A stretch of 64,000 bases of DNA from Deltaproteobacteria bacterium. GTDB taxonomy: Bacteria > Desulfobacterota > Binatia > Bin18. The position numbers and the translations under genes are program-made. Every line of letters begins with the position of its first letter. Within the stretch, counting starts at the first letter, position 1. Location of the stretch: positions 40,887 through 104,886 of the forward strand of contig VGTJ01000001.1 in the NCBI GenBank assembly GCA_016874775.1, in the 5' to 3' direction. Positions 1 through 64,000 of the stretch are shown piece after piece. The notes under the pieces are model-generated. The model did not search any database, was not told the DNA's origin, and was given only the letters and a program-made list of their open reading frames with translations.

Positions 1-604
1 TCTCTCGTAGCTCTTCTTTGGTCACCTTCGGATGTTCGGCAGGCGTGTTAGTGGCGAAGAGCCACCAAGCGATCAACCAGACAACGCCAACGACGGCATT
101 AAAGTAAAACGCCATCGGCCACGAGAATGTAAGGACTAGCCAGGTTGTGAGCGGATATGAAATGACCTGACCAAGATACGAACCTGCGACACTTAACGTC
201 TGCGCGCGACTGTACTCATGACGCGGAATCCAGCGCGAATTGAGCGAGGCATAAGCTGGAAAACTGACCGACTCAAACGCGCCGACGAGAAAGCGGATCA
301 ATAACATCAAGCTGTAGGCGATGCCACCAAGTGGCGTCAGTGCCGTAAACAAAGAGAACCCGATACAAGCCACGATCAAGACACGACAGGCATTCCAACG
401 ATCGGCAATGATGCCGCCGGGGAATTGCAGCAGCGCGTAGCCAGCCAGAAAGGCAGAGAAGATGAGACCGAACTGCCCCTCGTTCCATCCGAGCGCTGGC
501 ATCATCACCGGCGCGGCTACGGAGATGTTCACGCGGTCGGCATAATTGATCATGCTGCCAAGTGTTAGCAGACCGATCATTTTGTATCGTACCGGCAATG
601 CCAT
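1..604 (-). CDS. MFS transporter (ACS/hexuronate-like family), 3' end runs off the window
   Basis: Minus-strand ATG at 604-602. Translation MALPVRYKMIGLLTLGSMINYADRVNISVAAPVMMPALGWNEGQFGLIFSAFLAGYALLQFPGGIIADRW... is a typical MFS N-terminal half. The gene is absent from the ORF track because it has no stop inside the window. The 273..629 track ORF is a different, spurious frame. Confidence 0.7.
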   Translation of the reverse strand, partial: MALPVRYKMIGLLTLGSMINYADRVNISVAAPVMMPALGWNEGQFGLIFSAFLAGYALLQFPGGIIADRWNACRVLIVACIGFSLFTALTPLGGIAYSLMLLIRFLVGAFESVSFPAYASLNSRWIPRHEYSRAQTLSVAGSYLGQVISYPLTTWLVLTFSWPMAFYFNAVVGVVWLIAWWLFATNTPAEHPKVTKEELRE

Positions 605-696
605 CGACCCTCCTTTTTTTCTGCGGCAAACCAGTCGGCGGGATTGTAGCGGGAGTACCGTTGATTCCGCAAGGCGCTGGGAAACACAGAGGCGAA

Positions 697-775
697 CCGG
701 GGAAACGGTGAATCGGGGAATCGGTGACAAGGAAGAAAAAGGTTTCTTTCCTCTCCGATTCTTTTTCTTCTCCGT
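697..775. repeat. intergenic repeat family, copy 1 (ggggaaacggtgaatcggggaatcggtgacaa...ctctccgattc)
   Basis: It lies in the divergent region between the MFS and EamA genes and shares the core with the copies near 4212 and 59729. Confidence 0.6.
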
Positions 776-818
776 GTCCCTCTGTAACCTGTACCTAATA
801 ACCTGTACCCTAGCCGCC

Positions 819-1250
819 ATGTTTTACGGAGAATCTTTGGCGCTTATGTCGGCGCTGTTGTGGGGGACGATTCCGATCTTGGTACGGAAAGGCTTACCAC
901 ATGCCAGTGCCTCCGTTGCTGTCGTGTTGGGATTGTTGGCGAGCGTGCCGCTGCTGATCGGTATTTTTTGCTTGCATCCGCGCTGGGTCACACAAGCAGT
1001 GACTCCTTCTGCGGCATTGTGGTTTGCAGCCTGTGGGATTACCGGCCCATGCTTGGGCCGGCTCTTCAATTACCTGGGGGTCGAGCGACTTGGGGCTGCA
1101 CGGGTAACCCCACTGATTAATGCCTCGCCCTTATTCACGACCATGTTGGCACTGGTGTTCTTACGTGAACATATTACGCTGAAAAGCGCTCTGGGCATTC
1201 TCTGCATTGTGGCTGGAATCGCCGTTTTAACCGGACAGAAACGCGCATGA
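819..1250 (+). CDS. DMT/EamA-family half-size transporter (single EamA domain)
   Basis: The internal ATG at 819 gives MFYGESLALMSALLWGTIPILVRKG..., with about 5 TM segments in an EamA-like pattern. The stop overlaps the next start (ATGA), which suggests translational coupling. Confidence 0.6.
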   Translation: MFYGESLALMSALLWGTIPILVRKGLPHASASVAVVLGLLASVPLLIGIFCLHPRWVTQAVTPSAALWFAACGITGPCLGRLFNYLGVERLGAARVTPLINASPLFTTMLALVFLREHITLKSALGILCIVAGIAVLTGQKRA

Positions 1251-1678
1251 ACCCGAAAGATCTTCTCTATCCATTTCTTGCGGCGCTGTGTTACAGCACC
1301 AATCCGATCATGGTGAAGTTGGGATTACGGAGTAGTAACGAGCCGTTACTTGGTGCAGCGATCGGCATGACGGCGAGTACGATTGTCTATCTCGCGTACT
1401 TTCTTGCTGCGGGAAGAACACGAGAGTTGTTCGCTGTGCCCCAGTGGGTGGGATGGTATTTTGCCGCGTCTGGTTTGTGCTCGACGCTTGGAGTGATGAG
1501 TTTCTTTGCCTCGTTGCAATACATTCCCGCTTCGGTTGTGGCACCGCTGACTGGTGCTGCACCGCTAGTGACTGTCACGTTAAGCCATTTCTGGCTCCGT
1601 GAAGTGGAACGCGTGACGTTCCACGACATTGTTGGAACCGTGTTGATCGTACTTGGCGTGGTGTTGCTGGTAGGGTGA
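1247..1678 (+). CDS. DMT/EamA-family half-size transporter (second half, separate ORF)
   Basis: MNPKDLLYPFLAALCYSTNPIMVKLGL... is a second EamA-like domain. The 4-bp overlap with the upstream half is consistent with a heterodimeric split DMT. Confidence 0.6.
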   Translation: MNPKDLLYPFLAALCYSTNPIMVKLGLRSSNEPLLGAAIGMTASTIVYLAYFLAAGRTRELFAVPQWVGWYFAASGLCSTLGVMSFFASLQYIPASVVAPLTGAAPLVTVTLSHFWLREVERVTFHDIVGTVLIVLGVVLLVG

Positions 1679-2103
1679 GGAAGGAAGCGCGAACTCAGTG
1701 TTCCCTCCGCGGTGATCGGTCCTTACTCCTGCTGGTTCTCTTGCCGCAACGGAGCGAGCATCGGTAGAAGGTGACGCAGCGTCTCACGCCCTTTGTTGGT
1801 CTTTGTTGACTTTTGTCCCAGGGAAGCTGCTTTCCCTTGACCACTCCTGAAGAGCAGCAGGTGCGCCTTTGCGTGTGCCGGTCACGGGAGACAGGTCCAA
1901 GTCCTCCGACCAATAGGAAGAGCCAGGCGAGGCAGAGGGAGAGGGGTTCTTTCATGTGTTTGCTTCCTCGCTGAGAGACTGACTGCTAGTACTAACTGTG
2001 TCAGAAAGATTTCTCAATGACTCTGACTCCGAGTTGGAAGACTCGCCCTGAAGATGTCGAGCGTCGTCTAAAAGCAGGTCATTGGGAGCGTAAGGTAGGC
2101 CCT

Positions 2104-2433
2104 TCATCGCTCTGGCTGAGGGTGCGATCGAGAGCCGCGCTGGCCTCTTTTCGACCAGAGGAGATACACGCCCAAAGTGAGGAAAGTCCAAAACATATCT
2201 GAGGCGCTGACCCCAGAGAGGAATAGTTGGGTTTTCCGGGCTGGGTGAGAGAGCAGTTGAGTGGCTGGGGGAACGGTGACCGCTTGAGCTTGGTTTGATG
2301 CAAGCGGAAGGGAAAGAGGAGAACCCAACGTTGGTGCTTGCAGGGCATGGCCACAGTACCCACAGACATGAACATGCCCATAATTTTGCTTGTGGCATTT
2401 CCCACAGGATTGCAAACTGAGGAGCCTGGACAT
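2104..2433 (-). CDS. possible small zinc-ribbon membrane protein (Cys4 ribbon, linker, one TM)
   Basis: The N-terminus SCGKCHKQNYGHVHVCGYCGHAL has CxxC-x12-CxxC spacing. A Pro/Ser-rich linker follows, then the hydrophobic segment MFWTFLTLGVYLLW and a basic tail. The locus has no stop codons in any minus frame, so coding status is uncertain. Confidence 0.3.
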   Translation of the reverse strand: MSRLLSLQSCGKCHKQNYGHVHVCGYCGHALQAPTLGSPLSLPLASNQAQAVTVPPATQLLSHPARKTQLFLSGVSASDMFWTFLTLGVYLLWSKRGQRGSRSHPQPER

Positions 2434-2547
2434 TGAGGGACCCTTTCTTGAGTTGGCGTGATGCTATGCTGTGCGGCAACCAGCACAACGCATGCCAGGC
2501 GTAGCACCCGTAGGATCACTCACAATGAGGGGAGAATGTCGTCGATA

Positions 2548-2577
2548 GTTGACAGTACGTGTCAACAGCAGTTGACA
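2548..2577. promoter_or_regulatory. operator-like site: GTTGACA-N5-TGTCAAC-N4-GTTGACA
   Basis: Read directly from the sequence: gttgacagtacgtgtcaacagcagttgacac. The arrangement is a 7-bp inverted repeat plus a third half-site, about 115-145 nt upstream of the putative zinc-ribbon ORF on the minus strand. Confidence 0.4.
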
Positions 2578-2751
2578 CTTGCTGGGTATGCTGCGAAGTC
2601 ACGGGAAGTGCTGGTGTCGTGTCTTTTCCGTCAAGGTACTTGAGAGTTCCTCGTAGCGATGTGCAGTGCTCCTCGCGCATGATAAACCGCACCGCACCGA
2701 TGGAGTCGAACACGGGGAAAAAACGTAGGCCGGGATAAGCTGTGGGCTGTT

Positions 2752-2790
2752 TCCGGTACGAGCGCGCCGGAAACGCCGCGCGTATTCCGG
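2752..2790. repeat. double-hairpin repeat gtttccgg...ccggaaacgccgcgcgtattccgg (related copy at 18893-18925)
   Basis: It lies directly after the amidase stop. The second copy reads gcgccggaaacgctttgcttattccgg. Confidence 0.4.
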
Positions 2791-2836
2791 TCGACAGTGA
2801 CGATTGTCATAGGTTCAAATGAGCGTTGCTGGATGT

Positions 2837-4189
2837 TCAGGCGACGGGTGGTGCCTGGCGGAAATCCAGTACGCTCTCACACCATTGCCCGATGGCTAAC
2901 AAGCGTTCTTCGGTAAACGCACCACTCATGAGTTGAACGCTGAATGGCAAGCCATTAGCACTGACACCAGAGGGCAAACCAAGACTTGGAATGCCACTGA
3001 AACTTGCCGGACCGTTGAAGGTCGGATCGCCGGTCGCACCCAGGCCGTGCGGCGCAGGGGCTGGAGTAGAGGGAGTCAGCAGCGCATCGACCCTCTGGCA
3101 CAGAGCGTTCATCTCGTGGCGAAACTGTTGCTGATGACGACGGATTTCGATGCATTGAGTCGCGGTTATGGTACGGCCTTTTTCGATCAGGTCCTGCATC
3201 TGCTGGCTGTAGCGCGCTTTGTGTTGTGTATATCGCTCTCGGTGGGAGACCGCGGTCTCGACTTGCAGCATGGCAAAATGCGCATCGAGTTCACCGGCAA
3301 AACTCGGTGGCATTTGCACTTCTTCGATCGTCGCCCCAGCACGAGCAAACCGTTCGGCCATCGCTTCAACATGCTTGCGGGTTTCCTCATTTGCCTTTTC
3401 GAGGAAGAAGTCGCGCACGAGACCAAGCCGAGGAGCTTTGGGGGCACGTAGGCCGTTCGTGTAGCTGGGCACCGGCACCTTCTCAGTCGCTGGGTCGAGG
3501 GGATCATACCCTGCCAATACTTGTAGCAGCAAGGCAATGTCACTGACAGTGCGAGCAAACAACCCGACGTGATCGAGGCTCCAGGAGAGCGCGAAGAGTC
3601 CATGGGCGCTGACGCGCCCATATGTTGGTTTCAAACCGACGCAGCCACAATAGGCTGCCGGTCGAATCGTCGAGCCATACGTTTGCGATCCCAGCGTTCC
3701 TGGGCACATCATCGCGGCTACCGCTGCAGCTGAACCACTACTTGAACCACCGGGCGTGTGTTCGAGGTTCCATGGATTGCGCGTCGGCGAAGGCGCAAGC
3801 GCAGCAAACTCCGTTGTCTGAGCTTTGCCAAGGATGATCGCACCGGCCTCTTTCAGCAATCGTACAGTAGTTGCATCGTGGTCCGGGATAAAATTCGCGT
3901 AGATTGGTGACCCCGCTGTTGTCTTCAATCCTGCCGTATAGAAGATGTCCTTGAGACCGATGGGAATGCCGTGCAGCGGACCACGATACTGCCCGCGTTG
4001 GGCTTCTTCCTCCCGCAGTCGGGCGGTTGCCAGTGCAACCTCGCGATTGACCGTCACCCACGCTTGTACCCGTGGTTCGAGGTGGTCGATCCGTTCAAGG
4101 CATGAGCGGACAAGGTCGACCGGGGAAAGCTGTTTGTTACGGATTTGCTCAGTCGCAGCGGTGATAGTCAACGTGTACAGTGCTGTCAT
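2837..4189 (-). CDS. amidase (amidase-signature family, GatA-like)
   Basis: 450 aa with the GGSSSGSAAAVAAMM amidase signature and a conserved Ser-cisSer-Lys core context. Confidence 0.9.
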   Translation of the reverse strand: MTALYTLTITAATEQIRNKQLSPVDLVRSCLERIDHLEPRVQAWVTVNREVALATARLREEEAQRGQYRGPLHGIPIGLKDIFYTAGLKTTAGSPIYANFIPDHDATTVRLLKEAGAIILGKAQTTEFAALAPSPTRNPWNLEHTPGGSSSGSAAAVAAMMCPGTLGSQTYGSTIRPAAYCGCVGLKPTYGRVSAHGLFALSWSLDHVGLFARTVSDIALLLQVLAGYDPLDPATEKVPVPSYTNGLRAPKAPRLGLVRDFFLEKANEETRKHVEAMAERFARAGATIEEVQMPPSFAGELDAHFAMLQVETAVSHRERYTQHKARYSQQMQDLIEKGRTITATQCIEIRRHQQQFRHEMNALCQRVDALLTPSTPAPAPHGLGATGDPTFNGPASFSGIPSLGLPSGVSANGLPFSVQLMSGAFTEERLLAIGQWCESVLDFRQAPPVA

Positions 4190-4211
4190 GAGAAACCTCA
4201 GTGCATTTGGG

Positions 4212-4288
4212 GCAGAATCGGAGAAACGGGGAATCGGAGAAGCGGAGAATAAAAAAGGTGGGGCGGTCTCCGGTTCTCCGACTCCCCA
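4212..4288. repeat. intergenic repeat family, copy 2 (cagaatcggagaaacggggaatcggagaagcggagaat...ggttctccgactcccc)
   Basis: It lies between the VOC gene and the amidase start. Confidence 0.55.
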
Positions 4289-4299
4289 TTTCAGTGTGC

Positions 4300-4755
4300 T
4301 TACTCGACCAGTTCATCTAACTGCACCAAAATCCCATCCGGATCGACCACGAAGGCACTATTGAAGTTACCATCCGGAGTTTTCGTCACTGATGGTGGGA
4401 CGACAAACTCCACGCCCTTAGCTTTAAGTTCGTCGTAGACTTTGGGCAGATTCTCAACCCAGAAGGCAAAGTGATGAATACCAATCTGATCAAGTTTGAT
4501 CGGTTCGCCACTGACAGGTTTATCGTTGTGCTCAGAGAGTACTAAGAACGCTTCGTCTCTGCCGCGTTTCCAATAGAGTGTCGCGACGCGCCGCTCTTCA
4601 TGACTGTCCTTATACACGGCAGGCAGCACGGTGCCTTTGGTTTTTTGCACTTCATCACGTACGACCTGAAAGCCAAGCTTATCGCGATAGAAGGCGAGTG
4701 ACTTATCCATGTTGCGAACGCCGATGGCAATGTGAGAAACACCTTTGGTTACCAT
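4300..4755 (-). CDS. VOC-family (glyoxalase/bleomycin-resistance/dioxygenase fold) protein
   Basis: VSHIAIGVRNMDKSLAFYRDKLGF... is a VOC domain. The start is placed at the internal ATG at 4755, which has an AAGGAGGG Shine-Dalgarno. The upstream ATG at 4788 has none. Confidence 0.8.
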   Translation of the reverse strand: MVTKGVSHIAIGVRNMDKSLAFYRDKLGFQVVRDEVQKTKGTVLPAVYKDSHEERRVATLYWKRGRDEAFLVLSEHNDKPVSGEPIKLDQIGIHHFAFWVENLPKVYDELKAKGVEFVVPPSVTKTPDGNFNSAFVVDPDGILVQLDELVE

Positions 4756-4778
4756 AATGAGCCCTCCTTCTTTGTAAG

Positions 4779-4905
4779 CGGTCAGCAATTAGCGTTCAGC
4801 TATCAGCTTTTTAGAAAACTATCAGCCTTCAGCTGTCAGCCTCCAGCTGAAACTTCTATTCTATCTTTGCTGGCTGACCGCTGGGCGCTGATAGCTGATA
4901 GCTTC
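4779..4905. repeat. second intergenic repeat family (gttcagctatcagc...cagctgaaa...gctgatagctgatagc), copy 1
   Basis: The terminal inverted repeats are agctatcagc/gctgatagct. A related copy occurs at 48543-48705. Confidence 0.55.
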
Positions 4906-4917
4906 TATCCTTTGTCA

Positions 4918-6240
4918 CTAATGTCGTGCGGCTGCAACCGCTGGGTTGTCAATGATCGCTTGGTTGGCGGCTTTGCCTTGTTTACTTTGGTGTTCGTAGC
5001 CTAACACGGGGATGAGGACTAACCCACCGATAACTTCACCAATACCGAGCGCAACGAAGCCCCAAAAGAACGTGCCACTTTGGTCGTACAAATAACCCAA
5101 CAACAGCGGGCCCATAACGCCACCAAGCCCACCAGCTAAGCCCCCGACGATACCGATTGCCGTGCCGAACACGTGGCCCGGAATGAGATCAAAGACCAGC
5201 ACGACGAAGCCATTTACTGCCGCGGCGTTGAGAAACAAGGCGAGGCTCATGAACGTAATGGTCGCAGTGGCGCTTTCACTCATTCCCATGGCGACGAGGG
5301 CAGGTAAGGTGAACACTGCCGCCACCAGAGAAACGAAGCTGCGACGATAGCCACGGTCACCAAGACCACCAGCGACGTACATCCCCGCGAACGCTGCCAG
5401 GTATGGAATGATGAGATAAATCCCACTCTTCATAATGGTGAAGCCACGTTCTTTGACCAGATACCCTGGGAACCAACTCATCGCCGTGAAGTAGACGCCA
5501 ACACCAAAGAAGGCAGAAATCGTCAGTAACCAAAATGCCGGGATTCCTGAGAGGATTGTCATCCGTTCGCGAAACGACAGCGAAGCAGCAGTATCACCGT
5601 GCGCATTGGCAGTAGCTGGTTCTGATGCGAATGCCTCTCGCACTTCCGCTTTCTCACTTTCTGAGACCCAGGGATGTTCAAGCGGAGTATCGCGCATGAC
5701 GACGGCAAACAGCACCATGACGCCGAGTGTCATAATGCCGACGATGACAAACATCATCCGCCAGTCCCACAAGTTGATGATCCAACCGACCAGTGGCATG
5801 CCGAACGCCACACCAAGATAGGCAAAACCGATGAAGATGCCGTAGGCGCGACCGCGCTCGGCGGGTAATAACCAGTTGTTTTGTAGTTTGTGATTGATGT
5901 TGACCGTGACGCCTTCGGTCAGGCCAAAGAGCAAGCGCACGACGGCAAACTGCCACAATGTCGAGCATGCTCCCGTGAGTGCAGTGAGAACGCTCCAGCC
6001 CAGAATCATCCAGGACGCGAAGTTGCGTAAGGGAATCCGATCGGAGACAAGACCACCAAAAAAATGGCCAAACAGAAACCCCCAGTAGTAGATGCTCAGA
6101 ATAACGCCTGTCTGCATGCCATCGAACTTCAGCTCGTCCATGATCCGCGGCGCGGCTAAGGAGATATTGACGCGGTCAAGCACGAGGAAGAATGAAACCA
6201 CCCATAAGACGCTAATGACGAGCAACCGCGTACCATGCAT
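4918..6240 (-). CDS. MFS transporter (ACS family)
   Basis: 440 aa with 12 predicted TM segments. LVLDRVNISLAAPRIMDELKF...GFLFGHFFGGLVSDR is typical of the MFS ACS family. Confidence 0.85.
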   Translation of the reverse strand: MHGTRLLVISVLWVVSFFLVLDRVNISLAAPRIMDELKFDGMQTGVILSIYYWGFLFGHFFGGLVSDRIPLRNFASWMILGWSVLTALTGACSTLWQFAVVRLLFGLTEGVTVNINHKLQNNWLLPAERGRAYGIFIGFAYLGVAFGMPLVGWIINLWDWRMMFVIVGIMTLGVMVLFAVVMRDTPLEHPWVSESEKAEVREAFASEPATANAHGDTAASLSFRERMTILSGIPAFWLLTISAFFGVGVYFTAMSWFPGYLVKERGFTIMKSGIYLIIPYLAAFAGMYVAGGLGDRGYRRSFVSLVAAVFTLPALVAMGMSESATATITFMSLALFLNAAAVNGFVVLVFDLIPGHVFGTAIGIVGGLAGGLGGVMGPLLLGYLYDQSGTFFWGFVALGIGEVIGGLVLIPVLGYEHQSKQGKAANQAIIDNPAVAAARH

Positions 6241-6445
6241 GGAGACCCCTCCTTAGTTAGGCTCACGTTCGGATGGCAAACTGGCAGGCGCACTCTAGCG
6301 AGGTGTATTCTGCTTGACAACGGTGTAGGGTGGGAACGTAGAACGTGGTGCGTGGTACGTGAAAGCTTGGGCCGAGAGGCTAGGGGCTCGGGGCTTGTTT
6401 TCACGCACCACGTAACACGCAACATCTGCAATTAAGGAATAAACT

Positions 6446-8236
6446 ATGACCACCACCGGATTCAAAGCTGAAGGCATTCAATGGAACTTAGGGGAACTTT
6501 ACACCAGCCCAGATGATCCACGTATCGAAGCTGATCTTACCGAAGCACGGCGACAAGCCGAAGCATTCGCGCAAAAGTACCGCGGCAAGCTGGCTGATAA
6601 ACAACTTGATGGCGTAGCGCTGGCGCAAGCATTGCGAGAATATGAAGCGCTGGCTGAAGTCGAACACCGTCCATCGTTCTATGCCAATCTGTTTTTTGCC
6701 GCGGATACGCAAAATCCTAAGGCGCAGCAGCTGGTGCAACGCACTCGCGAAGCCGCCACGGAAACCAGCAACCTGCTCATCTTTTTCTCGCTCGAGGTGA
6801 TCGCTCTCGATGATGAATATGTCGCTCAGCTTGTTGCTGCACCAGCAATGGCGGACTATCTGCACTACGTTGAAGCTTTACGGCGGTTTAAGCCACATAC
6901 GTTGAGTGAGAAAGAAGAGCAGGCGATCAATCAGAAAAATCTCACCGGACGTCACGCCTTTGAACAACTCTATGAAGAACTGACTGGTTCACTGCGGTTC
7001 AAACTGCGGGTCGATGGTGAAGAGAAAGACTTGACCGACGGTGAAGTGATGGCGTTATTACGATCTCCGGACCGAGAGCTGCGCGAACGTGCGTTTACCA
7101 CGTTTCTCGATACCCATGCTCAGCATTCACTGGTCATCACGTCGGTGTTCAACAATATTTTTCTGGACCACAAAGTTGATTGTGAGATGCGGCAGTATGA
7201 TGATGTCGTGCTGCCGACACACCTCTCCAATGAGATTGCGCCGCAGACAGTGGAAGCGATGATGCAAGCGGTCGAACGCCATTATCCACTGGCGCAAGAA
7301 TATTTCCGTATCAAGGCACGCTTGCTTGGGCTCGATACACTCAAGAACACCGATGTGTATGCACCAATTGAGGCGAACGAAGAGAAGCTGACGTTTGCCC
7401 AAGCACAAGAAATGATTCTGACGGCGTTTGGGAAATTCAGCGAGCCGTTTGCAGCCATTGCCAATGACTTTTTCAGTAAACGCTGGATCGATGCCGAAGT
7501 GCGGCCTGGGAAGCGGGGAGGGGCGTTCTGCGCGGCCTTTACCCCTCAACATCATCCGTATGTGTTGTGTAGCTTCAACGGCACTGGTCGTGATGTGTCA
7601 ACCATCGCGCATGAATTAGGTCATGGCATCCATTATTCTCTGGCGCGCAAGCAACGCTTGGTGAATTACGATGCGCCATTGGTACTGGCCGAAACCGCCT
7701 CTGTGTTTGCTGAGATCGTACTTACTAAACACTTGTTAGCTGAAACGTCCAGTAAAGAAGCCAAACGTGCAATCCTGTGTGAGTTACTGGAAGAAATGTA
7801 CGGCACGGTTTTCCGCCAGACCGCGTTGACCCGTTTTGAGATGGCTGGACATCACCAACGTCGCTCAGGGCAACTGACCGCAGACGATATTTGTGAGTTA
7901 TGGTTACAAGAGCAACGCAAAGTATTTGGCGATGGCATTGAACTGATTCCCGCCTATCGTTGGGGATGGACGTATATCTCGCATTTCATTCACAGCCGGT
8001 TCTATTGTTACTCGTACTCGTTTGGTGAGTTGCTGACCTTGGCATTGTTCCAACGTTACCTTGAGGAAGGTGAGTCATTCGTTCCAGGCTACATGCAACT
8101 GCTTGAAAGTGGCGGTTCGCAACGACCTGAAGTCGCACTGGGGAAACTTGGCATCGACATCAACCAGCCCGAGTTCTGGGATCGTGGGTTTAGCGTGGTT
8201 GAGGGGTTTCTAGGAGATTTGCGGGCAACGCTCTGA
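6446..8236 (+). CDS. pepF: M3-family oligoendopeptidase (PepF-like)
   Basis: 596 aa with the HELGHGIHY zinc-binding HExxH motif and M3B architecture. Confidence 0.9.
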   Translation: MTTTGFKAEGIQWNLGELYTSPDDPRIEADLTEARRQAEAFAQKYRGKLADKQLDGVALAQALREYEALAEVEHRPSFYANLFFAADTQNPKAQQLVQRTREAATETSNLLIFFSLEVIALDDEYVAQLVAAPAMADYLHYVEALRRFKPHTLSEKEEQAINQKNLTGRHAFEQLYEELTGSLRFKLRVDGEEKDLTDGEVMALLRSPDRELRERAFTTFLDTHAQHSLVITSVFNNIFLDHKVDCEMRQYDDVVLPTHLSNEIAPQTVEAMMQAVERHYPLAQEYFRIKARLLGLDTLKNTDVYAPIEANEEKLTFAQAQEMILTAFGKFSEPFAAIANDFFSKRWIDAEVRPGKRGGAFCAAFTPQHHPYVLCSFNGTGRDVSTIAHELGHGIHYSLARKQRLVNYDAPLVLAETASVFAEIVLTKHLLAETSSKEAKRAILCELLEEMYGTVFRQTALTRFEMAGHHQRRSGQLTADDICELWLQEQRKVFGDGIELIPAYRWGWTYISHFIHSRFYCYSYSFGELLTLALFQRYLEEGESFVPGYMQLLESGGSQRPEVALGKLGIDINQPEFWDRGFSVVEGFLGDLRATL

Positions 8237-8275
8237 CAACAGTAGTCAGTCTTTAATTCAATTAAAGGAGACCCT

Positions 8276-9088
8276 ATGGCTGAACCAGCCCTGTTGTATG
8301 AAAAACGTGATGGCATCGCCTATCTCACCATCAATCGCCCTGACAAACGTAACTCGTTTAGCCCGGAAGTGCTGTGCCGCATGGCCGACGCCTGGCAAGA
8401 TTATGCGGCGGATGACTCACTGCGTGTGGCCATCATTACCGGCGCGGGTGATCTTGCCTTCAGTGCAGGTGCGGATTTGGGTCGACTGACGCCATTAACC
8501 TCCGGCGCACGTAAGCCGGAAGATGAATGGGATCACCGGTTGTTGGCCCATCCTGAACTCGGTCAGCAGGCAACCTTGCGCGGTATGGCGATGTATAAGC
8601 CGGTCATTGCGGCGATCAATGGTTTTTGTTTGGCCGGTGGCTGTGAGTTGATTCAAGCGACGGATATTCGTATCGCCGCTGAGAAGGCAACCTTTGCCTT
8701 GACCGAAGTGAAGTGGTCACTCATGCCGTTTGCTGGTTCGATGACACGACTGCCACGACAAATTCCCTACTGCAAAGCCATGGAAATCATGCTGGTGGGC
8801 GATACCTTCGATGCGCAAGAAGCGTATCGCATCGGTCTGGTGAATTACGTCCTGCCAGCGAATCAGGTGATGGCAAAAGCCGAAGAATTGGCCCGCAAGA
8901 TTACTGAGAACGGCCCACTCGCAGTGCGCAGAATTAAACAGGTCGTGCTCAATGCCCTCGGTCTACCGCTCGACGAAGGGTTCAAGCTCGAAAATGCCGC
9001 AGCGAAAGAGATCTTAGCGACGGACGACGCAAAAGAAGGTCCTCGGGCATTCATGGAAAAGCGAAAGCCGAAGTACACGGGGAAGTAG
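8276..9088 (+). CDS. enoyl-CoA hydratase/isomerase (crotonase family)
   Basis: 270 aa. ITGAGDLAFSAGADL and a later FCLAGGCEL motif form the crotonase oxyanion-hole pattern. Confidence 0.9.
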   Translation: MAEPALLYEKRDGIAYLTINRPDKRNSFSPEVLCRMADAWQDYAADDSLRVAIITGAGDLAFSAGADLGRLTPLTSGARKPEDEWDHRLLAHPELGQQATLRGMAMYKPVIAAINGFCLAGGCELIQATDIRIAAEKATFALTEVKWSLMPFAGSMTRLPRQIPYCKAMEIMLVGDTFDAQEAYRIGLVNYVLPANQVMAKAEELARKITENGPLAVRRIKQVVLNALGLPLDEGFKLENAAAKEILATDDAKEGPRAFMEKRKPKYTGK

Positions 9089-9159
9089 GACTCCTCAGTC
9101 AGAAAATGTTGAGCAGGCATATAGGAATCCTCAATGAAATGGCAACAAGCAAATACAGA

Positions 9160-9250
9160 CCACCCTTCGACAAGCTCAGGGTGTACGGGAGAGATACGGA
9201 AACGCTTGAACATTATCCGTTCGTGCTGAGCCTGTCGAAGCATGAACCGC
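9160..9250. repeat. palindromic intergenic repeat of the PFVLSLSKHE spurious-ORF type
   Basis: Arms cttcgacaagctcagg (9165-9180) and ctgagcctgtcgaag (9226-9240) are inverted repeats with one mismatch. The element sits between convergent genes and generates the fake ORF 8863..9252. Confidence 0.6.
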
Positions 9251-9713
9251 ATTCATACGGCACCTCACATTTAGGAGCCCTATAGTAACCAGCATCGTAG
9301 TGGAGAGTTAAGAGTTAAGAATGGAGGAAAAGAGGGCTCAGCTCTTTCTCAGTTCTTTTTCTGACTCTTCACGCTTCACTCTTAATTCTTCACTGACTTC
9401 CTATTGTTTACTTGTTGTCTGTAACGCCAACTCATCGAGCAATGTCTTGGCTGCCTGTAAGTCGGCAGTGTCGAACCCTTCAGTAAACCATGCGTACACT
9501 TCAGATAACATCCTGTGTGTTTCAGCCAGAGCTGGCAGTTGCGCAGATGATGGTGCGTGAGTCGTGTTGCGTGATGTCCGCTCATCTACTTGATGTTGTC
9601 GCAACCTCGCGAGACTCATCACGGCGCGCAACTCTAGCGATTTGGCGTGCTGTTGTTGAGCGATAGCGATAGCTTTGAGGAAACACTCCTCCACCTCCCG
9701 CATCACCCCATTG

Positions 9714-9786
9714 GGGGCTAGAGACTTGAGACTAGGGGCTTGTGGGGAAAAACCAGTCTCTAACCTCCAGCCTCTAGCCTCCGCGA
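9714..9786. repeat. ~70-bp palindromic element (gagacttg...agcctctagcctcc), copy 1, in-frame inside the regulator TPR region
   Basis: It shares gagacttg, ggggcttg/ccaagcc and agcctctagcctcc with the copy at 12109-12180. It has terminal inverted repeats ggctagag/ctctagcc and encodes the peptide RGWRLETGFSPQAPSLKSLAPNG. Confidence 0.5.
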
Positions 9787-12108
9787 GCGTTAGCTCGCCC
9801 TTGAGCCGATACAACTCCGCTTCATAAAACCGTTCGCCGGTGCTGTCTGCGATCTTCAGTGCTTCTTCCAATAATGACAATCCTTCTACGGCCTGTCCGA
9901 CTTTGCCATCGGCTTCGGCTAGCATGGCCAAATACTGGGTGCGCTCGGATTCAGAACCGATCGCGCGCAATGCGTCGAGGCCTTCATGGATTCGTGCGAT
10001 CCCGGCCTCATCTTGGTCTCGCTCTGTGAGTGCCCAGCCGGAAAACAACGTGCCGACCGCTGTCCACAGCGGAAAGCCGTATTCTCGCGACAAGGTTAAG
10101 ATATCGTTCGCCCGTTCCTGCACAAGTTGTTCTTCGCGTTGAAAGCGATGAAACTGAGCTGAGAGTCCCAACGCTGTTGTATGCACGTGTGGATGAGAGA
10201 CTTCATGGGCAAGCGTCAGAGCCGCATTGTTCCGTTGGCGGGCTTGATCGGGATAGCCACGAAACCACAGCGTCCAGGCGGCAAAGGCGCGTGAGGCGAC
10301 ACCAGGATCATCGCCGTAGAGCAACGCAATCGTACGGTGTCGTTGCACATCATAAAGGGCGATGCTCTGGTGAGATGTTCCTGAGCTGTAACGAGATCGC
10401 CGAGCAGAAACAGTACGTAGCCAAGCATGCCGTGTGCGCCCATGAGTAACGTTTGGTCGTGGGCATGTTGCGCGAGCTGTAGCAGTTGGTTAGCCAATTC
10501 TCGTGCGATAGCGAATTGTCCGCGGACAACGTAGTGGCGATAGAGCCCTGCCAGCGCGGGAAAGAGGGGTGGGGTAACCCCGATTTCTTGACATAACGTT
10601 CGGGCCTCAGCATACACAGCTTCCACCTCGGGTGCGGCGTGGCCTTTGGCTGTGACTAACGAGCCGCCAAGAATGAGCCGTAAAGACAGCTCTTGCTGTT
10701 TCCGTTCTTGGCAGTCAGGGAGATGAGTCAGTAACGACAAGGCTTTGGTGAAGTGCAGGATTGCTTCTTGGTGCGCATGGCGTCGAGTTGCGTTCCTGCC
10801 TGCTTGCCACCGATGGTGCAGCGCGCGAGGATAATCCCGTCCTTGCTCGAAACGTATGGCCAGTTCGGTTGCGATTTCTCGTGCCCGGCTTCCATACGCG
10901 GCTTCGAGTTGTTCGCCGATACGTTGATGTTGGATGATGCGTTGGCGTGCTGTGAGACGCTCAGCGAGAACTTGCTGATGCAAGACATGGAAGAAGCGAT
11001 AACGGGAAGTGACCATGCCATTGGGCCACTCTTCGGTGCCTTTGCGTTGGAGAAACAGGGACTGACGTACGAGTCCCTCACAGCTGGCTTCTACTGCATC
11101 GATGTCCTCGCTCGCGCCTGCGGCAACTGCGGCAGCGGAAAACTCTCTTCCGATGATGCTTGCCGTTTGCAGTATGCGTTGCGCACTGTCGCTGACCTGG
11201 TCAATCTGATGCTCGATGAAGGCATGGAGACCACCGGGAATATCGAGATATTGCACCGTTTGCTGGAAACTCCAGTCACCGCCGCGACCGTCATTCACTT
11301 CTCGTGACACAATATAGTCCACTAAACTGACCATAAACAGCGGGTTGCCCTCTGTACGTTGATGAATCATCTGGGCGAATTGTTGGAGTCCAGACTGCAC
11401 GGCGGGTGCAGCGATAGGGAGACGCGTGGTGATGTAGTCTGCAACCGCAGCGAGTGAGAGCGGCTTGATGACCAGCTCTTCGCAATAGTGGTGAACCTGG
11501 AGATCGTACTTCAACGATTTTAGTGGATGGTTATGCTGTTCTACATCGCTCAGGCGATAGGTCGCGATGATGAGGAGCCGCGCAGGCTGCGGACGACGTG
11601 CGACATACGACAGGAGATCAAGGGTGGCGCTGTCACTCCAGTGAAGATCGGCAAAATGAAACACGAGTGTCTGTTGCTCGGTCAGTGCTTCCAACGCTTC
11701 AGCCAGTTCTCGCAGCATCCGTTCTTTTGTGGAGCTGAGCACACGGGGGCGCAGCGCTTCGAGTGTTTCGTTGGTCACGACGCTCGGCATCTGCGCGAGC
11801 CAGGTCGGTGCGTTCCGACTCAGCGTGTCAACGATGTGTTCATGATCTGGTGCGCGGCAGAGTTGCGTCAATGCTTCCAGCACTGGCATGTACGGCTCGC
11901 CTTCACCAAACTGCGCCAGGCAGTGGCCGCGCGAAATAGCAACGTCCGCGTGGCCCGTCAATCGTTCTAGAAATGTTTCCACGACCGTGGTCTTACCGAT
12001 CCCTGCTTCGCCAGTAACGAACACTATCTGGCGTCTCCCAGTTTTGGCAGCACCTAACCAAGAGTGAAGTTGTGTCAGTTCTGCGTTGCGGCCAACGAGA
12101 CTGGAGGC

Positions 12109-12180
12109 GAGAGACTTGTAGGTTTGCAGGAGGGGGAGGGAGGACCAGCCCCAAGCCTCTAGCCTCCAGCCCCAAGGTGG
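12109..12180. repeat. ~70-bp palindromic element, copy 2, coinciding with the frame switch between the winged-helix and ATPase parts of the regulator
   Basis: It encodes PWGWRLEAWGWSSLPLLQTYKSL in the downstream frame, while the upstream winged-helix frame reads through it out of register. Confidence 0.5.
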
Positions 12181-12511
12181 GCGGCGTGGAGGTGGCAAGC
12201 GGAGCGATAAACTGATACCCGCGTCGATGCACGGTCTCAATAAACTGTGGAGCCTTTGCCTGGTCAGCTAAAGCTTCACGAATTTCGCGAATGCAAACTT
12301 TCAGGACAGCAGCACTCACACGAACATCCGGCCACAGCGCTGCGAAGAGTTCCTCTTTGGTGACTAACTGACCAGCGCGTCCGACGAGATAACACAATAC
12401 TGAGAAGGTTTTGGGTTTAAGCGAGAGTTTTTCAGTGTCACGCCACAGATGCGCGTTGGCCACATCGAGACGAAACGCCCCAAAGCTGACGGTGTGGGTA
12501 TCAATCATGTG

Positions 12512-12555
12512 CTTACCAAAAATTTACCGTACGTTTACCGTAAACTTACCGTAAT
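12512..12555. promoter_or_regulatory. four phased 11-bp direct repeats (YTTACCRWAAN; core TTACCGTA)
   Basis: The repeats are cttaccaaaaa / tttaccgtacg / tttaccgtaaa / cttaccgtaat, with an exact one-helical-turn period. They lie 3 bp from the regulator start codon and upstream of the Cys-rich secreted protein gene. OmpR/SARP-type winged-helix regulators bind phased direct repeats. Confidence 0.45.
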
Positions 12556-12865
12556 TATTCGATTTTTTCCATCTTCTGGAAGGTGTGAGCCGTAAACCCT
12601 CATGTGAGCAGGAGGAGAAAAATGACAAACGAAAAGTGCCGGTCCCTGAAAAAGGTTGGTCGTGCTCCACCGTAGGCCCTCATCACGCGGCTATACATAT
12701 AGGAACAACGACAACAAACACAATTTAGGAGTAACCCTCATGAGCATCAAGATACCACAGGCAAAAACCGACGAACCCTATTCTCTCAACCCACAACTGT
12801 ATGGAGGACATATCATGAAGACATTAGCAGCATCTCTAGACTCACAATTCTTAGGAGAACTCTCT

Positions 12866-13318
12866 ATGAAAGTGAAAGCTTGTCTGCTCGGTTTCATTCT
12901 CGCTCTATTCACTGTTTCCCCCGTCCTTGCCGCGGCTGACTACGAAGACTGGTGGCTCTGCGCCAACGAATGCGCGCCTAGCGATTCCGCCTGTGTCGAT
13001 AAGTGTACTGACGACTACAATAAGACGCATGCTACTCCCTATCCGGCGGACCTCTGCATTCAGGTATTGACCGATACTGGCTTTTTGACGGCAAAGACGG
13101 GATTAGAACGCGCCTCGCATGTGAAAGGACTAAAGCTCAAACGTGGGACAACTGAGGGGGTTGCGTGTGATGGGAAACCCGGCCTCGTCACTCCGTGCCC
13201 AGCCGGTTCGGTGCCGACTCCGTTCCAGATGCCAGTGTACGATAACGCTGGACTCTTTGTGACATGTTACAAGACCATCTCAGTCTGTGTCCCGGCAACC
13301 CTAGAACCTGCGAAATAG
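12866..13318 (+). CDS. secreted cysteine-rich small protein (signal peptide plus about 10 Cys), unknown function
   Basis: MKVKACLLGFILALFTVSPVLAAADYE... is a signal peptide, and an AGGAG Shine-Dalgarno lies 8 nt upstream. An alternative start at 12740 also has an AGGAG. The mature region is rich in Cys, Pro and Gly. Confidence 0.55.
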   Translation: MKVKACLLGFILALFTVSPVLAAADYEDWWLCANECAPSDSACVDKCTDDYNKTHATPYPADLCIQVLTDTGFLTAKTGLERASHVKGLKLKRGTTEGVACDGKPGLVTPCPAGSVPTPFQMPVYDNAGLFVTCYKTISVCVPATLEPAK

Positions 13319-13378
13319 ATACTCCCTAGCTCCTCCTCGTCTTGCTGAGTGCCACTGTCCATATCCGAGAGGTCGAAG

Positions 13379-13422
13379 ACAACCACAGGTCAGTAACTGC
13401 CTGTGGTTGTTTGTCTGTTGTT
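13379..13422 (+). terminator. rho-independent terminator (aaccacagg...cctgtggtt plus a T-rich tract)
   Basis: A perfect 9-bp stem is followed by ttgtttgtctgttgtt, directly after the Cys-rich protein gene. Confidence 0.6.
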
Positions 13423-13689
13423 GGTCTGACTTCTCCCCGCCAAGAGGGTAGTCTGCAGAACGCCATCTAAGGTCCTGTTTTCTCTTGTAAATGAGGACTT
13501 GTCTTCGGAGTAGGTATCTCCTATAGGGATGAGTCTGGCAAAATAGACAACATAGCAGGAATTCCTTCCAAGGACTCCTCTAATAAGGACTACAAGATCA
13601 TTAAGCTATCTGAACGTTCAGCTCTCGATATTCAGGTGGAGGTGCGAGCGAGTACGTTGCATGTAACGAGTCGGCGTCGCTGGCCTGCA

Positions 13690-16581
13690 ATGATGCGCAA
13701 CTTCGTGGTGACTATGATATGGGGATGCGTAGGGCTGTTGAGCTTTGCGGCTCGCGCTGCTGCTGAACCGAGCCTCACTGCTAGTCCTGGCACGCTCGCT
13801 AGCGGCGGAACTGTGACAGTAACCTGGAGTGACATCACGAACCCCACGAGCCGTGACTGGATCGGATTGTATCGTCTGGGATGGGCGGATACGGCCTACT
13901 TATCCTTTCAGTATGTCAATTGCAGCCAAACTCCCGGTGCTACCCCGCGGGCCAGCGGCTCGTGCACCTTCGGACTCGGCGGCTCTGGTAACTACGAATT
14001 CCGTTACTTCCGTAATAATGGGTTTATCAAGGTGGTTACGAGTAATCCGGTGACCGTAGGAGCAACCGGGACGCTGCCGACGGTGAGTATTCAAGCGACG
14101 ACGGCGACGGCAGCAGAAGGGGGAGCAGCCGGGCAGTTCACCGTGAGTCGGACGGGCAGTACGACGAGCGCATTGACGGTGAACTACACGGTCGGCGGGA
14201 CGGCGAGCAGTGGTGGTGATTATCAAGCTCTGAGTGGGAGTGTGACGATCCCAGCCGGGCAGACGACGGCGGTGATTGCGGTGACCCCGGTGGATGATAC
14301 GGCAGTGGAGAGCAATGAGACGGTGGTGGCGACACTGAGCGCGAATGCTGCGTACACGGTGGGGACACCGGCGAGTGCGACGGTGACGATCACGGACAAC
14401 GATGTGGGCAGTGGGCCAACGCTGACGGCAAGTCCGGCTACGATCCCGGTGGGTGGCGCAGTAACTGTGAGTTGGAGTGGCGTGACGAATCCCAGTGAAC
14501 GCGACTGGATTGGGGTGTACCAGCCTGGCCTACCAAATACCGGCTATTTGGCCTGGAAATATGTCAGTTGCTCGCAGACGCCAGGAGTGCCGCGGGCGTC
14601 AGGGTCGTGCACCTTCTTCCCCGCACCCGTCGGCATCTATGAATTCCGCTATCTGCGCAATGATAGCTATACGAGCATCGCTACCAGTAATACGGTCCAT
14701 GCGAGCGCAGTAACCGTGCCTAGCGGATTTAACCAGTCAATTTATGTCAATACGCTCATCGCGCCAACCGCGATGGCCTTTGCGCCTGATGGGCGGCTGT
14801 TTATCGCCGAGCAAAGTGGTCGAATACGTATCGTTACCGCGGATGGTACGCTGCTACCAACCCCCTTTGTTGATCTCGCTCCCCAGATTAGTACCGGCAG
14901 CGAGCGTGGGCTCCTTGGGATTGCGGTTGATCCCAACAGTACCCCTCTCTATGTCTATGTTTACTACACAGCCAGCGTGCCAGCGCCCCACATTCGGATC
15001 AGTCGCCTGGTTGCCAGTAGTAACCAGGTCAACCTGAGCAGTGAAGAGATCTTTCTTGAACTTGACAACGTCGTTGCCGGGAACCTGAATGGTGGTGGAT
15101 TGCATTTCGGCAGTGATGGCAAGCTGTATATTGCCACTGGGGAGAACTCTAGCCCCAATCTCTCGCAGATGTTGATTAGCACCTTGGGCAAGATACTGCG
15201 GGTCAACCCTAATCCGGCGAGCTTTATTCCAGCGGACAACCCGTTCGTGGCGCAAACGACCGGGAGAAATCAGGCCATCTATGCGCTTGGTCTCCGCAAC
15301 CCCTTTACCTTTGCGGTCCATCCAGCCAACGGCAGAATCTTTGTCAACGATGTCGGGCGCTTGGATTTTGAGGAGGTGAACGAAATTGGGCGGGGGCTGA
15401 ACTATGGCTGGCCGTTGTGCGAAGGACCGTGTAACGACGTGCGTTTCACCAATCCCGTCTATGCCTATGACCACGCGCAGGGGTGTGCGGTGACCGGCGG
15501 AGTGTTTGATGATCCCCGCGTAGCCCAACTGCCGTCTGTGTATGAGGGGAATTACTTCTTTGCAGATTGTTGCAATGGCTGGATTCGCCGACTAGATCCG
15601 GCCAATGGGAACACTGTAAGTGATTTTTCTTCGGGCTATGGGCGCATCGTCGATCTAGACTTTGGACCTGACGGAGCGCTCTATGTCCTCGACGCGAATT
15701 ATTACGATGGTGGTGCACTTCTGCGCACCGTGTATCAACCGACCAACCAACCGCCCAGCATTACGTTACACCCGGCGAATGGGCGTGTCGGGATAGGACA
15801 GGCGGCCACCTTTACGGTTAGTGCGTTGGGCACACCTCCATTGACCTATCAGTGGCAGAAAAACGGTAGTGATATTCCGGGGGCGACGACAGCCTCGTAT
15901 CTCACGCCCAGTGCTATCCTGGCTGACAATGGCGCAACCTTCCGTTGTCGCGTGACGAATGCATTTGGGACTGCCACCAGCAATGCTGCCACACTCACTG
16001 TGATCGGACAGGCGCCATCAGCTTCCATTGTGCTGCCTGCACTTGGGACGTTGTATACGGCTGGGCAACCAGTGAATTTCTCTGGGCAGGCGTCAGACCC
16101 CGAAGATGGCGTATTACCGCCGTCAGCTTTTACCTGGGATGTGGATTTCCATCACGACGACACTGGTGAGCATGTTCACCCTGCCGATCCGCCGGTGAGC
16201 GGCATTGTCAGTGGGTCATTCACCCCGCCGACCAATGAGGAAGCCTCAGCGAACGTGTGGTATCGGATAATCTTGACCGTGAGAGATTCCGATGATTTGA
16301 CGTTTACGACGTATAGCGATGTTTATCCGCGTACCGCGTTGATAAGCTTGGCCACGAACGTACCGGGGCTACAGCTGACGCTTGGTGGGACTCCGGTGAC
16401 GGTGCCACACGCAGTGCTTGCAGTGGTTGGGCACGAGCATACGTTAAGTGCACCCCTCACACAGACGATCAATGGGCTGACGTATATATTCACCGGCTGG
16501 TCCGATGGTGGTGCGGCAACGCATACCATTACGACGCCAGAGACCGATACGACGTACACTGCTAACTACCAACTGCAGTGA
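13690..16581 (+). CDS. large secreted multidomain protein: duplicated unclassified ~95-aa domain, Calx-beta, PQQ-dependent sugar dehydrogenase-like beta-propeller, Ig-like domain, C-terminal beta-sandwich region
   Basis: Signal peptide MMRNFVVTMIWGCVGLLSFAARAAA.
- Two copies of the unclassified domain have the pattern TVTWS..TNP..RDWIGLY..C.QTPG..RASGSCTF..YEFRY.
- The Calx-beta region reads ATTATAAEGG..FTVSRTGST..LTVNYTV.
- AFAPDGRLFIAEQSGRIRIV...NYGWP is typical of the soluble glucose/sorbosone dehydrogenase family.
- LTYQWQKNGSDIPGATTASY is an I-set Ig-like repeat. Confidence 0.85.
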   Translation: MMRNFVVTMIWGCVGLLSFAARAAAEPSLTASPGTLASGGTVTVTWSDITNPTSRDWIGLYRLGWADTAYLSFQYVNCSQTPGATPRASGSCTFGLGGSGNYEFRYFRNNGFIKVVTSNPVTVGATGTLPTVSIQATTATAAEGGAAGQFTVSRTGSTTSALTVNYTVGGTASSGGDYQALSGSVTIPAGQTTAVIAVTPVDDTAVESNETVVATLSANAAYTVGTPASATVTITDNDVGSGPTLTASPATIPVGGAVTVSWSGVTNPSERDWIGVYQPGLPNTGYLAWKYVSCSQTPGVPRASGSCTFFPAPVGIYEFRYLRNDSYTSIATSNTVHASAVTVPSGFNQSIYVNTLIAPTAMAFAPDGRLFIAEQSGRIRIVTADGTLLPTPFVDLAPQISTGSERGLLGIAVDPNSTPLYVYVYYTASVPAPHIRISRLVASSNQVNLSSEEIFLELDNVVAGNLNGGGLHFGSDGKLYIATGENSSPNLSQMLISTLGKILRVNPNPASFIPADNPFVAQTTGRNQAIYALGLRNPFTFAVHPANGRIFVNDVGRLDFEEVNEIGRGLNYGWPLCEGPCNDVRFTNPVYAYDHAQGCAVTGGVFDDPRVAQLPSVYEGNYFFADCCNGWIRRLDPANGNTVSDFSSGYGRIVDLDFGPDGALYVLDANYYDGGALLRTVYQPTNQPPSITLHPANGRVGIGQAATFTVSALGTPPLTYQWQKNGSDIPGATTASYLTPSAILADNGATFRCRVTNAFGTATSNAATLTVIGQAPSASIVLPALGTLYTAGQPVNFSGQASDPEDGVLPPSAFTWDVDFHHDDTGEHVHPADPPVSGIVSGSFTPPTNEEASANVWYRIILTVRDSDDLTFTTYSDVYPRTALISLATNVPGLQLTLGGTPVTVPHAVLAVVGHEHTLSAPLTQTINGLTYIFTGWSDGGAATHTITTPETDTTYTANYQLQ

Positions 16582-16614
16582 GGTGGAGAGGGGGCGCTTT
16601 TGTAAATCCTGTCT

Positions 16615-16659
16615 GATGTGTGCCATTCCTAAAGTTTGGGTTTAGCAATGGCACACATC
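16615..16659. terminator. bidirectional terminator hairpin between convergent genes
   Basis: gatgtgtgccatt...aatggcacacatc is a perfect 13-bp stem with a 19-nt loop. Confidence 0.55.
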
Positions 16660-16685
16660 GGCCTTTCCAGGTTTCGCCAAGAGGA

Positions 16686-17309
16686 TCACATCATCGCCGC
16701 ACCAAATTGCATCGCGAGCGCCATATCACCCGTAACTTTGATAATCCCGCCCATGAAAGCCATCTGTGGATTGATCTCGCCACGGGCCATCTTTTGCGCA
16801 TCTTCGGCTTTCATTGACATCACTGTTTGTGGTTTCTCGGGGTGCTCGCCGTCACCAAAATGAATAAGAAAACTATGCTCGCCGCCTTCAGGGATGTTGG
16901 TGAAGGTGAACTGCAACAGCCCTTTGAGTTTCTGTAAGCGCTCGAAGCGTGATTTGGTCAGTTCACCTTGATTGTTTTTGCCTCCAGGACCGAACAGACC
17001 AGAATCCGTTGCTAACGATGCCGCCCAATCGAAGTAGGCACGTGATTGGTACACGGTCATCACTGGCGGAAACGCGGCCTCTTGCTCGGCGCGCATTTCC
17101 CCGCTCTTCACATTGAGACACCAGGTGCCGCCCCCGTCACCTTCGACGACGATGCGAACTGTGCCCTGCGCGGTTTGTCGTTCCTGAATTTGTTGCTGAA
17201 TGGTGAGGATTTGTCGTTGCAGATCATCGATACGGCGACGAAACTGCGGCGCGATTTTCTCGCTGAAGAATACCTCTGGAGTAATCGGCGTCGTTTTGTT
17301 CTCTGCCAT
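16686..17309 (-). CDS. SCP2 sterol-binding domain protein
   Basis: The C-terminus AQKMARGEINPQMAFMGGIIKVTGDMALAMQFGAAM matches the SCP2 signature. Confidence 0.7.
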   Translation of the reverse strand: MAENKTTPITPEVFFSEKIAPQFRRRIDDLQRQILTIQQQIQERQTAQGTVRIVVEGDGGGTWCLNVKSGEMRAEQEAAFPPVMTVYQSRAYFDWAASLATDSGLFGPGGKNNQGELTKSRFERLQKLKGLLQFTFTNIPEGGEHSFLIHFGDGEHPEKPQTVMSMKAEDAQKMARGEINPQMAFMGGIIKVTGDMALAMQFGAAMM

Positions 17310-17329
17310 GCGTGTCTCCTTGAGACTGT

Positions 17330-18520
17330 TTAATGAAGAGCATCGTGCATAATCGCAATCGCTTGGTCAATTTCACTCGTCGAAATAATCAGCGGTGGTG
17401 CGAGACGGACAACCGTATCGCGGTGCAATGTCCATCCTAGAATGAGACCCGCAGCGAAACAATGCTGAACAAAGTGTTTGGTGGCTTCTGGTGAGGCGAA
17501 GTCCATGCCGATCATTAATCCGCGACCACGAACATTGGTGAACTCCCCGTGCCCGACGAGCGAGCGAAGCTGAGACAGTAGTTCTTGTCCTTTTTCCTGC
17601 GCTCGCTGCGGAAGATTCGTCTCTAACATAAAGTTCAACGACGCGAGACCGGCGGCACAGCACACCGGGTGACCGCCAAAAGTTGTGACATGAGCGAGTG
17701 GAGGATCAGTGGAGAGGGTGGCCATAATTTCAGGCGTGCTCATAAAAGCGCCAAGCGGCATGCCGCCGCCGAGGGCCTTTGCCAATACCATAATATCTGG
17801 CGTTATTTGCCAATGCTCAGCCGCGAACATTTTTCCGGTGCGACTGAAGCCAGTGATCACTTCGTCGAAGATCAGGAGTGCGCCGACGTCATCACAACGA
17901 CGCCGGAGGGTAGGAAGAAAGTCGTCATCAGGAATGCGCACGCCACCTTCACCTTGAATTGGCTCGATAAGCACTGCGGCAATCGTCTCATCAATGCTAT
18001 CGAGTGCAGTTGTGACGTTAAATGGTAGAAACGTGACGTCTGGCAGAAGCGGCTCAAACGGCTCACGGTAGAGTGGGTTGCCACCGACGGATAACGAGCC
18101 GAACGTATCACCATGAAAGCTACCAAAGAAACTGACGAAACCTGAGCGGCCAGTATATTTGCGCGCAGTTTTCAGTGCCCCTTCGATGGCTTCAGTGCCA
18201 CTGTTGGTGAAATAGGTCACAGACAGTGGCGATGGAGCGACCTCAGCCAATCGTTGTGCAAGTCGCACTTGTGGTTCCTGCACGTACTCGCCATAGACCA
18301 TCGCATGCAGGTAACGCTCGGCCTGTTCCTTGATCGCGTTTATAACTGCCGGATGCGTATGGCCGATACTGGCGACACCGATGCCAGAGAGAAAATCGAG
18401 ATACTCCGTGCCATTTTTATCGACGACCACACAGCCGTGCGCACGGGCGACTTCGATACCCATTGGTTCGGGGGAGGTTTGGCAGACATAGCGAAAAAAT
18501 GCTTCTCGCGAAGTAGGCAT
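17330..18520 (-). CDS. class-III PLP-dependent aminotransferase (acetylornithine/GABA aminotransferase-like)
   Basis: LIFDEVITGFSRTGKMFAAEHWQITPDIMVLAKALGGG contains the PLP-lysine region, and YLDFLSGIGVASIGHTHP is class-III typical. The start is taken at ATG 18520, because the upstream ATG at 18568 lies inside a solo gtcattc hairpin repeat. Confidence 0.8.
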   Translation of the reverse strand: MPTSREAFFRYVCQTSPEPMGIEVARAHGCVVVDKNGTEYLDFLSGIGVASIGHTHPAVINAIKEQAERYLHAMVYGEYVQEPQVRLAQRLAEVAPSPLSVTYFTNSGTEAIEGALKTARKYTGRSGFVSFFGSFHGDTFGSLSVGGNPLYREPFEPLLPDVTFLPFNVTTALDSIDETIAAVLIEPIQGEGGVRIPDDDFLPTLRRRCDDVGALLIFDEVITGFSRTGKMFAAEHWQITPDIMVLAKALGGGMPLGAFMSTPEIMATLSTDPPLAHVTTFGGHPVCCAAGLASLNFMLETNLPQRAQEKGQELLSQLRSLVGHGEFTNVRGRGLMIGMDFASPEATKHFVQHCFAAGLILGWTLHRDTVVRLAPPLIISTSEIDQAIAIMHDALH

Positions 18521-18556
18521 AGGAAAAAAATACGTGAGTCGAGCAAGAAGCACTAG

Positions 18557-18769
18557 TCCTGCCGTCATTCCAGCGAAGGATGGAGGCTCTCAGTTTTTGA
18601 ATTGCTGGAGAAAAATAGAGTCTTTATCAGCACAGATGGTGGGGAGAATTTTACCTCTTTAGGCAATAGACTTTTTGATGCGGATGACTTGAAAATTGAT
18701 CCACAGAATCCGAATAGGCTCTATGCTGTTAAAGCAGGGAGTGGAGTGTACGTGTACGAAAAACAGTAG
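18557..18769 (+). pseudogene. C-terminal relic of a BNR-repeat (sialidase/Ycf48-like) protein
   Basis: A stop-free frame reads ...VFELLEKNRVFISTDGGENFTSLGNRLFDADDLKIDPQNPNRLYAVKAGSGVYVYEKQ*. It has a BNR-like S-x-D-x-G motif and no start codon, and the remainder of the gene would overlap the aminotransferase. Confidence 0.4.
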
Positions 18770-19370
18770 GGGGAGAGGTGGAAGTGATGGATCGTCTTGT
18801 GGGTTGGGTAATACGTATCTCGTGAAGTCATTGTACTTTTTCTCAAGCGTAGTCTGAGGTAAGGCTGCAGGCTGTTCCCAGCAAATTTAGTGACTGCGCC
18901 GGAAACGCTTTGCTTATTCCGGCCTACCTTTTGCGCACTTCACGTTGATAGTGAGCGAGCGCTCTGCTGAAGCAAATCCAAATACCACCAGTGTGAAGGT
19001 GAGGCGTTCGCGCGTTGGCGGAGTTCCGGCATGGGAGCGATTTCAGCGAGCCGAGTCAGTGCGATGGGAGTGGCAGTTAGCAGACGGGCGTCTGCTTCTT
19101 CCGACTGTCGCTGTTGATCGAAGGAAAGGTCAGCTTCTTTCTCCGCCAGAGTACTACGAGTGGTAAGAAGGTCGAGCCATGATCAGACAGACGCTCGGAT
19201 TTCGGAATTGGTATGGCCCGGTCAATATGCCGAACAATATCCAAGTCTGTCAATAAACTGGAGTCGGGTGGGTCATGGCTCGCCCGACTATGTCTGTGTC
19301 TAAGCGTGCCGGAGTTGCACTTCCCTTCTGTGTCCCGCACACTGGTTAAGTCTCTAAGTTGGAGGTTGAT

Positions 19371-19988
19371 ATGACAACAGCTCAATCTGATGAGAGTGGG
19401 ATGCAGCCGATGATTTTACACACGCGGCCAACGCTCGATATGAACGACGAACTTTTTTTCGATTTCTGTCGAACCAATCGCGAATGGCGGATCGAACGGA
19501 CTGCGGACGGAGAGGTGCAAATCATGCCACCAACCGGATGGGAAACTGGCACGTATAACTCTCGCCTCACTGCCTTCGTCACAATGTGGGCGCTACAAGA
19601 GGGGACTGGAGTCGCGACTGACTCTTCCACCGGCTTCACTCTGCCGAATGGAGCGATTCGCTCGCCTGATGTCGCATGGGTAAAGCGCTCACGACTTGTC
19701 ACACTCACGCCGGGACAAAAGCAGCGGTTTCTTCCTCTTTGCCCTGACTTTGTCATTGAGCTGCGCTCTGCTTCTGACCATTTGCGGACGTTGCAAAACA
19801 AAATGCAAGAATACGTGGATAATGGAGCGCAGTTGGGATGGTTGTTCGATGCACCGAATCGACGCGTCTACGTTTATCGACCCGGCAAAGCGGTCGAGTG
19901 CTTGGAAAATCCTGCGACGATCTTGGGAGGTCCCGAACTGCCGGGTCTTGAGATTGACGTGGCGAAAATTTGGACGTCGGATTTTTAG
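19371..19988 (+). CDS. Uma2-family (DUF820) PD-(D/E)XK-like putative endonuclease
   Basis: A GGAGG Shine-Dalgarno precedes the start. The sequence FFDFCRTNREWRIERTADGEVQIMPP...PDVAWV... has the Uma2-family layout. Confidence 0.8.
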   Translation: MTTAQSDESGMQPMILHTRPTLDMNDELFFDFCRTNREWRIERTADGEVQIMPPTGWETGTYNSRLTAFVTMWALQEGTGVATDSSTGFTLPNGAIRSPDVAWVKRSRLVTLTPGQKQRFLPLCPDFVIELRSASDHLRTLQNKMQEYVDNGAQLGWLFDAPNRRVYVYRPGKAVECLENPATILGGPELPGLEIDVAKIWTSDF

Positions 19989-21280
19989 ACCTTTGCCGGC
20001 TGCTCCGCACCTTCACTCTCTGTTTCTTCCCTCATCTCTAGTAATACCGGCACGCGCAACCAAAACCACAGCGCAGCAAAGAGGCACCCGACACCAGTCA
20101 AACCGACAGTCATTGGCGCGCCGATATGATGGGTGAGCCAGCCTGCCAGCAAACTCGCCAACGGTGGCGTGCCCATGAACATCATCAGGAACAAACTCAT
20201 CACGCGTCCGCGTAGACGATTGGGTGTGAGCGTTTGTAACATTGTGTTCGCTGCCGCCATCGGCACCATGAAGCCAGAACCAATCAGCGGCAACAGCAGC
20301 ATGGAGAGCCAGAAGTTACGAGAGAGCGAGAACAAAATCATACCGATACCAAAGCGAATCAACGCGAAAGTAATGAAGCGCCCCATCTCTTCGGTGTTCC
20401 GTTGCCGCGCAAGAAACATGACGCCTACAACTGCGCCTGCTCCGGCTGCACCTAATAGGAGACCCATTGCATCTGGCCCACCATGAAGAACATCCTTGGC
20501 GAAAATCGGCATCAGCACGGTGTACGGCGTACTGAGCAAGCTGATGAGGCCAATAAGCGTTAACAGCAGGCGGATGGCTGGCGTGTGAAACGCGTACGAC
20601 ATGCCTTCACGAATGAAGCTAGAGACCGATGACGTCATTGCGCGAGCTGTGCTTGATGGCACCTGCATGGCCATGAACCCGCCAATGATAGCGAGATAGC
20701 AAATGCCATTGACGGTGAAGCACATCCCTTCGTCAAATTTGGCGACCAGCAACCCGGCGATCGCCGGACCAATAATACGGGCGACATTGACTAAGGCTGA
20801 GTTGAGCGCAATCGCACTGGTTAAATCGTCTTTACCAACAATTTCTTGCAGGAAGGCTTGCCGTGCTGGCATTTCAAATGTCTGTAAAGTCCCCGCTACC
20901 AGCGCCAGGAGGAACACTTGCCACACGGTGATGAGCTGGTGTGAGGTTAACGCGCCGAGGATAAACGCTTGGACCATGAAGAGGATTTGTGTGTAGAGAC
21001 AAATTTTGTAGCGACTAAAACGATCGGCGACGACGCCACCAAAGGGCCCCAGCACAACAGCGGGAATCTGTCCGGCGAACGCGACGAGACCGAGCATGAG
21101 CGAGGACTGTGACAAGCGATAGACAAGCCATCCTTGCGCCATGCCTTGCATCCAGTAGCCAGTGCGAGAAACGAGTTGTCCAGCAAAAAAGAGACAAAAA
21201 TTGCGATGACGAAGCGCGCGCAGCGCGTACGGGAGGCGACGCCCTTCCCCTGCGGCGTCTGATTCAGGTGATGTTGGCAT
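19985..21280 (-). CDS. MFS transporter
   Basis: 431 aa with 12 predicted TM segments and the MFS motif GPFGGVVADRFSR. Confidence 0.85.
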   Translation of the reverse strand: MPTSPESDAAGEGRRLPYALRALRHRNFCLFFAGQLVSRTGYWMQGMAQGWLVYRLSQSSLMLGLVAFAGQIPAVVLGPFGGVVADRFSRYKICLYTQILFMVQAFILGALTSHQLITVWQVFLLALVAGTLQTFEMPARQAFLQEIVGKDDLTSAIALNSALVNVARIIGPAIAGLLVAKFDEGMCFTVNGICYLAIIGGFMAMQVPSSTARAMTSSVSSFIREGMSYAFHTPAIRLLLTLIGLISLLSTPYTVLMPIFAKDVLHGGPDAMGLLLGAAGAGAVVGVMFLARQRNTEEMGRFITFALIRFGIGMILFSLSRNFWLSMLLLPLIGSGFMVPMAAANTMLQTLTPNRLRGRVMSLFLMMFMGTPPLASLLAGWLTHHIGAPMTVGLTGVGCLFAALWFWLRVPVLLEMREETESEGAEQPAKV

Positions 21281-21392
21281 TGGCTGAACCTATCGTTCGT
21301 GGCACGTGTCTGTCAATGAAACGTTGCTTTGCTTGCTGTCGCCGGTGGTTTGCATTAAAAGCCTATTCGAATAATAACAGCCGTTGCACGTT

Positions 21393-21417
21393 GTCATTCT
21401 GAGCGAGGCGAAGAATC
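21393..21417. repeat. solo hairpin repeat gtcattctgagcgaggcgaagaatc
   Basis: It has the same gtcattc...gaatc hairpin consensus as the first half of the composite elements. Further solo copies lie at 18564-18590 and 38720-38780. Confidence 0.5.
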
Positions 21418-21529
21418 TTTTCTCCAGCGCGGAAGGGAGATGTTTCACGGCGCTCAAAACGGCATGGATGCAACCATTGTTGGAAGAAGCGCAAAGACGA
21501 GAGCATAGTTCACAAAAGGAGGACCACTC

Positions 21530-22408
21530 ATGAATGTAGGTATTTTGATTCCGGCAACGGCAACGACGGGCGATTTAGCAGAAATCGCCCGTCAAGTTGA
21601 AGCGAACGGGTTTGATTCGATCTGGATTCCTGAACATCCTGTGATTCCGTTTGGCTACAAAACCTCCGTGCCTGGCGGTGGCCAACTGCCAGAGCATTAC
21701 AATCGGTGGCATGATCCGTTTATTGCGCTGACGGTCGCTGCGACTGCGACGAAAAAAATCAAGCTCGCAACCGGCATCTGTTTGCTGCCTGAGCGTGAAC
21801 CGTTGATGACAGCCAAAGTGATTGCCAGTTTGGATTGTTATTCTGGTGGGCGGACGTTGCTTGGCGTCGGTGCCGGCTGGTTGAAAGAAGAAACAGAAGT
21901 AATGGGCACGAGCTTCCGGGTGCGGTGGAAACGATTACGTGAAACGGTCGAGGCGATGCGGGTCTGTTGGACGCAGGCTGAACCGAAGTATGAAGGAGAA
22001 CTGGTCCGGTTCCCAGCGGTGCATTGTGAACCGAAGCCGATGCAGAAATCTGGTCCGCCTGTGTTGCTCGGTGCGCATGGACCGAAAGCGGCGGAACGCA
22101 TTGCTCGTTTTGGTGATGGCTTGTGTCCACTCGTGGACAGCCCGGTGACACTGAAAAATGTGTACGTCGATCCGGCAAGAAAATTGGCACGTGAGGCCGG
22201 ACGCAATTCCGACAGCTGGCAAATCTCCCCCTTTGTCGATGCCGAAAACGGCAATTTGTCGGAGGAGAAGCTGAAACAGTATCGCGATGCGGGAGCAACA
22301 CGACTTGTGATGTTCTCTCAGCCGATGGCGACAGAGATCGCCAATGGCAAAGGACTGGAGTGGATTAAACGGACCACTGCTATTGTTGAGCGGGCGCAGA
22401 AGGTGTGA
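21530..22408 (+). CDS. luciferase-like monooxygenase (LLM) class F420-dependent oxidoreductase
   Basis: MNVGILIPATATTGDLAEIARQVEANGFDSIWIPEHP is an LLM TIM-barrel N-terminus. An AAAGGAGG Shine-Dalgarno precedes it. Confidence 0.85.
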   Translation: MNVGILIPATATTGDLAEIARQVEANGFDSIWIPEHPVIPFGYKTSVPGGGQLPEHYNRWHDPFIALTVAATATKKIKLATGICLLPEREPLMTAKVIASLDCYSGGRTLLGVGAGWLKEETEVMGTSFRVRWKRLRETVEAMRVCWTQAEPKYEGELVRFPAVHCEPKPMQKSGPPVLLGAHGPKAAERIARFGDGLCPLVDSPVTLKNVYVDPARKLAREAGRNSDSWQISPFVDAENGNLSEEKLKQYRDAGATRLVMFSQPMATEIANGKGLEWIKRTTAIVERAQKV

Positions 22409-22444
22409 CGTAAGCAGGGGCGCAGCATGCTGCGCCCCTACGTG

Positions 22445-23569
22445 TTACTTCTTGAGCACCGCTGTCAGCTCATTGCCAGCTACACACGGCAAATTGAACG
22501 CCGTTGCTACCCCAGGATGCGCAACTTGCCCTTGAATCGTATTCAACCCCCGCCGCAATGCAGCATTGGGTTGCAACGCTGACACTCCCTTATCGGCTAA
22601 TTCCAATGCGTACGACAGCGTCACATTGGTCAACGCATACGTGGAAGTATGTGGTACGATCGCCGGCATGTTGGTAACGCAATAGTGCACCACACCTTCG
22701 TCTATATAGATAGGATTATGGTGTGCAGTGGGACGCGAGGTTTCTGCACTTCCGCCTTGATCGATCGAAATATCAACGAATGCCGCACCGGGTTTCATCC
22801 CGCGAAAGAGCGTGCGAGAGAGAAGCTTTGGGGCACGGGCACCGGGAACTAAAATCGAACTGATGACCAAGTCGGCAGAGAGGGCTTCTTCCTCAATGTT
22901 TGCACGGTTTGACATCACCGTCGTGACATGTCCACCAAGAATATCATGAACATACCGTAGGCGAGCCGGGTTAACATCAAGAATGCTGACCCGAGCGCCA
23001 ATCCCTACCGCGACCTGACATGTACTCGTTCCAGCAATACCTGCCCCAATAATCACTACATGTGCAGGTTTGACTCCCGCCGCTCCGCTGAGCAACACGC
23101 CACGGCCTCCGTTCGTAGCTTGGAGGCTCCACGCTCCTACTTGAATCGCCAAACGCCCGGCGACTTCACTCATTGGCGCGAGCAAGGGTAAGGAACCATC
23201 GTCGAGTTGGATCGTTTCGTACGCTACTCCGGTGACGCGTTTCTCCAATAGCGTACGGGTGAGCGTTTCATCCGCAGCAAGATGAAGATAGGTAAAGACG
23301 ATCAGTCTAGGACGCAGCAGCGGATACTCCGCTGGGAGTGGTTCTTTGACTTTCAGTACCATGTCGGCTTGTTCCCACACCTCTTTGGCGGTGGGGAGGA
23401 TCGTGGCTCCGGCAGTCTGATAAAGATCATCCGGGATACTACTGCCATGCCCAGCGTTGTGTTCGATCAACACGTGATGACCGTGCGTGGCTAGTGCGGC
23501 AACGCCACTGGGAGTGATCGCTACGCGAGTTTCTTCAGCTTTGATTTCTTTTGGAATTCCGATGCGCAT
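22445..23569 (-). CDS. ald: alanine dehydrogenase
   Basis: MRIGIPKEIKAEETRVAITPSGVAALATHGHHVLIEHNAGHGSS is the AlaDH N-domain, followed by the NAD-binding motif GAGIAG. Confidence 0.9.
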   Translation of the reverse strand: MRIGIPKEIKAEETRVAITPSGVAALATHGHHVLIEHNAGHGSSIPDDLYQTAGATILPTAKEVWEQADMVLKVKEPLPAEYPLLRPRLIVFTYLHLAADETLTRTLLEKRVTGVAYETIQLDDGSLPLLAPMSEVAGRLAIQVGAWSLQATNGGRGVLLSGAAGVKPAHVVIIGAGIAGTSTCQVAVGIGARVSILDVNPARLRYVHDILGGHVTTVMSNRANIEEEALSADLVISSILVPGARAPKLLSRTLFRGMKPGAAFVDISIDQGGSAETSRPTAHHNPIYIDEGVVHYCVTNMPAIVPHTSTYALTNVTLSYALELADKGVSALQPNAALRRGLNTIQGQVAHPGVATAFNLPCVAGNELTAVLKK

Positions 23570-23630
23570 ATTTGTTATTATAATAGTTCCCTTTGCAGTG
23601 AGGAAGCGAATTGCGTATCTTGATTAGATT

Positions 23631-24506
23631 ATGACTGAAACCACCGGAACCCTCCTCGATGGAAAAGCGGTAGCACAGACCGTACGGCAAACTGTTAAAG
23701 TTGGAGTTGCGCAGTTTCTTGACCGACATGGATATGTCCCAGGCTTAGCGACCGTGTTGGTCGGTGATGATCCAGCCTCGCGTGTATACGTCAGTACAAA
23801 GGAAAAGGCATGCCAGGAAGTTGGCATTCGTTCTTGTCCACATCGACTTCCTGCCTCAACCGCAGCGAAGGAAGTGCTACAACTCATCAATGAATTGAAC
23901 CAATGTCGCGACGTGCACGGTATTTTAGTGCAGTTGCCGTTGCCTGCACATTTGGATCAGCGGGCTCTCATTTTGGCGCTGGCTCCGGAGAAAGATGTTG
24001 ATGGCCTCCACCCGTTCAATCAAGGGCGACTGGTGTTAGGGGAAGATGCGTTACGTCCCTGTACACCACTCGGAGTAATGCGGCTCATTGAACATACGGG
24101 TATGTCACTGACGGGAAAAAAAGCTATTGTCATTGGGCGCAGTATGTTGGTCGGCAAGCCTGTGGCACTGATGCTCCTTGAACAAAATGCGACAGTGACC
24201 TGTTGCCACTCAAAAACTGTCGATCTTGCTGGGGAAGTGCGAGCTGCTGATGTCGTCGTTGCCGCGATCGGACAACCGGAGGCGATCAAGGGAGATTGGA
24301 TCAAGCCAGGGGCGGTGGTGATTGATGTAGGAATCTCGCGTATGACTGACAATAAACTCAGAGGGGACGTGGAATTTACTGTGGCGAAAGAACGTGCCTC
24401 GTTTATCACGCCCGTTCCTGGTGGAGTTGGACCGATGACCGTTGCGATGTTACTCGCGAATACGTTGAAGGCCACGGAGAGAATAAGTAGTCAGCATTCA
24501 CAGTAG
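23631..24506 (+). CDS. folD: bifunctional methylenetetrahydrofolate dehydrogenase/cyclohydrolase
   Basis: PGLATVLVGDDPASRVYVSTKEKAC is the FolD signature. Confidence 0.9.
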   Translation: MTETTGTLLDGKAVAQTVRQTVKVGVAQFLDRHGYVPGLATVLVGDDPASRVYVSTKEKACQEVGIRSCPHRLPASTAAKEVLQLINELNQCRDVHGILVQLPLPAHLDQRALILALAPEKDVDGLHPFNQGRLVLGEDALRPCTPLGVMRLIEHTGMSLTGKKAIVIGRSMLVGKPVALMLLEQNATVTCCHSKTVDLAGEVRAADVVVAAIGQPEAIKGDWIKPGAVVIDVGISRMTDNKLRGDVEFTVAKERASFITPVPGGVGPMTVAMLLANTLKATERISSQHSQ

Positions 24507-24617
24507 TCAGTAGGAAAAGAAGGGCATCCGTAGGCAGAGTAGAGGAAGGAGCATTGATCATGAGCACTATTTTATGCTGGCTACTGGCTACCGACTACTG
24601 GCTACTCTGAGGTTTGT

Positions 24618-25703
24618 ATGCCCAAACGCACTCCTCTCTACGATACTCATCGATCTCTTGGGGCTCGCGTGATCGAGTTCGGCGGCTGGGATATGCCGGT
24701 GCAATACAGTGGCATCCTTGCCGAGCATCACGCTGTACGGACCAAGGCTGGTCTGTTTGATCTGAGCCATATGGGTGAGATTGAGGTCAGTGGGCCTCAT
24801 GCACTTGAGGCGTTGCAAGAACTGGTTGTGACAGATGTTGCTCGTGTCCAACTGGGCCAAGCGCAATACGCGCTGATGTGTTATCCTGACGGTGGCATTG
24901 TCGATGACATTATCATTTATCGCCAGGCTGAAGATCGCTTCTTTGTTTGCGTGAACGCTGCCAATATCGACAAAGACTTTGCGTGGATGACAGAACATAA
25001 TCGCCTCAAGGCGGTGATGGTTGATCACAGTGACGAATATGCTCTTATTGCTGTCCAGGGACCAATGGCTGTCGCGATCGTGCAACGCTTGACTTCGCTC
25101 AATCTGGCACAGATCAAACGCTATTGGTTTGCAATGGGAGAAGTCGCCGGAGTGCAGGCTCTGGTTGCGCGCACTGGTTACACTGGAGAAGACGGATTTG
25201 AGTTGTTTGTTGCTGCTGACCAAGCCGTGAAAGTATGGAACGCGTGTCTGGAAGCGGGCCAGTCTGACGGTCTTTTGCCGATTGGCTTGGGTGCGCGAGA
25301 CACATTGCGCCTCGAAGCCGCGTATATGTTGTACGGCAATGATATCGATGCGCAAACGACTCCTTTAGAAGCAGGGCTACAGCGACTTGTCAGGTTTGAA
25401 AAACCTGCGTTTCTCGGACGGGACGCGCTGTCGCAGCAACAGTCGACGGGAATAGGCAAACAATTTGTTGGTTTGAGCATGGATGAAGCTGGTATTCCTC
25501 GACATGGGTACTCGTTGTGGCACGATGGCCAGCGCGTTGGGGTAGTGACGAGCGGGACACAGTCCCCCTCGCTTGGCGTTGGCATTGCGCTAGGGTACGT
25601 TCCTCCTGCGGGCGCTGCGGTGGGAACGTCACTAACAGTGGAGATCCGTGGTCGACAGGTACGAGCGCATATCGTAACACGACCATTTTATCGCAAGGGA
25701 TGA
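24618..25703 (+). CDS. gcvT: glycine cleavage system T protein (aminomethyltransferase)
   Basis: RTPLYDTHRSLGARVIEFGGWDMPVQY...AGLFDLSHMG matches GcvT. Confidence 0.9.
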   Translation: MPKRTPLYDTHRSLGARVIEFGGWDMPVQYSGILAEHHAVRTKAGLFDLSHMGEIEVSGPHALEALQELVVTDVARVQLGQAQYALMCYPDGGIVDDIIIYRQAEDRFFVCVNAANIDKDFAWMTEHNRLKAVMVDHSDEYALIAVQGPMAVAIVQRLTSLNLAQIKRYWFAMGEVAGVQALVARTGYTGEDGFELFVAADQAVKVWNACLEAGQSDGLLPIGLGARDTLRLEAAYMLYGNDIDAQTTPLEAGLQRLVRFEKPAFLGRDALSQQQSTGIGKQFVGLSMDEAGIPRHGYSLWHDGQRVGVVTSGTQSPSLGVGIALGYVPPAGAAVGTSLTVEIRGRQVRAHIVTRPFYRKG

Positions 25704-25713
25704 GTAGACGGAG

Positions 25714-26103
25714 GTGGCTATGGAATTCCCCAAAGGGCTGCGATACTCGCAGGAACATGAGTGGGTTGCGGTAGACGGTGATATTGCGACCATTGGCATT
25801 ACGGATTATGCGCAGGAGCAACTCGGTGATGTGGTCTATGTCGAGTTGCCTGCGGTTGGCAAAGCCCTCAACAAAGCTGATACGTTAGGGGTTATCGAGT
25901 CGGTGAAAGCGGTGTCTGACATCTACGCTCCAGTGGGCGGAACCGTGACCGAAATAAATGCAGATCTCCCCAACGCTCCAGAAACTGTCAATGCAGATCC
26001 CTATGGCAAGGCGTGGGTGGTGCGCTTACGTCTGAGCAATCCGCAAGAAGTGAACGAACTGATGGATGCCGCGGCATATGAAAAATTTGTTGCGGAAGCG
26101 TAG
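25714..26103 (+). CDS. gcvH: glycine cleavage system H protein
   Basis: ESVKAVSDIYAPVGGTVTEIN contains the lipoyl-lysine region. Confidence 0.9.
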   Translation: MAMEFPKGLRYSQEHEWVAVDGDIATIGITDYAQEQLGDVVYVELPAVGKALNKADTLGVIESVKAVSDIYAPVGGTVTEINADLPNAPETVNADPYGKAWVVRLRLSNPQEVNELMDAAAYEKFVAEA

Positions 26104-26137
26104 TGATTAACCAGGAAAGTATGGATAACCTGAGGAC

Positions 26138-26226
26138 CGTCATTCCCGCGAAAGCGGGAATCTAGGATAATTAACCTCTAGCCTTGACTTGAAGTTCCTG
26201 GATGCCCGCCTTCGCGGGCATGACGG
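26138..26226. repeat. composite two-hairpin intergenic element (gtcattcccgcgaaagcgggaatc, spacer, cctggatgcccgccttcgcgggcatgacgg), copy 1
   Basis: It sits inside the gcvH-gcvPA intergenic region. A second copy with the same two-part layout occurs at 57453-57543. Confidence 0.6.
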
Positions 26227-26297
26227 GCGAGTTCTCCTCAAATTTCATTAGACAAACTCCCAGACTTTTTAGACTCCCGGACTCTTCGACTTTATTT

Positions 26298-27647
26298 ATG
26301 CGTTACATTCCCCATACTGACAGTGATATTGCGTTCATGCTGGCAACAATCGGTGCGGGCTCAGTTGCTGACTTATTTGCGCACCTGCCTGAAGCTCTCC
26401 GTTCACAAGCAGCGATCGATTTGCCGCTTGGCTTATCTGAAGCCGGAGTGCGATCTCGCTTAACGGAACTGGCAGCGACAAACCGTGTCAGTCCCGAGAC
26501 CGTCGCGTTTCTTGGAGCAGGAGCCTACCCGCACTTCGTTCCTGTAGTGGTCGACCAGATCATTCAACGTTCTGAATTCGCCACTGCCTATACGCCCTAC
26601 CAACCTGAAGTGAGCCAGGGAACGCTACAGACGATTTTCGAGTTTCAGTCACTGGTTGCGATGTTGTTCGGTTTAGACGTTGCCAATGCCAGTATGTATG
26701 ATGGTGCGTCGGCGACTGCAGAAGCTGTGTTGATGACCAAACGCCTGCTGCCACAACGGACGACAGTGCTCGTGGCGCGCTCGCTCCATCCGCAATATCG
26801 GCAAGTGATTCAGACCTATCTTGATGGCGTATCTGGCTTACAGATTGTCGAGATCCCGTGGGGAGCAGATGGACGGGTGGATCTCTCTCAATTGTCACGC
26901 CATTTAGATAACACCGTCTGTGGTGTCCTTGTCGGCTATCCCAATGTGTTTGGTGTGGTTGAAGATGTTGCCGCTATTAGTGAGGCGGCCCATAAAGCTG
27001 GCGCACTGATGGCAACGTCAACTGCTGAGGCGCTTGCGTTAGGATTGCTCAAATCTCCAGGTGAACTGGACGTCGATATTGCTGTCGCCGAAGGGCAGAG
27101 CTTCGGCATTCCGGTGTCATATGGTGGCCCTGGGGTCGGACTCTTTGCGTGTCGTGAACGTTTCTTGCGGAGTATGCCGGGACGCCTGGCCGGTGAAACC
27201 GTCGATCATGATGGGCGCCGCGGTTTTGTCTTGACACTCTCCACGCGTGAACAACATATTCGTCGCGAGAAAGCGACTTCCAACATTTGTACGAACCAGG
27301 GGCTCTGCTCGTTGGCAGCAACTGTCTATCTCTGTCTCATGGGAAAACAGGGACTGCGAGAGCTTGCCGAACGGAATGTCAAGAAAAGCCACTATGCGTG
27401 CGACTTGTTGACGCAAACCGCCAATTACCAACAGCAATTCTCTGCACCCTTCTTTAACGAATTCGTGGTGAACGTGCCGAATGCGCGTGCCACATGGCAG
27501 CGATTACAGGGGCAAGGGATTGTTGCCGGAGTGGTGCTTGAAGATTGGTACCCTGAATTGAAAGACTGTTTGCTATTGTGCGTGACGGAGATGCATACTC
27601 GTGGTGAGATTGAACAGTTAGCAGATGAACTGAAACGTAATGCGTAA
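26298..27647 (+). CDS. gcvPA: glycine dehydrogenase (decarboxylating) subunit 1
   Basis: The start is at the internal ATG 26298, giving MRYIPHTDSD.... It is a P-protein N-terminal subunit homolog. Confidence 0.9.
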   Translation: MRYIPHTDSDIAFMLATIGAGSVADLFAHLPEALRSQAAIDLPLGLSEAGVRSRLTELAATNRVSPETVAFLGAGAYPHFVPVVVDQIIQRSEFATAYTPYQPEVSQGTLQTIFEFQSLVAMLFGLDVANASMYDGASATAEAVLMTKRLLPQRTTVLVARSLHPQYRQVIQTYLDGVSGLQIVEIPWGADGRVDLSQLSRHLDNTVCGVLVGYPNVFGVVEDVAAISEAAHKAGALMATSTAEALALGLLKSPGELDVDIAVAEGQSFGIPVSYGGPGVGLFACRERFLRSMPGRLAGETVDHDGRRGFVLTLSTREQHIRREKATSNICTNQGLCSLAATVYLCLMGKQGLRELAERNVKKSHYACDLLTQTANYQQQFSAPFFNEFVVNVPNARATWQRLQGQGIVAGVVLEDWYPELKDCLLLCVTEMHTRGEIEQLADELKRNA

Positions 27648-27717
27648 AACGTAATACGTAACCGCCTCTCGTCCCCTCTTACGAATTACGGATGACGTGC
27701 AATTTGTGACAACAGCA

Positions 27718-29196
27718 ATGAAAAAAAGAACATTACTGGACGAATCTCTCATCTTCGAACGTAGCTCACCAGGCCGTGTCGGTTACTCATTGCCAGAAGA
27801 CGACCTGCCAGAAAGGCAACTCTTACAGGATGTTCCTGTTGATCTGTGCCGTACCGCGCTTGCGGATTTTCCTGAAGTCAGTGAAGGTGAAATCGTTCGC
27901 CATTTTACGCGCTTGTCGCAGTGGAATCTGAGCGCGGCGACGACGCTGTACCCGCTGGGCTCGTGCACCATGAAATATAACCCTATCGTCAATGAGTTAG
28001 TCGCACGGTTCGCTGGATTGGCCCAACTCCATCCTTTGGTGCCAGATGAGTTCGCCCAGGGAGCGCTTGCCTTGCTGTACGATCTTCAGCACCGCCTTGC
28101 CGAAGTCAGTGGTATGGATGCGATAAGTCTGCAGCCTGCAGCCGGTGCCCAGGGTGAACTGACGGGTATGAAGTTAATCCGCGCACATCATGTCGAGCAG
28201 GGGCGACCACGCAAGAAAGTCCTCATTCCTGGGAGTGCGCACGGTACGAATCCAGCCTCAGCCGCATTGTGTGGCTATACAGTGACAGAAGTTCCGACTG
28301 GGGTAGGTGGCATGCTTGAAGCAGCGACTGTCGCGAAGCATGTTGATGATGAAGTTGCAGCACTGATGGTGACAAATCCGAATACACTCGGCTTGTTTGA
28401 GCGCGAGATCGTGCAGACTTGTGAAGTGCTGCATGCGCGGGGCGCATTGGTGTACATGGACGGCGCCAACCTGAATGCGCTCATGGGTGTAGCGAAACCC
28501 GGTCATATGGGCGCAGATGTTATCCAGTTTAATCTGCACAAAACGTTCTCCACGCCACATGGCGGTGGTGGACCTGGGGCTGGTCCTGTCGGGGTCAAAA
28601 AGATTCTGGAACCATACTTGCCAAATCCACGGGTGGTGAAAGAACGTGGGCAGTATCGATGGAGCAATGACTTTCCTCGATCGATTGGCAAGGTTCGGTC
28701 ATTCTACGGCAACTTTGGTATTCTCGTTCGTGCCTATGCGTACATCCTGGCCATGGGAAGCGATGGACTGACTCAGGCAACGCACATGGCTGTGCTCAAT
28801 GCGAATTATCTGCGTAAACGCCTCGAACACGAATTCACCATTGCCGAAGCGACGCCGTGTATGCATGAATGCGTGTTCTCTGACCGTTCATTTACGCACT
28901 CGGGGGTGAAGACGCTAGATATCGCCAAACGTCTCCTCGACTATGGCTTCTATGCGCCCACGATCTATTTCCCACTGGTTGTGAGTGGTGCGTTGATGAT
29001 TGAGCCGACCGAGACTGAGAGCAAAGAAGCACTCGATGAATTTGCTGACGCACTGCTCGCCATTGCGCAAGAGATCAAAGACAACCCTGATACACTCAAG
29101 AACGCGCCGTTACTCACTCCCGTCAGCCGCCTCGACGAAACCCGCGCTGCACGGCATCCGGTGCTGCGGTGGCGGAAAGAACCAATGAAAAATTAA
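27718..29196 (+). CDS. gcvPB: glycine dehydrogenase (decarboxylating) subunit 2
   Basis: The PLP region is LHKTFSTPHGGGGPG. The start is probably at ATG 27718. Confidence 0.9.
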   Translation: MKKRTLLDESLIFERSSPGRVGYSLPEDDLPERQLLQDVPVDLCRTALADFPEVSEGEIVRHFTRLSQWNLSAATTLYPLGSCTMKYNPIVNELVARFAGLAQLHPLVPDEFAQGALALLYDLQHRLAEVSGMDAISLQPAAGAQGELTGMKLIRAHHVEQGRPRKKVLIPGSAHGTNPASAALCGYTVTEVPTGVGGMLEAATVAKHVDDEVAALMVTNPNTLGLFEREIVQTCEVLHARGALVYMDGANLNALMGVAKPGHMGADVIQFNLHKTFSTPHGGGGPGAGPVGVKKILEPYLPNPRVVKERGQYRWSNDFPRSIGKVRSFYGNFGILVRAYAYILAMGSDGLTQATHMAVLNANYLRKRLEHEFTIAEATPCMHECVFSDRSFTHSGVKTLDIAKRLLDYGFYAPTIYFPLVVSGALMIEPTETESKEALDEFADALLAIAQEIKDNPDTLKNAPLLTPVSRLDETRAARHPVLRWRKEPMKN

Positions 29197-29364
29197 AAAT
29201 GAAGAATGAAGAATTGGAAAAGGGAAAAGTACTGCTCTCTTTTTCCGTGGCCCCTTTCTGCATTTTTAATTCTTCCTTTTTCATTTTGTATTCTTGGCGC
29301 TTTCCTTGACAAAACTCTCGATTCACTCTAGGGGCTAGGTATCCTTGTTCGTAGGAGCAACTGT

Positions 29365-30411
29365 ATGAATTTTGGTCTGCTCACCCTGTTCGATTACTAC
29401 CCCGAGGATTGCTCACCCCAAGAATATTACCGCTTTCTATTGGATGAAATCGCGTACGCCGAAGACCTCGGCTTTGACTCGGTGTGGATGGGCGAGCATC
29501 ATTTCTGTAACTACTTATGCCCATCGCCACAGGTGTTTGCTGCCGCAGTGGCCCAACGAACCAAGCGTCTGCGGCTCGGTACGGCGGTTGCCCTGCTGCC
29601 GTTACATGATCCTGTGCGTTTAGCTGAAGATTATGCGATGGTCGATGTGTTGAGTGACGGGCGGCTCGACTTCGGTGTCAGTCGCGGTTTTCAGAAGACT
29701 AGCTATGACGGTTTCGAGCGTTCGATGGATGACAGTCGAGAACGTTTTGCCGAAGGTATCGAGATTATTGATAAAGCATGGTCGCAAGACTCGATCTCTT
29801 ACGAAGGCCAGTATCGACGACTATCGAATGTGTCCGTTTTACCTCGCCCAGTACAGCGTCCTCGCCCACCGATTTGGATTGGCGCGGGACCAACACCTGA
29901 GTCATACGAACTTGCAGCGGCGCATGGCTATAACATCCTGTTGGCTTCGGTATTCGCGCCGATCAAGACGTTCACTCCGTTTGTCAAACTCTATCGCGAG
30001 CGGTTGCAAGCTGCTGGATTCGATCCTGCGCAGATGTCCACTTCTACTGGGAATCACTGCTATGTAGGGACCTCTTCCGCGCAAGCGAAAGAGGTGTGGG
30101 CCAAGCACTACCTGCGCTATTTCCACTTCGTTTCCACCTTAGTGGAAGAGAAAGACTACCAGCAAAACAAACAGTTCAAAGCCTTTGCTGGGGTGAAGAC
30201 ATTTTTAGAAAAGGTTGATTTCGACAAAGCACGTCAGACCCTGGCGATTTGTGGCGATGCCGAAGAATGCATCGATCGTGTGGCGCAAGCCAAAGAAGCC
30301 GTCGGCAACACCCATTACTGGGTCTACTCCGATCTTGGTGGTTTGCCACGAGAAGAAGTGTGGGCGTCATTGCGCCGCTTTGCTGAGAAAGTAATGCCGA
30401 AGTTTCGCTGA
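29365..30411 (+). CDS. LLM-class flavin/F420-dependent oxidoreductase
   Basis: [13 protein letters not shown] is an LLM N-terminal motif. The protein is 348 aa. Confidence 0.85.
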
Positions 30412-30416
30412 GTACT

Positions 30417-32936
30417 GTGGACGCAATACGTATTCGCGGTGCCCGCGAACATAATCTGAAAAATATCTCGGTTGAGATCCCGCGTAACAAACTCGTGGTG
30501 ATTACCGGAGTCTCAGGTTCGGGGAAGTCGTCGCTTGCGTTCGATACGCTCTATGCCGAAGGGCGGCGACGCTATGTCGAGTCGCTTTCCGCCTACGCGC
30601 GACAGTTTCTTGACCAACGGGCAAAACCAGATGTCGACGCTATCGAAGGTCTCTCTCCAGCGATTGCCATCGAACAACGCAGTGCGACGACATCGCCGCG
30701 TTCGACTGTTGCGACGGTAACCGAGATCGCCGATTATTTGCGAGTTCTCTATGCGCGCGTTGGTACACCATACTGCTTGCAGTGTGGACGAATTATTGCC
30801 CACCATAGCGTGCCGCAAATTGTCGATCGGATTGCCAGTCTCCCTGAAGGTTCGCGTTTGCATGTACTGGCGCCGATTCGACTGACTGAGGCGAAAAACT
30901 TTGTTGCGACTGTGCGTGAGTTGCGACAGGCGGGGTTTGTCCGTGTCCGTGTGGGGGAGACCCAGTACGAACTGGCAGAAGAAGCATCGTTGCCGCGAAA
31001 ACCACCGAGTGAATTCGAGATTGTCATTGACCGCTTGATCGTGAGAAGCGGTATTGCCCAGCGTTTGGCGGACTCGCTCGAAACCGCGCTACGTCATGGC
31101 AAAGATGTGGTGAAAATTCTCGTTGGCGAGCATGAGGAATTGTTGTTTACTCAGCGCTTGGTCTGCGCAGCGTGTGGGTTTTCCTATCCTGAACTGACCC
31201 CAGCCTTCTTCTCTCCTAATAGCCCGCAGGGCACATGTGCGGAGTGTGATGGACTGGGGACACAGGTGGTGAAACAAAAGCCTAAGAAGGCAAGGGGCGC
31301 TGCTACAAGTGAAGAGGAGGGAGGAGAAATCACTTCATGCGCTGCGTGTCACGGGACACGGCTGCGATCGGAGGTGCAGGGCATTCGCCTCGCTGAGCGA
31401 GACATTACCCAAGTGCTGCAGATGTCAATCGTCGAGGCGCAGCAGTTTTTTGCTGCGTTGTCGCTCAGCGACCAACAGACCCTGATTGCCCAGCCCTTAC
31501 GTCAAGCGATTGAGCTACGCCTGCAATTTCTCCTGAATATTGGTTTGAACTATCTTTCCCTTGATCGCCCCGCAAACACTCTTTCCGGTGGAGAAGTACA
31601 ACGGGTGCGACTCGCAACGCAAATCGGAGGTGGGCTCTCTGGCGTTTTGTATGTGCTCGATGAACCGTCGATTGGGCTCCATCAACGTGACACTGAGCGT
31701 TTGCTGAGTGCGTTACGGGAATTGCGCGATCAAGGGAACTCGCTCGTTGTCGTAGAGCATGATCCTGAAACGATCTTGGCGGCTGATTATCTGCTCGATC
31801 TTGGTCCAGGCGCTGGAGCGCAAGGTGGTGAACTCTTGGCTGTCGGAACACCACAGGAAGTGATAGCCTCGCCTGCGTCAATTACAGGTAGTTATCTTCG
31901 TGGGGAGACGAAAATCCCTCTCCTAAAACAGCGACGAGCCGCGCAACAGTGGCTCACGCTTGCTGATGTGACGCTGCATAACCTCAAGAACGTTACCGCT
32001 CAATTCCCGCTTGGTACGCTTACCTGTGTGACCGGTGTCTCAGGTTCAGGAAAAAGCTCGCTGGTGATGGATGTGCTGTACCCACAGGTGACAATTCTAT
32101 TGAACAAAAGGCAGGAAGGCGAAAAGGGCGTCAAACTGTCAGGCTGGCAGCAACTGAAGAGTGTCATTCGCGTCGATCAAGCTCCGATTAGTCGCACGCC
32201 GAATTCCAATGTTGCAACTTATCTTGGCTTGCTCAATCCAATACGCGACCTCTTTGCGCAATTGCCTGAAGCGCGGGTGCGCGGCTATGGACCAGAACGG
32301 TTCTCCTTCAACGTGAAAGGTGGTCGGTGCGAAGCTTGTGAAGGTGACGGGGTCGTTGCAGTCGAAATGCATCTGCTGCCAGATTTATATGTTGAGTGTG
32401 ATGTCTGTCACAGTACTCGCTACAACCGCGAAACCTTAGAAGTGCGCTTCCGGGGAAAAAATATTGCTGAGGTGCTCAGCCTGTCAGTTGCTGAAGCGCT
32501 GGCTTTTGGTGGTGACGTTCCGCTGCTGCGCCCTAAACTCGAAACTCTGCGTGATGTCGGCTTGGAATATCTCCGCTTAGGACAGCCAGCGCCAACGCTT
32601 TCTGGCGGAGAAGCGCAGCGTCTCAAGCTGGCCAAGGAACTGAGCCGTAAAGCATCTGGTCACACGCTGTATATCCTCGACGAACCAACCACAGGTCTCC
32701 ATTTTGCTGATATTCATCGTTTACTGCATGTTCTGCAAATGTTGGTCGAAGGCGGGCATACGGTCATTGTCATCGAGCATAATCTCGAAGTGATTAAGAC
32801 GGCCGACTACGTCATTGATCTTGGCCCCGAAGGCGGTATAGAAGGCGGAGAGATTGTTGCGGTCGGAACACCGGAAGAGATTGCGCAGGTGGAACGTTCG
32901 CATACGGGACGGTTTTTACGGTCGGTGCTTAGGTAG
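30417..32936 (+). CDS. UvrA-like ABC ATPase, short (class II, ~839 aa) paralog
   Basis: The GTG start gives [53 protein letters not shown]. It has two ABC modules and Zn-finger cysteines. At 839 aa it is shorter than canonical UvrA (about 940 aa), which suggests the UvrB-binding domain is missing. Confidence 0.85.
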
Positions 32937-33002
32937 TGTAGACCATATGATTACCGACAAATTGGATGAGGGATTGGTCATTAAACAGACTTCCAGGATC
33001 CT

Positions 33003-33215
33003 TCACTCAGGTTTCAGGATTCCAGCGTATCCCCCATCGCGTTTTAAGCTTTTCACAAAGACAGTAACTGGTTGTTTTTTTGATTCTTGTTGATTTAATA
33101 ACTGCAAGATCTGCTGTGCCACTCGAGTGGCGAAAACGTTAGGTGCCAATCCTGGAGAAAAACCATAACCCCCTTCTTTGGCACGACATGAAGAGACAAA
33201 GTTCATGATACCCAT
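33003..33215 (-). CDS. in-frame continuation of the same toroid-repeat protein after the internal TGA
   Basis: The region 33003-33242 is in the same frame as 33243..34130 (..WYVP*RLDTLSGYPMGIMNF...). It encodes a further PFTB-type repeat, EGGYGFSPGLAPNVFATRVAQQILQLL. Confidence 0.45.
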   Translation of the reverse strand: MGIMNFVSSCRAKEGGYGFSPGLAPNVFATRVAQQILQLLNQQESKKQPVTVFVKSLKRDGGYAGILKPE

Positions 33216-33242
33216 AGGATAGCCACTAAGCGTGTCAAGCCT

Positions 33243-34130
33243 TCATGGGACATACCATTTGTGTTCGTTTACTTTTCTTGCTGGATCGAGATTTAGAATA
33301 GCATGAGTGTGAATGAGATTTGGACGAGCCTTCGGGAGAGTAGAAAAAGCACATTCTTCTTTTGACCAGCAGGCTAGAACGAAACTCTCTATTTTCTCAA
33401 AATAGGAGTTAAGTTCTTTGCCAATTTCTAATGTAGCGGCAAGGCGCGCCGCAAATATACAAGCTGTCAAACAAATGTCTGGAGAGTTGGGGGCAAGAGC
33501 AAAAGAAGCTAAACTTGATTCACGATTATATGAGGGTTGGTATGCTTTTCGGTAACAAGCAACAATATAATTATAAATAGGTTCGCGGAAGTCCTGAACG
33601 GGTTCGCCAAGTTGCCGTAAGATTAATAGGCAGACATGAAGATCAACCAAATCACCCTCATGCGAGCGGTTCTTGGTAATTGCCGACAAATCGGTACGAA
33701 CCTGATCCGTCATTTCTCTCCTGTCTTTTTCAGAAAACCATCCTTCTTCCTCTACCTCTTTGATTTTTGTGCTGAGTGGTGTGTCACATGGCAAATCGAT
33801 CATCGCCTTGATTACGACAATTTTCGCCCTGAAATCTTGAAGTTTACGCTTTAACCCACTTCTTAGGCCATGCTCATTTACGAAGTTGAAGAGGGAGTCC
33901 TTATGGAAATCAGTTTTCTGGTTGAGGAGTTGTTCTACCTCAACAGCGTGGCTTGTTGCAACGAGAGACGGGTTGTCCCATTGAGAGACTTCTTCAATGA
34001 ACGCCGCCTCAAACTTGAGATCTTCCGTAACGACAGGAGGATTAGACTGCCGTCGGTTACGCAAGAGAGAGAAGAGCCAGTCGAATAAGAAGAAGGACAC
34101 GGATGCAATGAAGAAAATGGCCGAAACCAA
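33243..34130 (-). CDS. membrane-anchored prenyltransferase/squalene-cyclase-type repeat (alpha/alpha toroid) protein, main part
   Basis: An N-terminal TM segment (IFFIASVSFFLFDWLFSLL) is followed by repeats of the PFTB type, for example SLASFALAPNSPDICLTACIFAARLAATL and CAFSTLPKARPNLIHTHAILNL. The gene ends at a TGA at 33243-33245, and the same reading frame continues past that TGA. The locus is AT-rich. Confidence 0.55.
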   Translation of the reverse strand: MVSAIFFIASVSFFLFDWLFSLLRNRRQSNPPVVTEDLKFEAAFIEEVSQWDNPSLVATSHAVEVEQLLNQKTDFHKDSLFNFVNEHGLRSGLKRKLQDFRAKIVVIKAMIDLPCDTPLSTKIKEVEEEGWFSEKDRREMTDQVRTDLSAITKNRSHEGDLVDLHVCLLILRQLGEPVQDFREPIYNYIVACYRKAYQPSYNRESSLASFALAPNSPDICLTACIFAARLAATLEIGKELNSYFEKIESFVLACWSKEECAFSTLPKARPNLIHTHAILNLDPARKVNEHKWYVP

Positions 34131-34175
34131 AAAAAAGAGGAAAAAATAAGTTCATCACAGTAACCTTTTCTCGTT

Positions 34176-34751
34176 CTAGCTAGCGATCCTAAAAAGAAAA
34201 TGAAACGCTAGCGGAAAAACGAGAGAACATGCAGCAATACCAAACAAAAAAACGTGCCGGAAAGAGGTCACTTTGTTTGATGAAGTAAAAACTCGAGTAC
34301 AGAATAGAAAAATAAACACAATAACCACAAGAGACAAGGTAAGCATCGCCTTCTCACAGTCGAGGGAAGCTTGGTTATCGCACTTTCGCCCCATGATGAC
34401 AGCAAGCTTTGTTTGACCGCCAGGCTTTGGAAGGATCCAAGAAGAAAATAACGAAACAAGAGAAACGTTGAGGAAATTCTGAGTGGCGCTTCCGATATCT
34501 TTCCATGATCTCCGTACGCTTTTCTTTGGACTTCTAGAGGCAGGTTTTGCGTACCATGGATCCTGACGATTGGTTCTTAATCTTCTGTGGAAAAAAAGAG
34601 TTATACTTCTTAGTGATGGTTCATTTTGTACTCTCCTGACATCAACGAAAGAGAAATGCGCACTCATCATGACAGTAATGGCTAAGGGAAGAAAGACTGT
34701 ATATATACAAAAATTCATTGTCATTACGTCTTTGAGGATGTCGAACACCAT
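34176..34751 (-). CDS. 4-TM integral membrane protein, unknown function (co-directional with the toroid-repeat gene in the AT-rich island)
   Basis: 191 aa with four hydrophobic helices and a basic loop (RRLRTNRQDPWYAKPASRSPKKSVRRSWKD). Confidence 0.5.
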   Translation of the reverse strand: MVFDILKDVMTMNFCIYTVFLPLAITVMMSAHFSFVDVRRVQNEPSLRSITLFFHRRLRTNRQDPWYAKPASRSPKKSVRRSWKDIGSATQNFLNVSLVSLFSSWILPKPGGQTKLAVIMGRKCDNQASLDCEKAMLTLSLVVIVFIFLFCTRVFTSSNKVTSFRHVFLFGIAACSLVFPLAFHFLFRIAS

Positions 34752-34943
34752 ACTTGTTGTGACCTTTTGACGGAAATCTAGCGGTTTATTTCAGATAGAG
34801 CGAAGGGTTGTCAAGCTATTCGCTTCAGAAAGAGCGTGAGTTCAAGCATAGAAACAAAGCAGACTCTTCAAACAAAAGCCCCAGGTTCCCTTGACAGCTC
34901 TCAGCCTGCATCTTATCGTAGACTTGTAAGGTCCATTTTAAGA

Positions 34944-35012
34944 CACGTAAAACGTACCCAGTAAAACGTAATAAGGAAGAGTGGGGTGGTTACGCATCAC
35001 GTTTTACGTTTT
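34944..35012. promoter_or_regulatory. cluster of gtaaaacgta motifs (two direct, one inverted) in the iscA leader
   Basis: The copies are acacgtaaaacgtaccc, agtaaaacgtaat and cacgttttacgtttt. A related gcgtaaaacgtaatacgtaacc occurs after gcvPA at 27645-27668. Confidence 0.35.
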
Positions 35013-35028
35013 CTGCAGGAAGAAAAGC

Positions 35029-35361
35029 ATGGCGCAAGCGACAATTGATATCAGTGAGAATGCGGCAAAGAAGATTCAGTCACTCTTGGCTCAACAGGAA
35101 AAAGACGCACAGGGGCTGAGGGTCAAGGTTGTTGGCGGGGGGTGTTCAGGGCTCTCGTACAAGATGGACCTTGATGTCCAACGTGATGGTGACCGAGTCT
35201 TTGAGCGCGATAACGTTAAAGTGATTGTTGATCGCAAAAGTTTTATTTATCTCCGCGGCACCGAGCTAGACTACGCTGACGGGCTGATGGACTCTGGGTT
35301 CAAACTACAAAACCCTAACGTCAAACGCTCGTGTGGCTGTGGTAGCTCGTTCTCGGTGTAA
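35029..35361 (+). CDS. iscA: A-type iron-sulfur carrier (IscA/ErpA/HesB family)
   Basis: VGGGCSGLSYKMDLD and the C-terminal CGCGSSFSV give the three conserved Cys. Confidence 0.9.
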   Translation: MAQATIDISENAAKKIQSLLAQQEKDAQGLRVKVVGGGCSGLSYKMDLDVQRDGDRVFERDNVKVIVDRKSFIYLRGTELDYADGLMDSGFKLQNPNVKRSCGCGSSFSV

Positions 35362-35378
35362 GCCGCGCTGTATGATGC

Positions 35379-36038
35379 ATGACTACTGTTGCTGTTCTGC
35401 GGTGTTGGCGGTGTGCCCATGAGCATTCCGCCACACTCTTCTGCCCGCGCTGCTCTGCCGTTCAACCCCTCCCACCTCAGACCGATTATTTCACTGTTTT
35501 TGGCTTACCCCTTCGACCAGCAATCGATGAAGCTGGGCTGACTCAGCGGTATTACGACCTCAGCCGCCGTCTTCATCCTGACCTGTACCAGGCTGGCACT
35601 GCAGAAGAAAAAGACGCGAGTCTGAAAAATACGGTTCTTTTGAATCGCGCGTATCGGACCTTGCGGGATCTGATTACGCGTGGTCAATACTGGCTTGAAA
35701 TGCAAGGCGAAGCCCTCGGGAAGGAGAACAACCGTGTCCCGCCGACGCTTGCTGCCTTGGTGTTCGAGGTACAAGAGAAATTGGCCGAGATCCGTGATGC
35801 GCGAGCTGCAGGTGACGGTGAGGTCGATATCGCTACTCTGACGGAAATTCGCGCTGACCTGGATGGACAAATGCAGCGACTCCGTACCGCCTTAGTTGGG
35901 AATCTTGAGCAGTGGCCTGAGCCCTCGCGCTCGCAAGAATTACTTGTGCAACTGAAACGGTTATTATCTGAAATTGCTTATTTGCGTACCTTGTTACGTG
36001 ATGTGGAAAAAGAGAGTGAGGTTTCGTGGAACGCATAG
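35379..36038 (+). CDS. hscB: Fe-S co-chaperone HscB (J-domain) with an N-terminal Cys4 zinc finger
   Basis: CWRC...CPRC is followed by the J-domain [35 protein letters not shown]. Confidence 0.85.
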
Positions 36039-37837
36039 TTGGTATCGACCTTGGAACAACCAACAGTCTGATTGCTTTTGTAGATGGCGAGACACCACGT
36101 GTGATCGCTGATCCTACTAGCGGTGATCCATTGCTTCCCTCGGTCGTTGCATTTCTTACCAACGGCCAGATTGAGGTTGGACAGGAGGCCAAGGCGCTTC
36201 TTGCCGACCAGCCACTGACAACGATTCAATCGGTGAAACGCTTCATGGGATTAGGCATGGAGCATGTTAATGTGGAAGACCGTCGACGCTATCGTTTTGC
36301 TGATGAAGGTGGTGTTGTCCGCTTCGCGTTGCCAGGCCATCCCTATACTGCACCGGAAGTGTCTGCCTTTATCTTACGAGCCTTGCGAGATCGCGCAGCA
36401 GTGTACTTAAAAGAACCCATCAATAAAGTAGTGATTACTGTTCCTGCGTATTTTAACGACTCGCAACGACAAGCCACGAAGGATGCCGGTCGATTAGCAG
36501 GGCTAGAAGTGGTGCGCTTAGTCAATGAGCCCACTGCCGCATCGCTTGCCTACGGCCTTGATAAGAAGGAAGAGGGGCTTATTGCTGTCTATGATTTGGG
36601 TGGCGGCACCTTCGACATTTCGATCTTGCGATTGCACACCGGAATCTTTGAAGTCCTGTCGACCAATGGTGATACGCGACTGGGTGGGGATGATATCGAC
36701 CAGCGGATCGCAGAACGGTTTCTTCTGGTAGGCCTTCCTGAAGCAGTACAGCATGATCCGCACGTTGCCAGTAGTGCCCGGCGTGTGGCCGAACAAGCAA
36801 AGCGAGCCCTCTCTGACAACGATGACACGCAACTGCGCTTAGAAGTGCCGGAGAAGAAGGTGTCGATTACGCGAACCCTCGCGCGCAAAGAGTTAGAAGC
36901 TGCGGTTGATGATATCGTTGCACGGACCTTAGCTCCGTGCCGACAAGCATTAAAAGACGCCGGCCTTGAACCACGCGAGATCGATGAAGTGGTGATGGTG
37001 GGTGGCTCGACGCGGATGCCGTTGGTGCGCCGGCGTGTTGGTGAGTTCTTTGGTCGCAAGCCACTGACTGACCTCAACCCTGACGAAGTTGTTGCGTTGG
37101 GGGCAGCAGTACAAGCCGATACACTTGCCGGACGTCGTAAAGACATGTTGCTGCTTGATGTGGTGCCGCTCTCGCTGGGTATTGAGACGATGGGCGGAGT
37201 AATGAGTCGCCTGATCGAACGCAATACGACGATTCCCACGAGTGTGAAAGAAACCTATACGACAGCAGTGGATGACCAGACCGCGGTCGATATACACGTT
37301 CTGCAAGGCGAGCGTGAATTGGTGCAGGATTGCCGCAGCCTCGCGCGCTTCAAAGTGCCGATCGATCCCCAACCAGCGGGAATGCCGCGTATCGAAGTGA
37401 CGTTCATGATCGATGCGAATGGCATCCTCAATGTTGCCGCTTTAGATATGCGCACAGGGCGTGAGCGTTCAGTCGAGGTCAAACCTTCATATGGGTTGAC
37501 TGATGAAGAAATTGAGCGGTTGCTCGAAGAGTCGATCGATTTTGCCGAAGACGATGTCACTCGCAGATTGATCATCGAAGCGCGCACGGAAGCAGATACC
37601 TTACTGCATGTGACAGAAAAGCAATTGCAGCAACACGCTGCGTTTCTTCAGCTTGGCGAAGAAGCGAAGATTCGCGCTGTCGTGGCGGCTCTCAAAGAAG
37701 CGAAAGAGGGCGAGGACTATAATCGCACTCGTGACCTGATTGAAGAATTAGGGACGACCTCAGCACCTTTTGCGCAGCGGATTATGGATACCTCGATTGG
37801 TGAAGCATTGGGAGGAAGAGAGTTGGGAAGGGTGTAG
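36026..37837 (+). CDS. hscA: Fe-S chaperone HscA (Hsp70 family)
   Basis: [18 protein letters not shown] and [12 protein letters not shown] are Hsp70 signatures. The start overlaps the hscB stop. Confidence 0.9.
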
Positions 37838-37914
37838 CTGCTGGGAGTGCGGGCGTCCCGCCCGCAAAAAAGGCGACCGAGACGGTCGCGCTCCCGGGAA
37901 CAAGTGAGGAATAT

Positions 37915-38127
37915 ATGAAACTCTACTGGGACACTCCCGAAGATATTGCTGAACAACTTTTCGAAGCTCACGCTGAGATTGACCCACTCACCGTGCGTTT
38001 TACTGACTTACATCGTTGGATAATAGAGCTGGAAGGGTTCGCAGATGACCCAAAAGCATCCAGTGAAGGAAAACTAGAAAAAATTCAAATGACCTGGCTA
38101 GAACTCTACAAAGAACAAAACGAATGA
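37915..38127 (+). CDS. iscX: Fe-S assembly protein IscX (YfhJ)
   Basis: The 70-aa MKLYWDTPEDIAEQLFEAHAEIDPLTVRFTDLHRWIIELEGFADDP matches E. coli IscX closely. Confidence 0.8.
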   Translation: MKLYWDTPEDIAEQLFEAHAEIDPLTVRFTDLHRWIIELEGFADDPKASSEGKLEKIQMTWLELYKEQNE

Positions 38128-38236
38128 TATACACTATGTAGTGTTGTCTAGAGTCCAGCCCGTAAGGGCTGTTGGTTGTGGTGGATGTGGCGATCAAGGA
38201 AGTGATCCTTGGTCAGAAAGGGTAGGAGGCTTCAGT

Positions 38237-38656
38237 ATGAAGGACCAACGTGTCGCGGATGGGGGAGCAGGCGTTTTCCAGCCGGATTTTCTTCTTCCTC
38301 TCCAATTCTTCACCGGGACCCGTGGAAAAGGATGTGGCGAAGGCGAGCGTCGTTTGATGCTGGCCATCTTGGAAGATGCGGTTGATTGTTTCCAGAAATA
38401 TCTGGGAACGCGGGAAAGTCGCGGTCGACTGCTTTGCTCTGATGCTGAGGAGTGGTTTATGTCAGATGACCGCAGTTGGCTGTTCTCATTCGTCAATGTC
38501 TGCGAAGTGCTCGGATTACAGCCCGACTTTATTCGTGAAGGGTTACAGGACTGGAAGACGAGACAGCTGGAAAAAGCATTGTCACCAAAGCCACCGGTAG
38601 CAGATGGACCAACACAAGCAAGAGGTCGAAAACGGGGGACGTTGGTGGCGGCGTAA
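38237..38656 (+). CDS. hypothetical protein (139 aa), no family recognised
   Basis: A strong Shine-Dalgarno GGTAGGAGG precedes the start. The protein has a helical, acidic core (RRLMLAILEDAVDCFQKYLG...AEEWFMSDDRSWLFSFVNVCEVLGLQPDF) and a basic tail. The overlapping S-rich minus ORF 38194..38910 is judged a shadow ORF. Confidence 0.45.
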   Translation: MKDQRVADGGAGVFQPDFLLPLQFFTGTRGKGCGEGERRLMLAILEDAVDCFQKYLGTRESRGRLLCSDAEEWFMSDDRSWLFSFVNVCEVLGLQPDFIREGLQDWKTRQLEKALSPKPPVADGPTQARGRKRGTLVAA

Positions 38657-38674
38657 GTTGTCGGTAGGGTGAAG

Positions 38675-38701
38675 AAGAGATTTGAGCTGATCTCTTTTTC
38701 G
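38675..38701 (+). terminator. rho-independent terminator (aagagat-ttgagctg-atctctt-tttcg)
   Basis: A 7-bp stem and 8-nt loop are followed by a T-run immediately after the hypothetical gene. Confidence 0.5.
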
Positions 38702-38854
38702 CGGTAACTCCTCACAATGGTCATTCTGAGCAACGCGAGGAATGTGTCAGTAAGACTCTTCGCTACGCTCAGAGTGACGTTGTCGTTGTCCAGGTCACTT
38801 GAGACCTGACTGCGTGCGGCCAACTCGACAGAGCAAGCAACGAACGAACCGTTC

Positions 38855-40534
38855 ATGCCCATACGCAAATCCCTCACCCGTCGTACCGTACTCGCCTTCT
38901 TGTGGGGCAAGGATCACCTTGCGCGTTTGTTCGGACGGACGAAGCCGTACAATGTTGTTCGTCTCGAACTGTCTGGCGCTTTACCAGAAGAGGCAGGACT
39001 CTCTCTGACCAATCTGTGGCATCGTACGAGCCTTGATTTTTTCTCTGCAACGTCGTTGTTGCGTTGGTTGAGAGAAGATCCGCAGGTGAAAGCTGTCGTG
39101 CTGACGATTGCTGACCTCGAAGTGGGATGGGCGCGACTCCAAAGCCTGCGCCGTTCGCTTTTGGCGTTACGTCAGGCAGGAAAACTCGTATGGGTGTACG
39201 TTGCCGAAGGTGGCATGCGTGAATACTATTTCGCCAGTGCCGCCGATAAAATCTTCCTCGCTCCTGCTGGGCATCTGGCGATCACTGGGTTGGCGGCAGA
39301 GACCATGTTCTTTAAAGGCGCGCTAGATAAACTTGGGGTGACGGCACAAGTCCATCGTGCTGGCCGCTACAAGTCGGCGGCTGAGCCGTTTACGCACGAA
39401 TCGATGTCGCCAGCCAATCGTGAAATGCTCGATAGCTTGCTTGATGACCTCTATGGCCAGATTGTTGATGACATTGCCGACGCCCGTCGCAAGGCAAAGG
39501 CCGATGTGCGCGCACTGATTGATCATGGGTTATTTCTCGCTCGCGAAGCCCTGGCGGCTGGGTTGATCGATCACGTTGGGTACGAGGATGAAATCGATAC
39601 ACTGCTGGAAGCGCAATTGGGCGAGGTCGAAACGATTGAACTTGCGGACTATCAACGCCAGTACGGACGGACGCTCCGACGACGATTACTGCGGGAGGAT
39701 CATGGAAAGATCGCAGTGGTCACAGTAGATGGTCCGATCAAACGTGGAGAGTCCGTCGATGGTGGTGAGGGAACGCACGCGGTGGGATCGACCTCTTTTG
39801 CTGCCGATGTGAAAGAGGCGCGCGAAGATGAGTCGATTGCCGCGATTGTCGTACGCATCACCAGTCCCGGCGGTTCTGGATTAGCGTCTGATCTGATGTG
39901 GCGCGAACTGGTCAAAACCAGTGGAGAAAAACCAATAGTGATATCGATGGGCGATGTTGCCGCCTCTGGGGGATATTATCTGGCACTTGCTGGTGGAAAA
40001 GTGTTCGCCGAGGCCGGCACCATTACTGGTTCCATTGGCGTGATCGCTGGTAAAGCGGTCTTACGTGATCTGTATACACGTGTTGGCGTGAATAAAGATA
40101 TTATTACGCGGGGGAAAAAAGCTGCACTCTTTTCAGATTACCATGAGTTTTCCCCAGCTGAACGAGAACGTTTGGATTTTGAGATTCAAGCGTTTTATCA
40201 AGACTTCCTCTCCAAAGTCGCTTCTTGTCGCTCGTTAAGTATCGAGGCGGTTGAACCCAATGCCCAAGGCCGAGTTTGGAGCGGGCGACAGGCCTGGTCG
40301 CGCGGACTGATTGACGAGATTGGCGGCCTCGAAGAAGCGTTGCGCGAGGCCAAACACCGAGCTGGTTTTGCTGCCGATCAACCCGTTATGGTCGAACGCT
40401 TCCCCAGGCCTTCGTCCGTGTGGCAATTGCCAAAACTCCTGCGTCGTTTTCCCCGTACGCGCCTCGGCCTTCCCCTGTGGTGGGGGCAAGAGCGAGTCTG
40501 GGCCATTATGCCGTTTTCTCTACGATTTTTATAA
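38855..40534 (+). CDS. sppA: signal peptide peptidase SppA (S49 family, 67K type)
   Basis: VISMGDVAASGGYYLALAGGKVFAEAGTITGSIGV is the S49 Ser-Lys dyad region. Confidence 0.85.
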   Translation: MPIRKSLTRRTVLAFLWGKDHLARLFGRTKPYNVVRLELSGALPEEAGLSLTNLWHRTSLDFFSATSLLRWLREDPQVKAVVLTIADLEVGWARLQSLRRSLLALRQAGKLVWVYVAEGGMREYYFASAADKIFLAPAGHLAITGLAAETMFFKGALDKLGVTAQVHRAGRYKSAAEPFTHESMSPANREMLDSLLDDLYGQIVDDIADARRKAKADVRALIDHGLFLAREALAAGLIDHVGYEDEIDTLLEAQLGEVETIELADYQRQYGRTLRRRLLREDHGKIAVVTVDGPIKRGESVDGGEGTHAVGSTSFAADVKEAREDESIAAIVVRITSPGGSGLASDLMWRELVKTSGEKPIVISMGDVAASGGYYLALAGGKVFAEAGTITGSIGVIAGKAVLRDLYTRVGVNKDIITRGKKAALFSDYHEFSPAERERLDFEIQAFYQDFLSKVASCRSLSIEAVEPNAQGRVWSGRQAWSRGLIDEIGGLEEALREAKHRAGFAADQPVMVERFPRPSSVWQLPKLLRRFPRTRLGLPLWWGQERVWAIMPFSLRFL

Positions 40535-40648
40535 GGTGAGGGGCTCCGTATTCTTGGTGCTTGTAATAGGAACCCAGCTACGCTAGGTTCCTGACAATTT
40601 CTTTGCACAACCCCCCTTTCATAAGGGATAAGACAGAAAGGAAAAGGA

Positions 40649-42508
40649 ATGGCGACGACCCCAGTAGCTTCTGCGCTACCGAAACAGGTGCAGGAGCGGG
40701 AGAGTGTAGTTATCCGTTTCGCTGGTGACTCTGGCGATGGGATGCAAGTGACCGGGACGCAGTTTGCGACTGAGTCGGTGCTGGCTGGCAATGATATTGG
40801 TACACTGCCGGATTTCCCCGCAGAAATCCGCGCTCCTACCGGAACCCTGTATGGTGTGAGTGCGTTTCAGGTGCAGTTTGGCAGTCGGAGTGTATACACT
40901 CCTGGTGATGATCTTGATGCGCTGGTGGTGATGAACCCAGCCGCGCTAAAGACCAACCTTGGCGATCTGAAACAGAATGGGGTGCTTATTGTTGATAAGG
41001 AAGAGTTCAACGAAGCGAACCTGAAGAAAGCCGATTACACTACCAATCCTCTAGAGGATGGATCGCTCGCCAAGTATCAAGTATATCCGATCGAAATCAC
41101 CAGGATGACAACCTCTGCACTGGAGGCGCTCAACTTGCCGAATCGGTCGGTTATGCGTTCTCGCAACTTCTTTGCCTTGGGGGTAGTGTCCTGGCTCTAT
41201 CAACGACCGATTGAAAATACTTTGCAGTGGATCAACCAACGCTTCAAGCGCAATAATGAAGTCCTCGAAGCGAATACACGAGCACTCAAAGGCGGCTACG
41301 ATTACGCCGAGAATACTGAAATTTTTGCTTCGTCGTATTCAGTCAAACCTGCGCAAATTGCGCCAGGGACCTATCGTAATATCTCAGGCAATACGGCAAC
41401 AGCCCTCGGGTTCGTGGTGGCCGCGAAGAAAGCCGGTCTGCCTTTGTTCTTAGGCAGTTATCCCATCACCCCAGCGAGTGATGTCCTGCATGAACTTGCG
41501 TCCTTCAAAGATTTCGGCGTCATGACATTTCAGGCCGAAGACGAAATTGCCGGGGTCGGCTCAGCGTTGGGAGCGGCGTTTGGTGGGTCAATCGCGATCA
41601 CCACGACCGCTGGTCCAGGCATGAACCTGAAAGCTGAGACCATTGGTTTGGCGACAGTTGTCGAACTCCCCATGGTCATTACTGACATTCAGCGGTCAGG
41701 GCCGAGTACTGGTATGCCGACGAAGCCTGAACAGTCGGATCTCTTACAGGCGTTGTATGGTCGGCATGGCGACGCACCAATTCCTGTTGTTGCGGCATCG
41801 ACTCCTTCGGATTGTTTCTTTGCCGCGTTTGAGGCGGTCCGTATTGCAGTGACGTATATGACGCCCGTCGTTCTGCTCACTGATGGTTATCTGGCCAATG
41901 CGTCTGAGCCGTGGCTGTTACCGAAAGTTTCTGACTTGCCGGAGATCAACATTCAGTTCCGGACCGACCCACAAGGGTTTTTTCCGTATCTGCGAGATGA
42001 GAACACGCTCGCTCGTCCCTGGGTACGGCCAGGAACTCCTGGGCTCGAACACCGTGTGGGCGGGTTGGAGAAGGATTATACGACCGGCAACATCAGTTAT
42101 GCGCCAGCGAACCACGAACAAATGGTGCGAGTCCGCTTTCGCAAGGTGGCGAAGATCACCCAAGATATTCCACCGACCAAGGTTCATGGTCCTGAGCGAG
42201 GCAAACTGTTGGTGATTGGTTGGGGAAGCACCTACGGTTCGATCACTGCAGCGGTCGGCGAATCTCAGCAACAAGGCAAGTCTGTGTCGCATGTCCACTT
42301 ACGGCACTTGAACCCACTTCCGGCGGACCTCGGCGAGGTCATGTCTCGTTTCGAAAAAGTCTTAGTGGTGGAGATGAACATGGGGCAACTGCTACGTGTG
42401 TTGCGTGCAGAGTACTTGATTGACGCAGTAGGGCTCAACAAAATTCAGGGACGCCCATTCAAAGTTTCCGAGATTATTACCCGGATCGACCGTATGTTGG
42501 AGGAATAG
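40649..42508 (+). CDS. korA: 2-oxoacid:ferredoxin oxidoreductase, alpha (fused gamma-alpha) subunit
   Basis: 619 aa with a PFOR/KOR domain I and III layout. A GAAAGGAAAAGG Shine-Dalgarno precedes the start. Confidence 0.9.
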   Translation: MATTPVASALPKQVQERESVVIRFAGDSGDGMQVTGTQFATESVLAGNDIGTLPDFPAEIRAPTGTLYGVSAFQVQFGSRSVYTPGDDLDALVVMNPAALKTNLGDLKQNGVLIVDKEEFNEANLKKADYTTNPLEDGSLAKYQVYPIEITRMTTSALEALNLPNRSVMRSRNFFALGVVSWLYQRPIENTLQWINQRFKRNNEVLEANTRALKGGYDYAENTEIFASSYSVKPAQIAPGTYRNISGNTATALGFVVAAKKAGLPLFLGSYPITPASDVLHELASFKDFGVMTFQAEDEIAGVGSALGAAFGGSIAITTTAGPGMNLKAETIGLATVVELPMVITDIQRSGPSTGMPTKPEQSDLLQALYGRHGDAPIPVVAASTPSDCFFAAFEAVRIAVTYMTPVVLLTDGYLANASEPWLLPKVSDLPEINIQFRTDPQGFFPYLRDENTLARPWVRPGTPGLEHRVGGLEKDYTTGNISYAPANHEQMVRVRFRKVAKITQDIPPTKVHGPERGKLLVIGWGSTYGSITAAVGESQQQGKSVSHVHLRHLNPLPADLGEVMSRFEKVLVVEMNMGQLLRVLRAEYLIDAVGLNKIQGRPFKVSEIITRIDRMLEE

Positions 42509-42513
42509 CGACA

Positions 42514-43524
42514 ATGAGCACGGCAACTGCACCGAAACTTACCCGTAAAGATTTTGCTTCAGATCAGGATGTTCGTTGGTGCCCAGGGTGCGGCGATTAT
42601 TCGATCCTTGCCCAAGTGCAGAAAATTTTTCCTGAACTTGAGGTACCGAAGGAAAATGTCGTCTTCATCTCCGGAATTGGCTGTTCGAGCCGCTTTCCGT
42701 ATTACATGAACACCTATGGTTTTCACACCATTCACGGTCGAGCACCGGCGATTGCGACCGGCTTGAAAGTGTCTCGACCTGACCTCATGGTATGGGTGGT
42801 AACTGGCGATGGGGACGCGCTCAGCATTGGTGGGAACCATTTGTTACATGCCTTACGGCGCAACGTCGATCTCAAAATTCTGCTATTCAATAACCGCATT
42901 TATGGTTTGACCAAGGGACAATTTTCCCCGACCTCAGAACTGGGGAAGGTGACGAAATCGACACCGATGGGCTCCTCTGACCATCCAGTGAATCCGTTGC
43001 TGTTTGCGCTCGGAGCTGATGCGACCTTCATTGGCCGTACGATCGACGTCGAAGCCAAACATCAACAAGACATGCTCAAGCGCGCGGCTGCTCATAAAGG
43101 TGCGTCGATCATCGAAATCCTCCAGAACTGTAACGTCTATAATGATGGTGCGTGGGATGCTCTCACGGATAAACAGACGAAAGCTGATAGCCAACTTGTC
43201 CTAGAGCACGGCAAGCCGATGATCTTTGGCAAAAACAAAGACAAAGGGATTCGGCTCAAAGGTATGACACCGGAGGTCGTTACCCTTGGTGATGGGGTAA
43301 GCACTTCAGACCTTCTGGTTCATGACGAGACCGACCCGGTGCTGGGCTTTTTGGTGAGTCGTATGGCGCCGCCGCAGTTTCCCACACCTATTGGCGTTGT
43401 CCGCGTCGCTCAACGCCCAAGCTTTGATGAATTGATGAACCGTCAGCTCACTGAGGCGCAGAAAGCTGGCTCCGGTGATTTAGAAAAGCTGCTGCACAGT
43501 GGCGACGTGTGGACGGTGAAATAA
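42514..43524 (+). CDS. korB: 2-oxoacid:ferredoxin oxidoreductase, beta (TPP-binding) subunit
   Basis: VVTGDGDALSIGGNHL is the TPP-binding GDG motif. N-terminal cysteines are present. Confidence 0.9.
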   Translation: MSTATAPKLTRKDFASDQDVRWCPGCGDYSILAQVQKIFPELEVPKENVVFISGIGCSSRFPYYMNTYGFHTIHGRAPAIATGLKVSRPDLMVWVVTGDGDALSIGGNHLLHALRRNVDLKILLFNNRIYGLTKGQFSPTSELGKVTKSTPMGSSDHPVNPLLFALGADATFIGRTIDVEAKHQQDMLKRAAAHKGASIIEILQNCNVYNDGAWDALTDKQTKADSQLVLEHGKPMIFGKNKDKGIRLKGMTPEVVTLGDGVSTSDLLVHDETDPVLGFLVSRMAPPQFPTPIGVVRVAQRPSFDELMNRQLTEAQKAGSGDLEKLLHSGDVWTVK

Positions 43525-43553
43525 TTACCAAGACACAGAAGAAGGACGTATTT

Positions 43554-43838
43554 ATGGCCCAACAAGTACAACGAGTCCCGAAAGAAGAACAAGCTGAATT
43601 GAAAAGACGTATTCGCATGTTGAAAGCGAAACGTGACGAAGCCATTTCGCAGAAAGACTCTAAAAAAGTGTCAAGCTTGCGGCGTGGCATTCGTACGCTC
43701 AAACGACGCACCCGCGTTGTTGCTCAAGCGGTGAAGGCCGAAGCCGCAACGGCAAAAGCGGCGGCAGATGCTACGGCAGCCCAAGCTGCACCAGCCCAAG
43801 CTGCACCAGCAGCAGCTCCGCAAGAGGCAGCATCCTAG
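43554..43838 (+). CDS. small basic protein with Lys/Arg-rich N-half and Ala/Pro/Gln-rich tail (histone H1/AlgP-like composition)
   Basis: MAQQVQRVPKEEQAELKRRIRMLKAKRDEAISQKDSKKVSSLRRGIRTLKRRTRVV... ends in AAQAAPAQAAPAAAP. The tail is encoded by a tandem 15-bp DNA repeat, gcccaagctgcacca. Confidence 0.5.
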   Translation: MAQQVQRVPKEEQAELKRRIRMLKAKRDEAISQKDSKKVSSLRRGIRTLKRRTRVVAQAVKAEAATAKAAADATAAQAAPAQAAPAAAPQEAAS

Positions 43839-43879
43839 TTTTTTTCGTTGTTCCTGACAATCGCATTGCTGTTCCTTAA

Positions 43880-43915
43880 GAGGGCATGGACCTCCATGCC
43901 CTCTTTCTCTTTGCT
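43880..43915 (+). terminator. rho-independent terminator (agagggcatgg-acct-ccatgccctct plus T-rich)
   Basis: A perfect 11-bp stem is followed by ttctctttg. Confidence 0.6.
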
Positions 43916-44021
43916 GCCCTGCCTTTTCGCTCCGGCCCCTGAATTCCGGCAATCTCTAGTTGCGCTCACTCAGTCGAGTCGATAAGATCAGCGCCTTTCT
44001 GACGGTCGAGTGGGGATGTAC

Positions 44022-45728
44022 ATGAAAACCATGACTGGCGCGCAAATCATGATTGAAAGCCTCCTAGCAGAAGGAGTTGATACCATTTTTGGTTATCCTG
44101 GTGGGGCTATCCTTCCGACATACGATGCGTTGGTGCAGAACCCAGCCTTACGTCACATTCTTGTACGTCATGAACAGGGTGCTGCCCATATGGCTGAAGG
44201 ATATGCGCGCGTGTCTGGCCGCCCAGGGGTTTGTCTGGTGACCTCTGGTCCTGGTGCGACGAATACCGTCACTGGTATCGCCGATGCCTACATGGACTCA
44301 ACACCGCTGGTGGTGATCACTGGTCAGGTGCCGACCAGTATGATCGGCAACGATGCGTTTCAAGAAGCTGATCTCACGGGGATTACTCGCCCCTGTACAA
44401 AGCATAACTACCTTATCCGCAATGTGAACGATATCACGCGGGTGATGAAAGAGGCGTTTTATATTGCTGGGAGTGGCCGCCCGGGTCCGGTGTTAGTTGA
44501 TTTTCCCAAAGATGTGCAAAATGCGACTGCACCATTCAAGTATCCTGAGACGGTTGACATCCGTGGCTATAAACCAACGATGAAAGGCAATGAGCGTCAG
44601 ATTGAAAAGGCACTCGAAGCCATCGAGAAATCCGAGAAGCCGCTCTTTTACGTTGGTGGAGGAGTGCAGTGGTCTGATGCCGCTGCGTCACTGACGGAGT
44701 TGGTACGCGGGCTCAAGGTGCCGATTACGACCACGGTGATGGCGCTCGGTGTGTTCCCCAGTTCTGATCCTTTGTGTCTCGGGATGTTAGGGATGCACGG
44801 TGGCTACTGGACCAACATGGCGGTGCAGAGCTGCGATACGCTGATTGCCATTGGCGCCCGCTTTGATGACCGCGTGACTGGGCGCCTCTCTGACTTTGCT
44901 CCCAATGCAAAAACTATCATCCATGTTGACATTGACCCAGCTTCGATCAGTAAAAATATCAAGGTGCATATTCCTATCGTGGGTGACATCAAAGAAGTTG
45001 TCAGCACCATGCTGAAGAAGGTGAAAAGCCAAGAGGGCCTGGCTCCTCGCCAGAAAGTCTGGGCGGAGTGGCACAAGCAGATTATGCAGTGGAAAGAAGA
45101 GAAGCCACTGCCGTATGAGCATGCGAAGCCTGAGGAGAACGCTCGTCCGCGCGATGTCCTTGAGGAGATCCATACGATTACGAAAGGTGACGCCATTGTG
45201 GTCACCGATGTTGGGCAACATCAAATGTGGACGGCGCAGATGATGCCGTTCGATCATCCGCGGTCGTGGCTGACCTCTGGTGGACTTGGAACGATGGGGT
45301 ATGGGCTACCGGCTGGCATTGGTGCTTATTTTGCTGCTCCCGACCGACCGGTGGTTGTTGTCAGTGGTGATGGTAGCATTCAGATGAACATTCAAGAGCT
45401 TGCCACTGCGGTGCAATATAGAGTCCCAGTAAAAGTCGTCATTATGAACAACTACTACCTGGGCATGGTGCGCCAATGGCAAGAGAAATTTTATGAAGGA
45501 CGTTATTCGCACTCCTACATGGAATCGATGCCGAACTTTGTCAAATTAGCTGAAGCCTACGGTGCGGCGGGATTTCGTGTGGAAAAAGCGAAGGATCTGT
45601 CAGCGACATTAAAGGAAGCATTCGCCACCCCAGGGCCGGCGATGGTGGATGTCGTTATTCCGCAAAGTGAAGGTGTGTTCCCGATGGTGCCGGCGGGGAG
45701 CGCCATGCACGAGATGCTTTTCGCGTAA
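44022..45728 (+). CDS. ilvB: acetolactate synthase (AHAS) large catalytic subunit; no small subunit gene adjacent
   Basis: GAQIMIESLLAEGVDTIFGYPGGAILPTYDAL and a TPP-binding GDG region identify AHAS. The start is ambiguous: a GTG at 44010 or ATGs at 44016, 44022 and 44031. Confidence 0.85.
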   Translation: MKTMTGAQIMIESLLAEGVDTIFGYPGGAILPTYDALVQNPALRHILVRHEQGAAHMAEGYARVSGRPGVCLVTSGPGATNTVTGIADAYMDSTPLVVITGQVPTSMIGNDAFQEADLTGITRPCTKHNYLIRNVNDITRVMKEAFYIAGSGRPGPVLVDFPKDVQNATAPFKYPETVDIRGYKPTMKGNERQIEKALEAIEKSEKPLFYVGGGVQWSDAAASLTELVRGLKVPITTTVMALGVFPSSDPLCLGMLGMHGGYWTNMAVQSCDTLIAIGARFDDRVTGRLSDFAPNAKTIIHVDIDPASISKNIKVHIPIVGDIKEVVSTMLKKVKSQEGLAPRQKVWAEWHKQIMQWKEEKPLPYEHAKPEENARPRDVLEEIHTITKGDAIVVTDVGQHQMWTAQMMPFDHPRSWLTSGGLGTMGYGLPAGIGAYFAAPDRPVVVVSGDGSIQMNIQELATAVQYRVPVKVVIMNNYYLGMVRQWQEKFYEGRYSHSYMESMPNFVKLAEAYGAAGFRVEKAKDLSATLKEAFATPGPAMVDVVIPQSEGVFPMVPAGSAMHEMLFA

Positions 45729-45731
45729 ACC

Positions 45732-46589
45732 GTGGAAAAAGATATACCCTTCATAGAGAACAGCGAAGAGCGACCGAAGGATAACTTCTACCACGGTGTC
45801 ATCAGCAAGATTTTTTGGAGTAACGAGACTGGCGTTATTCATAGTGACAGCGGTAAAGAAATTCCTTTCATCTTTGCGTTCGTGACATTACTTGGTGCTC
45901 CGCGTCAGGACATCAACTTCCTGCGACCTGGGATGCGGGTCGGTTTTGATGTAGGGTGGACCTCTAAAGGACTCCGCGCCTCGATCATCAAAATTTACGA
46001 TCTCTATCAGGACGATATCGCACTAGAAGAGAATGGCGCAGGGGTTTCTGCTGAAAGCAGTGATCCCATTGCGTCAGACCACCCGATTAGCCGATATCGA
46101 CCGCCAGAGATACACGACGCTGCTGAACCGCCACGTTATCGTCAACGTCGTTCTCGGCCACGATCGCAGCCGCAAGAATCACGACCGCAAACACAAACAT
46201 CGCACGAACAAAACCGGCAAGAGGCTCATCCCCCAAAGCCAGAGTTCAGTTCAGATGGTCGTATGTCAGGGCAGCAACAGAGCCGCCCACATGGTCGTCC
46301 TGCGGGACAGGAACAACGCCGACCAGAACCACGTACGCAGGGGCAAGAACAACGCCGACCAGATCGACGTCAGCAAGGGCAAGAGCAAAGACGCTCCGAG
46401 CCACGCCATCAGATGCCGGGGCAGCACCGTGGAGATGCCCGCCCTCAAGGCCAACGCCGAGAGGAACAGCCCCGTTCCTCAGCGCCGCAGAATACTAGAC
46501 CGCCCGATTCTGCTCAAAAGTCTGATACCACGGCGCAACCGACAGACGAACGGTCGCGTCGGTCACGCCGTCGCCGCGGACGAAGGTAG
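45732..46589 (+). CDS. cold-shock-domain-like OB-fold protein with a long Arg/Gln/Pro/Glu-rich low-complexity tail
   Basis: The N-terminal ~100 aa (YHGVISKIFWSNETGVIHSDSGKEIPFIFAFV...RPGMRVGFDV) follow a cold-shock-domain beta-barrel pattern. The tail contains GQEQRRPEPRTQ-type 12-aa repeats encoded by 36-bp tandem DNA repeats at about 46290-46400. Confidence 0.55.
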   Translation: MEKDIPFIENSEERPKDNFYHGVISKIFWSNETGVIHSDSGKEIPFIFAFVTLLGAPRQDINFLRPGMRVGFDVGWTSKGLRASIIKIYDLYQDDIALEENGAGVSAESSDPIASDHPISRYRPPEIHDAAEPPRYRQRRSRPRSQPQESRPQTQTSHEQNRQEAHPPKPEFSSDGRMSGQQQSRPHGRPAGQEQRRPEPRTQGQEQRRPDRRQQGQEQRRSEPRHQMPGQHRGDARPQGQRREEQPRSSAPQNTRPPDSAQKSDTTAQPTDERSRRSRRRRGRR

Positions 46590-46694
46590 TCATAACGACC
46601 CTTTTGAGTTCCGTTGGCTCCTCTTTCTCTTGCGACAGTGACCTGCTATGGAATGTGGACAGTCTAAGTCTACATTCAGGGATGAGATGCATCG

Positions 46695-47192
46695 ATGGAA
46701 GCGCAATCGCTGATTACTGACGAGATTCGTGCGTGGATTGGCAGAGAAACGCCGCCGTGGACGATTGAGGTGACCGCACTTGATGTGAAGCGATTTGCGG
46801 TTGCGACCGATGATCCGAATCCTCTCTATCTTGATGAAGAGCGCGCGAGAAACAGCCATTACGGTGGACGTATTGCGCCGCCGTTGTTTTATATGGCACC
46901 GCTCACCAACCCGGTACCAGAGACTGAATTACGTCCAGATGGGTTACCGTACGAAGGGAAATTTCCCATTCCGCCAACTCCGTTGCCACGACTTATGGAT
47001 GGTGGCACCGAAATTGAGTTCTTTCTCCCGATTCGCGTGGGCGATACATTAACCGGGCGCTGTAAGATCACTGACATTTATCAGAAGGATGGTCGCACTG
47101 GTCCGCTGATTTTTGTCGTTCGTGAAACGACATTTATCAACCAGAAGGGGGAGTTGGTAGTGATAGAGAAAGGGGCGTCGATTTTGCGATGA
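46695..47192 (+). CDS. MaoC-like (hotdog) dehydratase, N-terminal-type subunit
   Basis: IGRETPPWTIEVTALDVKRFAVATDDPNPLYLDEE is a MaoC N-terminal hotdog signature. Confidence 0.8.
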   Translation: MEAQSLITDEIRAWIGRETPPWTIEVTALDVKRFAVATDDPNPLYLDEERARNSHYGGRIAPPLFYMAPLTNPVPETELRPDGLPYEGKFPIPPTPLPRLMDGGTEIEFFLPIRVGDTLTGRCKITDIYQKDGRTGPLIFVVRETTFINQKGELVVIEKGASILR

Positions 47193-47307
47193 GTACAACA
47201 GCAAGATCGGTACCTTGGAGATGTCACCCTAAACGAAGTGAACGGTCTCTCTGAGAAATTCTTCGCGAACGGATACGAGGCAGAATTCCAAGTCTAAGCT
47301 AAACGCT

Positions 47308-47775
47308 ATGGCAGAACAGCAACTCTATTTTGAAGATGTGACGATAGGTACCGCGCTTCCTGAAGTGCGCAAAATGCCATCGAATACCCTGTTGTTTCTC
47401 TATAGTGCCATCACCTGGAACCCGCAGCGAATTCACTTTGATAAAGATTTCACGCTATCCGAAGGCTATCGCGATATCATCGTGCATGGACCATTGCGGG
47501 GAGCGTTTCTCTCTCAACTGATGACGCGGTGGATCGGCGACGCAGGAATGCTCAAGAAACTCTCGTATGCGAATCGCGACATTGCCTATGTTAACGAGCC
47601 GCTTCTTTGTAAAGGAACGGTAACACGTACCTGGATCACTGACGGAAAAGGGTACGCTGAGTGTGAGATTTGGGCTGAAAATACTCAAGGGGTAAAACTC
47701 ACGTTGGGGAATGCCACTGTGATTCTGCCACGAAGGAGTCCTGAGTCCAAAGTCCAAAGTCCAAAGTCTTCGTAA
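47308..47775 (+). CDS. MaoC-like (R)-specific hydratase/dehydratase subunit
   Basis: YSAITWNPQRIHFDKDFTLSEGYRDIIVHGPL is the MaoC catalytic hotdog. It is paired with the upstream gene, as in HadAB-type heterodimers. Confidence 0.8.
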   Translation: MAEQQLYFEDVTIGTALPEVRKMPSNTLLFLYSAITWNPQRIHFDKDFTLSEGYRDIIVHGPLRGAFLSQLMTRWIGDAGMLKKLSYANRDIAYVNEPLLCKGTVTRTWITDGKGYAECEIWAENTQGVKLTLGNATVILPRRSPESKVQSPKSS

Positions 47776-47785
47776 GGAACATGAC

Positions 47786-48538
47786 ATGCCACGTCGACGC
47801 CTCAAAATTATTCATACCTCTGACGTCCACCTCGAAAGTGACACCTTCGGCAAAAGTGAAGAAGGGCAAGCGTTTCGCCGCAAGATTCAACGCTCATTTG
47901 AGCGTGTTGTAGATCGCGTGCTTGAAGAGCAGGCTGATTTCTTTTTGATCGCTGGCGATTTGTTTGATTCCAACCGCGTACCAGAATCCGGTGTCGAGTT
48001 CGTTCATACCCAGCTCTCACGGCTGGCGTGTCCAGTAGTCCTGATCCCTGGCAATCATGATTGCTATGATCAGCGATCGATTTACAAGAAAGTAGATTTT
48101 CGCGCGATAGGCCCTCACGTCTATCCGTTGACTCGTGAGGAAGGGGAGACGCTCGAATTTCCCGAATTACATGCGACGGTGTGGGGCAAGGGGCTTGTCG
48201 AGCATGACAACCGCTATCGTCCGCTTGCTGGGGTACCAGCCCGTACGGGAGATTACTGGCATATCGGGATGGCGCACGGTTATTTCGTTGAAGAAGAAGA
48301 GATGCAGCGCTCATCGCTCGTCAAGCCTAAAGAAATTGCGCAGTCAGGACTCGACTATCTGGCGATGGGGCACGTGCACGTGTTCACTGACCTCACACAA
48401 GGTGTGACGAAAGCCTGTTATCCCGGCACGCCTGCGCCATTACATCTCGGTGTGAATGATGGTGGAAGCGTTGTCTTGGCCGTCCTCGATCCAGACGACG
48501 GCGTAATTTTCACTCAGCAAAAGATTGATCTAGGGTGA
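47786..48538 (+). CDS. metallophosphoesterase (calcineurin-like, SbcD/Mre11-type N-domain)
   Basis: The motifs IIHTSDVHL, AGDLFD and GNHD are metallophosphatase signatures. Confidence 0.8.
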   Translation: MPRRRLKIIHTSDVHLESDTFGKSEEGQAFRRKIQRSFERVVDRVLEEQADFFLIAGDLFDSNRVPESGVEFVHTQLSRLACPVVLIPGNHDCYDQRSIYKKVDFRAIGPHVYPLTREEGETLEFPELHATVWGKGLVEHDNRYRPLAGVPARTGDYWHIGMAHGYFVEEEEMQRSSLVKPKEIAQSGLDYLAMGHVHVFTDLTQGVTKACYPGTPAPLHLGVNDGGSVVLAVLDPDDGVIFTQQKIDLG

Positions 48539-48542
48539 AGAA

Positions 48543-48705
48543 AGCGTTCAGCTATCAGCGCTCAGCGAAAACAGCGGGCAGTTGGCAACGATCAGCGGCA
48601 AAGATCTGTCCCTCTCAACGACCTGCGTCATCTGAGCAGCAACACCAGATTTGCTATATTTCCTTCTCTGGCTGAAAGCTGACTGCTGAAAGCTTGAGGC
48701 TGGCT
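48543..48705. repeat. second intergenic repeat family, copy 2 (gcgttcagctatcagcgctcagcg...ggctgaaagctgactgctgaaagc)
   Basis: It begins with the same 16-mer as copy 1, contains gctgaaag direct repeats, and sits upstream of the ferritin-like gene. Confidence 0.5.
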
Positions 48706-48757
48706 TTTTACGGCCCCCCTGTTTTGTCCCCCCGCCCACTTCTGCTAAGAAATAATC

Positions 48758-49354
48758 ATGGTGGAGAAAGCGGATTTACATCGTCGTGCGCACCGCGTGA
48801 CAATCAGAGATATTCTGCGGACTGCGGTCGACATGGAAAAGAAAACCATGGCGCTCTATATGCGTTTCGCTCGCAATTTTCAGAAACAAGAAGAGCTGCG
48901 CAAGTTCTGGTTTACCATGGCCCGACATGAAGCTGGTCACCTTGGGGCACTCGCGCTAGTCGAAGGAGTATTGGACAACGAACCTGATATCGGAGAGACA
49001 ACGAAAGTGTGGTTCGATCCTTCGACGGTCGTGCGATTGCGTTCGTTACTCGCTGCCTATAGTCGGGAAGCCACCAAAAATATCTCGGTCGAGCGTTCGT
49101 TTGAGATCGCGCTCGATATCGAGGGATCTGAGCTTGAGGATGTTGTTGTCGAACTCTTACAAGTTGTGAAAGAGCCGATGCTCCATGACCAAGCTGTGAA
49201 ACTCATGCTCCATGACTTAAGCGACCTCAGTTACATGGTAGAAAAATTCACCAAGAATGAGGCGTTACTCAATCGCGCGGATGAATTGGTCGACCGCCGC
49301 GTTGATGCGTTCACTGTGTCCCAGGCGGAGAAGGCGCACTCAACGTCGTCATAG
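48758..49354 (+). CDS. ferritin-like/rubrerythrin-fold domain protein
   Basis: RDILRTAVDMEKKTMALYMRFARNF...FWFTMARHEAGH contains an ExxH-like di-iron four-helix pattern. Confidence 0.5.
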   Translation: MVEKADLHRRAHRVTIRDILRTAVDMEKKTMALYMRFARNFQKQEELRKFWFTMARHEAGHLGALALVEGVLDNEPDIGETTKVWFDPSTVVRLRSLLAAYSREATKNISVERSFEIALDIEGSELEDVVVELLQVVKEPMLHDQAVKLMLHDLSDLSYMVEKFTKNEALLNRADELVDRRVDAFTVSQAEKAHSTSS

Positions 49355-49544
49355 GCTGCGCGATCAGAATATATTGGTACGGCAGGATGGTGAGTTTCTC
49401 TGTTACTTTCAGTCCGGCTGCCTGCAGTTCTTTTTCTACCTTGTCTTCGCTGAGGCGCATGTACATTGGTGGACCGACCGGTGTTTCTCGCTGGTAAAAA
49501 TCGATAATTGCGACACGACCATTAGGCTTGAGGGCTTTGCGCAT
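49311..49544 (-). pseudogene. C-terminal fragment of a class I SAM-dependent methyltransferase
   Basis: ALKPNGRVAIIDFYQRETPVGPPMYMRLSEDKVEKELQAAGLKV is a typical methyltransferase C-terminus. The N-terminal about 150 aa are absent and the locus abuts a short repeat (tagcctacagcctatagcc). Confidence 0.45.
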
Positions 49545-49600
49545 TCACCTATTTTCTTCCCTATGGCCTGTAGCCTACAGCCTATAGCCTTTGCCTCTCG

Positions 49601-51862
49601 TTACTGCCGACCGCGGAGCATCAAGGCAAGCGCCAATCCTGTAAGCAACAACACTGGGCTCCAGCCCGCAAGTGGTGGAGGCAATTTCCCTCCATACCCA
49701 AGTGAAGCGAAAACACCGGTCAACAAAACATATGCGACCCCAAGGACACTGCATGTGAGAATTGTTACTGCTGGACCTGGAAACGGCGGACCACTGACGG
49801 CGAAAAATAAGGCTGCCGCAGGAAGTAGCAGGCACGCGAACGGTGCGGCGAGCTTCACATGCCAATCCACGCGATACGTGGTTGCACTATAGCCGCTGGT
49901 TTCAACATCACGGATCGCCTCTGCAAGCTGTGTTGTGTTTAAGTGCATGCTGTCTGGCGTCGTGCTGGGGGCTTCCCCGAGCACGATCCGTGATGCTGCT
50001 GGAAGGGGTTGCAACCCTTGCGCTGAGATCCCAATTCGTACGGGTTCGATCAATTCCCATACTCCCTTGCCAATATGCCTGGCTTCTCGTGCATCGATCC
50101 GGCTGACCGGCAAGCCCGAGTCATTGAGTTCGTATACTGCCAATCCTTGAGCTTCGCCGACTTTCGAGTCGAGGGCCGACGCTTGGTACAAATGAGTACT
50201 GTCCTGATACCAGATCATTCGCTGCCGCAGATTCGCTTCTGGTCCACGTCGCTTGATCTCTTCGTCTTTGAGCTGATCGGCAAGTGCATTGGTGCGGGGG
50301 ACAACCAACTCGTTAAGCAAGAAATAGGCGGGCAAAATGAGACCGCAGATGAGCAAGATCGGAGCTAAGGCACGAGGAACAGAGACACCACACGCCCGCA
50401 TCCCGATAATCTCGCGATGGACAGTGAGAATACTCACCGTCAGTGCAGTGGCGAGCAAGAGTGACATCGGAATAACGCGCGAGGCTAAGAGCGGTGTCCG
50501 AGCGCCATAGAAGCGTAGCACGGCCAACAGGTGGGCTTGATGACGTGCGAACCATTGCAGACGTTCGAGGATATCAACGAGCAAATACCCAACGAAGAGC
50601 ATGCCAAAAGCAAGGAGCAGCATGGTCAGGTACTGTTGGGTTACGTATCGTTGCAAGACAAACCGTCGGACACGAGGGTGAGATGTCTCCTCTGTTGGCG
50701 CAGGTTCTTCCGACGTTGTCCGCTCTCCTGCTTGACGGCCCCATGTGGCCCATTTACGGACTCTCCAAATGAGAAGAATGGCGACGATGGCAATAACGAT
50801 ATTGGCCAGCCACACACCAAGGATGAGAGGCACCGCACGTGCTTGTACGAGGCCGTCCCCGAGTTGCATGAGTCCGTAGTAGACCACAGTCACCAAAAGT
50901 CCGGTGACACCTCCAGCCGCACGCGAAAACCGTTTCCCGGCTAGGCTGAGCGGAACGGCTAGTAATCCTAACACCAGTGCAGCAACGGGATAGGCGAGTC
51001 GATGGTGAAACTCCACACGGGCGAGAGAAGCTGAGGATTCTTTTTCACCGGTTTGTTGCATGTGAGCGAGAAGCTGGGTTAACGATTCGCCCGGAAGGAC
51101 ATCCGCCTCTTTTCGTGCCGGAGTTGGATTTTCTTGCAGTGTTTGTATGAAACTGCCAAAACGGGTTGCTTCCCCACGCTCGGGTGGGGAAGGGAGCATG
51201 ACCCCTTCATGCAGGGTTAATTGCGTTGTGTGTTGGCCAAGAGGCAGAAGGTCCCCATGTTCAGCGAACAGTGTCTGACCTTGCTCAGGCAACCAGAGTA
51301 AAATGCCGCGGAGGTGATCTCCACGTGCAGACACCTCGCGCGCAAGCATTTTCACTCCGCTGAAATCGTAGACCGTGCCAGCACGTAACGAGAGCCCAGG
51401 GTTCTCCGCTGCCATGCGTTGGAGTGCGGCATCGAGCGATCGGGTTGCCCACGGCGCAGCAACGAGAGAAAGCATGAACCCCAGTACAGTTGCGATCGCT
51501 CCCCACAAGAGTACGGGGTAGACGAGACGGCGGACGGAAATGCCTGCCGCTTCCATTGACAACACTTCGAGGTCAGCTCGTAAACGTCCCAGCCCTACCA
51601 ATGTCCCAATGAGAAGAGCGAAAGGAAGCGTGCGAGATAGGAGTGGGATGATCTCGTACAGCGCGATCATGGCGACCGCTGAGGCCCCGAACCCGCGATT
51701 GATAACAAGGTCAGAGAAGCCCAGCAGATCTTTAGTCAATACGAGAGCAGTAAGGCCGCCGAGGGCCAGAAGAGTCGGGCGGATTAGCTCAGTAATGACG
51801 TACCAAACGAGTGTGATTCCAAGCGTGCCCTTCCGCTTAGGAGGGAGTTCCGAAAGCGACAT
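49601..51862 (-). CDS. fused LptF/LptG-type LPS export permease (two YjgP/YjgQ domains in one polypeptide)
   Basis: The full ORF is 777 aa if started at 51934, or 753 aa from the chosen ATG at 51862. Both halves begin with a YjgP/YjgQ-type helix pattern: ITLVWYVITELIRPTLL and VRRFVLQRYVTQQYLTMLLL. Each half has its own periplasmic beta-jellyroll insert. The start at 51862 is chosen to leave a promoter gap before the divergent gene. Confidence 0.8.
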   Translation of the reverse strand: MSLSELPPKRKGTLGITLVWYVITELIRPTLLALGGLTALVLTKDLLGFSDLVINRGFGASAVAMIALYEIIPLLSRTLPFALLIGTLVGLGRLRADLEVLSMEAAGISVRRLVYPVLLWGAIATVLGFMLSLVAAPWATRSLDAALQRMAAENPGLSLRAGTVYDFSGVKMLAREVSARGDHLRGILLWLPEQGQTLFAEHGDLLPLGQHTTQLTLHEGVMLPSPPERGEATRFGSFIQTLQENPTPARKEADVLPGESLTQLLAHMQQTGEKESSASLARVEFHHRLAYPVAALVLGLLAVPLSLAGKRFSRAAGGVTGLLVTVVYYGLMQLGDGLVQARAVPLILGVWLANIVIAIVAILLIWRVRKWATWGRQAGERTTSEEPAPTEETSHPRVRRFVLQRYVTQQYLTMLLLAFGMLFVGYLLVDILERLQWFARHQAHLLAVLRFYGARTPLLASRVIPMSLLLATALTVSILTVHREIIGMRACGVSVPRALAPILLICGLILPAYFLLNELVVPRTNALADQLKDEEIKRRGPEANLRQRMIWYQDSTHLYQASALDSKVGEAQGLAVYELNDSGLPVSRIDAREARHIGKGVWELIEPVRIGISAQGLQPLPAASRIVLGEAPSTTPDSMHLNTTQLAEAIRDVETSGYSATTYRVDWHVKLAAPFACLLLPAAALFFAVSGPPFPGPAVTILTCSVLGVAYVLLTGVFASLGYGGKLPPPLAGWSPVLLLTGLALALMLRGRQ

Positions 51863-51965
51863 CAGGGGCCACGTCGGCTGTTGTTGGTTGCCTCGATTCT
51901 TGCGTTGAGAGGCACTCCTCCTTGATTCTTTCACGGATTTCTCTTATACCGGTCTTCTCTCACAG

Positions 51966-52739
51966 ATGAAAGCGATTATTTTGAGTGCGGGGCAGGGGCG
52001 GAGGTTGTTGCCGTTTACAGCGGAGACGCCGAAGTGCCTTCTTCCGGTGGATGCTGGTCGTACTGTCCTTGAACTCCAACTCCGAGCACTAGCCCAGTGC
52101 GGTATTCAAGATGTCACCGTTTTGGTCGGTTTTGCGGCAGACAAGGTAGAGCGGTTCTTACGCGCGCGACCGGTACCCGGTCTCGACATCCGTACGCGGT
52201 ATAATCCATTCTTTGCCGCTTCGAATAATCTGATTACGTGTTGGGCTGCAATGTCGGAGATGACCGAGGATTTCCTCCTTCTCAATGGCGATTCGCTGTT
52301 TGAGCCTGATGCTCTCCGTCGTCTTTTGGCTGCACCCTGGGCCCCAGCGACCCTGACCATCAATCGTAAGGAAGAATACGACGACGACGACATGAAAGTC
52401 TCGCTGAACGGTGGACGGCGACTCAAGGCAGTGGGAAAAACCTTGCCACGCGCTGCTGTCCACGGTGAGTCGATCGGTCTCATGCGCTTCTGTGGCGAAG
52501 GAGTCGGTGCATTCCGTGGGACACTCGAAGAGGCGGTTCGCGGTCCTGAAGCTTTGCAGCGGTGGTATCTTTCTGTGCTAAACACCATGTGTGTTTCAAC
52601 AGTGGTGGAAACCGTGTCAATTGAAGGCCTCTGGTGGGGAGAGATTGATACGCCAGAAGATTTAGCGAAGGTTCGTGCGCACTTTGCCCTTAGCTCACCG
52701 GTTATACGGCCAGCGCTTCGTCTTGCACTGGTTTCTTAG
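51966..52739 (+). CDS. sugar-phosphate/alcohol-phosphate nucleotidyltransferase (NTP_transferase family)
   Basis: MKAIILSAGQGRRLLPFTAETPKCLLPV is the GxGxRL nucleotidyltransferase motif. Confidence 0.8.
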   Translation: MKAIILSAGQGRRLLPFTAETPKCLLPVDAGRTVLELQLRALAQCGIQDVTVLVGFAADKVERFLRARPVPGLDIRTRYNPFFAASNNLITCWAAMSEMTEDFLLLNGDSLFEPDALRRLLAAPWAPATLTINRKEEYDDDDMKVSLNGGRRLKAVGKTLPRAAVHGESIGLMRFCGEGVGAFRGTLEEAVRGPEALQRWYLSVLNTMCVSTVVETVSIEGLWWGEIDTPEDLAKVRAHFALSSPVIRPALRLALVS

Positions 52740-52774
52740 CCCCCGGCCTTTTTCATCGTGAAGGAGAATGGGCC

Positions 52775-53929
52775 ATGCGGGTTGGTTTTCTCCTCAATCA
52801 CTATGCCGTTCATCAAGTGCCGCACGTCGTTCCGTACGCGCTTGAGCTGTCTCGCCACTACCCTGAATTCGAGGTGGTGATTGCCTGCTCTTCCCGGCGG
52901 GAACTCCTCACGGCTCGCGCTATCAGTGAACTCTATCCTCACCATCGGTGTCGCTTCAAACGATTACGCCCAGTGTGGTATTACCAATTTGCCGATCCAT
53001 TCGTTTATCAGTGGAAATTCAAGCGCAAAGAGATGGTGCTACGGAACAATCTTGCCTTCTTCCGTACCCTCAATGCGCTTGTGGCCCCGGAGCGTCACTG
53101 TCTGAGATTACAGAGACGCCATGGGTTGACCAATCTCAAATTTATTAACGTCCGCCATGGCGCAGGCGATAGAGAAGGAAGTTTTGACGACCGTTCGGAG
53201 GCCTTTGATCTGACACTTTTACCTGGACAGAAGTATGTCGATCGCCTGACCGAACTGGACTATCTTCGTTCTGACTCATACGCGGTTGTCGGGTGGCCAA
53301 AGTTTGAAGTTGTCGCTGCTACGCCACCCAAAGCGAAACGCTTCTTTGCCAATGATAAGCCGATTGTCGTCTACAACCCCCATTTTGAGCAGGACGTTTC
53401 TTCGTGGCAGACAGTCGGCTTACAGGTGCTCGATTTCTTTGCCACTACTCACAAGTATAATCTGATCTTCGCGCCGCACGTGATCTTGTTCAAACGGAAC
53501 AAACGGCACCAGGCAGTGCTCCCCACCAAATACTCTCATCTCCCCAATATCTTGATTGACACAAAAAGTGATTCTCTCACGGATATGACGTACATCTTGG
53601 CGGCTGACATCTACCTTGGCGATGTGAGTAGCCAAGTGTACGAATTCTTGTTGCAGCCTCGTCCATGTATTTTCCTCAACGCTCACAACGTGCAATGGGA
53701 AGACAATCCCTATTATTCCCACTGGCGGCTTGGGAAGGTTGTCAATGATGTTGCCACTGAACTGCCTTTAGCTTTGGAACTCGCGTATCCCAGTCATCCA
53801 CAGTTTCTGGCCAAGCAACGTGGAGCTTTTGCGTACACATTTCGCATTGACGTAGAGGGAACGGCAGCCCGACGCGGCGCCGAGGCGATTGCGAAATTTC
53901 TGCAAGCCACGGGCTCAAACGAAGCGTAG
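52775..53929 (+). CDS. putative CDP-alcohol/glycerophosphate transferase (TagB/TagF-like) capsule or teichoic-type polymer enzyme
   Basis: Its size, its position directly after the nucleotidyltransferase and a C-terminal Rossmann-like region (IFAPHVILF...NILID...DIYLGDVSSQVYEF) resemble Glyphos_transf-family proteins. The assignment is tentative. Confidence 0.45.
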   Translation: MRVGFLLNHYAVHQVPHVVPYALELSRHYPEFEVVIACSSRRELLTARAISELYPHHRCRFKRLRPVWYYQFADPFVYQWKFKRKEMVLRNNLAFFRTLNALVAPERHCLRLQRRHGLTNLKFINVRHGAGDREGSFDDRSEAFDLTLLPGQKYVDRLTELDYLRSDSYAVVGWPKFEVVAATPPKAKRFFANDKPIVVYNPHFEQDVSSWQTVGLQVLDFFATTHKYNLIFAPHVILFKRNKRHQAVLPTKYSHLPNILIDTKSDSLTDMTYILAADIYLGDVSSQVYEFLLQPRPCIFLNAHNVQWEDNPYYSHWRLGKVVNDVATELPLALELAYPSHPQFLAKQRGAFAYTFRIDVEGTAARRGAEAIAKFLQATGSNEA

Positions 53930-54118
53930 TGATCTGTCCCTTTTGCTCTGGCTTTGCGCCTGCGGTTCGTTATGATCCGTGGTGAGTATGCGTGGCTTGA
54001 AGAATCATTTATGGTGTCAAAAAGACCAAGTTCGTACGGTACTGGAAAACGTGACGTGATTCGCTATCGTGACGCGTTTCACCATGTATAACTTTATGTT
54101 TGACAGAAAGGAAACCTC

Positions 54119-54715
54119 ATGACGCATCGAATCGATGCTGCTGAAGAAAAAACTGAGAAGAGCGAGAAGACCGAAAGCCTTTCAGAGCAATTGACGTTCA
54201 AGTCTCGCTTTGTCCTGGTTTTTGGTGAGATTAATCACGCGACTGCGCGGGCGACGTGCGAGCGACTCATTGCGCTTTCACAAGAGTCGGACGCTCCTAT
54301 CCGAGTGTTAATTTCCTCGCCTGGTGGTCATGTCGAGTCTGGCGACGCGATTCACGATATGATTCGCTTCGTTCGTTCACCGGTGACAACGGTTGGGACA
54401 GGGTGGGTCGCAAGTGCCGGGACTCACATCTTCCTCGCCGCGCCAAAAGACCGTCGCGTGTGTTTACCGAATACCCGTTTCATGATCCACCAGCCTGGTG
54501 GCGGTGCGGGTGGCCCAGCTACTGATATTGCGATTCAAGCGAAAGAGATTCTGCGCACCCGCGAGCGCATTGCCCAAGTGATCGCGAAGCAAACTGGGCA
54601 GCCACTGAAGAAAGTGCTTGCTGACATGGAACGTGACTTCTGGATGAGTGCCGATGAAGCGATCGAGTATGGCATCGTCTCGCGGGTGATCGAGACGCAT
54701 AAGGAACTGCAGTGA
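54119..54715 (+). CDS. clpP: ClpP-family serine protease with an N-terminal extension (no clpX adjacent)
   Basis: LISSPGGHVESGDAIHDMI and the conserved Ser in GWVASAG, His in MIHQP and Asp in ERD give an intact catalytic triad. Confidence 0.85.
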   Translation: MTHRIDAAEEKTEKSEKTESLSEQLTFKSRFVLVFGEINHATARATCERLIALSQESDAPIRVLISSPGGHVESGDAIHDMIRFVRSPVTTVGTGWVASAGTHIFLAAPKDRRVCLPNTRFMIHQPGGGAGGPATDIAIQAKEILRTRERIAQVIAKQTGQPLKKVLADMERDFWMSADEAIEYGIVSRVIETHKELQ

Positions 54716-54737
54716 TACGTCATCACAGGAGGAGAGC

Positions 54738-55142
54738 ATGACCGAAGCATGCGTCAAGGGGTGGTTGGAGACCTACAATACTGCCGACCTCGATGGAGCG
54801 ATGGCCTGCTACACCGATGATGTCGAATTCGAAGATCCAATCTTTGGCGAGCTCGTGCACGGCAAGCCCGCGCTCCGCCAGGCGTTCAGCCAATTCTTCT
54901 TTTCTGGTGTAACGAAATTACGCTTTCTTGAGTGGTCCGGTGGGCCAGTGGGTGGTGCCGTGGAATGGGAATGGACGGCAACCTGGGGAGCGAATCGCAC
55001 GTTCCTCGGGTTCGATGCATCACATAAGCGCTTCGTTGTTCGCGGTGTGACCGTGCTCAAACTGCGAGACGGGAAGATTAGTCACCAGACCGACTACTGG
55101 GATGCGCGTGGAGCGTTGCGGCAGCTTGGCGGGCTTCAGTAG
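54738..55142 (+). CDS. SnoaL-like/NTF2-fold protein (ketosteroid-isomerase-like)
   Basis: GWLETYNTADLDGAMACYTDDVEFEDP is a SnoaL-like N-terminal pattern. An AGGAGGAG Shine-Dalgarno precedes the start. Confidence 0.75.
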   Translation: MTEACVKGWLETYNTADLDGAMACYTDDVEFEDPIFGELVHGKPALRQAFSQFFFSGVTKLRFLEWSGGPVGGAVEWEWTATWGANRTFLGFDASHKRFVVRGVTVLKLRDGKISHQTDYWDARGALRQLGGLQ

Positions 55143-55353
55143 TGTAGTTTTCAGCTAGGTTTACCTCATTTGTTATCCTTCCCTGGACTTGTTGCGCTTG
55201 TGTTTCCCTCTCCCTGGCAGGGAGAGGGCTAGGGTGAGGGTCGAGAGCGAGGATCTGAGCGACAGGCAATCGCAAATTGCTCTAGCCAGGCCAGGGGTAA
55301 AGCGGTCGCCCCACTAGTCGTTTCCCACATTCTCCCATACATACATAAGCCGT

Positions 55354-56577
55354 ATGGAAAAAAAGAAACAGCCAGTGATCCTTGCCATTCTTGGGACCTT
55401 GATTGGCATCACGCCATTTTCGATTGATATGTACTTACCGGGCTTTCCGGCTATCGCCAGCGATTTACACACGGATATTTCACAAGTTACGCTTTCGTTG
55501 ACTAGCTTCTTTATTGGGGTCGCGGTCGGACAACTCTTCTTTGGACCGATTTCTGACCGCTATGGCAGAAAGACGCCGCTACTTGTTGGCTTAGCCCTGT
55601 ACGTTATCGCTTCTCTTGGGTGCGTCTTTGTCCGTTCCGTCAACGCGCTCATTGCCCTGCGCGTGTTCGAAGCGGTTGGTGGGTGTGCGGGGATGGTGAT
55701 CAGTCGAGCTATCGTGCGCGATATGTACAGTGGGCCTGACATTGCCAGGGTGTTTTCGTTGTTGATGTTAGTCATGGGAGTAGCACCAATTCTTGCCCCG
55801 ACAATTGGCGGGATTGTGACGACGACTTTGGGATGGTGGTATATTTTCCTGGTGCTGATGCTGATCGGTCTCTCGTTGCTGATCATCTCTGCGCGTGTAT
55901 TGCCCGAGACTCGGCAGGCCGATCCCTCCATTTCACTACATCCGTTACGAGTGTTGCGCGAATATCTCACAGTGTTACGTGAACCTCGCTTTGCCACGTA
56001 TGCACTCACTGGCAGTATCGCTTCGGCAGGATTGTTTGCCTATATTTCTGGCTCACCGTTTGTGTTCATGAAGTTATTTAGTATCTCCGAAAAGCATTAC
56101 GGCTGGATTTTCGGCATGAACGCGCTAGGGCTGATTACAGCAAGTCAGATAAACCGGGTGTTACTGCGAAAGCGCACCAGTGCAGAAATCATTCTCAGAG
56201 CCAGTAGCCTGCAATTTACCTTTGGTCTCTTGCTGGCTCTGAGTACGCGCATGCATCTGATTGGCTTTGTTGGCACGGTTCTCCTCATCTTTGGTTTCAT
56301 GATGATGCAAGGCTTTGTCTTTCCTAATGCGTCGGCATTAGCGATCGAGCCCTTCACGCGCAACGCTGGGAGCGCCGCCGCACTACTTGGTGGCCTGCAA
56401 ATGACCTCGGGTGCAGTAGCGTCGGCATTGGTCAGTTATCTGCACAACAATACCGCACTGCCGATGGCTGGGGTGATGGCAATCTGTGGGGTGATCAGTT
56501 TTTCGACCTTGCTCACTGGGCGTGCGGTGCTGCGGAGAAAAGTTGCGGCAACGGAGTTGAATCTTTCACCGTCGTGA
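55354..56577 (+). CDS. MFS drug-efflux transporter, Bcr/CflA family
   Basis: PFSIDMYLPGFPAIASDLHTDISQVTLSLTSFFIGVAVGQLFFGPISDRYGRK is the Bcr/CflA signature. Confidence 0.85.
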   Translation: MEKKKQPVILAILGTLIGITPFSIDMYLPGFPAIASDLHTDISQVTLSLTSFFIGVAVGQLFFGPISDRYGRKTPLLVGLALYVIASLGCVFVRSVNALIALRVFEAVGGCAGMVISRAIVRDMYSGPDIARVFSLLMLVMGVAPILAPTIGGIVTTTLGWWYIFLVLMLIGLSLLIISARVLPETRQADPSISLHPLRVLREYLTVLREPRFATYALTGSIASAGLFAYISGSPFVFMKLFSISEKHYGWIFGMNALGLITASQINRVLLRKRTSAEIILRASSLQFTFGLLLALSTRMHLIGFVGTVLLIFGFMMMQGFVFPNASALAIEPFTRNAGSAAALLGGLQMTSGAVASALVSYLHNNTALPMAGVMAICGVISFSTLLTGRAVLRRKVAATELNLSPS

Positions 56578-56666
56578 TTCTCTAAACCTTGGGGAGATTG
56601 GATCACTGAAGGAATGATGCCATAGATACTGCATTCGAGTGATGCTTCACAAAGGAGGGATGTTTT

Positions 56667-57428
56667 ATGTGGCTTCGCGTACGACAAATCGCCTTGATTG
56701 CACGACAGTTGGCTCCAGTTGTTGACGATATCAAAGATGTGTTTGGCCTTGAGGTGGCGTTTCGTGACCCAGCGGTGAAAGTGTTCGGGCTGGAGAACGC
56801 GGTGTTCCCGATTGGCAACCAGTTTCTTGAAGTGGTCTCACCGATTAAAGAAGGTACGGCTGGTGGACGGTATCTTGATCGCCGTAATGGTGACGGTGGT
56901 TACATGGTGATCTGCCAGTGTGATGATGAAGAGCCACGTAAAAAACGTGTAGCTGAACTAGGGGTTCGCAAGGCGATGGAACACGATGAGCCGGAGATGC
57001 GTATTATGCAGCTTCATCCACGCGATACTGGTGGATGTTTCCTGGAGATCGATCAGCAACTTGGTGACACGAGTGAGTGGATGCCTGCTGGAAAGAATTG
57101 GAAATCGGCGGTTCGTACTGAGATCGTTCGTGGTATTGCTGCGGCAGAAATCCAAACGCCTGATCCAACAGAGCTTGCTGAACGCTGGGGGAAAATCGTA
57201 GAACTACCTGTGAATGACAATGCCGCTGGGCAGGCGAATCTGCACTTTGATAATGCTGACGTGCGCTTTGTCAAAGATACCGATGGCCGTGGGGAAGGAC
57301 TTGGTGGGGTCGATCTGATCGTTGCCAATCGCGAGAAGTTGCTTGCTGCAGCGGAACGGCGTGGTAAACGCGTCGCTGATGATATGGTCAATATTTGCGG
57401 TGTGCGTTTTCGGTTGGTGGAGAAGTAG
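56667..57428 (+). CDS. VOC/glyoxalase-like domain protein
   Basis: IALIARQLAPVVDDIKDVFGLEV...AVFPIGNQFLEVVSP is a VOC beta-alpha-beta-beta-beta module. Confidence 0.6.
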   Translation: MWLRVRQIALIARQLAPVVDDIKDVFGLEVAFRDPAVKVFGLENAVFPIGNQFLEVVSPIKEGTAGGRYLDRRNGDGGYMVICQCDDEEPRKKRVAELGVRKAMEHDEPEMRIMQLHPRDTGGCFLEIDQQLGDTSEWMPAGKNWKSAVRTEIVRGIAAAEIQTPDPTELAERWGKIVELPVNDNAAGQANLHFDNADVRFVKDTDGRGEGLGGVDLIVANREKLLAAAERRGKRVADDMVNICGVRFRLVEK

Positions 57429-57452
57429 AAAGGCTTGACGCGTTTCGCAGTT

Positions 57453-57543
57453 CGTCATTCCCTCGGAAGCGAGAATCCAGGAGGAATAATCAAGAGCTTC
57501 TGCTTGAGGTCCCTGGACGCCCGCCTGCGCGGGCATGACGGAC
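57453..57543. repeat. composite two-hairpin intergenic element, copy 2 (gtcattccctcggaagcgagaatcc, spacer, ccctggacgcccgcctgcgcgggcatgacgg)
   Basis: It has the same two-part layout as the copy at 26138-26226. It lies between convergent genes. Confidence 0.6.
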
Positions 57544-57565
57544 CTTCCCAGAATGTCTCTTGATT

Positions 57566-58237
57566 TTAACCGAGTGTTGGCTTTCTCCAGGCCTCGATTC
57601 CCAACGCCACAACCCACACCATCAACAACACACTTGCTGGCATATTGATGAGCATGGAAAGGTCCGAGAACCCTGTATACGCGATGGCAATCCCCGCGAT
57701 CGCTGTTGGAATGCCGCTCACCATCGCCAATGCTCCGAGCCAGCGCGGAAAGCGCTGGTCAAGAACTAACGCGATACCATAAACCACGACTGTCAGTCCG
57801 AAGAGGATGCTGCTCATGCTGGCAAGCCCGATCTCAATTTGCCGCACGGCGAAGGTCGCGTGAAAGAGCGATGTTTTCTCTGGCTCTGTCGCTGCGGCCC
57901 AGTGATCCACCATAATCTTGAGAGCTACGCCATCAACTGCTTGTAGCGCTGTTGCCAGAGATAAGCTCGCGCCTGCACCGATTCTTATGACAGGCACCCA
58001 GAGTGCGGTTGGTCCATCCTCCAGCGTGTGAGAGAACAATACGAGCGCTGCGAGCAGTAATATGACACCGAGCAACTGCGCCAGATGACTGGCGACCCAG
58101 TGCGGATCGGCGGCATATTCGCCGAATGCTGCTACCGGTACATTGGGGTCTGCGCTCATTGGATGCAGAAAGGTACCGATCAACAACAGACCCGCACCAA
58201 GAATGGCCACGATCAAGCCGATTTTTCCATTTGGCAT
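57566..58237 (-). CDS. integral membrane protein of unknown function (6 predicted TM)
   Basis: 223 aa, hydrophobic throughout, with no recognisable catalytic motif. Confidence 0.55.
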   Translation of the reverse strand: MPNGKIGLIVAILGAGLLLIGTFLHPMSADPNVPVAAFGEYAADPHWVASHLAQLLGVILLLAALVLFSHTLEDGPTALWVPVIRIGAGASLSLATALQAVDGVALKIMVDHWAAATEPEKTSLFHATFAVRQIEIGLASMSSILFGLTVVVYGIALVLDQRFPRWLGALAMVSGIPTAIAGIAIAYTGFSDLSMLINMPASVLLMVWVVALGIEAWRKPTLG

Positions 58238-58411
58238 GTTTGACCTGTTACGTCGTGATTGTGCTATGCCCAGGGAATGCCTTGTTCTTTAGGGTGTTGT
58301 CTCTGGCCACAGGTTGCAAAACCGATAATCTGCCGCTATTACCCGATGCTCACATTTGCGCAGAGTACCAGAAAGGACACTGTTAGTATTCTCATGTCAT
58401 TTCATTTGTCG

Positions 58412-58464
58412 CCAATAGACACCGTAACTGTTGACCAATCAACAAAATCACGCTTACCTATTGG
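58412..58464. promoter_or_regulatory. inverted repeat CCAATAG-N39-CTATTGG enclosing a TTGACCAATCAA quasi-palindrome, in the leader of the RND operon
   Basis: Read directly from the sequence. It abuts the proposed adaptor-subunit start codon. Confidence 0.35.
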
Positions 58465-58465
58465 T

Positions 58466-59716
58466 ATGAATTGTCTCATCTCCCTTTGTATAAAGAATGT
58501 CTCCAAACGACCCGCAAAATCTTGTCCACCGGCAATCACTCTGAGAAAGGCTATCTATCACGGCTTTCTCTTGGTTGCGGTTCTGCTTGCCGCTAGCGGG
58601 TGTGAAACCCCGGCAAGCCCGCAAAAGGCGGCAACGCCGCCGCCGCCACCCGAGGTCCTTGTTACTGAAGTGGTTCAGCAAGATGTGCCTATCTATTTTG
58701 AATGGATTGGTACGACCGAAGGCTTTGTGAATGCGCAAATTCGCCCTCGGGTTCAGGGGAATCTGCAGTCGCGTGACTATAAGGAAGGCTCCTTTGTCAA
58801 GGCTGGGCAGCTTATCTTCGTGATTGATCCGCGCGAATACCAAGCTGCCCTCAAACAAGCGATAGGGGATTTGCGCCGGGCTGAGGCTAACCTCGGGAAG
58901 ACGCAACTCGACGTTGCTCGCTATACGCCGCTGGCGAAAGAGGGCGCCATCAGTCAGCAGGAACTCGATAATGCGATTCAAGCCCACCAAGCGAATAAAG
59001 CCTCAGTCGAAGCGGCGCGTGCTACTGTGGAGCGAGCTGAGCTGAATCTGAGCTGGACGAAAGTGACCGCACCAATCAGTGGTATCGCTGGTATTTCGGT
59101 TGCCCAGATCGGGGATCTGGTGACGCCGAATACGGTGCTGACGACTATTTCGCAGGTCGATCCGATAAAAGTCTATTACCCGATCAGTGAGCAAGAGTAT
59201 CTCCACTTCGCGAGTAGAATACGAGCCATAGAGCAGGGCCGAGGAGACGCTGCGCCACCACTCGAATTGACCCTGGCTGATGGCCGCGTGTATCCAAAAC
59301 GAGGGACGTTCAGTCTTGCCGATCGTCAAGTCGATTTGCGCACCGGTACCATTACTGTCCAGAGCGTGTTTCCCAATCCTGACAACATTCTCCGCCCTGG
59401 TCAGTATGCCAAGATTCGGGTTGCAGCTGAGACGCGGAAAGGGGCGTTACTAATCCCACAGCAAGCCGTGCAGCATCTGCAGGGCAGCCACCAGGTTGCG
59501 GTCGTTGGGGCGGACAATAAAGTCGAACTCCGGTCAGTAAAAGTTGGGGATCAGGTCGGGAACATGTGGATCGTGACCGAAGGTATCAAGCAGGGGGAAC
59601 GGATTGTTGTGTCAGGCATACAAAAAGTAAAAATGGGAGGGATAGTCAACCCAAAACCATTTGTGACCCCCTCTGAGCCCGCGCAAGCAACGGCTGGGGC
59701 GCCGAAGGGAACCTAG
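58466..59716 (+). CDS. RND efflux periplasmic adaptor (membrane fusion protein, HlyD/AcrA family)
   Basis: The lipobox-like LLAASGC is followed by coiled-coil and beta-barrel regions (QIRPRVQGNLQSRDYKEGSFVKAGQLIFVIDPREYQ). The track ORF starts at 58259, but the N-terminus is uncertain. Confidence 0.8.
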   Translation: MNCLISLCIKNVSKRPAKSCPPAITLRKAIYHGFLLVAVLLAASGCETPASPQKAATPPPPPEVLVTEVVQQDVPIYFEWIGTTEGFVNAQIRPRVQGNLQSRDYKEGSFVKAGQLIFVIDPREYQAALKQAIGDLRRAEANLGKTQLDVARYTPLAKEGAISQQELDNAIQAHQANKASVEAARATVERAELNLSWTKVTAPISGIAGISVAQIGDLVTPNTVLTTISQVDPIKVYYPISEQEYLHFASRIRAIEQGRGDAAPPLELTLADGRVYPKRGTFSLADRQVDLRTGTITVQSVFPNPDNILRPGQYAKIRVAAETRKGALLIPQQAVQHLQGSHQVAVVGADNKVELRSVKVGDQVGNMWIVTEGIKQGERIVVSGIQKVKMGGIVNPKPFVTPSEPAQATAGAPKGT

Positions 59717-59728
59717 CTTAAGGACAAA

Positions 59729-59850
59729 CGGGGAAAAACAAAAGCTGAAATGGAGAATCGGGGAAACGGGGAATCGGTGACAATAGGGAACAGGAGTTTT
59801 TTATTCTCCGATTCTCCCTGTCTCCGCTTCCCCGCTTCCCCTTCTCCTCT
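59729..59850. repeat. intergenic repeat family, copy 3 (core ggagaatcggggaaacggggaatcggtgacaa ... ctccgattctcc)
   Basis: It shares the core with copies at about 697-775 and 4212-4288. The inverted arms are ggagaatcgg/ccgattctcc. It lies between the adaptor and RND pump genes. Confidence 0.6.
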
Positions 59851-59879
59851 CATCCCCCTAGTTATGGAGATAACACCCA

Positions 59880-62800
59880 ATGGCAAAGATTTTCGTTGAC
59901 CGGCCTGTGGTGGCCATGGTCATTGCGATCCTTATGGTGATGGTCGGCATTGCTGCACTGGTGCGATTGCCGGTGGCGCAGTTTCCGAACATCGCCCCCC
60001 CACAAATTCAGCTCTGGGCAACGTACGTTGGTGCAGATGCGTTGACGCTTGAGCAGTCGGTCTCGACGCCGACGGAACAGCAGATGAGTGGCGTGGATAA
60101 CATGCTGTACATGTACTCCATCAACTCGAACAACGGCCAAGTGCGGCTGAATGTCATTTATGATGTTGGTACTGACCCCAACACTAACCAAATCCTCACG
60201 CAGATGCGCTATCAGCAGTCGGAGTCGCAAATGCCGGTTGAGGTACGCAACTTCGGGATCACGCTCCGTAAAGCGGTTGCCAGTCCGCTGGCGCTCTTTT
60301 CTATTTATTCCCCCAACGGCACGCATGACGCGCTGTTTCTCACCAACTATGCCAACATCAACATCAACGATCCGATGACGCGCGTGCAAGGTGTTGGGCA
60401 GGTCAACGTGTTTGGCGCTGGCCAATATGCGATGCGCTTCTGGGTGCGGCCCGACACATTGGCGAAGCTCAATATCACTGTCAATGAGATTCTTGAGGCG
60501 CTCACCAAACAAAATAGTGTGAATCCGGCGGGCCAGATCGGTGCTGAACCGGTACCACCTGGTCAAGTCTATACCTATACTGTGCGAGCGCGGGGTCGTC
60601 TGAGCAGTGTTGAAGAGTTCGAGAATGTGATCGTGCGCGCCAATCCTGATGGCTCGATTGTACGGATGAAGGATGTCGCGCGGGTGGAACTCGGCTCGCA
60701 GACCTACAATATGCAAGGTCGCATCAATGGCCGTGCTGCGGCGCTGATCGCTATTTACCAGGTGCCGGGGTCGAACGCCCTTGAAACCATGGCTCGTGCC
60801 AAAGCGCTGCTGGATGAGGTGAAGACCCGGTTCCCAGCGGATATGGATTATGAACTGACACTGGATACCACACGCGCAGTGAGTGAAGGTATTCACGAGA
60901 TCATCAAAACGCTCTTCATTGCCATCGTGCTGGTGACGCTGGTTGTGTATCTCTTTTTGCAAAGCTGGCGGGCAACGCTGATTCCGCTGCTCGCCGTTCC
61001 GGTGTCCTTGATCGGAACGTTCATCATCTTTCCATTCCTGGGTTTTTCGATTAACACGTTGTCTCTCTTTGGCTTGGTCCTTGCCATCGGTCTTGTCGTT
61101 GATGACGCGATCGTCGTGGTCGAAGCGGTTGAACGTCATATCGAAGAAGGACTGTCGCCACGCGATGCGACACTGAAAGCGATGGACGAAGTGTCCGGCC
61201 CAGTGGTCGCGATCGCGTTGATTTTGGTCGCAGTGTTTATTCCCTCTGCGTTTATTCCTGGGATTACCGGTGGTTTGTACCAGCAGTTCGCTGTGACCAC
61301 TGCCGTCTCGGTGGTGATCTCTGCACTGAATGCGCTCACGCTGAGCCCGGCGTTGTCGGCATTGTTGTTAAAGCCACGTACCCATTCTCGTGGTCCTCTG
61401 GCTCTATTCTTTCGTGGCTTTAATTGGGTTTTTGACAAAGTCACGAACGGTTACGTTTCTAGCTGTGCGTTTCTGATCCGAAAAGTCTGGTTCTCATTGC
61501 TGCTCTTAGGCGCCTTTGCCGTAGCGGGTGGGTGGATCGGATGGAAATTGCCTACCAGTTTTCTGCCACCAGAGGATCAAGGCTATTTCTTTTTGAACAT
61601 CCAGCTCCCGGTCGCTTCGTCCTTACAACGTACAGATGAGGTGTGCAAAAAGATTGAGGCGATGCTCAAAGAAACTCCTGGGGTCGAAACTTTCAACATG
61701 GTTATCGGCTTCAGCATGCTCAGCTTCTCGAATACCACCTTTAACGCCTTTGCTTTCGTGATGCTGAAGCCCTGGGGAGAGCGTGACCCCGAGGGGCTTA
61801 CGGCTGACGTAGTCATGCGCCGCCTCAATCAGCGGCTTGCGGGTCTTGTGGAGGCGCAAGCGTTTGCCTTCTCACCACCAGCGATTCCTGGTGTTGGTAC
61901 CTCTGGTGGTATCACTTTTATGCTGGAAGATCGTTCTGGTGGCAGTGTCGAGTTTCTCGCGCAGAATACCAGCAAGTTTCTTGAAGTCGCGCGGGCGCGC
62001 CCTGAGTTCGCGTCGTTAATGACGACATTTATTCCCAGTGTTCCGCAGGTTTTTGCCGATGTCGATCATGACAAGGTGATGAAGCAAGGCGTCGATTTGA
62101 GCGCGGTCTACCGCACGCTCCAGGCATTCATGGGTGGCAGCTTCGTCAACTACTTCAACCTCTTCGGGCGCACCTGGCAGGTGTACGTCCAAGCCGAAGG
62201 GGAGTATCGCACCAAGCCGGAGAACATCGGCCAGTTCCGCGTGCGTAATGCCGCAGGGCAAGCCGTGCCACTCTCGACCTTGATGAACATGAAGACCATC
62301 TACGGACCGGAGTTCACCATCCGTTTCAACGGCTACCGCGCTGCGCAAATCAACGGCGCGGTCGCACCAGGATATAGTACCGGTCAGGCCATGGCCGCGC
62401 TTGAGCAAGTGTTTGCCGAAACCATGCCCCCGGAAATGGGCTACGACTATATGGGCATGTCGTTCCAAGAGAAACAGGCGGCACTAGGAGTGAAGCCTCG
62501 TACGGTCTTTGCTCTCTCACTGTTGGTCGTGTTTCTGATTTTGGCGGCGCAATACGAGAGTTGGACGTTACCGTTCGGGGTGCTGCTCAGCACGCCAATT
62601 GCGGTCTTTGGGGCATTCCTCGTGCTCTGGTGGCGTGCGTTCGAGAACAATGTGTATACCCAGATCGGCTTGGTCATGCTGATTGGTCTGGCAGCCAAGA
62701 ATGCCATTCTGATCGTTGAGTTCGCCAAATTGGAATATGAACGAGGGACCCCGCTGATAGAGGCGGCATTAACCGGTGCCCGCTTACGGCTCCGTCCCAT

Positions 62801-63041
62801 TCTGATGACGGCATTTGCCTATATCTTAGGTGCTGTGCCATTGGCGATCGCGACCGGAGCGGGAGCACAGTCACGGCAAGTGCTTGGAACCGCTGTCATC
62901 GGTGGCATGATGGCAGCATCACTACTTGCTATTTTGCTGATCCCAGTGTCTTTCTATATGGTCGAGCGGCTCTTTCGACGCAAGAAAGTTGTGCCACCCT
63001 TACAAGAAGCAGACTTGCCTATGATGAAGATGACGGACTAA
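59880..63041 (+). CDS. RND efflux transporter permease (AcrB/HAE1 family)
   Basis: 1053 aa with 12 TM segments and two large periplasmic loops. The N-terminus MAKIFVDRPVVAMVIAILMVMVGIAAL is typical of AcrB. Confidence 0.9.
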   Translation: MAKIFVDRPVVAMVIAILMVMVGIAALVRLPVAQFPNIAPPQIQLWATYVGADALTLEQSVSTPTEQQMSGVDNMLYMYSINSNNGQVRLNVIYDVGTDPNTNQILTQMRYQQSESQMPVEVRNFGITLRKAVASPLALFSIYSPNGTHDALFLTNYANININDPMTRVQGVGQVNVFGAGQYAMRFWVRPDTLAKLNITVNEILEALTKQNSVNPAGQIGAEPVPPGQVYTYTVRARGRLSSVEEFENVIVRANPDGSIVRMKDVARVELGSQTYNMQGRINGRAAALIAIYQVPGSNALETMARAKALLDEVKTRFPADMDYELTLDTTRAVSEGIHEIIKTLFIAIVLVTLVVYLFLQSWRATLIPLLAVPVSLIGTFIIFPFLGFSINTLSLFGLVLAIGLVVDDAIVVVEAVERHIEEGLSPRDATLKAMDEVSGPVVAIALILVAVFIPSAFIPGITGGLYQQFAVTTAVSVVISALNALTLSPALSALLLKPRTHSRGPLALFFRGFNWVFDKVTNGYVSSCAFLIRKVWFSLLLLGAFAVAGGWIGWKLPTSFLPPEDQGYFFLNIQLPVASSLQRTDEVCKKIEAMLKETPGVETFNMVIGFSMLSFSNTTFNAFAFVMLKPWGERDPEGLTADVVMRRLNQRLAGLVEAQAFAFSPPAIPGVGTSGGITFMLEDRSGGSVEFLAQNTSKFLEVARARPEFASLMTTFIPSVPQVFADVDHDKVMKQGVDLSAVYRTLQAFMGGSFVNYFNLFGRTWQVYVQAEGEYRTKPENIGQFRVRNAAGQAVPLSTLMNMKTIYGPEFTIRFNGYRAAQINGAVAPGYSTGQAMAALEQVFAETMPPEMGYDYMGMSFQEKQAALGVKPRTVFALSLLVVFLILAAQYESWTLPFGVLLSTPIAVFGAFLVLWWRAFENNVYTQIGLVMLIGLAAKNAILIVEFAKLEYERGTPLIEAALTGARLRLRPILMTAFAYILGAVPLAIATGAGAQSRQVLGTAVIGGMMAASLLAILLIPVSFYMVERLFRRKKVVPPLQEADLPMMKMTD

Positions 63042-63044
63042 CAC

Positions 63045-64000
63045 ATGGCAGCCAAACGCAACCCACGTGGCGGGCAGGACGTACGTCATACGTTGGGGCG
63101 TCAACGTGCGGAGGCACTGTTTCCGGTAGCTCCTCCTCGCGTTGGCTTACCGGATGACTACGGTGTTGTTCTCGAAGAGATCAGGCGTCGCATTCAACAA
63201 GAACGCTTGCGGGTAGTGATGGCCGCGAACTCGGCCATGGTGTTGTTGTACTGGGACATCGGGCAGATGATTTTGCAGCGACAAGGCGATGCGGGGTGGG
63301 GTGCCAAAGTGATTGACCGTTTGGCTCAAGATCTGCGTGACGCTTTTCCTGATACGAAAGGATTTTCGCCGCGGAATCTCAAGTATATGCGTGCCTTTGC
63401 CGCGGCATGGCCAGATCGTGCAATTGTGCAGCAGCTTGCTGCACAATTGCCGTGGTTTCACAACTGTGTGCTTCTCGATCGAGTTTCGGACCGTGCGGAA
63501 CGCGACTGGTATGTGCGTCAGAGCATCAGGCACGGTTGGAGCCGCAATATCTTATCTTTGCAGATCGGCGCTCAAGCTTTTCAGCGAGTGAGTAGAGCCA
63601 TCACCAATTTTTCTGAAACGCTTCCACCTACAGATTCCGACATGGCGAGTCAGATTTTCAAAGACCCGTATCTCTTTGATTTCCTTGGTACGGCTGACCC
63701 GCGCCGAGAGCATGAGGTTGAGCAAGCGCTTGTTGATCATATCCAACGCTTTCTGTTGGAACTCGGAACCGGCTTCGCCTTTGTTGGGCGTCAAGTGCTA
63801 CTCGAAGTTGGAGACCAGGACTTTCACGTCGATTTGCTCTTCTATCATCTCAAACTTCGCAGTTATGTTGTGATCGAACTCAAAGCGGTACCGTTTGAGC
63901 CGGCATTTGTTGGACAGCTCAACCTCTATCTGTCTGCAGTCGATGACCTCTTACGTCACCCCGACGATAAACCTACTATCGGTTTGTTACTTTGCCGCTC
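63045..64000 (+). CDS. DUF1016/YhcG-like PD-(D/E)XK nuclease-domain protein, 3' end runs off the window
   Basis: MAAKRNPRGG... has a YhcG-like N-domain. The C-terminal region ...GFAFVGRQVLLEVGDQDFHVDLLFYHLKLRSYVVIELK matches a PD-(D/E)XK core. Confidence 0.7.
   Translation, partial: MAAKRNPRGGQDVRHTLGRQRAEALFPVAPPRVGLPDDYGVVLEEIRRRIQQERLRVVMAANSAMVLLYWDIGQMILQRQGDAGWGAKVIDRLAQDLRDAFPDTKGFSPRNLKYMRAFAAAWPDRAIVQQLAAQLPWFHNCVLLDRVSDRAERDWYVRQSIRHGWSRNILSLQIGAQAFQRVSRAITNFSETLPPTDSDMASQIFKDPYLFDFLGTADPRREHEVEQALVDHIQRFLLELGTGFAFVGRQVLLEVGDQDFHVDLLFYHLKLRSYVVIELKAVPFEPAFVGQLNLYLSAVDDLLRHPDDKPTIGLLLCR

Follow-up and report, generated by a model that had tools for sequence, protein, structure and literature searches.

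A probable, very recent TGG-to-TGA mutation in a prenyltransferase-like toroid gene in a strain of an uncultured bacterium

The DNA examined here, 'the window' in what follows, is a 64,000-nt stretch of a metagenome-assembled genome (MAG): contig VGTJ01000001.1 of assembly GCA_016874775.1, positions 40,887 to 104,886 of the forward strand. Between uvrA (30417–32936, + strand) and the iscA-hscB-hscA genes (from 34981, + strand) it contains an islet of low GC content, at approximately 33000–34800, with a GC fraction of 0.42–0.43 compared to ~0.53 in the flanks. The islet contains only two genes, one for an alpha/alpha-toroid protein and the other for a hydrophobic orphan. The toroid gene is interrupted by an in-frame TGA. 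In the order in which the complementary strand is read, the features are:

34176..34751, minus strand: hydrophobic orphan ORF of 191 aa, just upstream of the toroid gene; its protein cluster has one member
33246..34130, minus strand: upstream part of the toroid gene, 295 codons from the TTG at 34130, or 285 from the GTG at 34100
33243..33245, minus strand: premature stop, TGA, in the context CCA-TGA-AGG (the plus strand reads 'tca')
33006..33242, minus strand: in-frame continuation of 79 codons, the last toroid repeat, which matches PF00432 and is now severed from the ORF
33003..33215, minus strand: ORF of 70 aa with its ATG at 33215, which has an entry of its own, hypothetical protein FJ147_00325 (MBM4254324.1)
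33003..33005, minus strand: native stop, TGA, of the intact gene, at which the intact allele (P0005) ends ...GGYAGILKPE

The upstream part, entered at NCBI as FJ147_00330 (MBM4254325.1), specifies a hydrophobic helix at the N-terminus together with most of the alpha/alpha-toroid domain. NCBI and JGI both chose the GTG, rather than the TTG, as its start. Reading of the ORF and its frame confirms that the 295-aa version ends ...NEHKWYVP at the TGA, as the initial annotation had stated. The 79-codon tail starts RLDTLSGYPMGIMNFVSSCRAKEGGYGFSPGLAPNVFATRVAQQILQLL and finishes RDGGYAGILKPE, and displays the repeat pattern FxxxC...GGYGFSPG...TRxAxQI...GGYAG. The sequence around the UGA is given as ...TATGTCCCATGAAGGCTTGAC... 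and ...AAATGGTATGTCCCATGAAGGCTTGACACG..., and the full-length protein reads YVP-W-RLDTLSGYPMGIMNFVSSCR across the stop. Members of the family stop within a few residues of a conserved GYxG motif, which supports 33003..33005 as the native terminus. No Shine-Dalgarno-like GGAGG motif is visible in the sequence upstream of the ATG at 33215, and the 70-aa ORF most likely owes its annotation to the split and is no independent gene.

The islet was probably acquired horizontally, to judge from its composition. Low GC and location fit an acquired accessory gene, and in genes of this kind such losses are common. The 191-aa ORF has no significant match in Pfam or PADLOC, and the PADLOC defence models likewise match neither the toroid protein, nor its homolog, nor its neighbors. 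A promoter and terminator scan of 32800–35100 returned counts at the level expected from shuffled sequence. Two irregular genes lie elsewhere in the window. At 9401–12267 on the minus strand, two ORFs overlap in different frames: 10216..12267 covers positions 480–1042 of the TIGR03903 profile and 9401..10489 the adjoining positions 1040–1261, both with scores far below the NCBIfam cutoff. A single large gene seems to have been disrupted here by a frameshift, or by an indel error, within 10216–10489. At 49601–51943, also on the minus strand, a 780-codon stop-to-stop ORF matches both LptF (residues 48–394) and LptG (430–777) above the curated cutoffs, and here the genes for the two LPS-export permeases seem to have been joined in one reading frame.

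An open frame beyond a stop codon is no special feature in this DNA—other genes in the window are followed by 46–319 open codons—and it is homology, instead, that leads us to regard the tail as real. By itself, the 79-residue tail matches Pfam PF00432 (Prenyltransferase alpha-alpha toroid) with an E-value of 8.2e-5. The 295-aa ORF alone has no PF00432 match in Pfam; the joined protein scores 27.2 bits, and the gathering cutoff is 26.5. Apart from the ORF (P0001, 'MAG: hypothetical protein FJ147_00330 [Deltaproteobacteria bacterium]'), a word-indexed search of 5.8 billion proteins returned only a single true homolog, P0002, of 522 aa. The tail is colinear with the C-terminus of this homolog, up to its ...RNGGYAG motif, and the gene shares 32% identity with P0002 before the stop and 31% after it; by this measure, therefore, the tail has undergone no detectable extra decay. 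(A three-sequence MAFFT alignment placed the separate tail onto the preceding repeat, and the joined sequence, alignment A2, was used instead.) P0002 and 19 further homologs run uninterrupted through the stop region, and so the gene must once have been continuous. The initial annotation had described the tail as one more repeat of the same family, and as a genuine family repeat it stands; a paralog of the toroid gene within the window is another matter, for tblastn found none. Neither extra stops nor frameshifts nor relaxed constraint were found in the tail, and all 79 of its codons are open.

The intact gene came to light among close relatives of the split one. The 90%-identity cluster of P0001 holds a 365-aa member, P0005, that comprises both pieces joined, with tryptophan at the position of the stop (...KWYVPWRLDTL...). 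Its DNA, contig L006, belongs to the Logan assembly of ERR14789947, and across the 12.9 kb that correspond to 29188–42099 of the window the two sequences are 99.907% identical, differing by 11 SNPs and one homopolymer indel. All 11 SNPs are transitions: four are synonymous, six non-synonymous and one nonsense. The nonsense change is the sole substitution inside the toroid gene. At 33243 the plus strand has T in the window and C in L006; read on the minus strand, the third base of the codon is A rather than G, giving TGA in place of TGG. The tryptophan of P0005 is a real TGG codon, then, and not the product of translation with an alternative code. The ten substitutions outside the toroid gene all fall within coding ORFs, and six of them are non-synonymous. 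Such a pattern, entirely of transitions and rich in non-synonymous changes, is typical of what very recent, weakly purged strain divergence would leave behind. The indel is a run of T on the minus strand (T8 in the window, T9 in L006; 34129–34136) directly 5' of the candidate TTG start at 34130; it leaves the frame from either start unchanged, and may reflect either true variation between the strains or an error in the homopolymer.

Only one contig, L006, carries the intact allele. Exact-pattern scans across the site, with N at the variable base, gave no matches in JGI metagenome contigs and none in the GTDB species-representative genomes, and a literature search on the run and protein accessions found no mention of them. 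The TGA allele, in contrast to the intact one, recurs in four assemblies besides the MAG: L001–L004, from Logan (SRR7990526, SRR7990525 and SRR7052762) and ENA (ERZ27247963). These contigs are identical to the window over their full 1.6–6.9 kb, including the TGA and the positions at which L006 varies. They stem from at least three runs and two pipelines, Logan and ENA, the comparison being between assembled contigs.

What does the split remove? With a cutoff of E ≤ 1e-3, an exhaustive profile search finds 147 cluster representatives of the toroid family, of which 41 reach E ≤ 1e-10. Of the 21 full-length members aligned (A3), none is interrupted at the stop position, which falls in a variable, gapped loop between repeats. 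The last repeat, however variable the loop before it, is among the best-conserved parts of the family: Cys305 is invariant and F301, G311, R326 and A328 are nearly so (P0005 numbering), and all five lie downstream of the premature stop and are lost from the truncated form. An AlphaFold2 (AF2) model of the intact allele, made from the 21-sequence alignment, has a mean pLDDT of 84.6 and a pTM of 0.85. In this model the stop sits in a low-confidence loop, residues 271–290, and the helices beyond it (296–304, 322–334 and 343–351) have pLDDT values mostly above 90. Loss of these three helices and of the invariant cysteine should leave an open, probably unstable toroid. Because the tail holds that cysteine, the four near-invariant residues and the three toroid helices, the 295-aa product is probably inactive: as sequence and model have it, the ring probably cannot close, and the protein would be either non-functional or strongly hypomorphic.

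The intact product is predicted to be a membrane-anchored alpha/alpha-toroid protein resembling the beta subunits of prenyltransferases. Sixteen of the 21 aligned members match PF00432, the best with an E-value of 2.8e-9. The best Foldseek matches in the PDB are the beta subunits of RabGGTase and GGTase3 (E 4e-7, TM 0.54–0.61), and nearly all of the top 45 are beta subunits of prenyltransferases; searching the PDB sequences with a profile leads to RabGGTase beta, as well, with E ~1e-13. Similarity to the prenyltransferase beta/terpenoid cyclase alpha-alpha toroid superfamily (PF00432) extends, then, to the sequence of the repeats and to the predicted fold. Identity to the solved prenyltransferase enzymes is only ~12%, however, and the family to which the window's gene belongs has, unlike them, an N-terminal membrane helix or a long extension. 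It is a distinct bacterial family, and an uncharacterized one. Its members conserve the cysteine of a CLTAC motif (C210), the histidine of an LxHT motif (H264) and the invariant cysteine of the last repeat (C305), a pattern that could mark a candidate metal site comparable to the Zn site in the beta subunits of prenyltransferases. No neighboring gene resembling an alpha subunit was seen.

Some members of the family come in a longer form, of 510–520 aa. The two of these with readable context, in L005 and L007, have a homologous gene of 454–539 aa directly upstream (L005 2–1621, L007 351–1715); the two partners are 28% identical to each other (E 2e-34), and the L007 pair abuts a DDE transposase. 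The long-form gene and its partner may form a conserved two-gene cassette. The short-form gene of the window is without an upstream partner. A link to defence by way of the partner was considered and set aside: a weak CAP12/Pycsar-TIR match in L005 (E 0.023) was not reproduced in the L007 homolog.

How, then, did the TGA come to be in the gene, and is it read as a stop? The initial annotation offered three readings, a very recent nonsense mutation, readthrough or recoding, and a sequencing error, and these and others can be set against one another. That the organism really has TGG, and the TGA is an error of sequencing or assembly, is suggested by the single base that separates the window from the intact allele, and by the window's origin in a MAG. 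It is very unlikely nonetheless, because four further assemblies carry the same base on identical DNA, up to 6.9 kb of it, from at least three runs and two pipelines; and the intact allele lies on a haplotype of its own, with 10 other SNPs. The two haplotypes are ~0.09% apart, and so represent two real lineages. Reassignment of TGA throughout the genome, to tryptophan (code 4-like) or to glycine (code 25), could draw on the tryptophan of the sister strain, and is the least credible reading of all; it is refuted by the conserved genes that end in TGA. This codon is the stop of 14 of the 42 long ORFs in the window, and gcvT (24564–25703) and clpP (54104–54715) reach the last positions of full-length NCBIfam models directly before it. 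TGA is an ordinary terminator in this genome, the GC content of which, 53%, is also unlike that of the known code-4 and code-25 lineages. Selenocysteine, inserted at the UGA under the direction of a bacterial SECIS element, is scarcely more credible, and can be considered effectively refuted. The stop is indeed a UGA and the frame beyond it stays open and homologous, as in bacterial selenoprotein genes; selenoproteins are common in Deltaproteobacteria, moreover, and NCBI labels the MAG 'Deltaproteobacteria bacterium'. But no obvious SECIS hairpin had been seen at the outset, and none has emerged since: no stretch of RNA around or downstream of the UGA folds more stably than its dinucleotide-shuffled counterparts (z –0.79 over 101 nt, –1.14 over 60 nt and +0.56 over 50 nt), and Rfam, searched over 32900–34900 at permissive E-values, gives chance-level eukaryotic matches only. 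A tRNA search of the 64-kb window found no tRNA whatever, hence neither tRNA-Sec nor tRNA-Trp, and no selA, selB or selD occurs among the window's long ORFs scanned with NCBIfam. Alignment of orthologs, recommended initially as a check, is equally unfavorable to selenocysteine: the sister allele has tryptophan, the 20 homologs show gaps or varying residues in this column, and none has cysteine. The site falls in a variable loop, of low confidence in the model, and not at a redox center.

Two further readings leave the TGA as a stop but allow the gene to function in spite of it. The pieces might be a functional split gene, the 295-aa protein and a separately initiated 70-aa protein assembling non-covalently into a complete toroid. 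The ATG at 33215 is only nine codons (27 nt) from the stop, termination–reinitiation over such distances is known in bacteria, and gene callers do annotate the 70-aa ORF. The ATG lacks a Shine-Dalgarno motif, however; the roughly 20 full-length homologs in the alignment are all undivided at this point; and one SNP from the intact allele, the gene has had no time to adapt to life in two pieces. We think this improbable, if less so than an error of assembly. Somewhat less improbable, though still unlikely, is that the allele is leaky—hypomorphic, rather than null—with near-cognate Trp-tRNA(Trp) reading the UGA at a low level. Because the ancestral codon would be the tryptophan codon TGG, readthrough would regenerate exactly the wild-type protein. 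Pro(CCA)-UGA-A is a comparatively weak context for termination in E. coli, the tail has not decayed further, and the allele occurs in several datasets. In wild-type E. coli, basal readthrough of UGA on a reporter is about 2% (37°C) or 4% (25°C), the level being set by competition between Trp-tRNA(Trp) and RF2 (PMC10570021), and UGA can be decoded, too, by bacterial tRNA-Trp variants that have an anticodon stem of 4 bp (PMC13092985). The UGA of the window resembles the leaky codons of these systems in its origin from UGG, but it differs from them in that there is no sign of elevated readthrough, no stimulatory RNA structure downstream and no conservation of the stop. Programmed readthrough, which calls for a conserved stop and a downstream element, fares no better: the closest relative has a sense codon, no homolog is interrupted and no stable structure is found. 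The sequence offers no argument for readthrough that is enhanced or programmed, and the suggestion of recoding with which the locus was first annotated is left without support. The missing decay, furthermore, is explained equally well by the youth of the mutation in strains that differ by 0.09%. Leaky reading, it should be said, is compatible with a nonsense mutation and alters only its consequence. One might go a step further and suppose that the TGA allele is maintained, decoding by tRNA-Trp, possibly a variant with a 4-bp anticodon stem, giving a low, tunable dose of the wild-type protein. This is more doubtful than simple leakiness; if true, the allele would be a naturally occurring 'leaky Trp-to-opal' dosage variant, persisting in several of the populations sampled.

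The explanation that we prefer, and consider very probable, is that the TGA is an ordinary and very recent nonsense mutation in one strain, and the gene an incipient pseudogene. On this view, one clonal lineage of an uncultured bacterium would very recently have undergone a single transition, G to A, in the last base of the tryptophan codon (TGG to TGA; window position 33243, minus strand). This would have cut the toroid protein 80 residues before its natural end and set the gene, within its low-GC accessory islet, on the way to becoming a pseudogene. The direction of change, from TGG to TGA, we infer from the homologs: all are uninterrupted, and TGG is therefore taken to be ancestral. Both alleles are present on near-identical backgrounds. 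The first of the readings proposed initially appears, then, to have been the correct one; by the rule that accompanied it, an intact ortholog marks a simple pseudogene, and the near-identical strain does have TGG in an otherwise identical 365-aa gene. We call the pseudogene 'incipient' since it has not degenerated further, as befits a mutation so young. One observation counts against a null allele: the TGA occurs in at least four datasets and the MAG without a second disabling mutation. Recurrence without a second lesion also fits an allele that is tolerated and still partly functional.

Strain-level nonsense polymorphism is a phenomenon already known, and the case described here has the familiar attributes of strain-specific incipient pseudogenes in accessory genes: a single transition creates the stop, a near-identical strain is intact, the gene lies in an islet of atypical composition, and the remnant ORF has been annotated as a small gene in its own right. 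Nothing material distinguishes it from these, other than that the mutant allele is found in several metagenomes without further decay. FJ147_00330 and FJ147_00325 are very probably fragments of one gene that a single SNP has disrupted, and would be better annotated as a pseudogene, or disrupted gene; recoding biology need not be invoked to account for the split. As a by-product, the intact gene defines a small bacterial family, of 147 cluster representatives, that could merit separate study.
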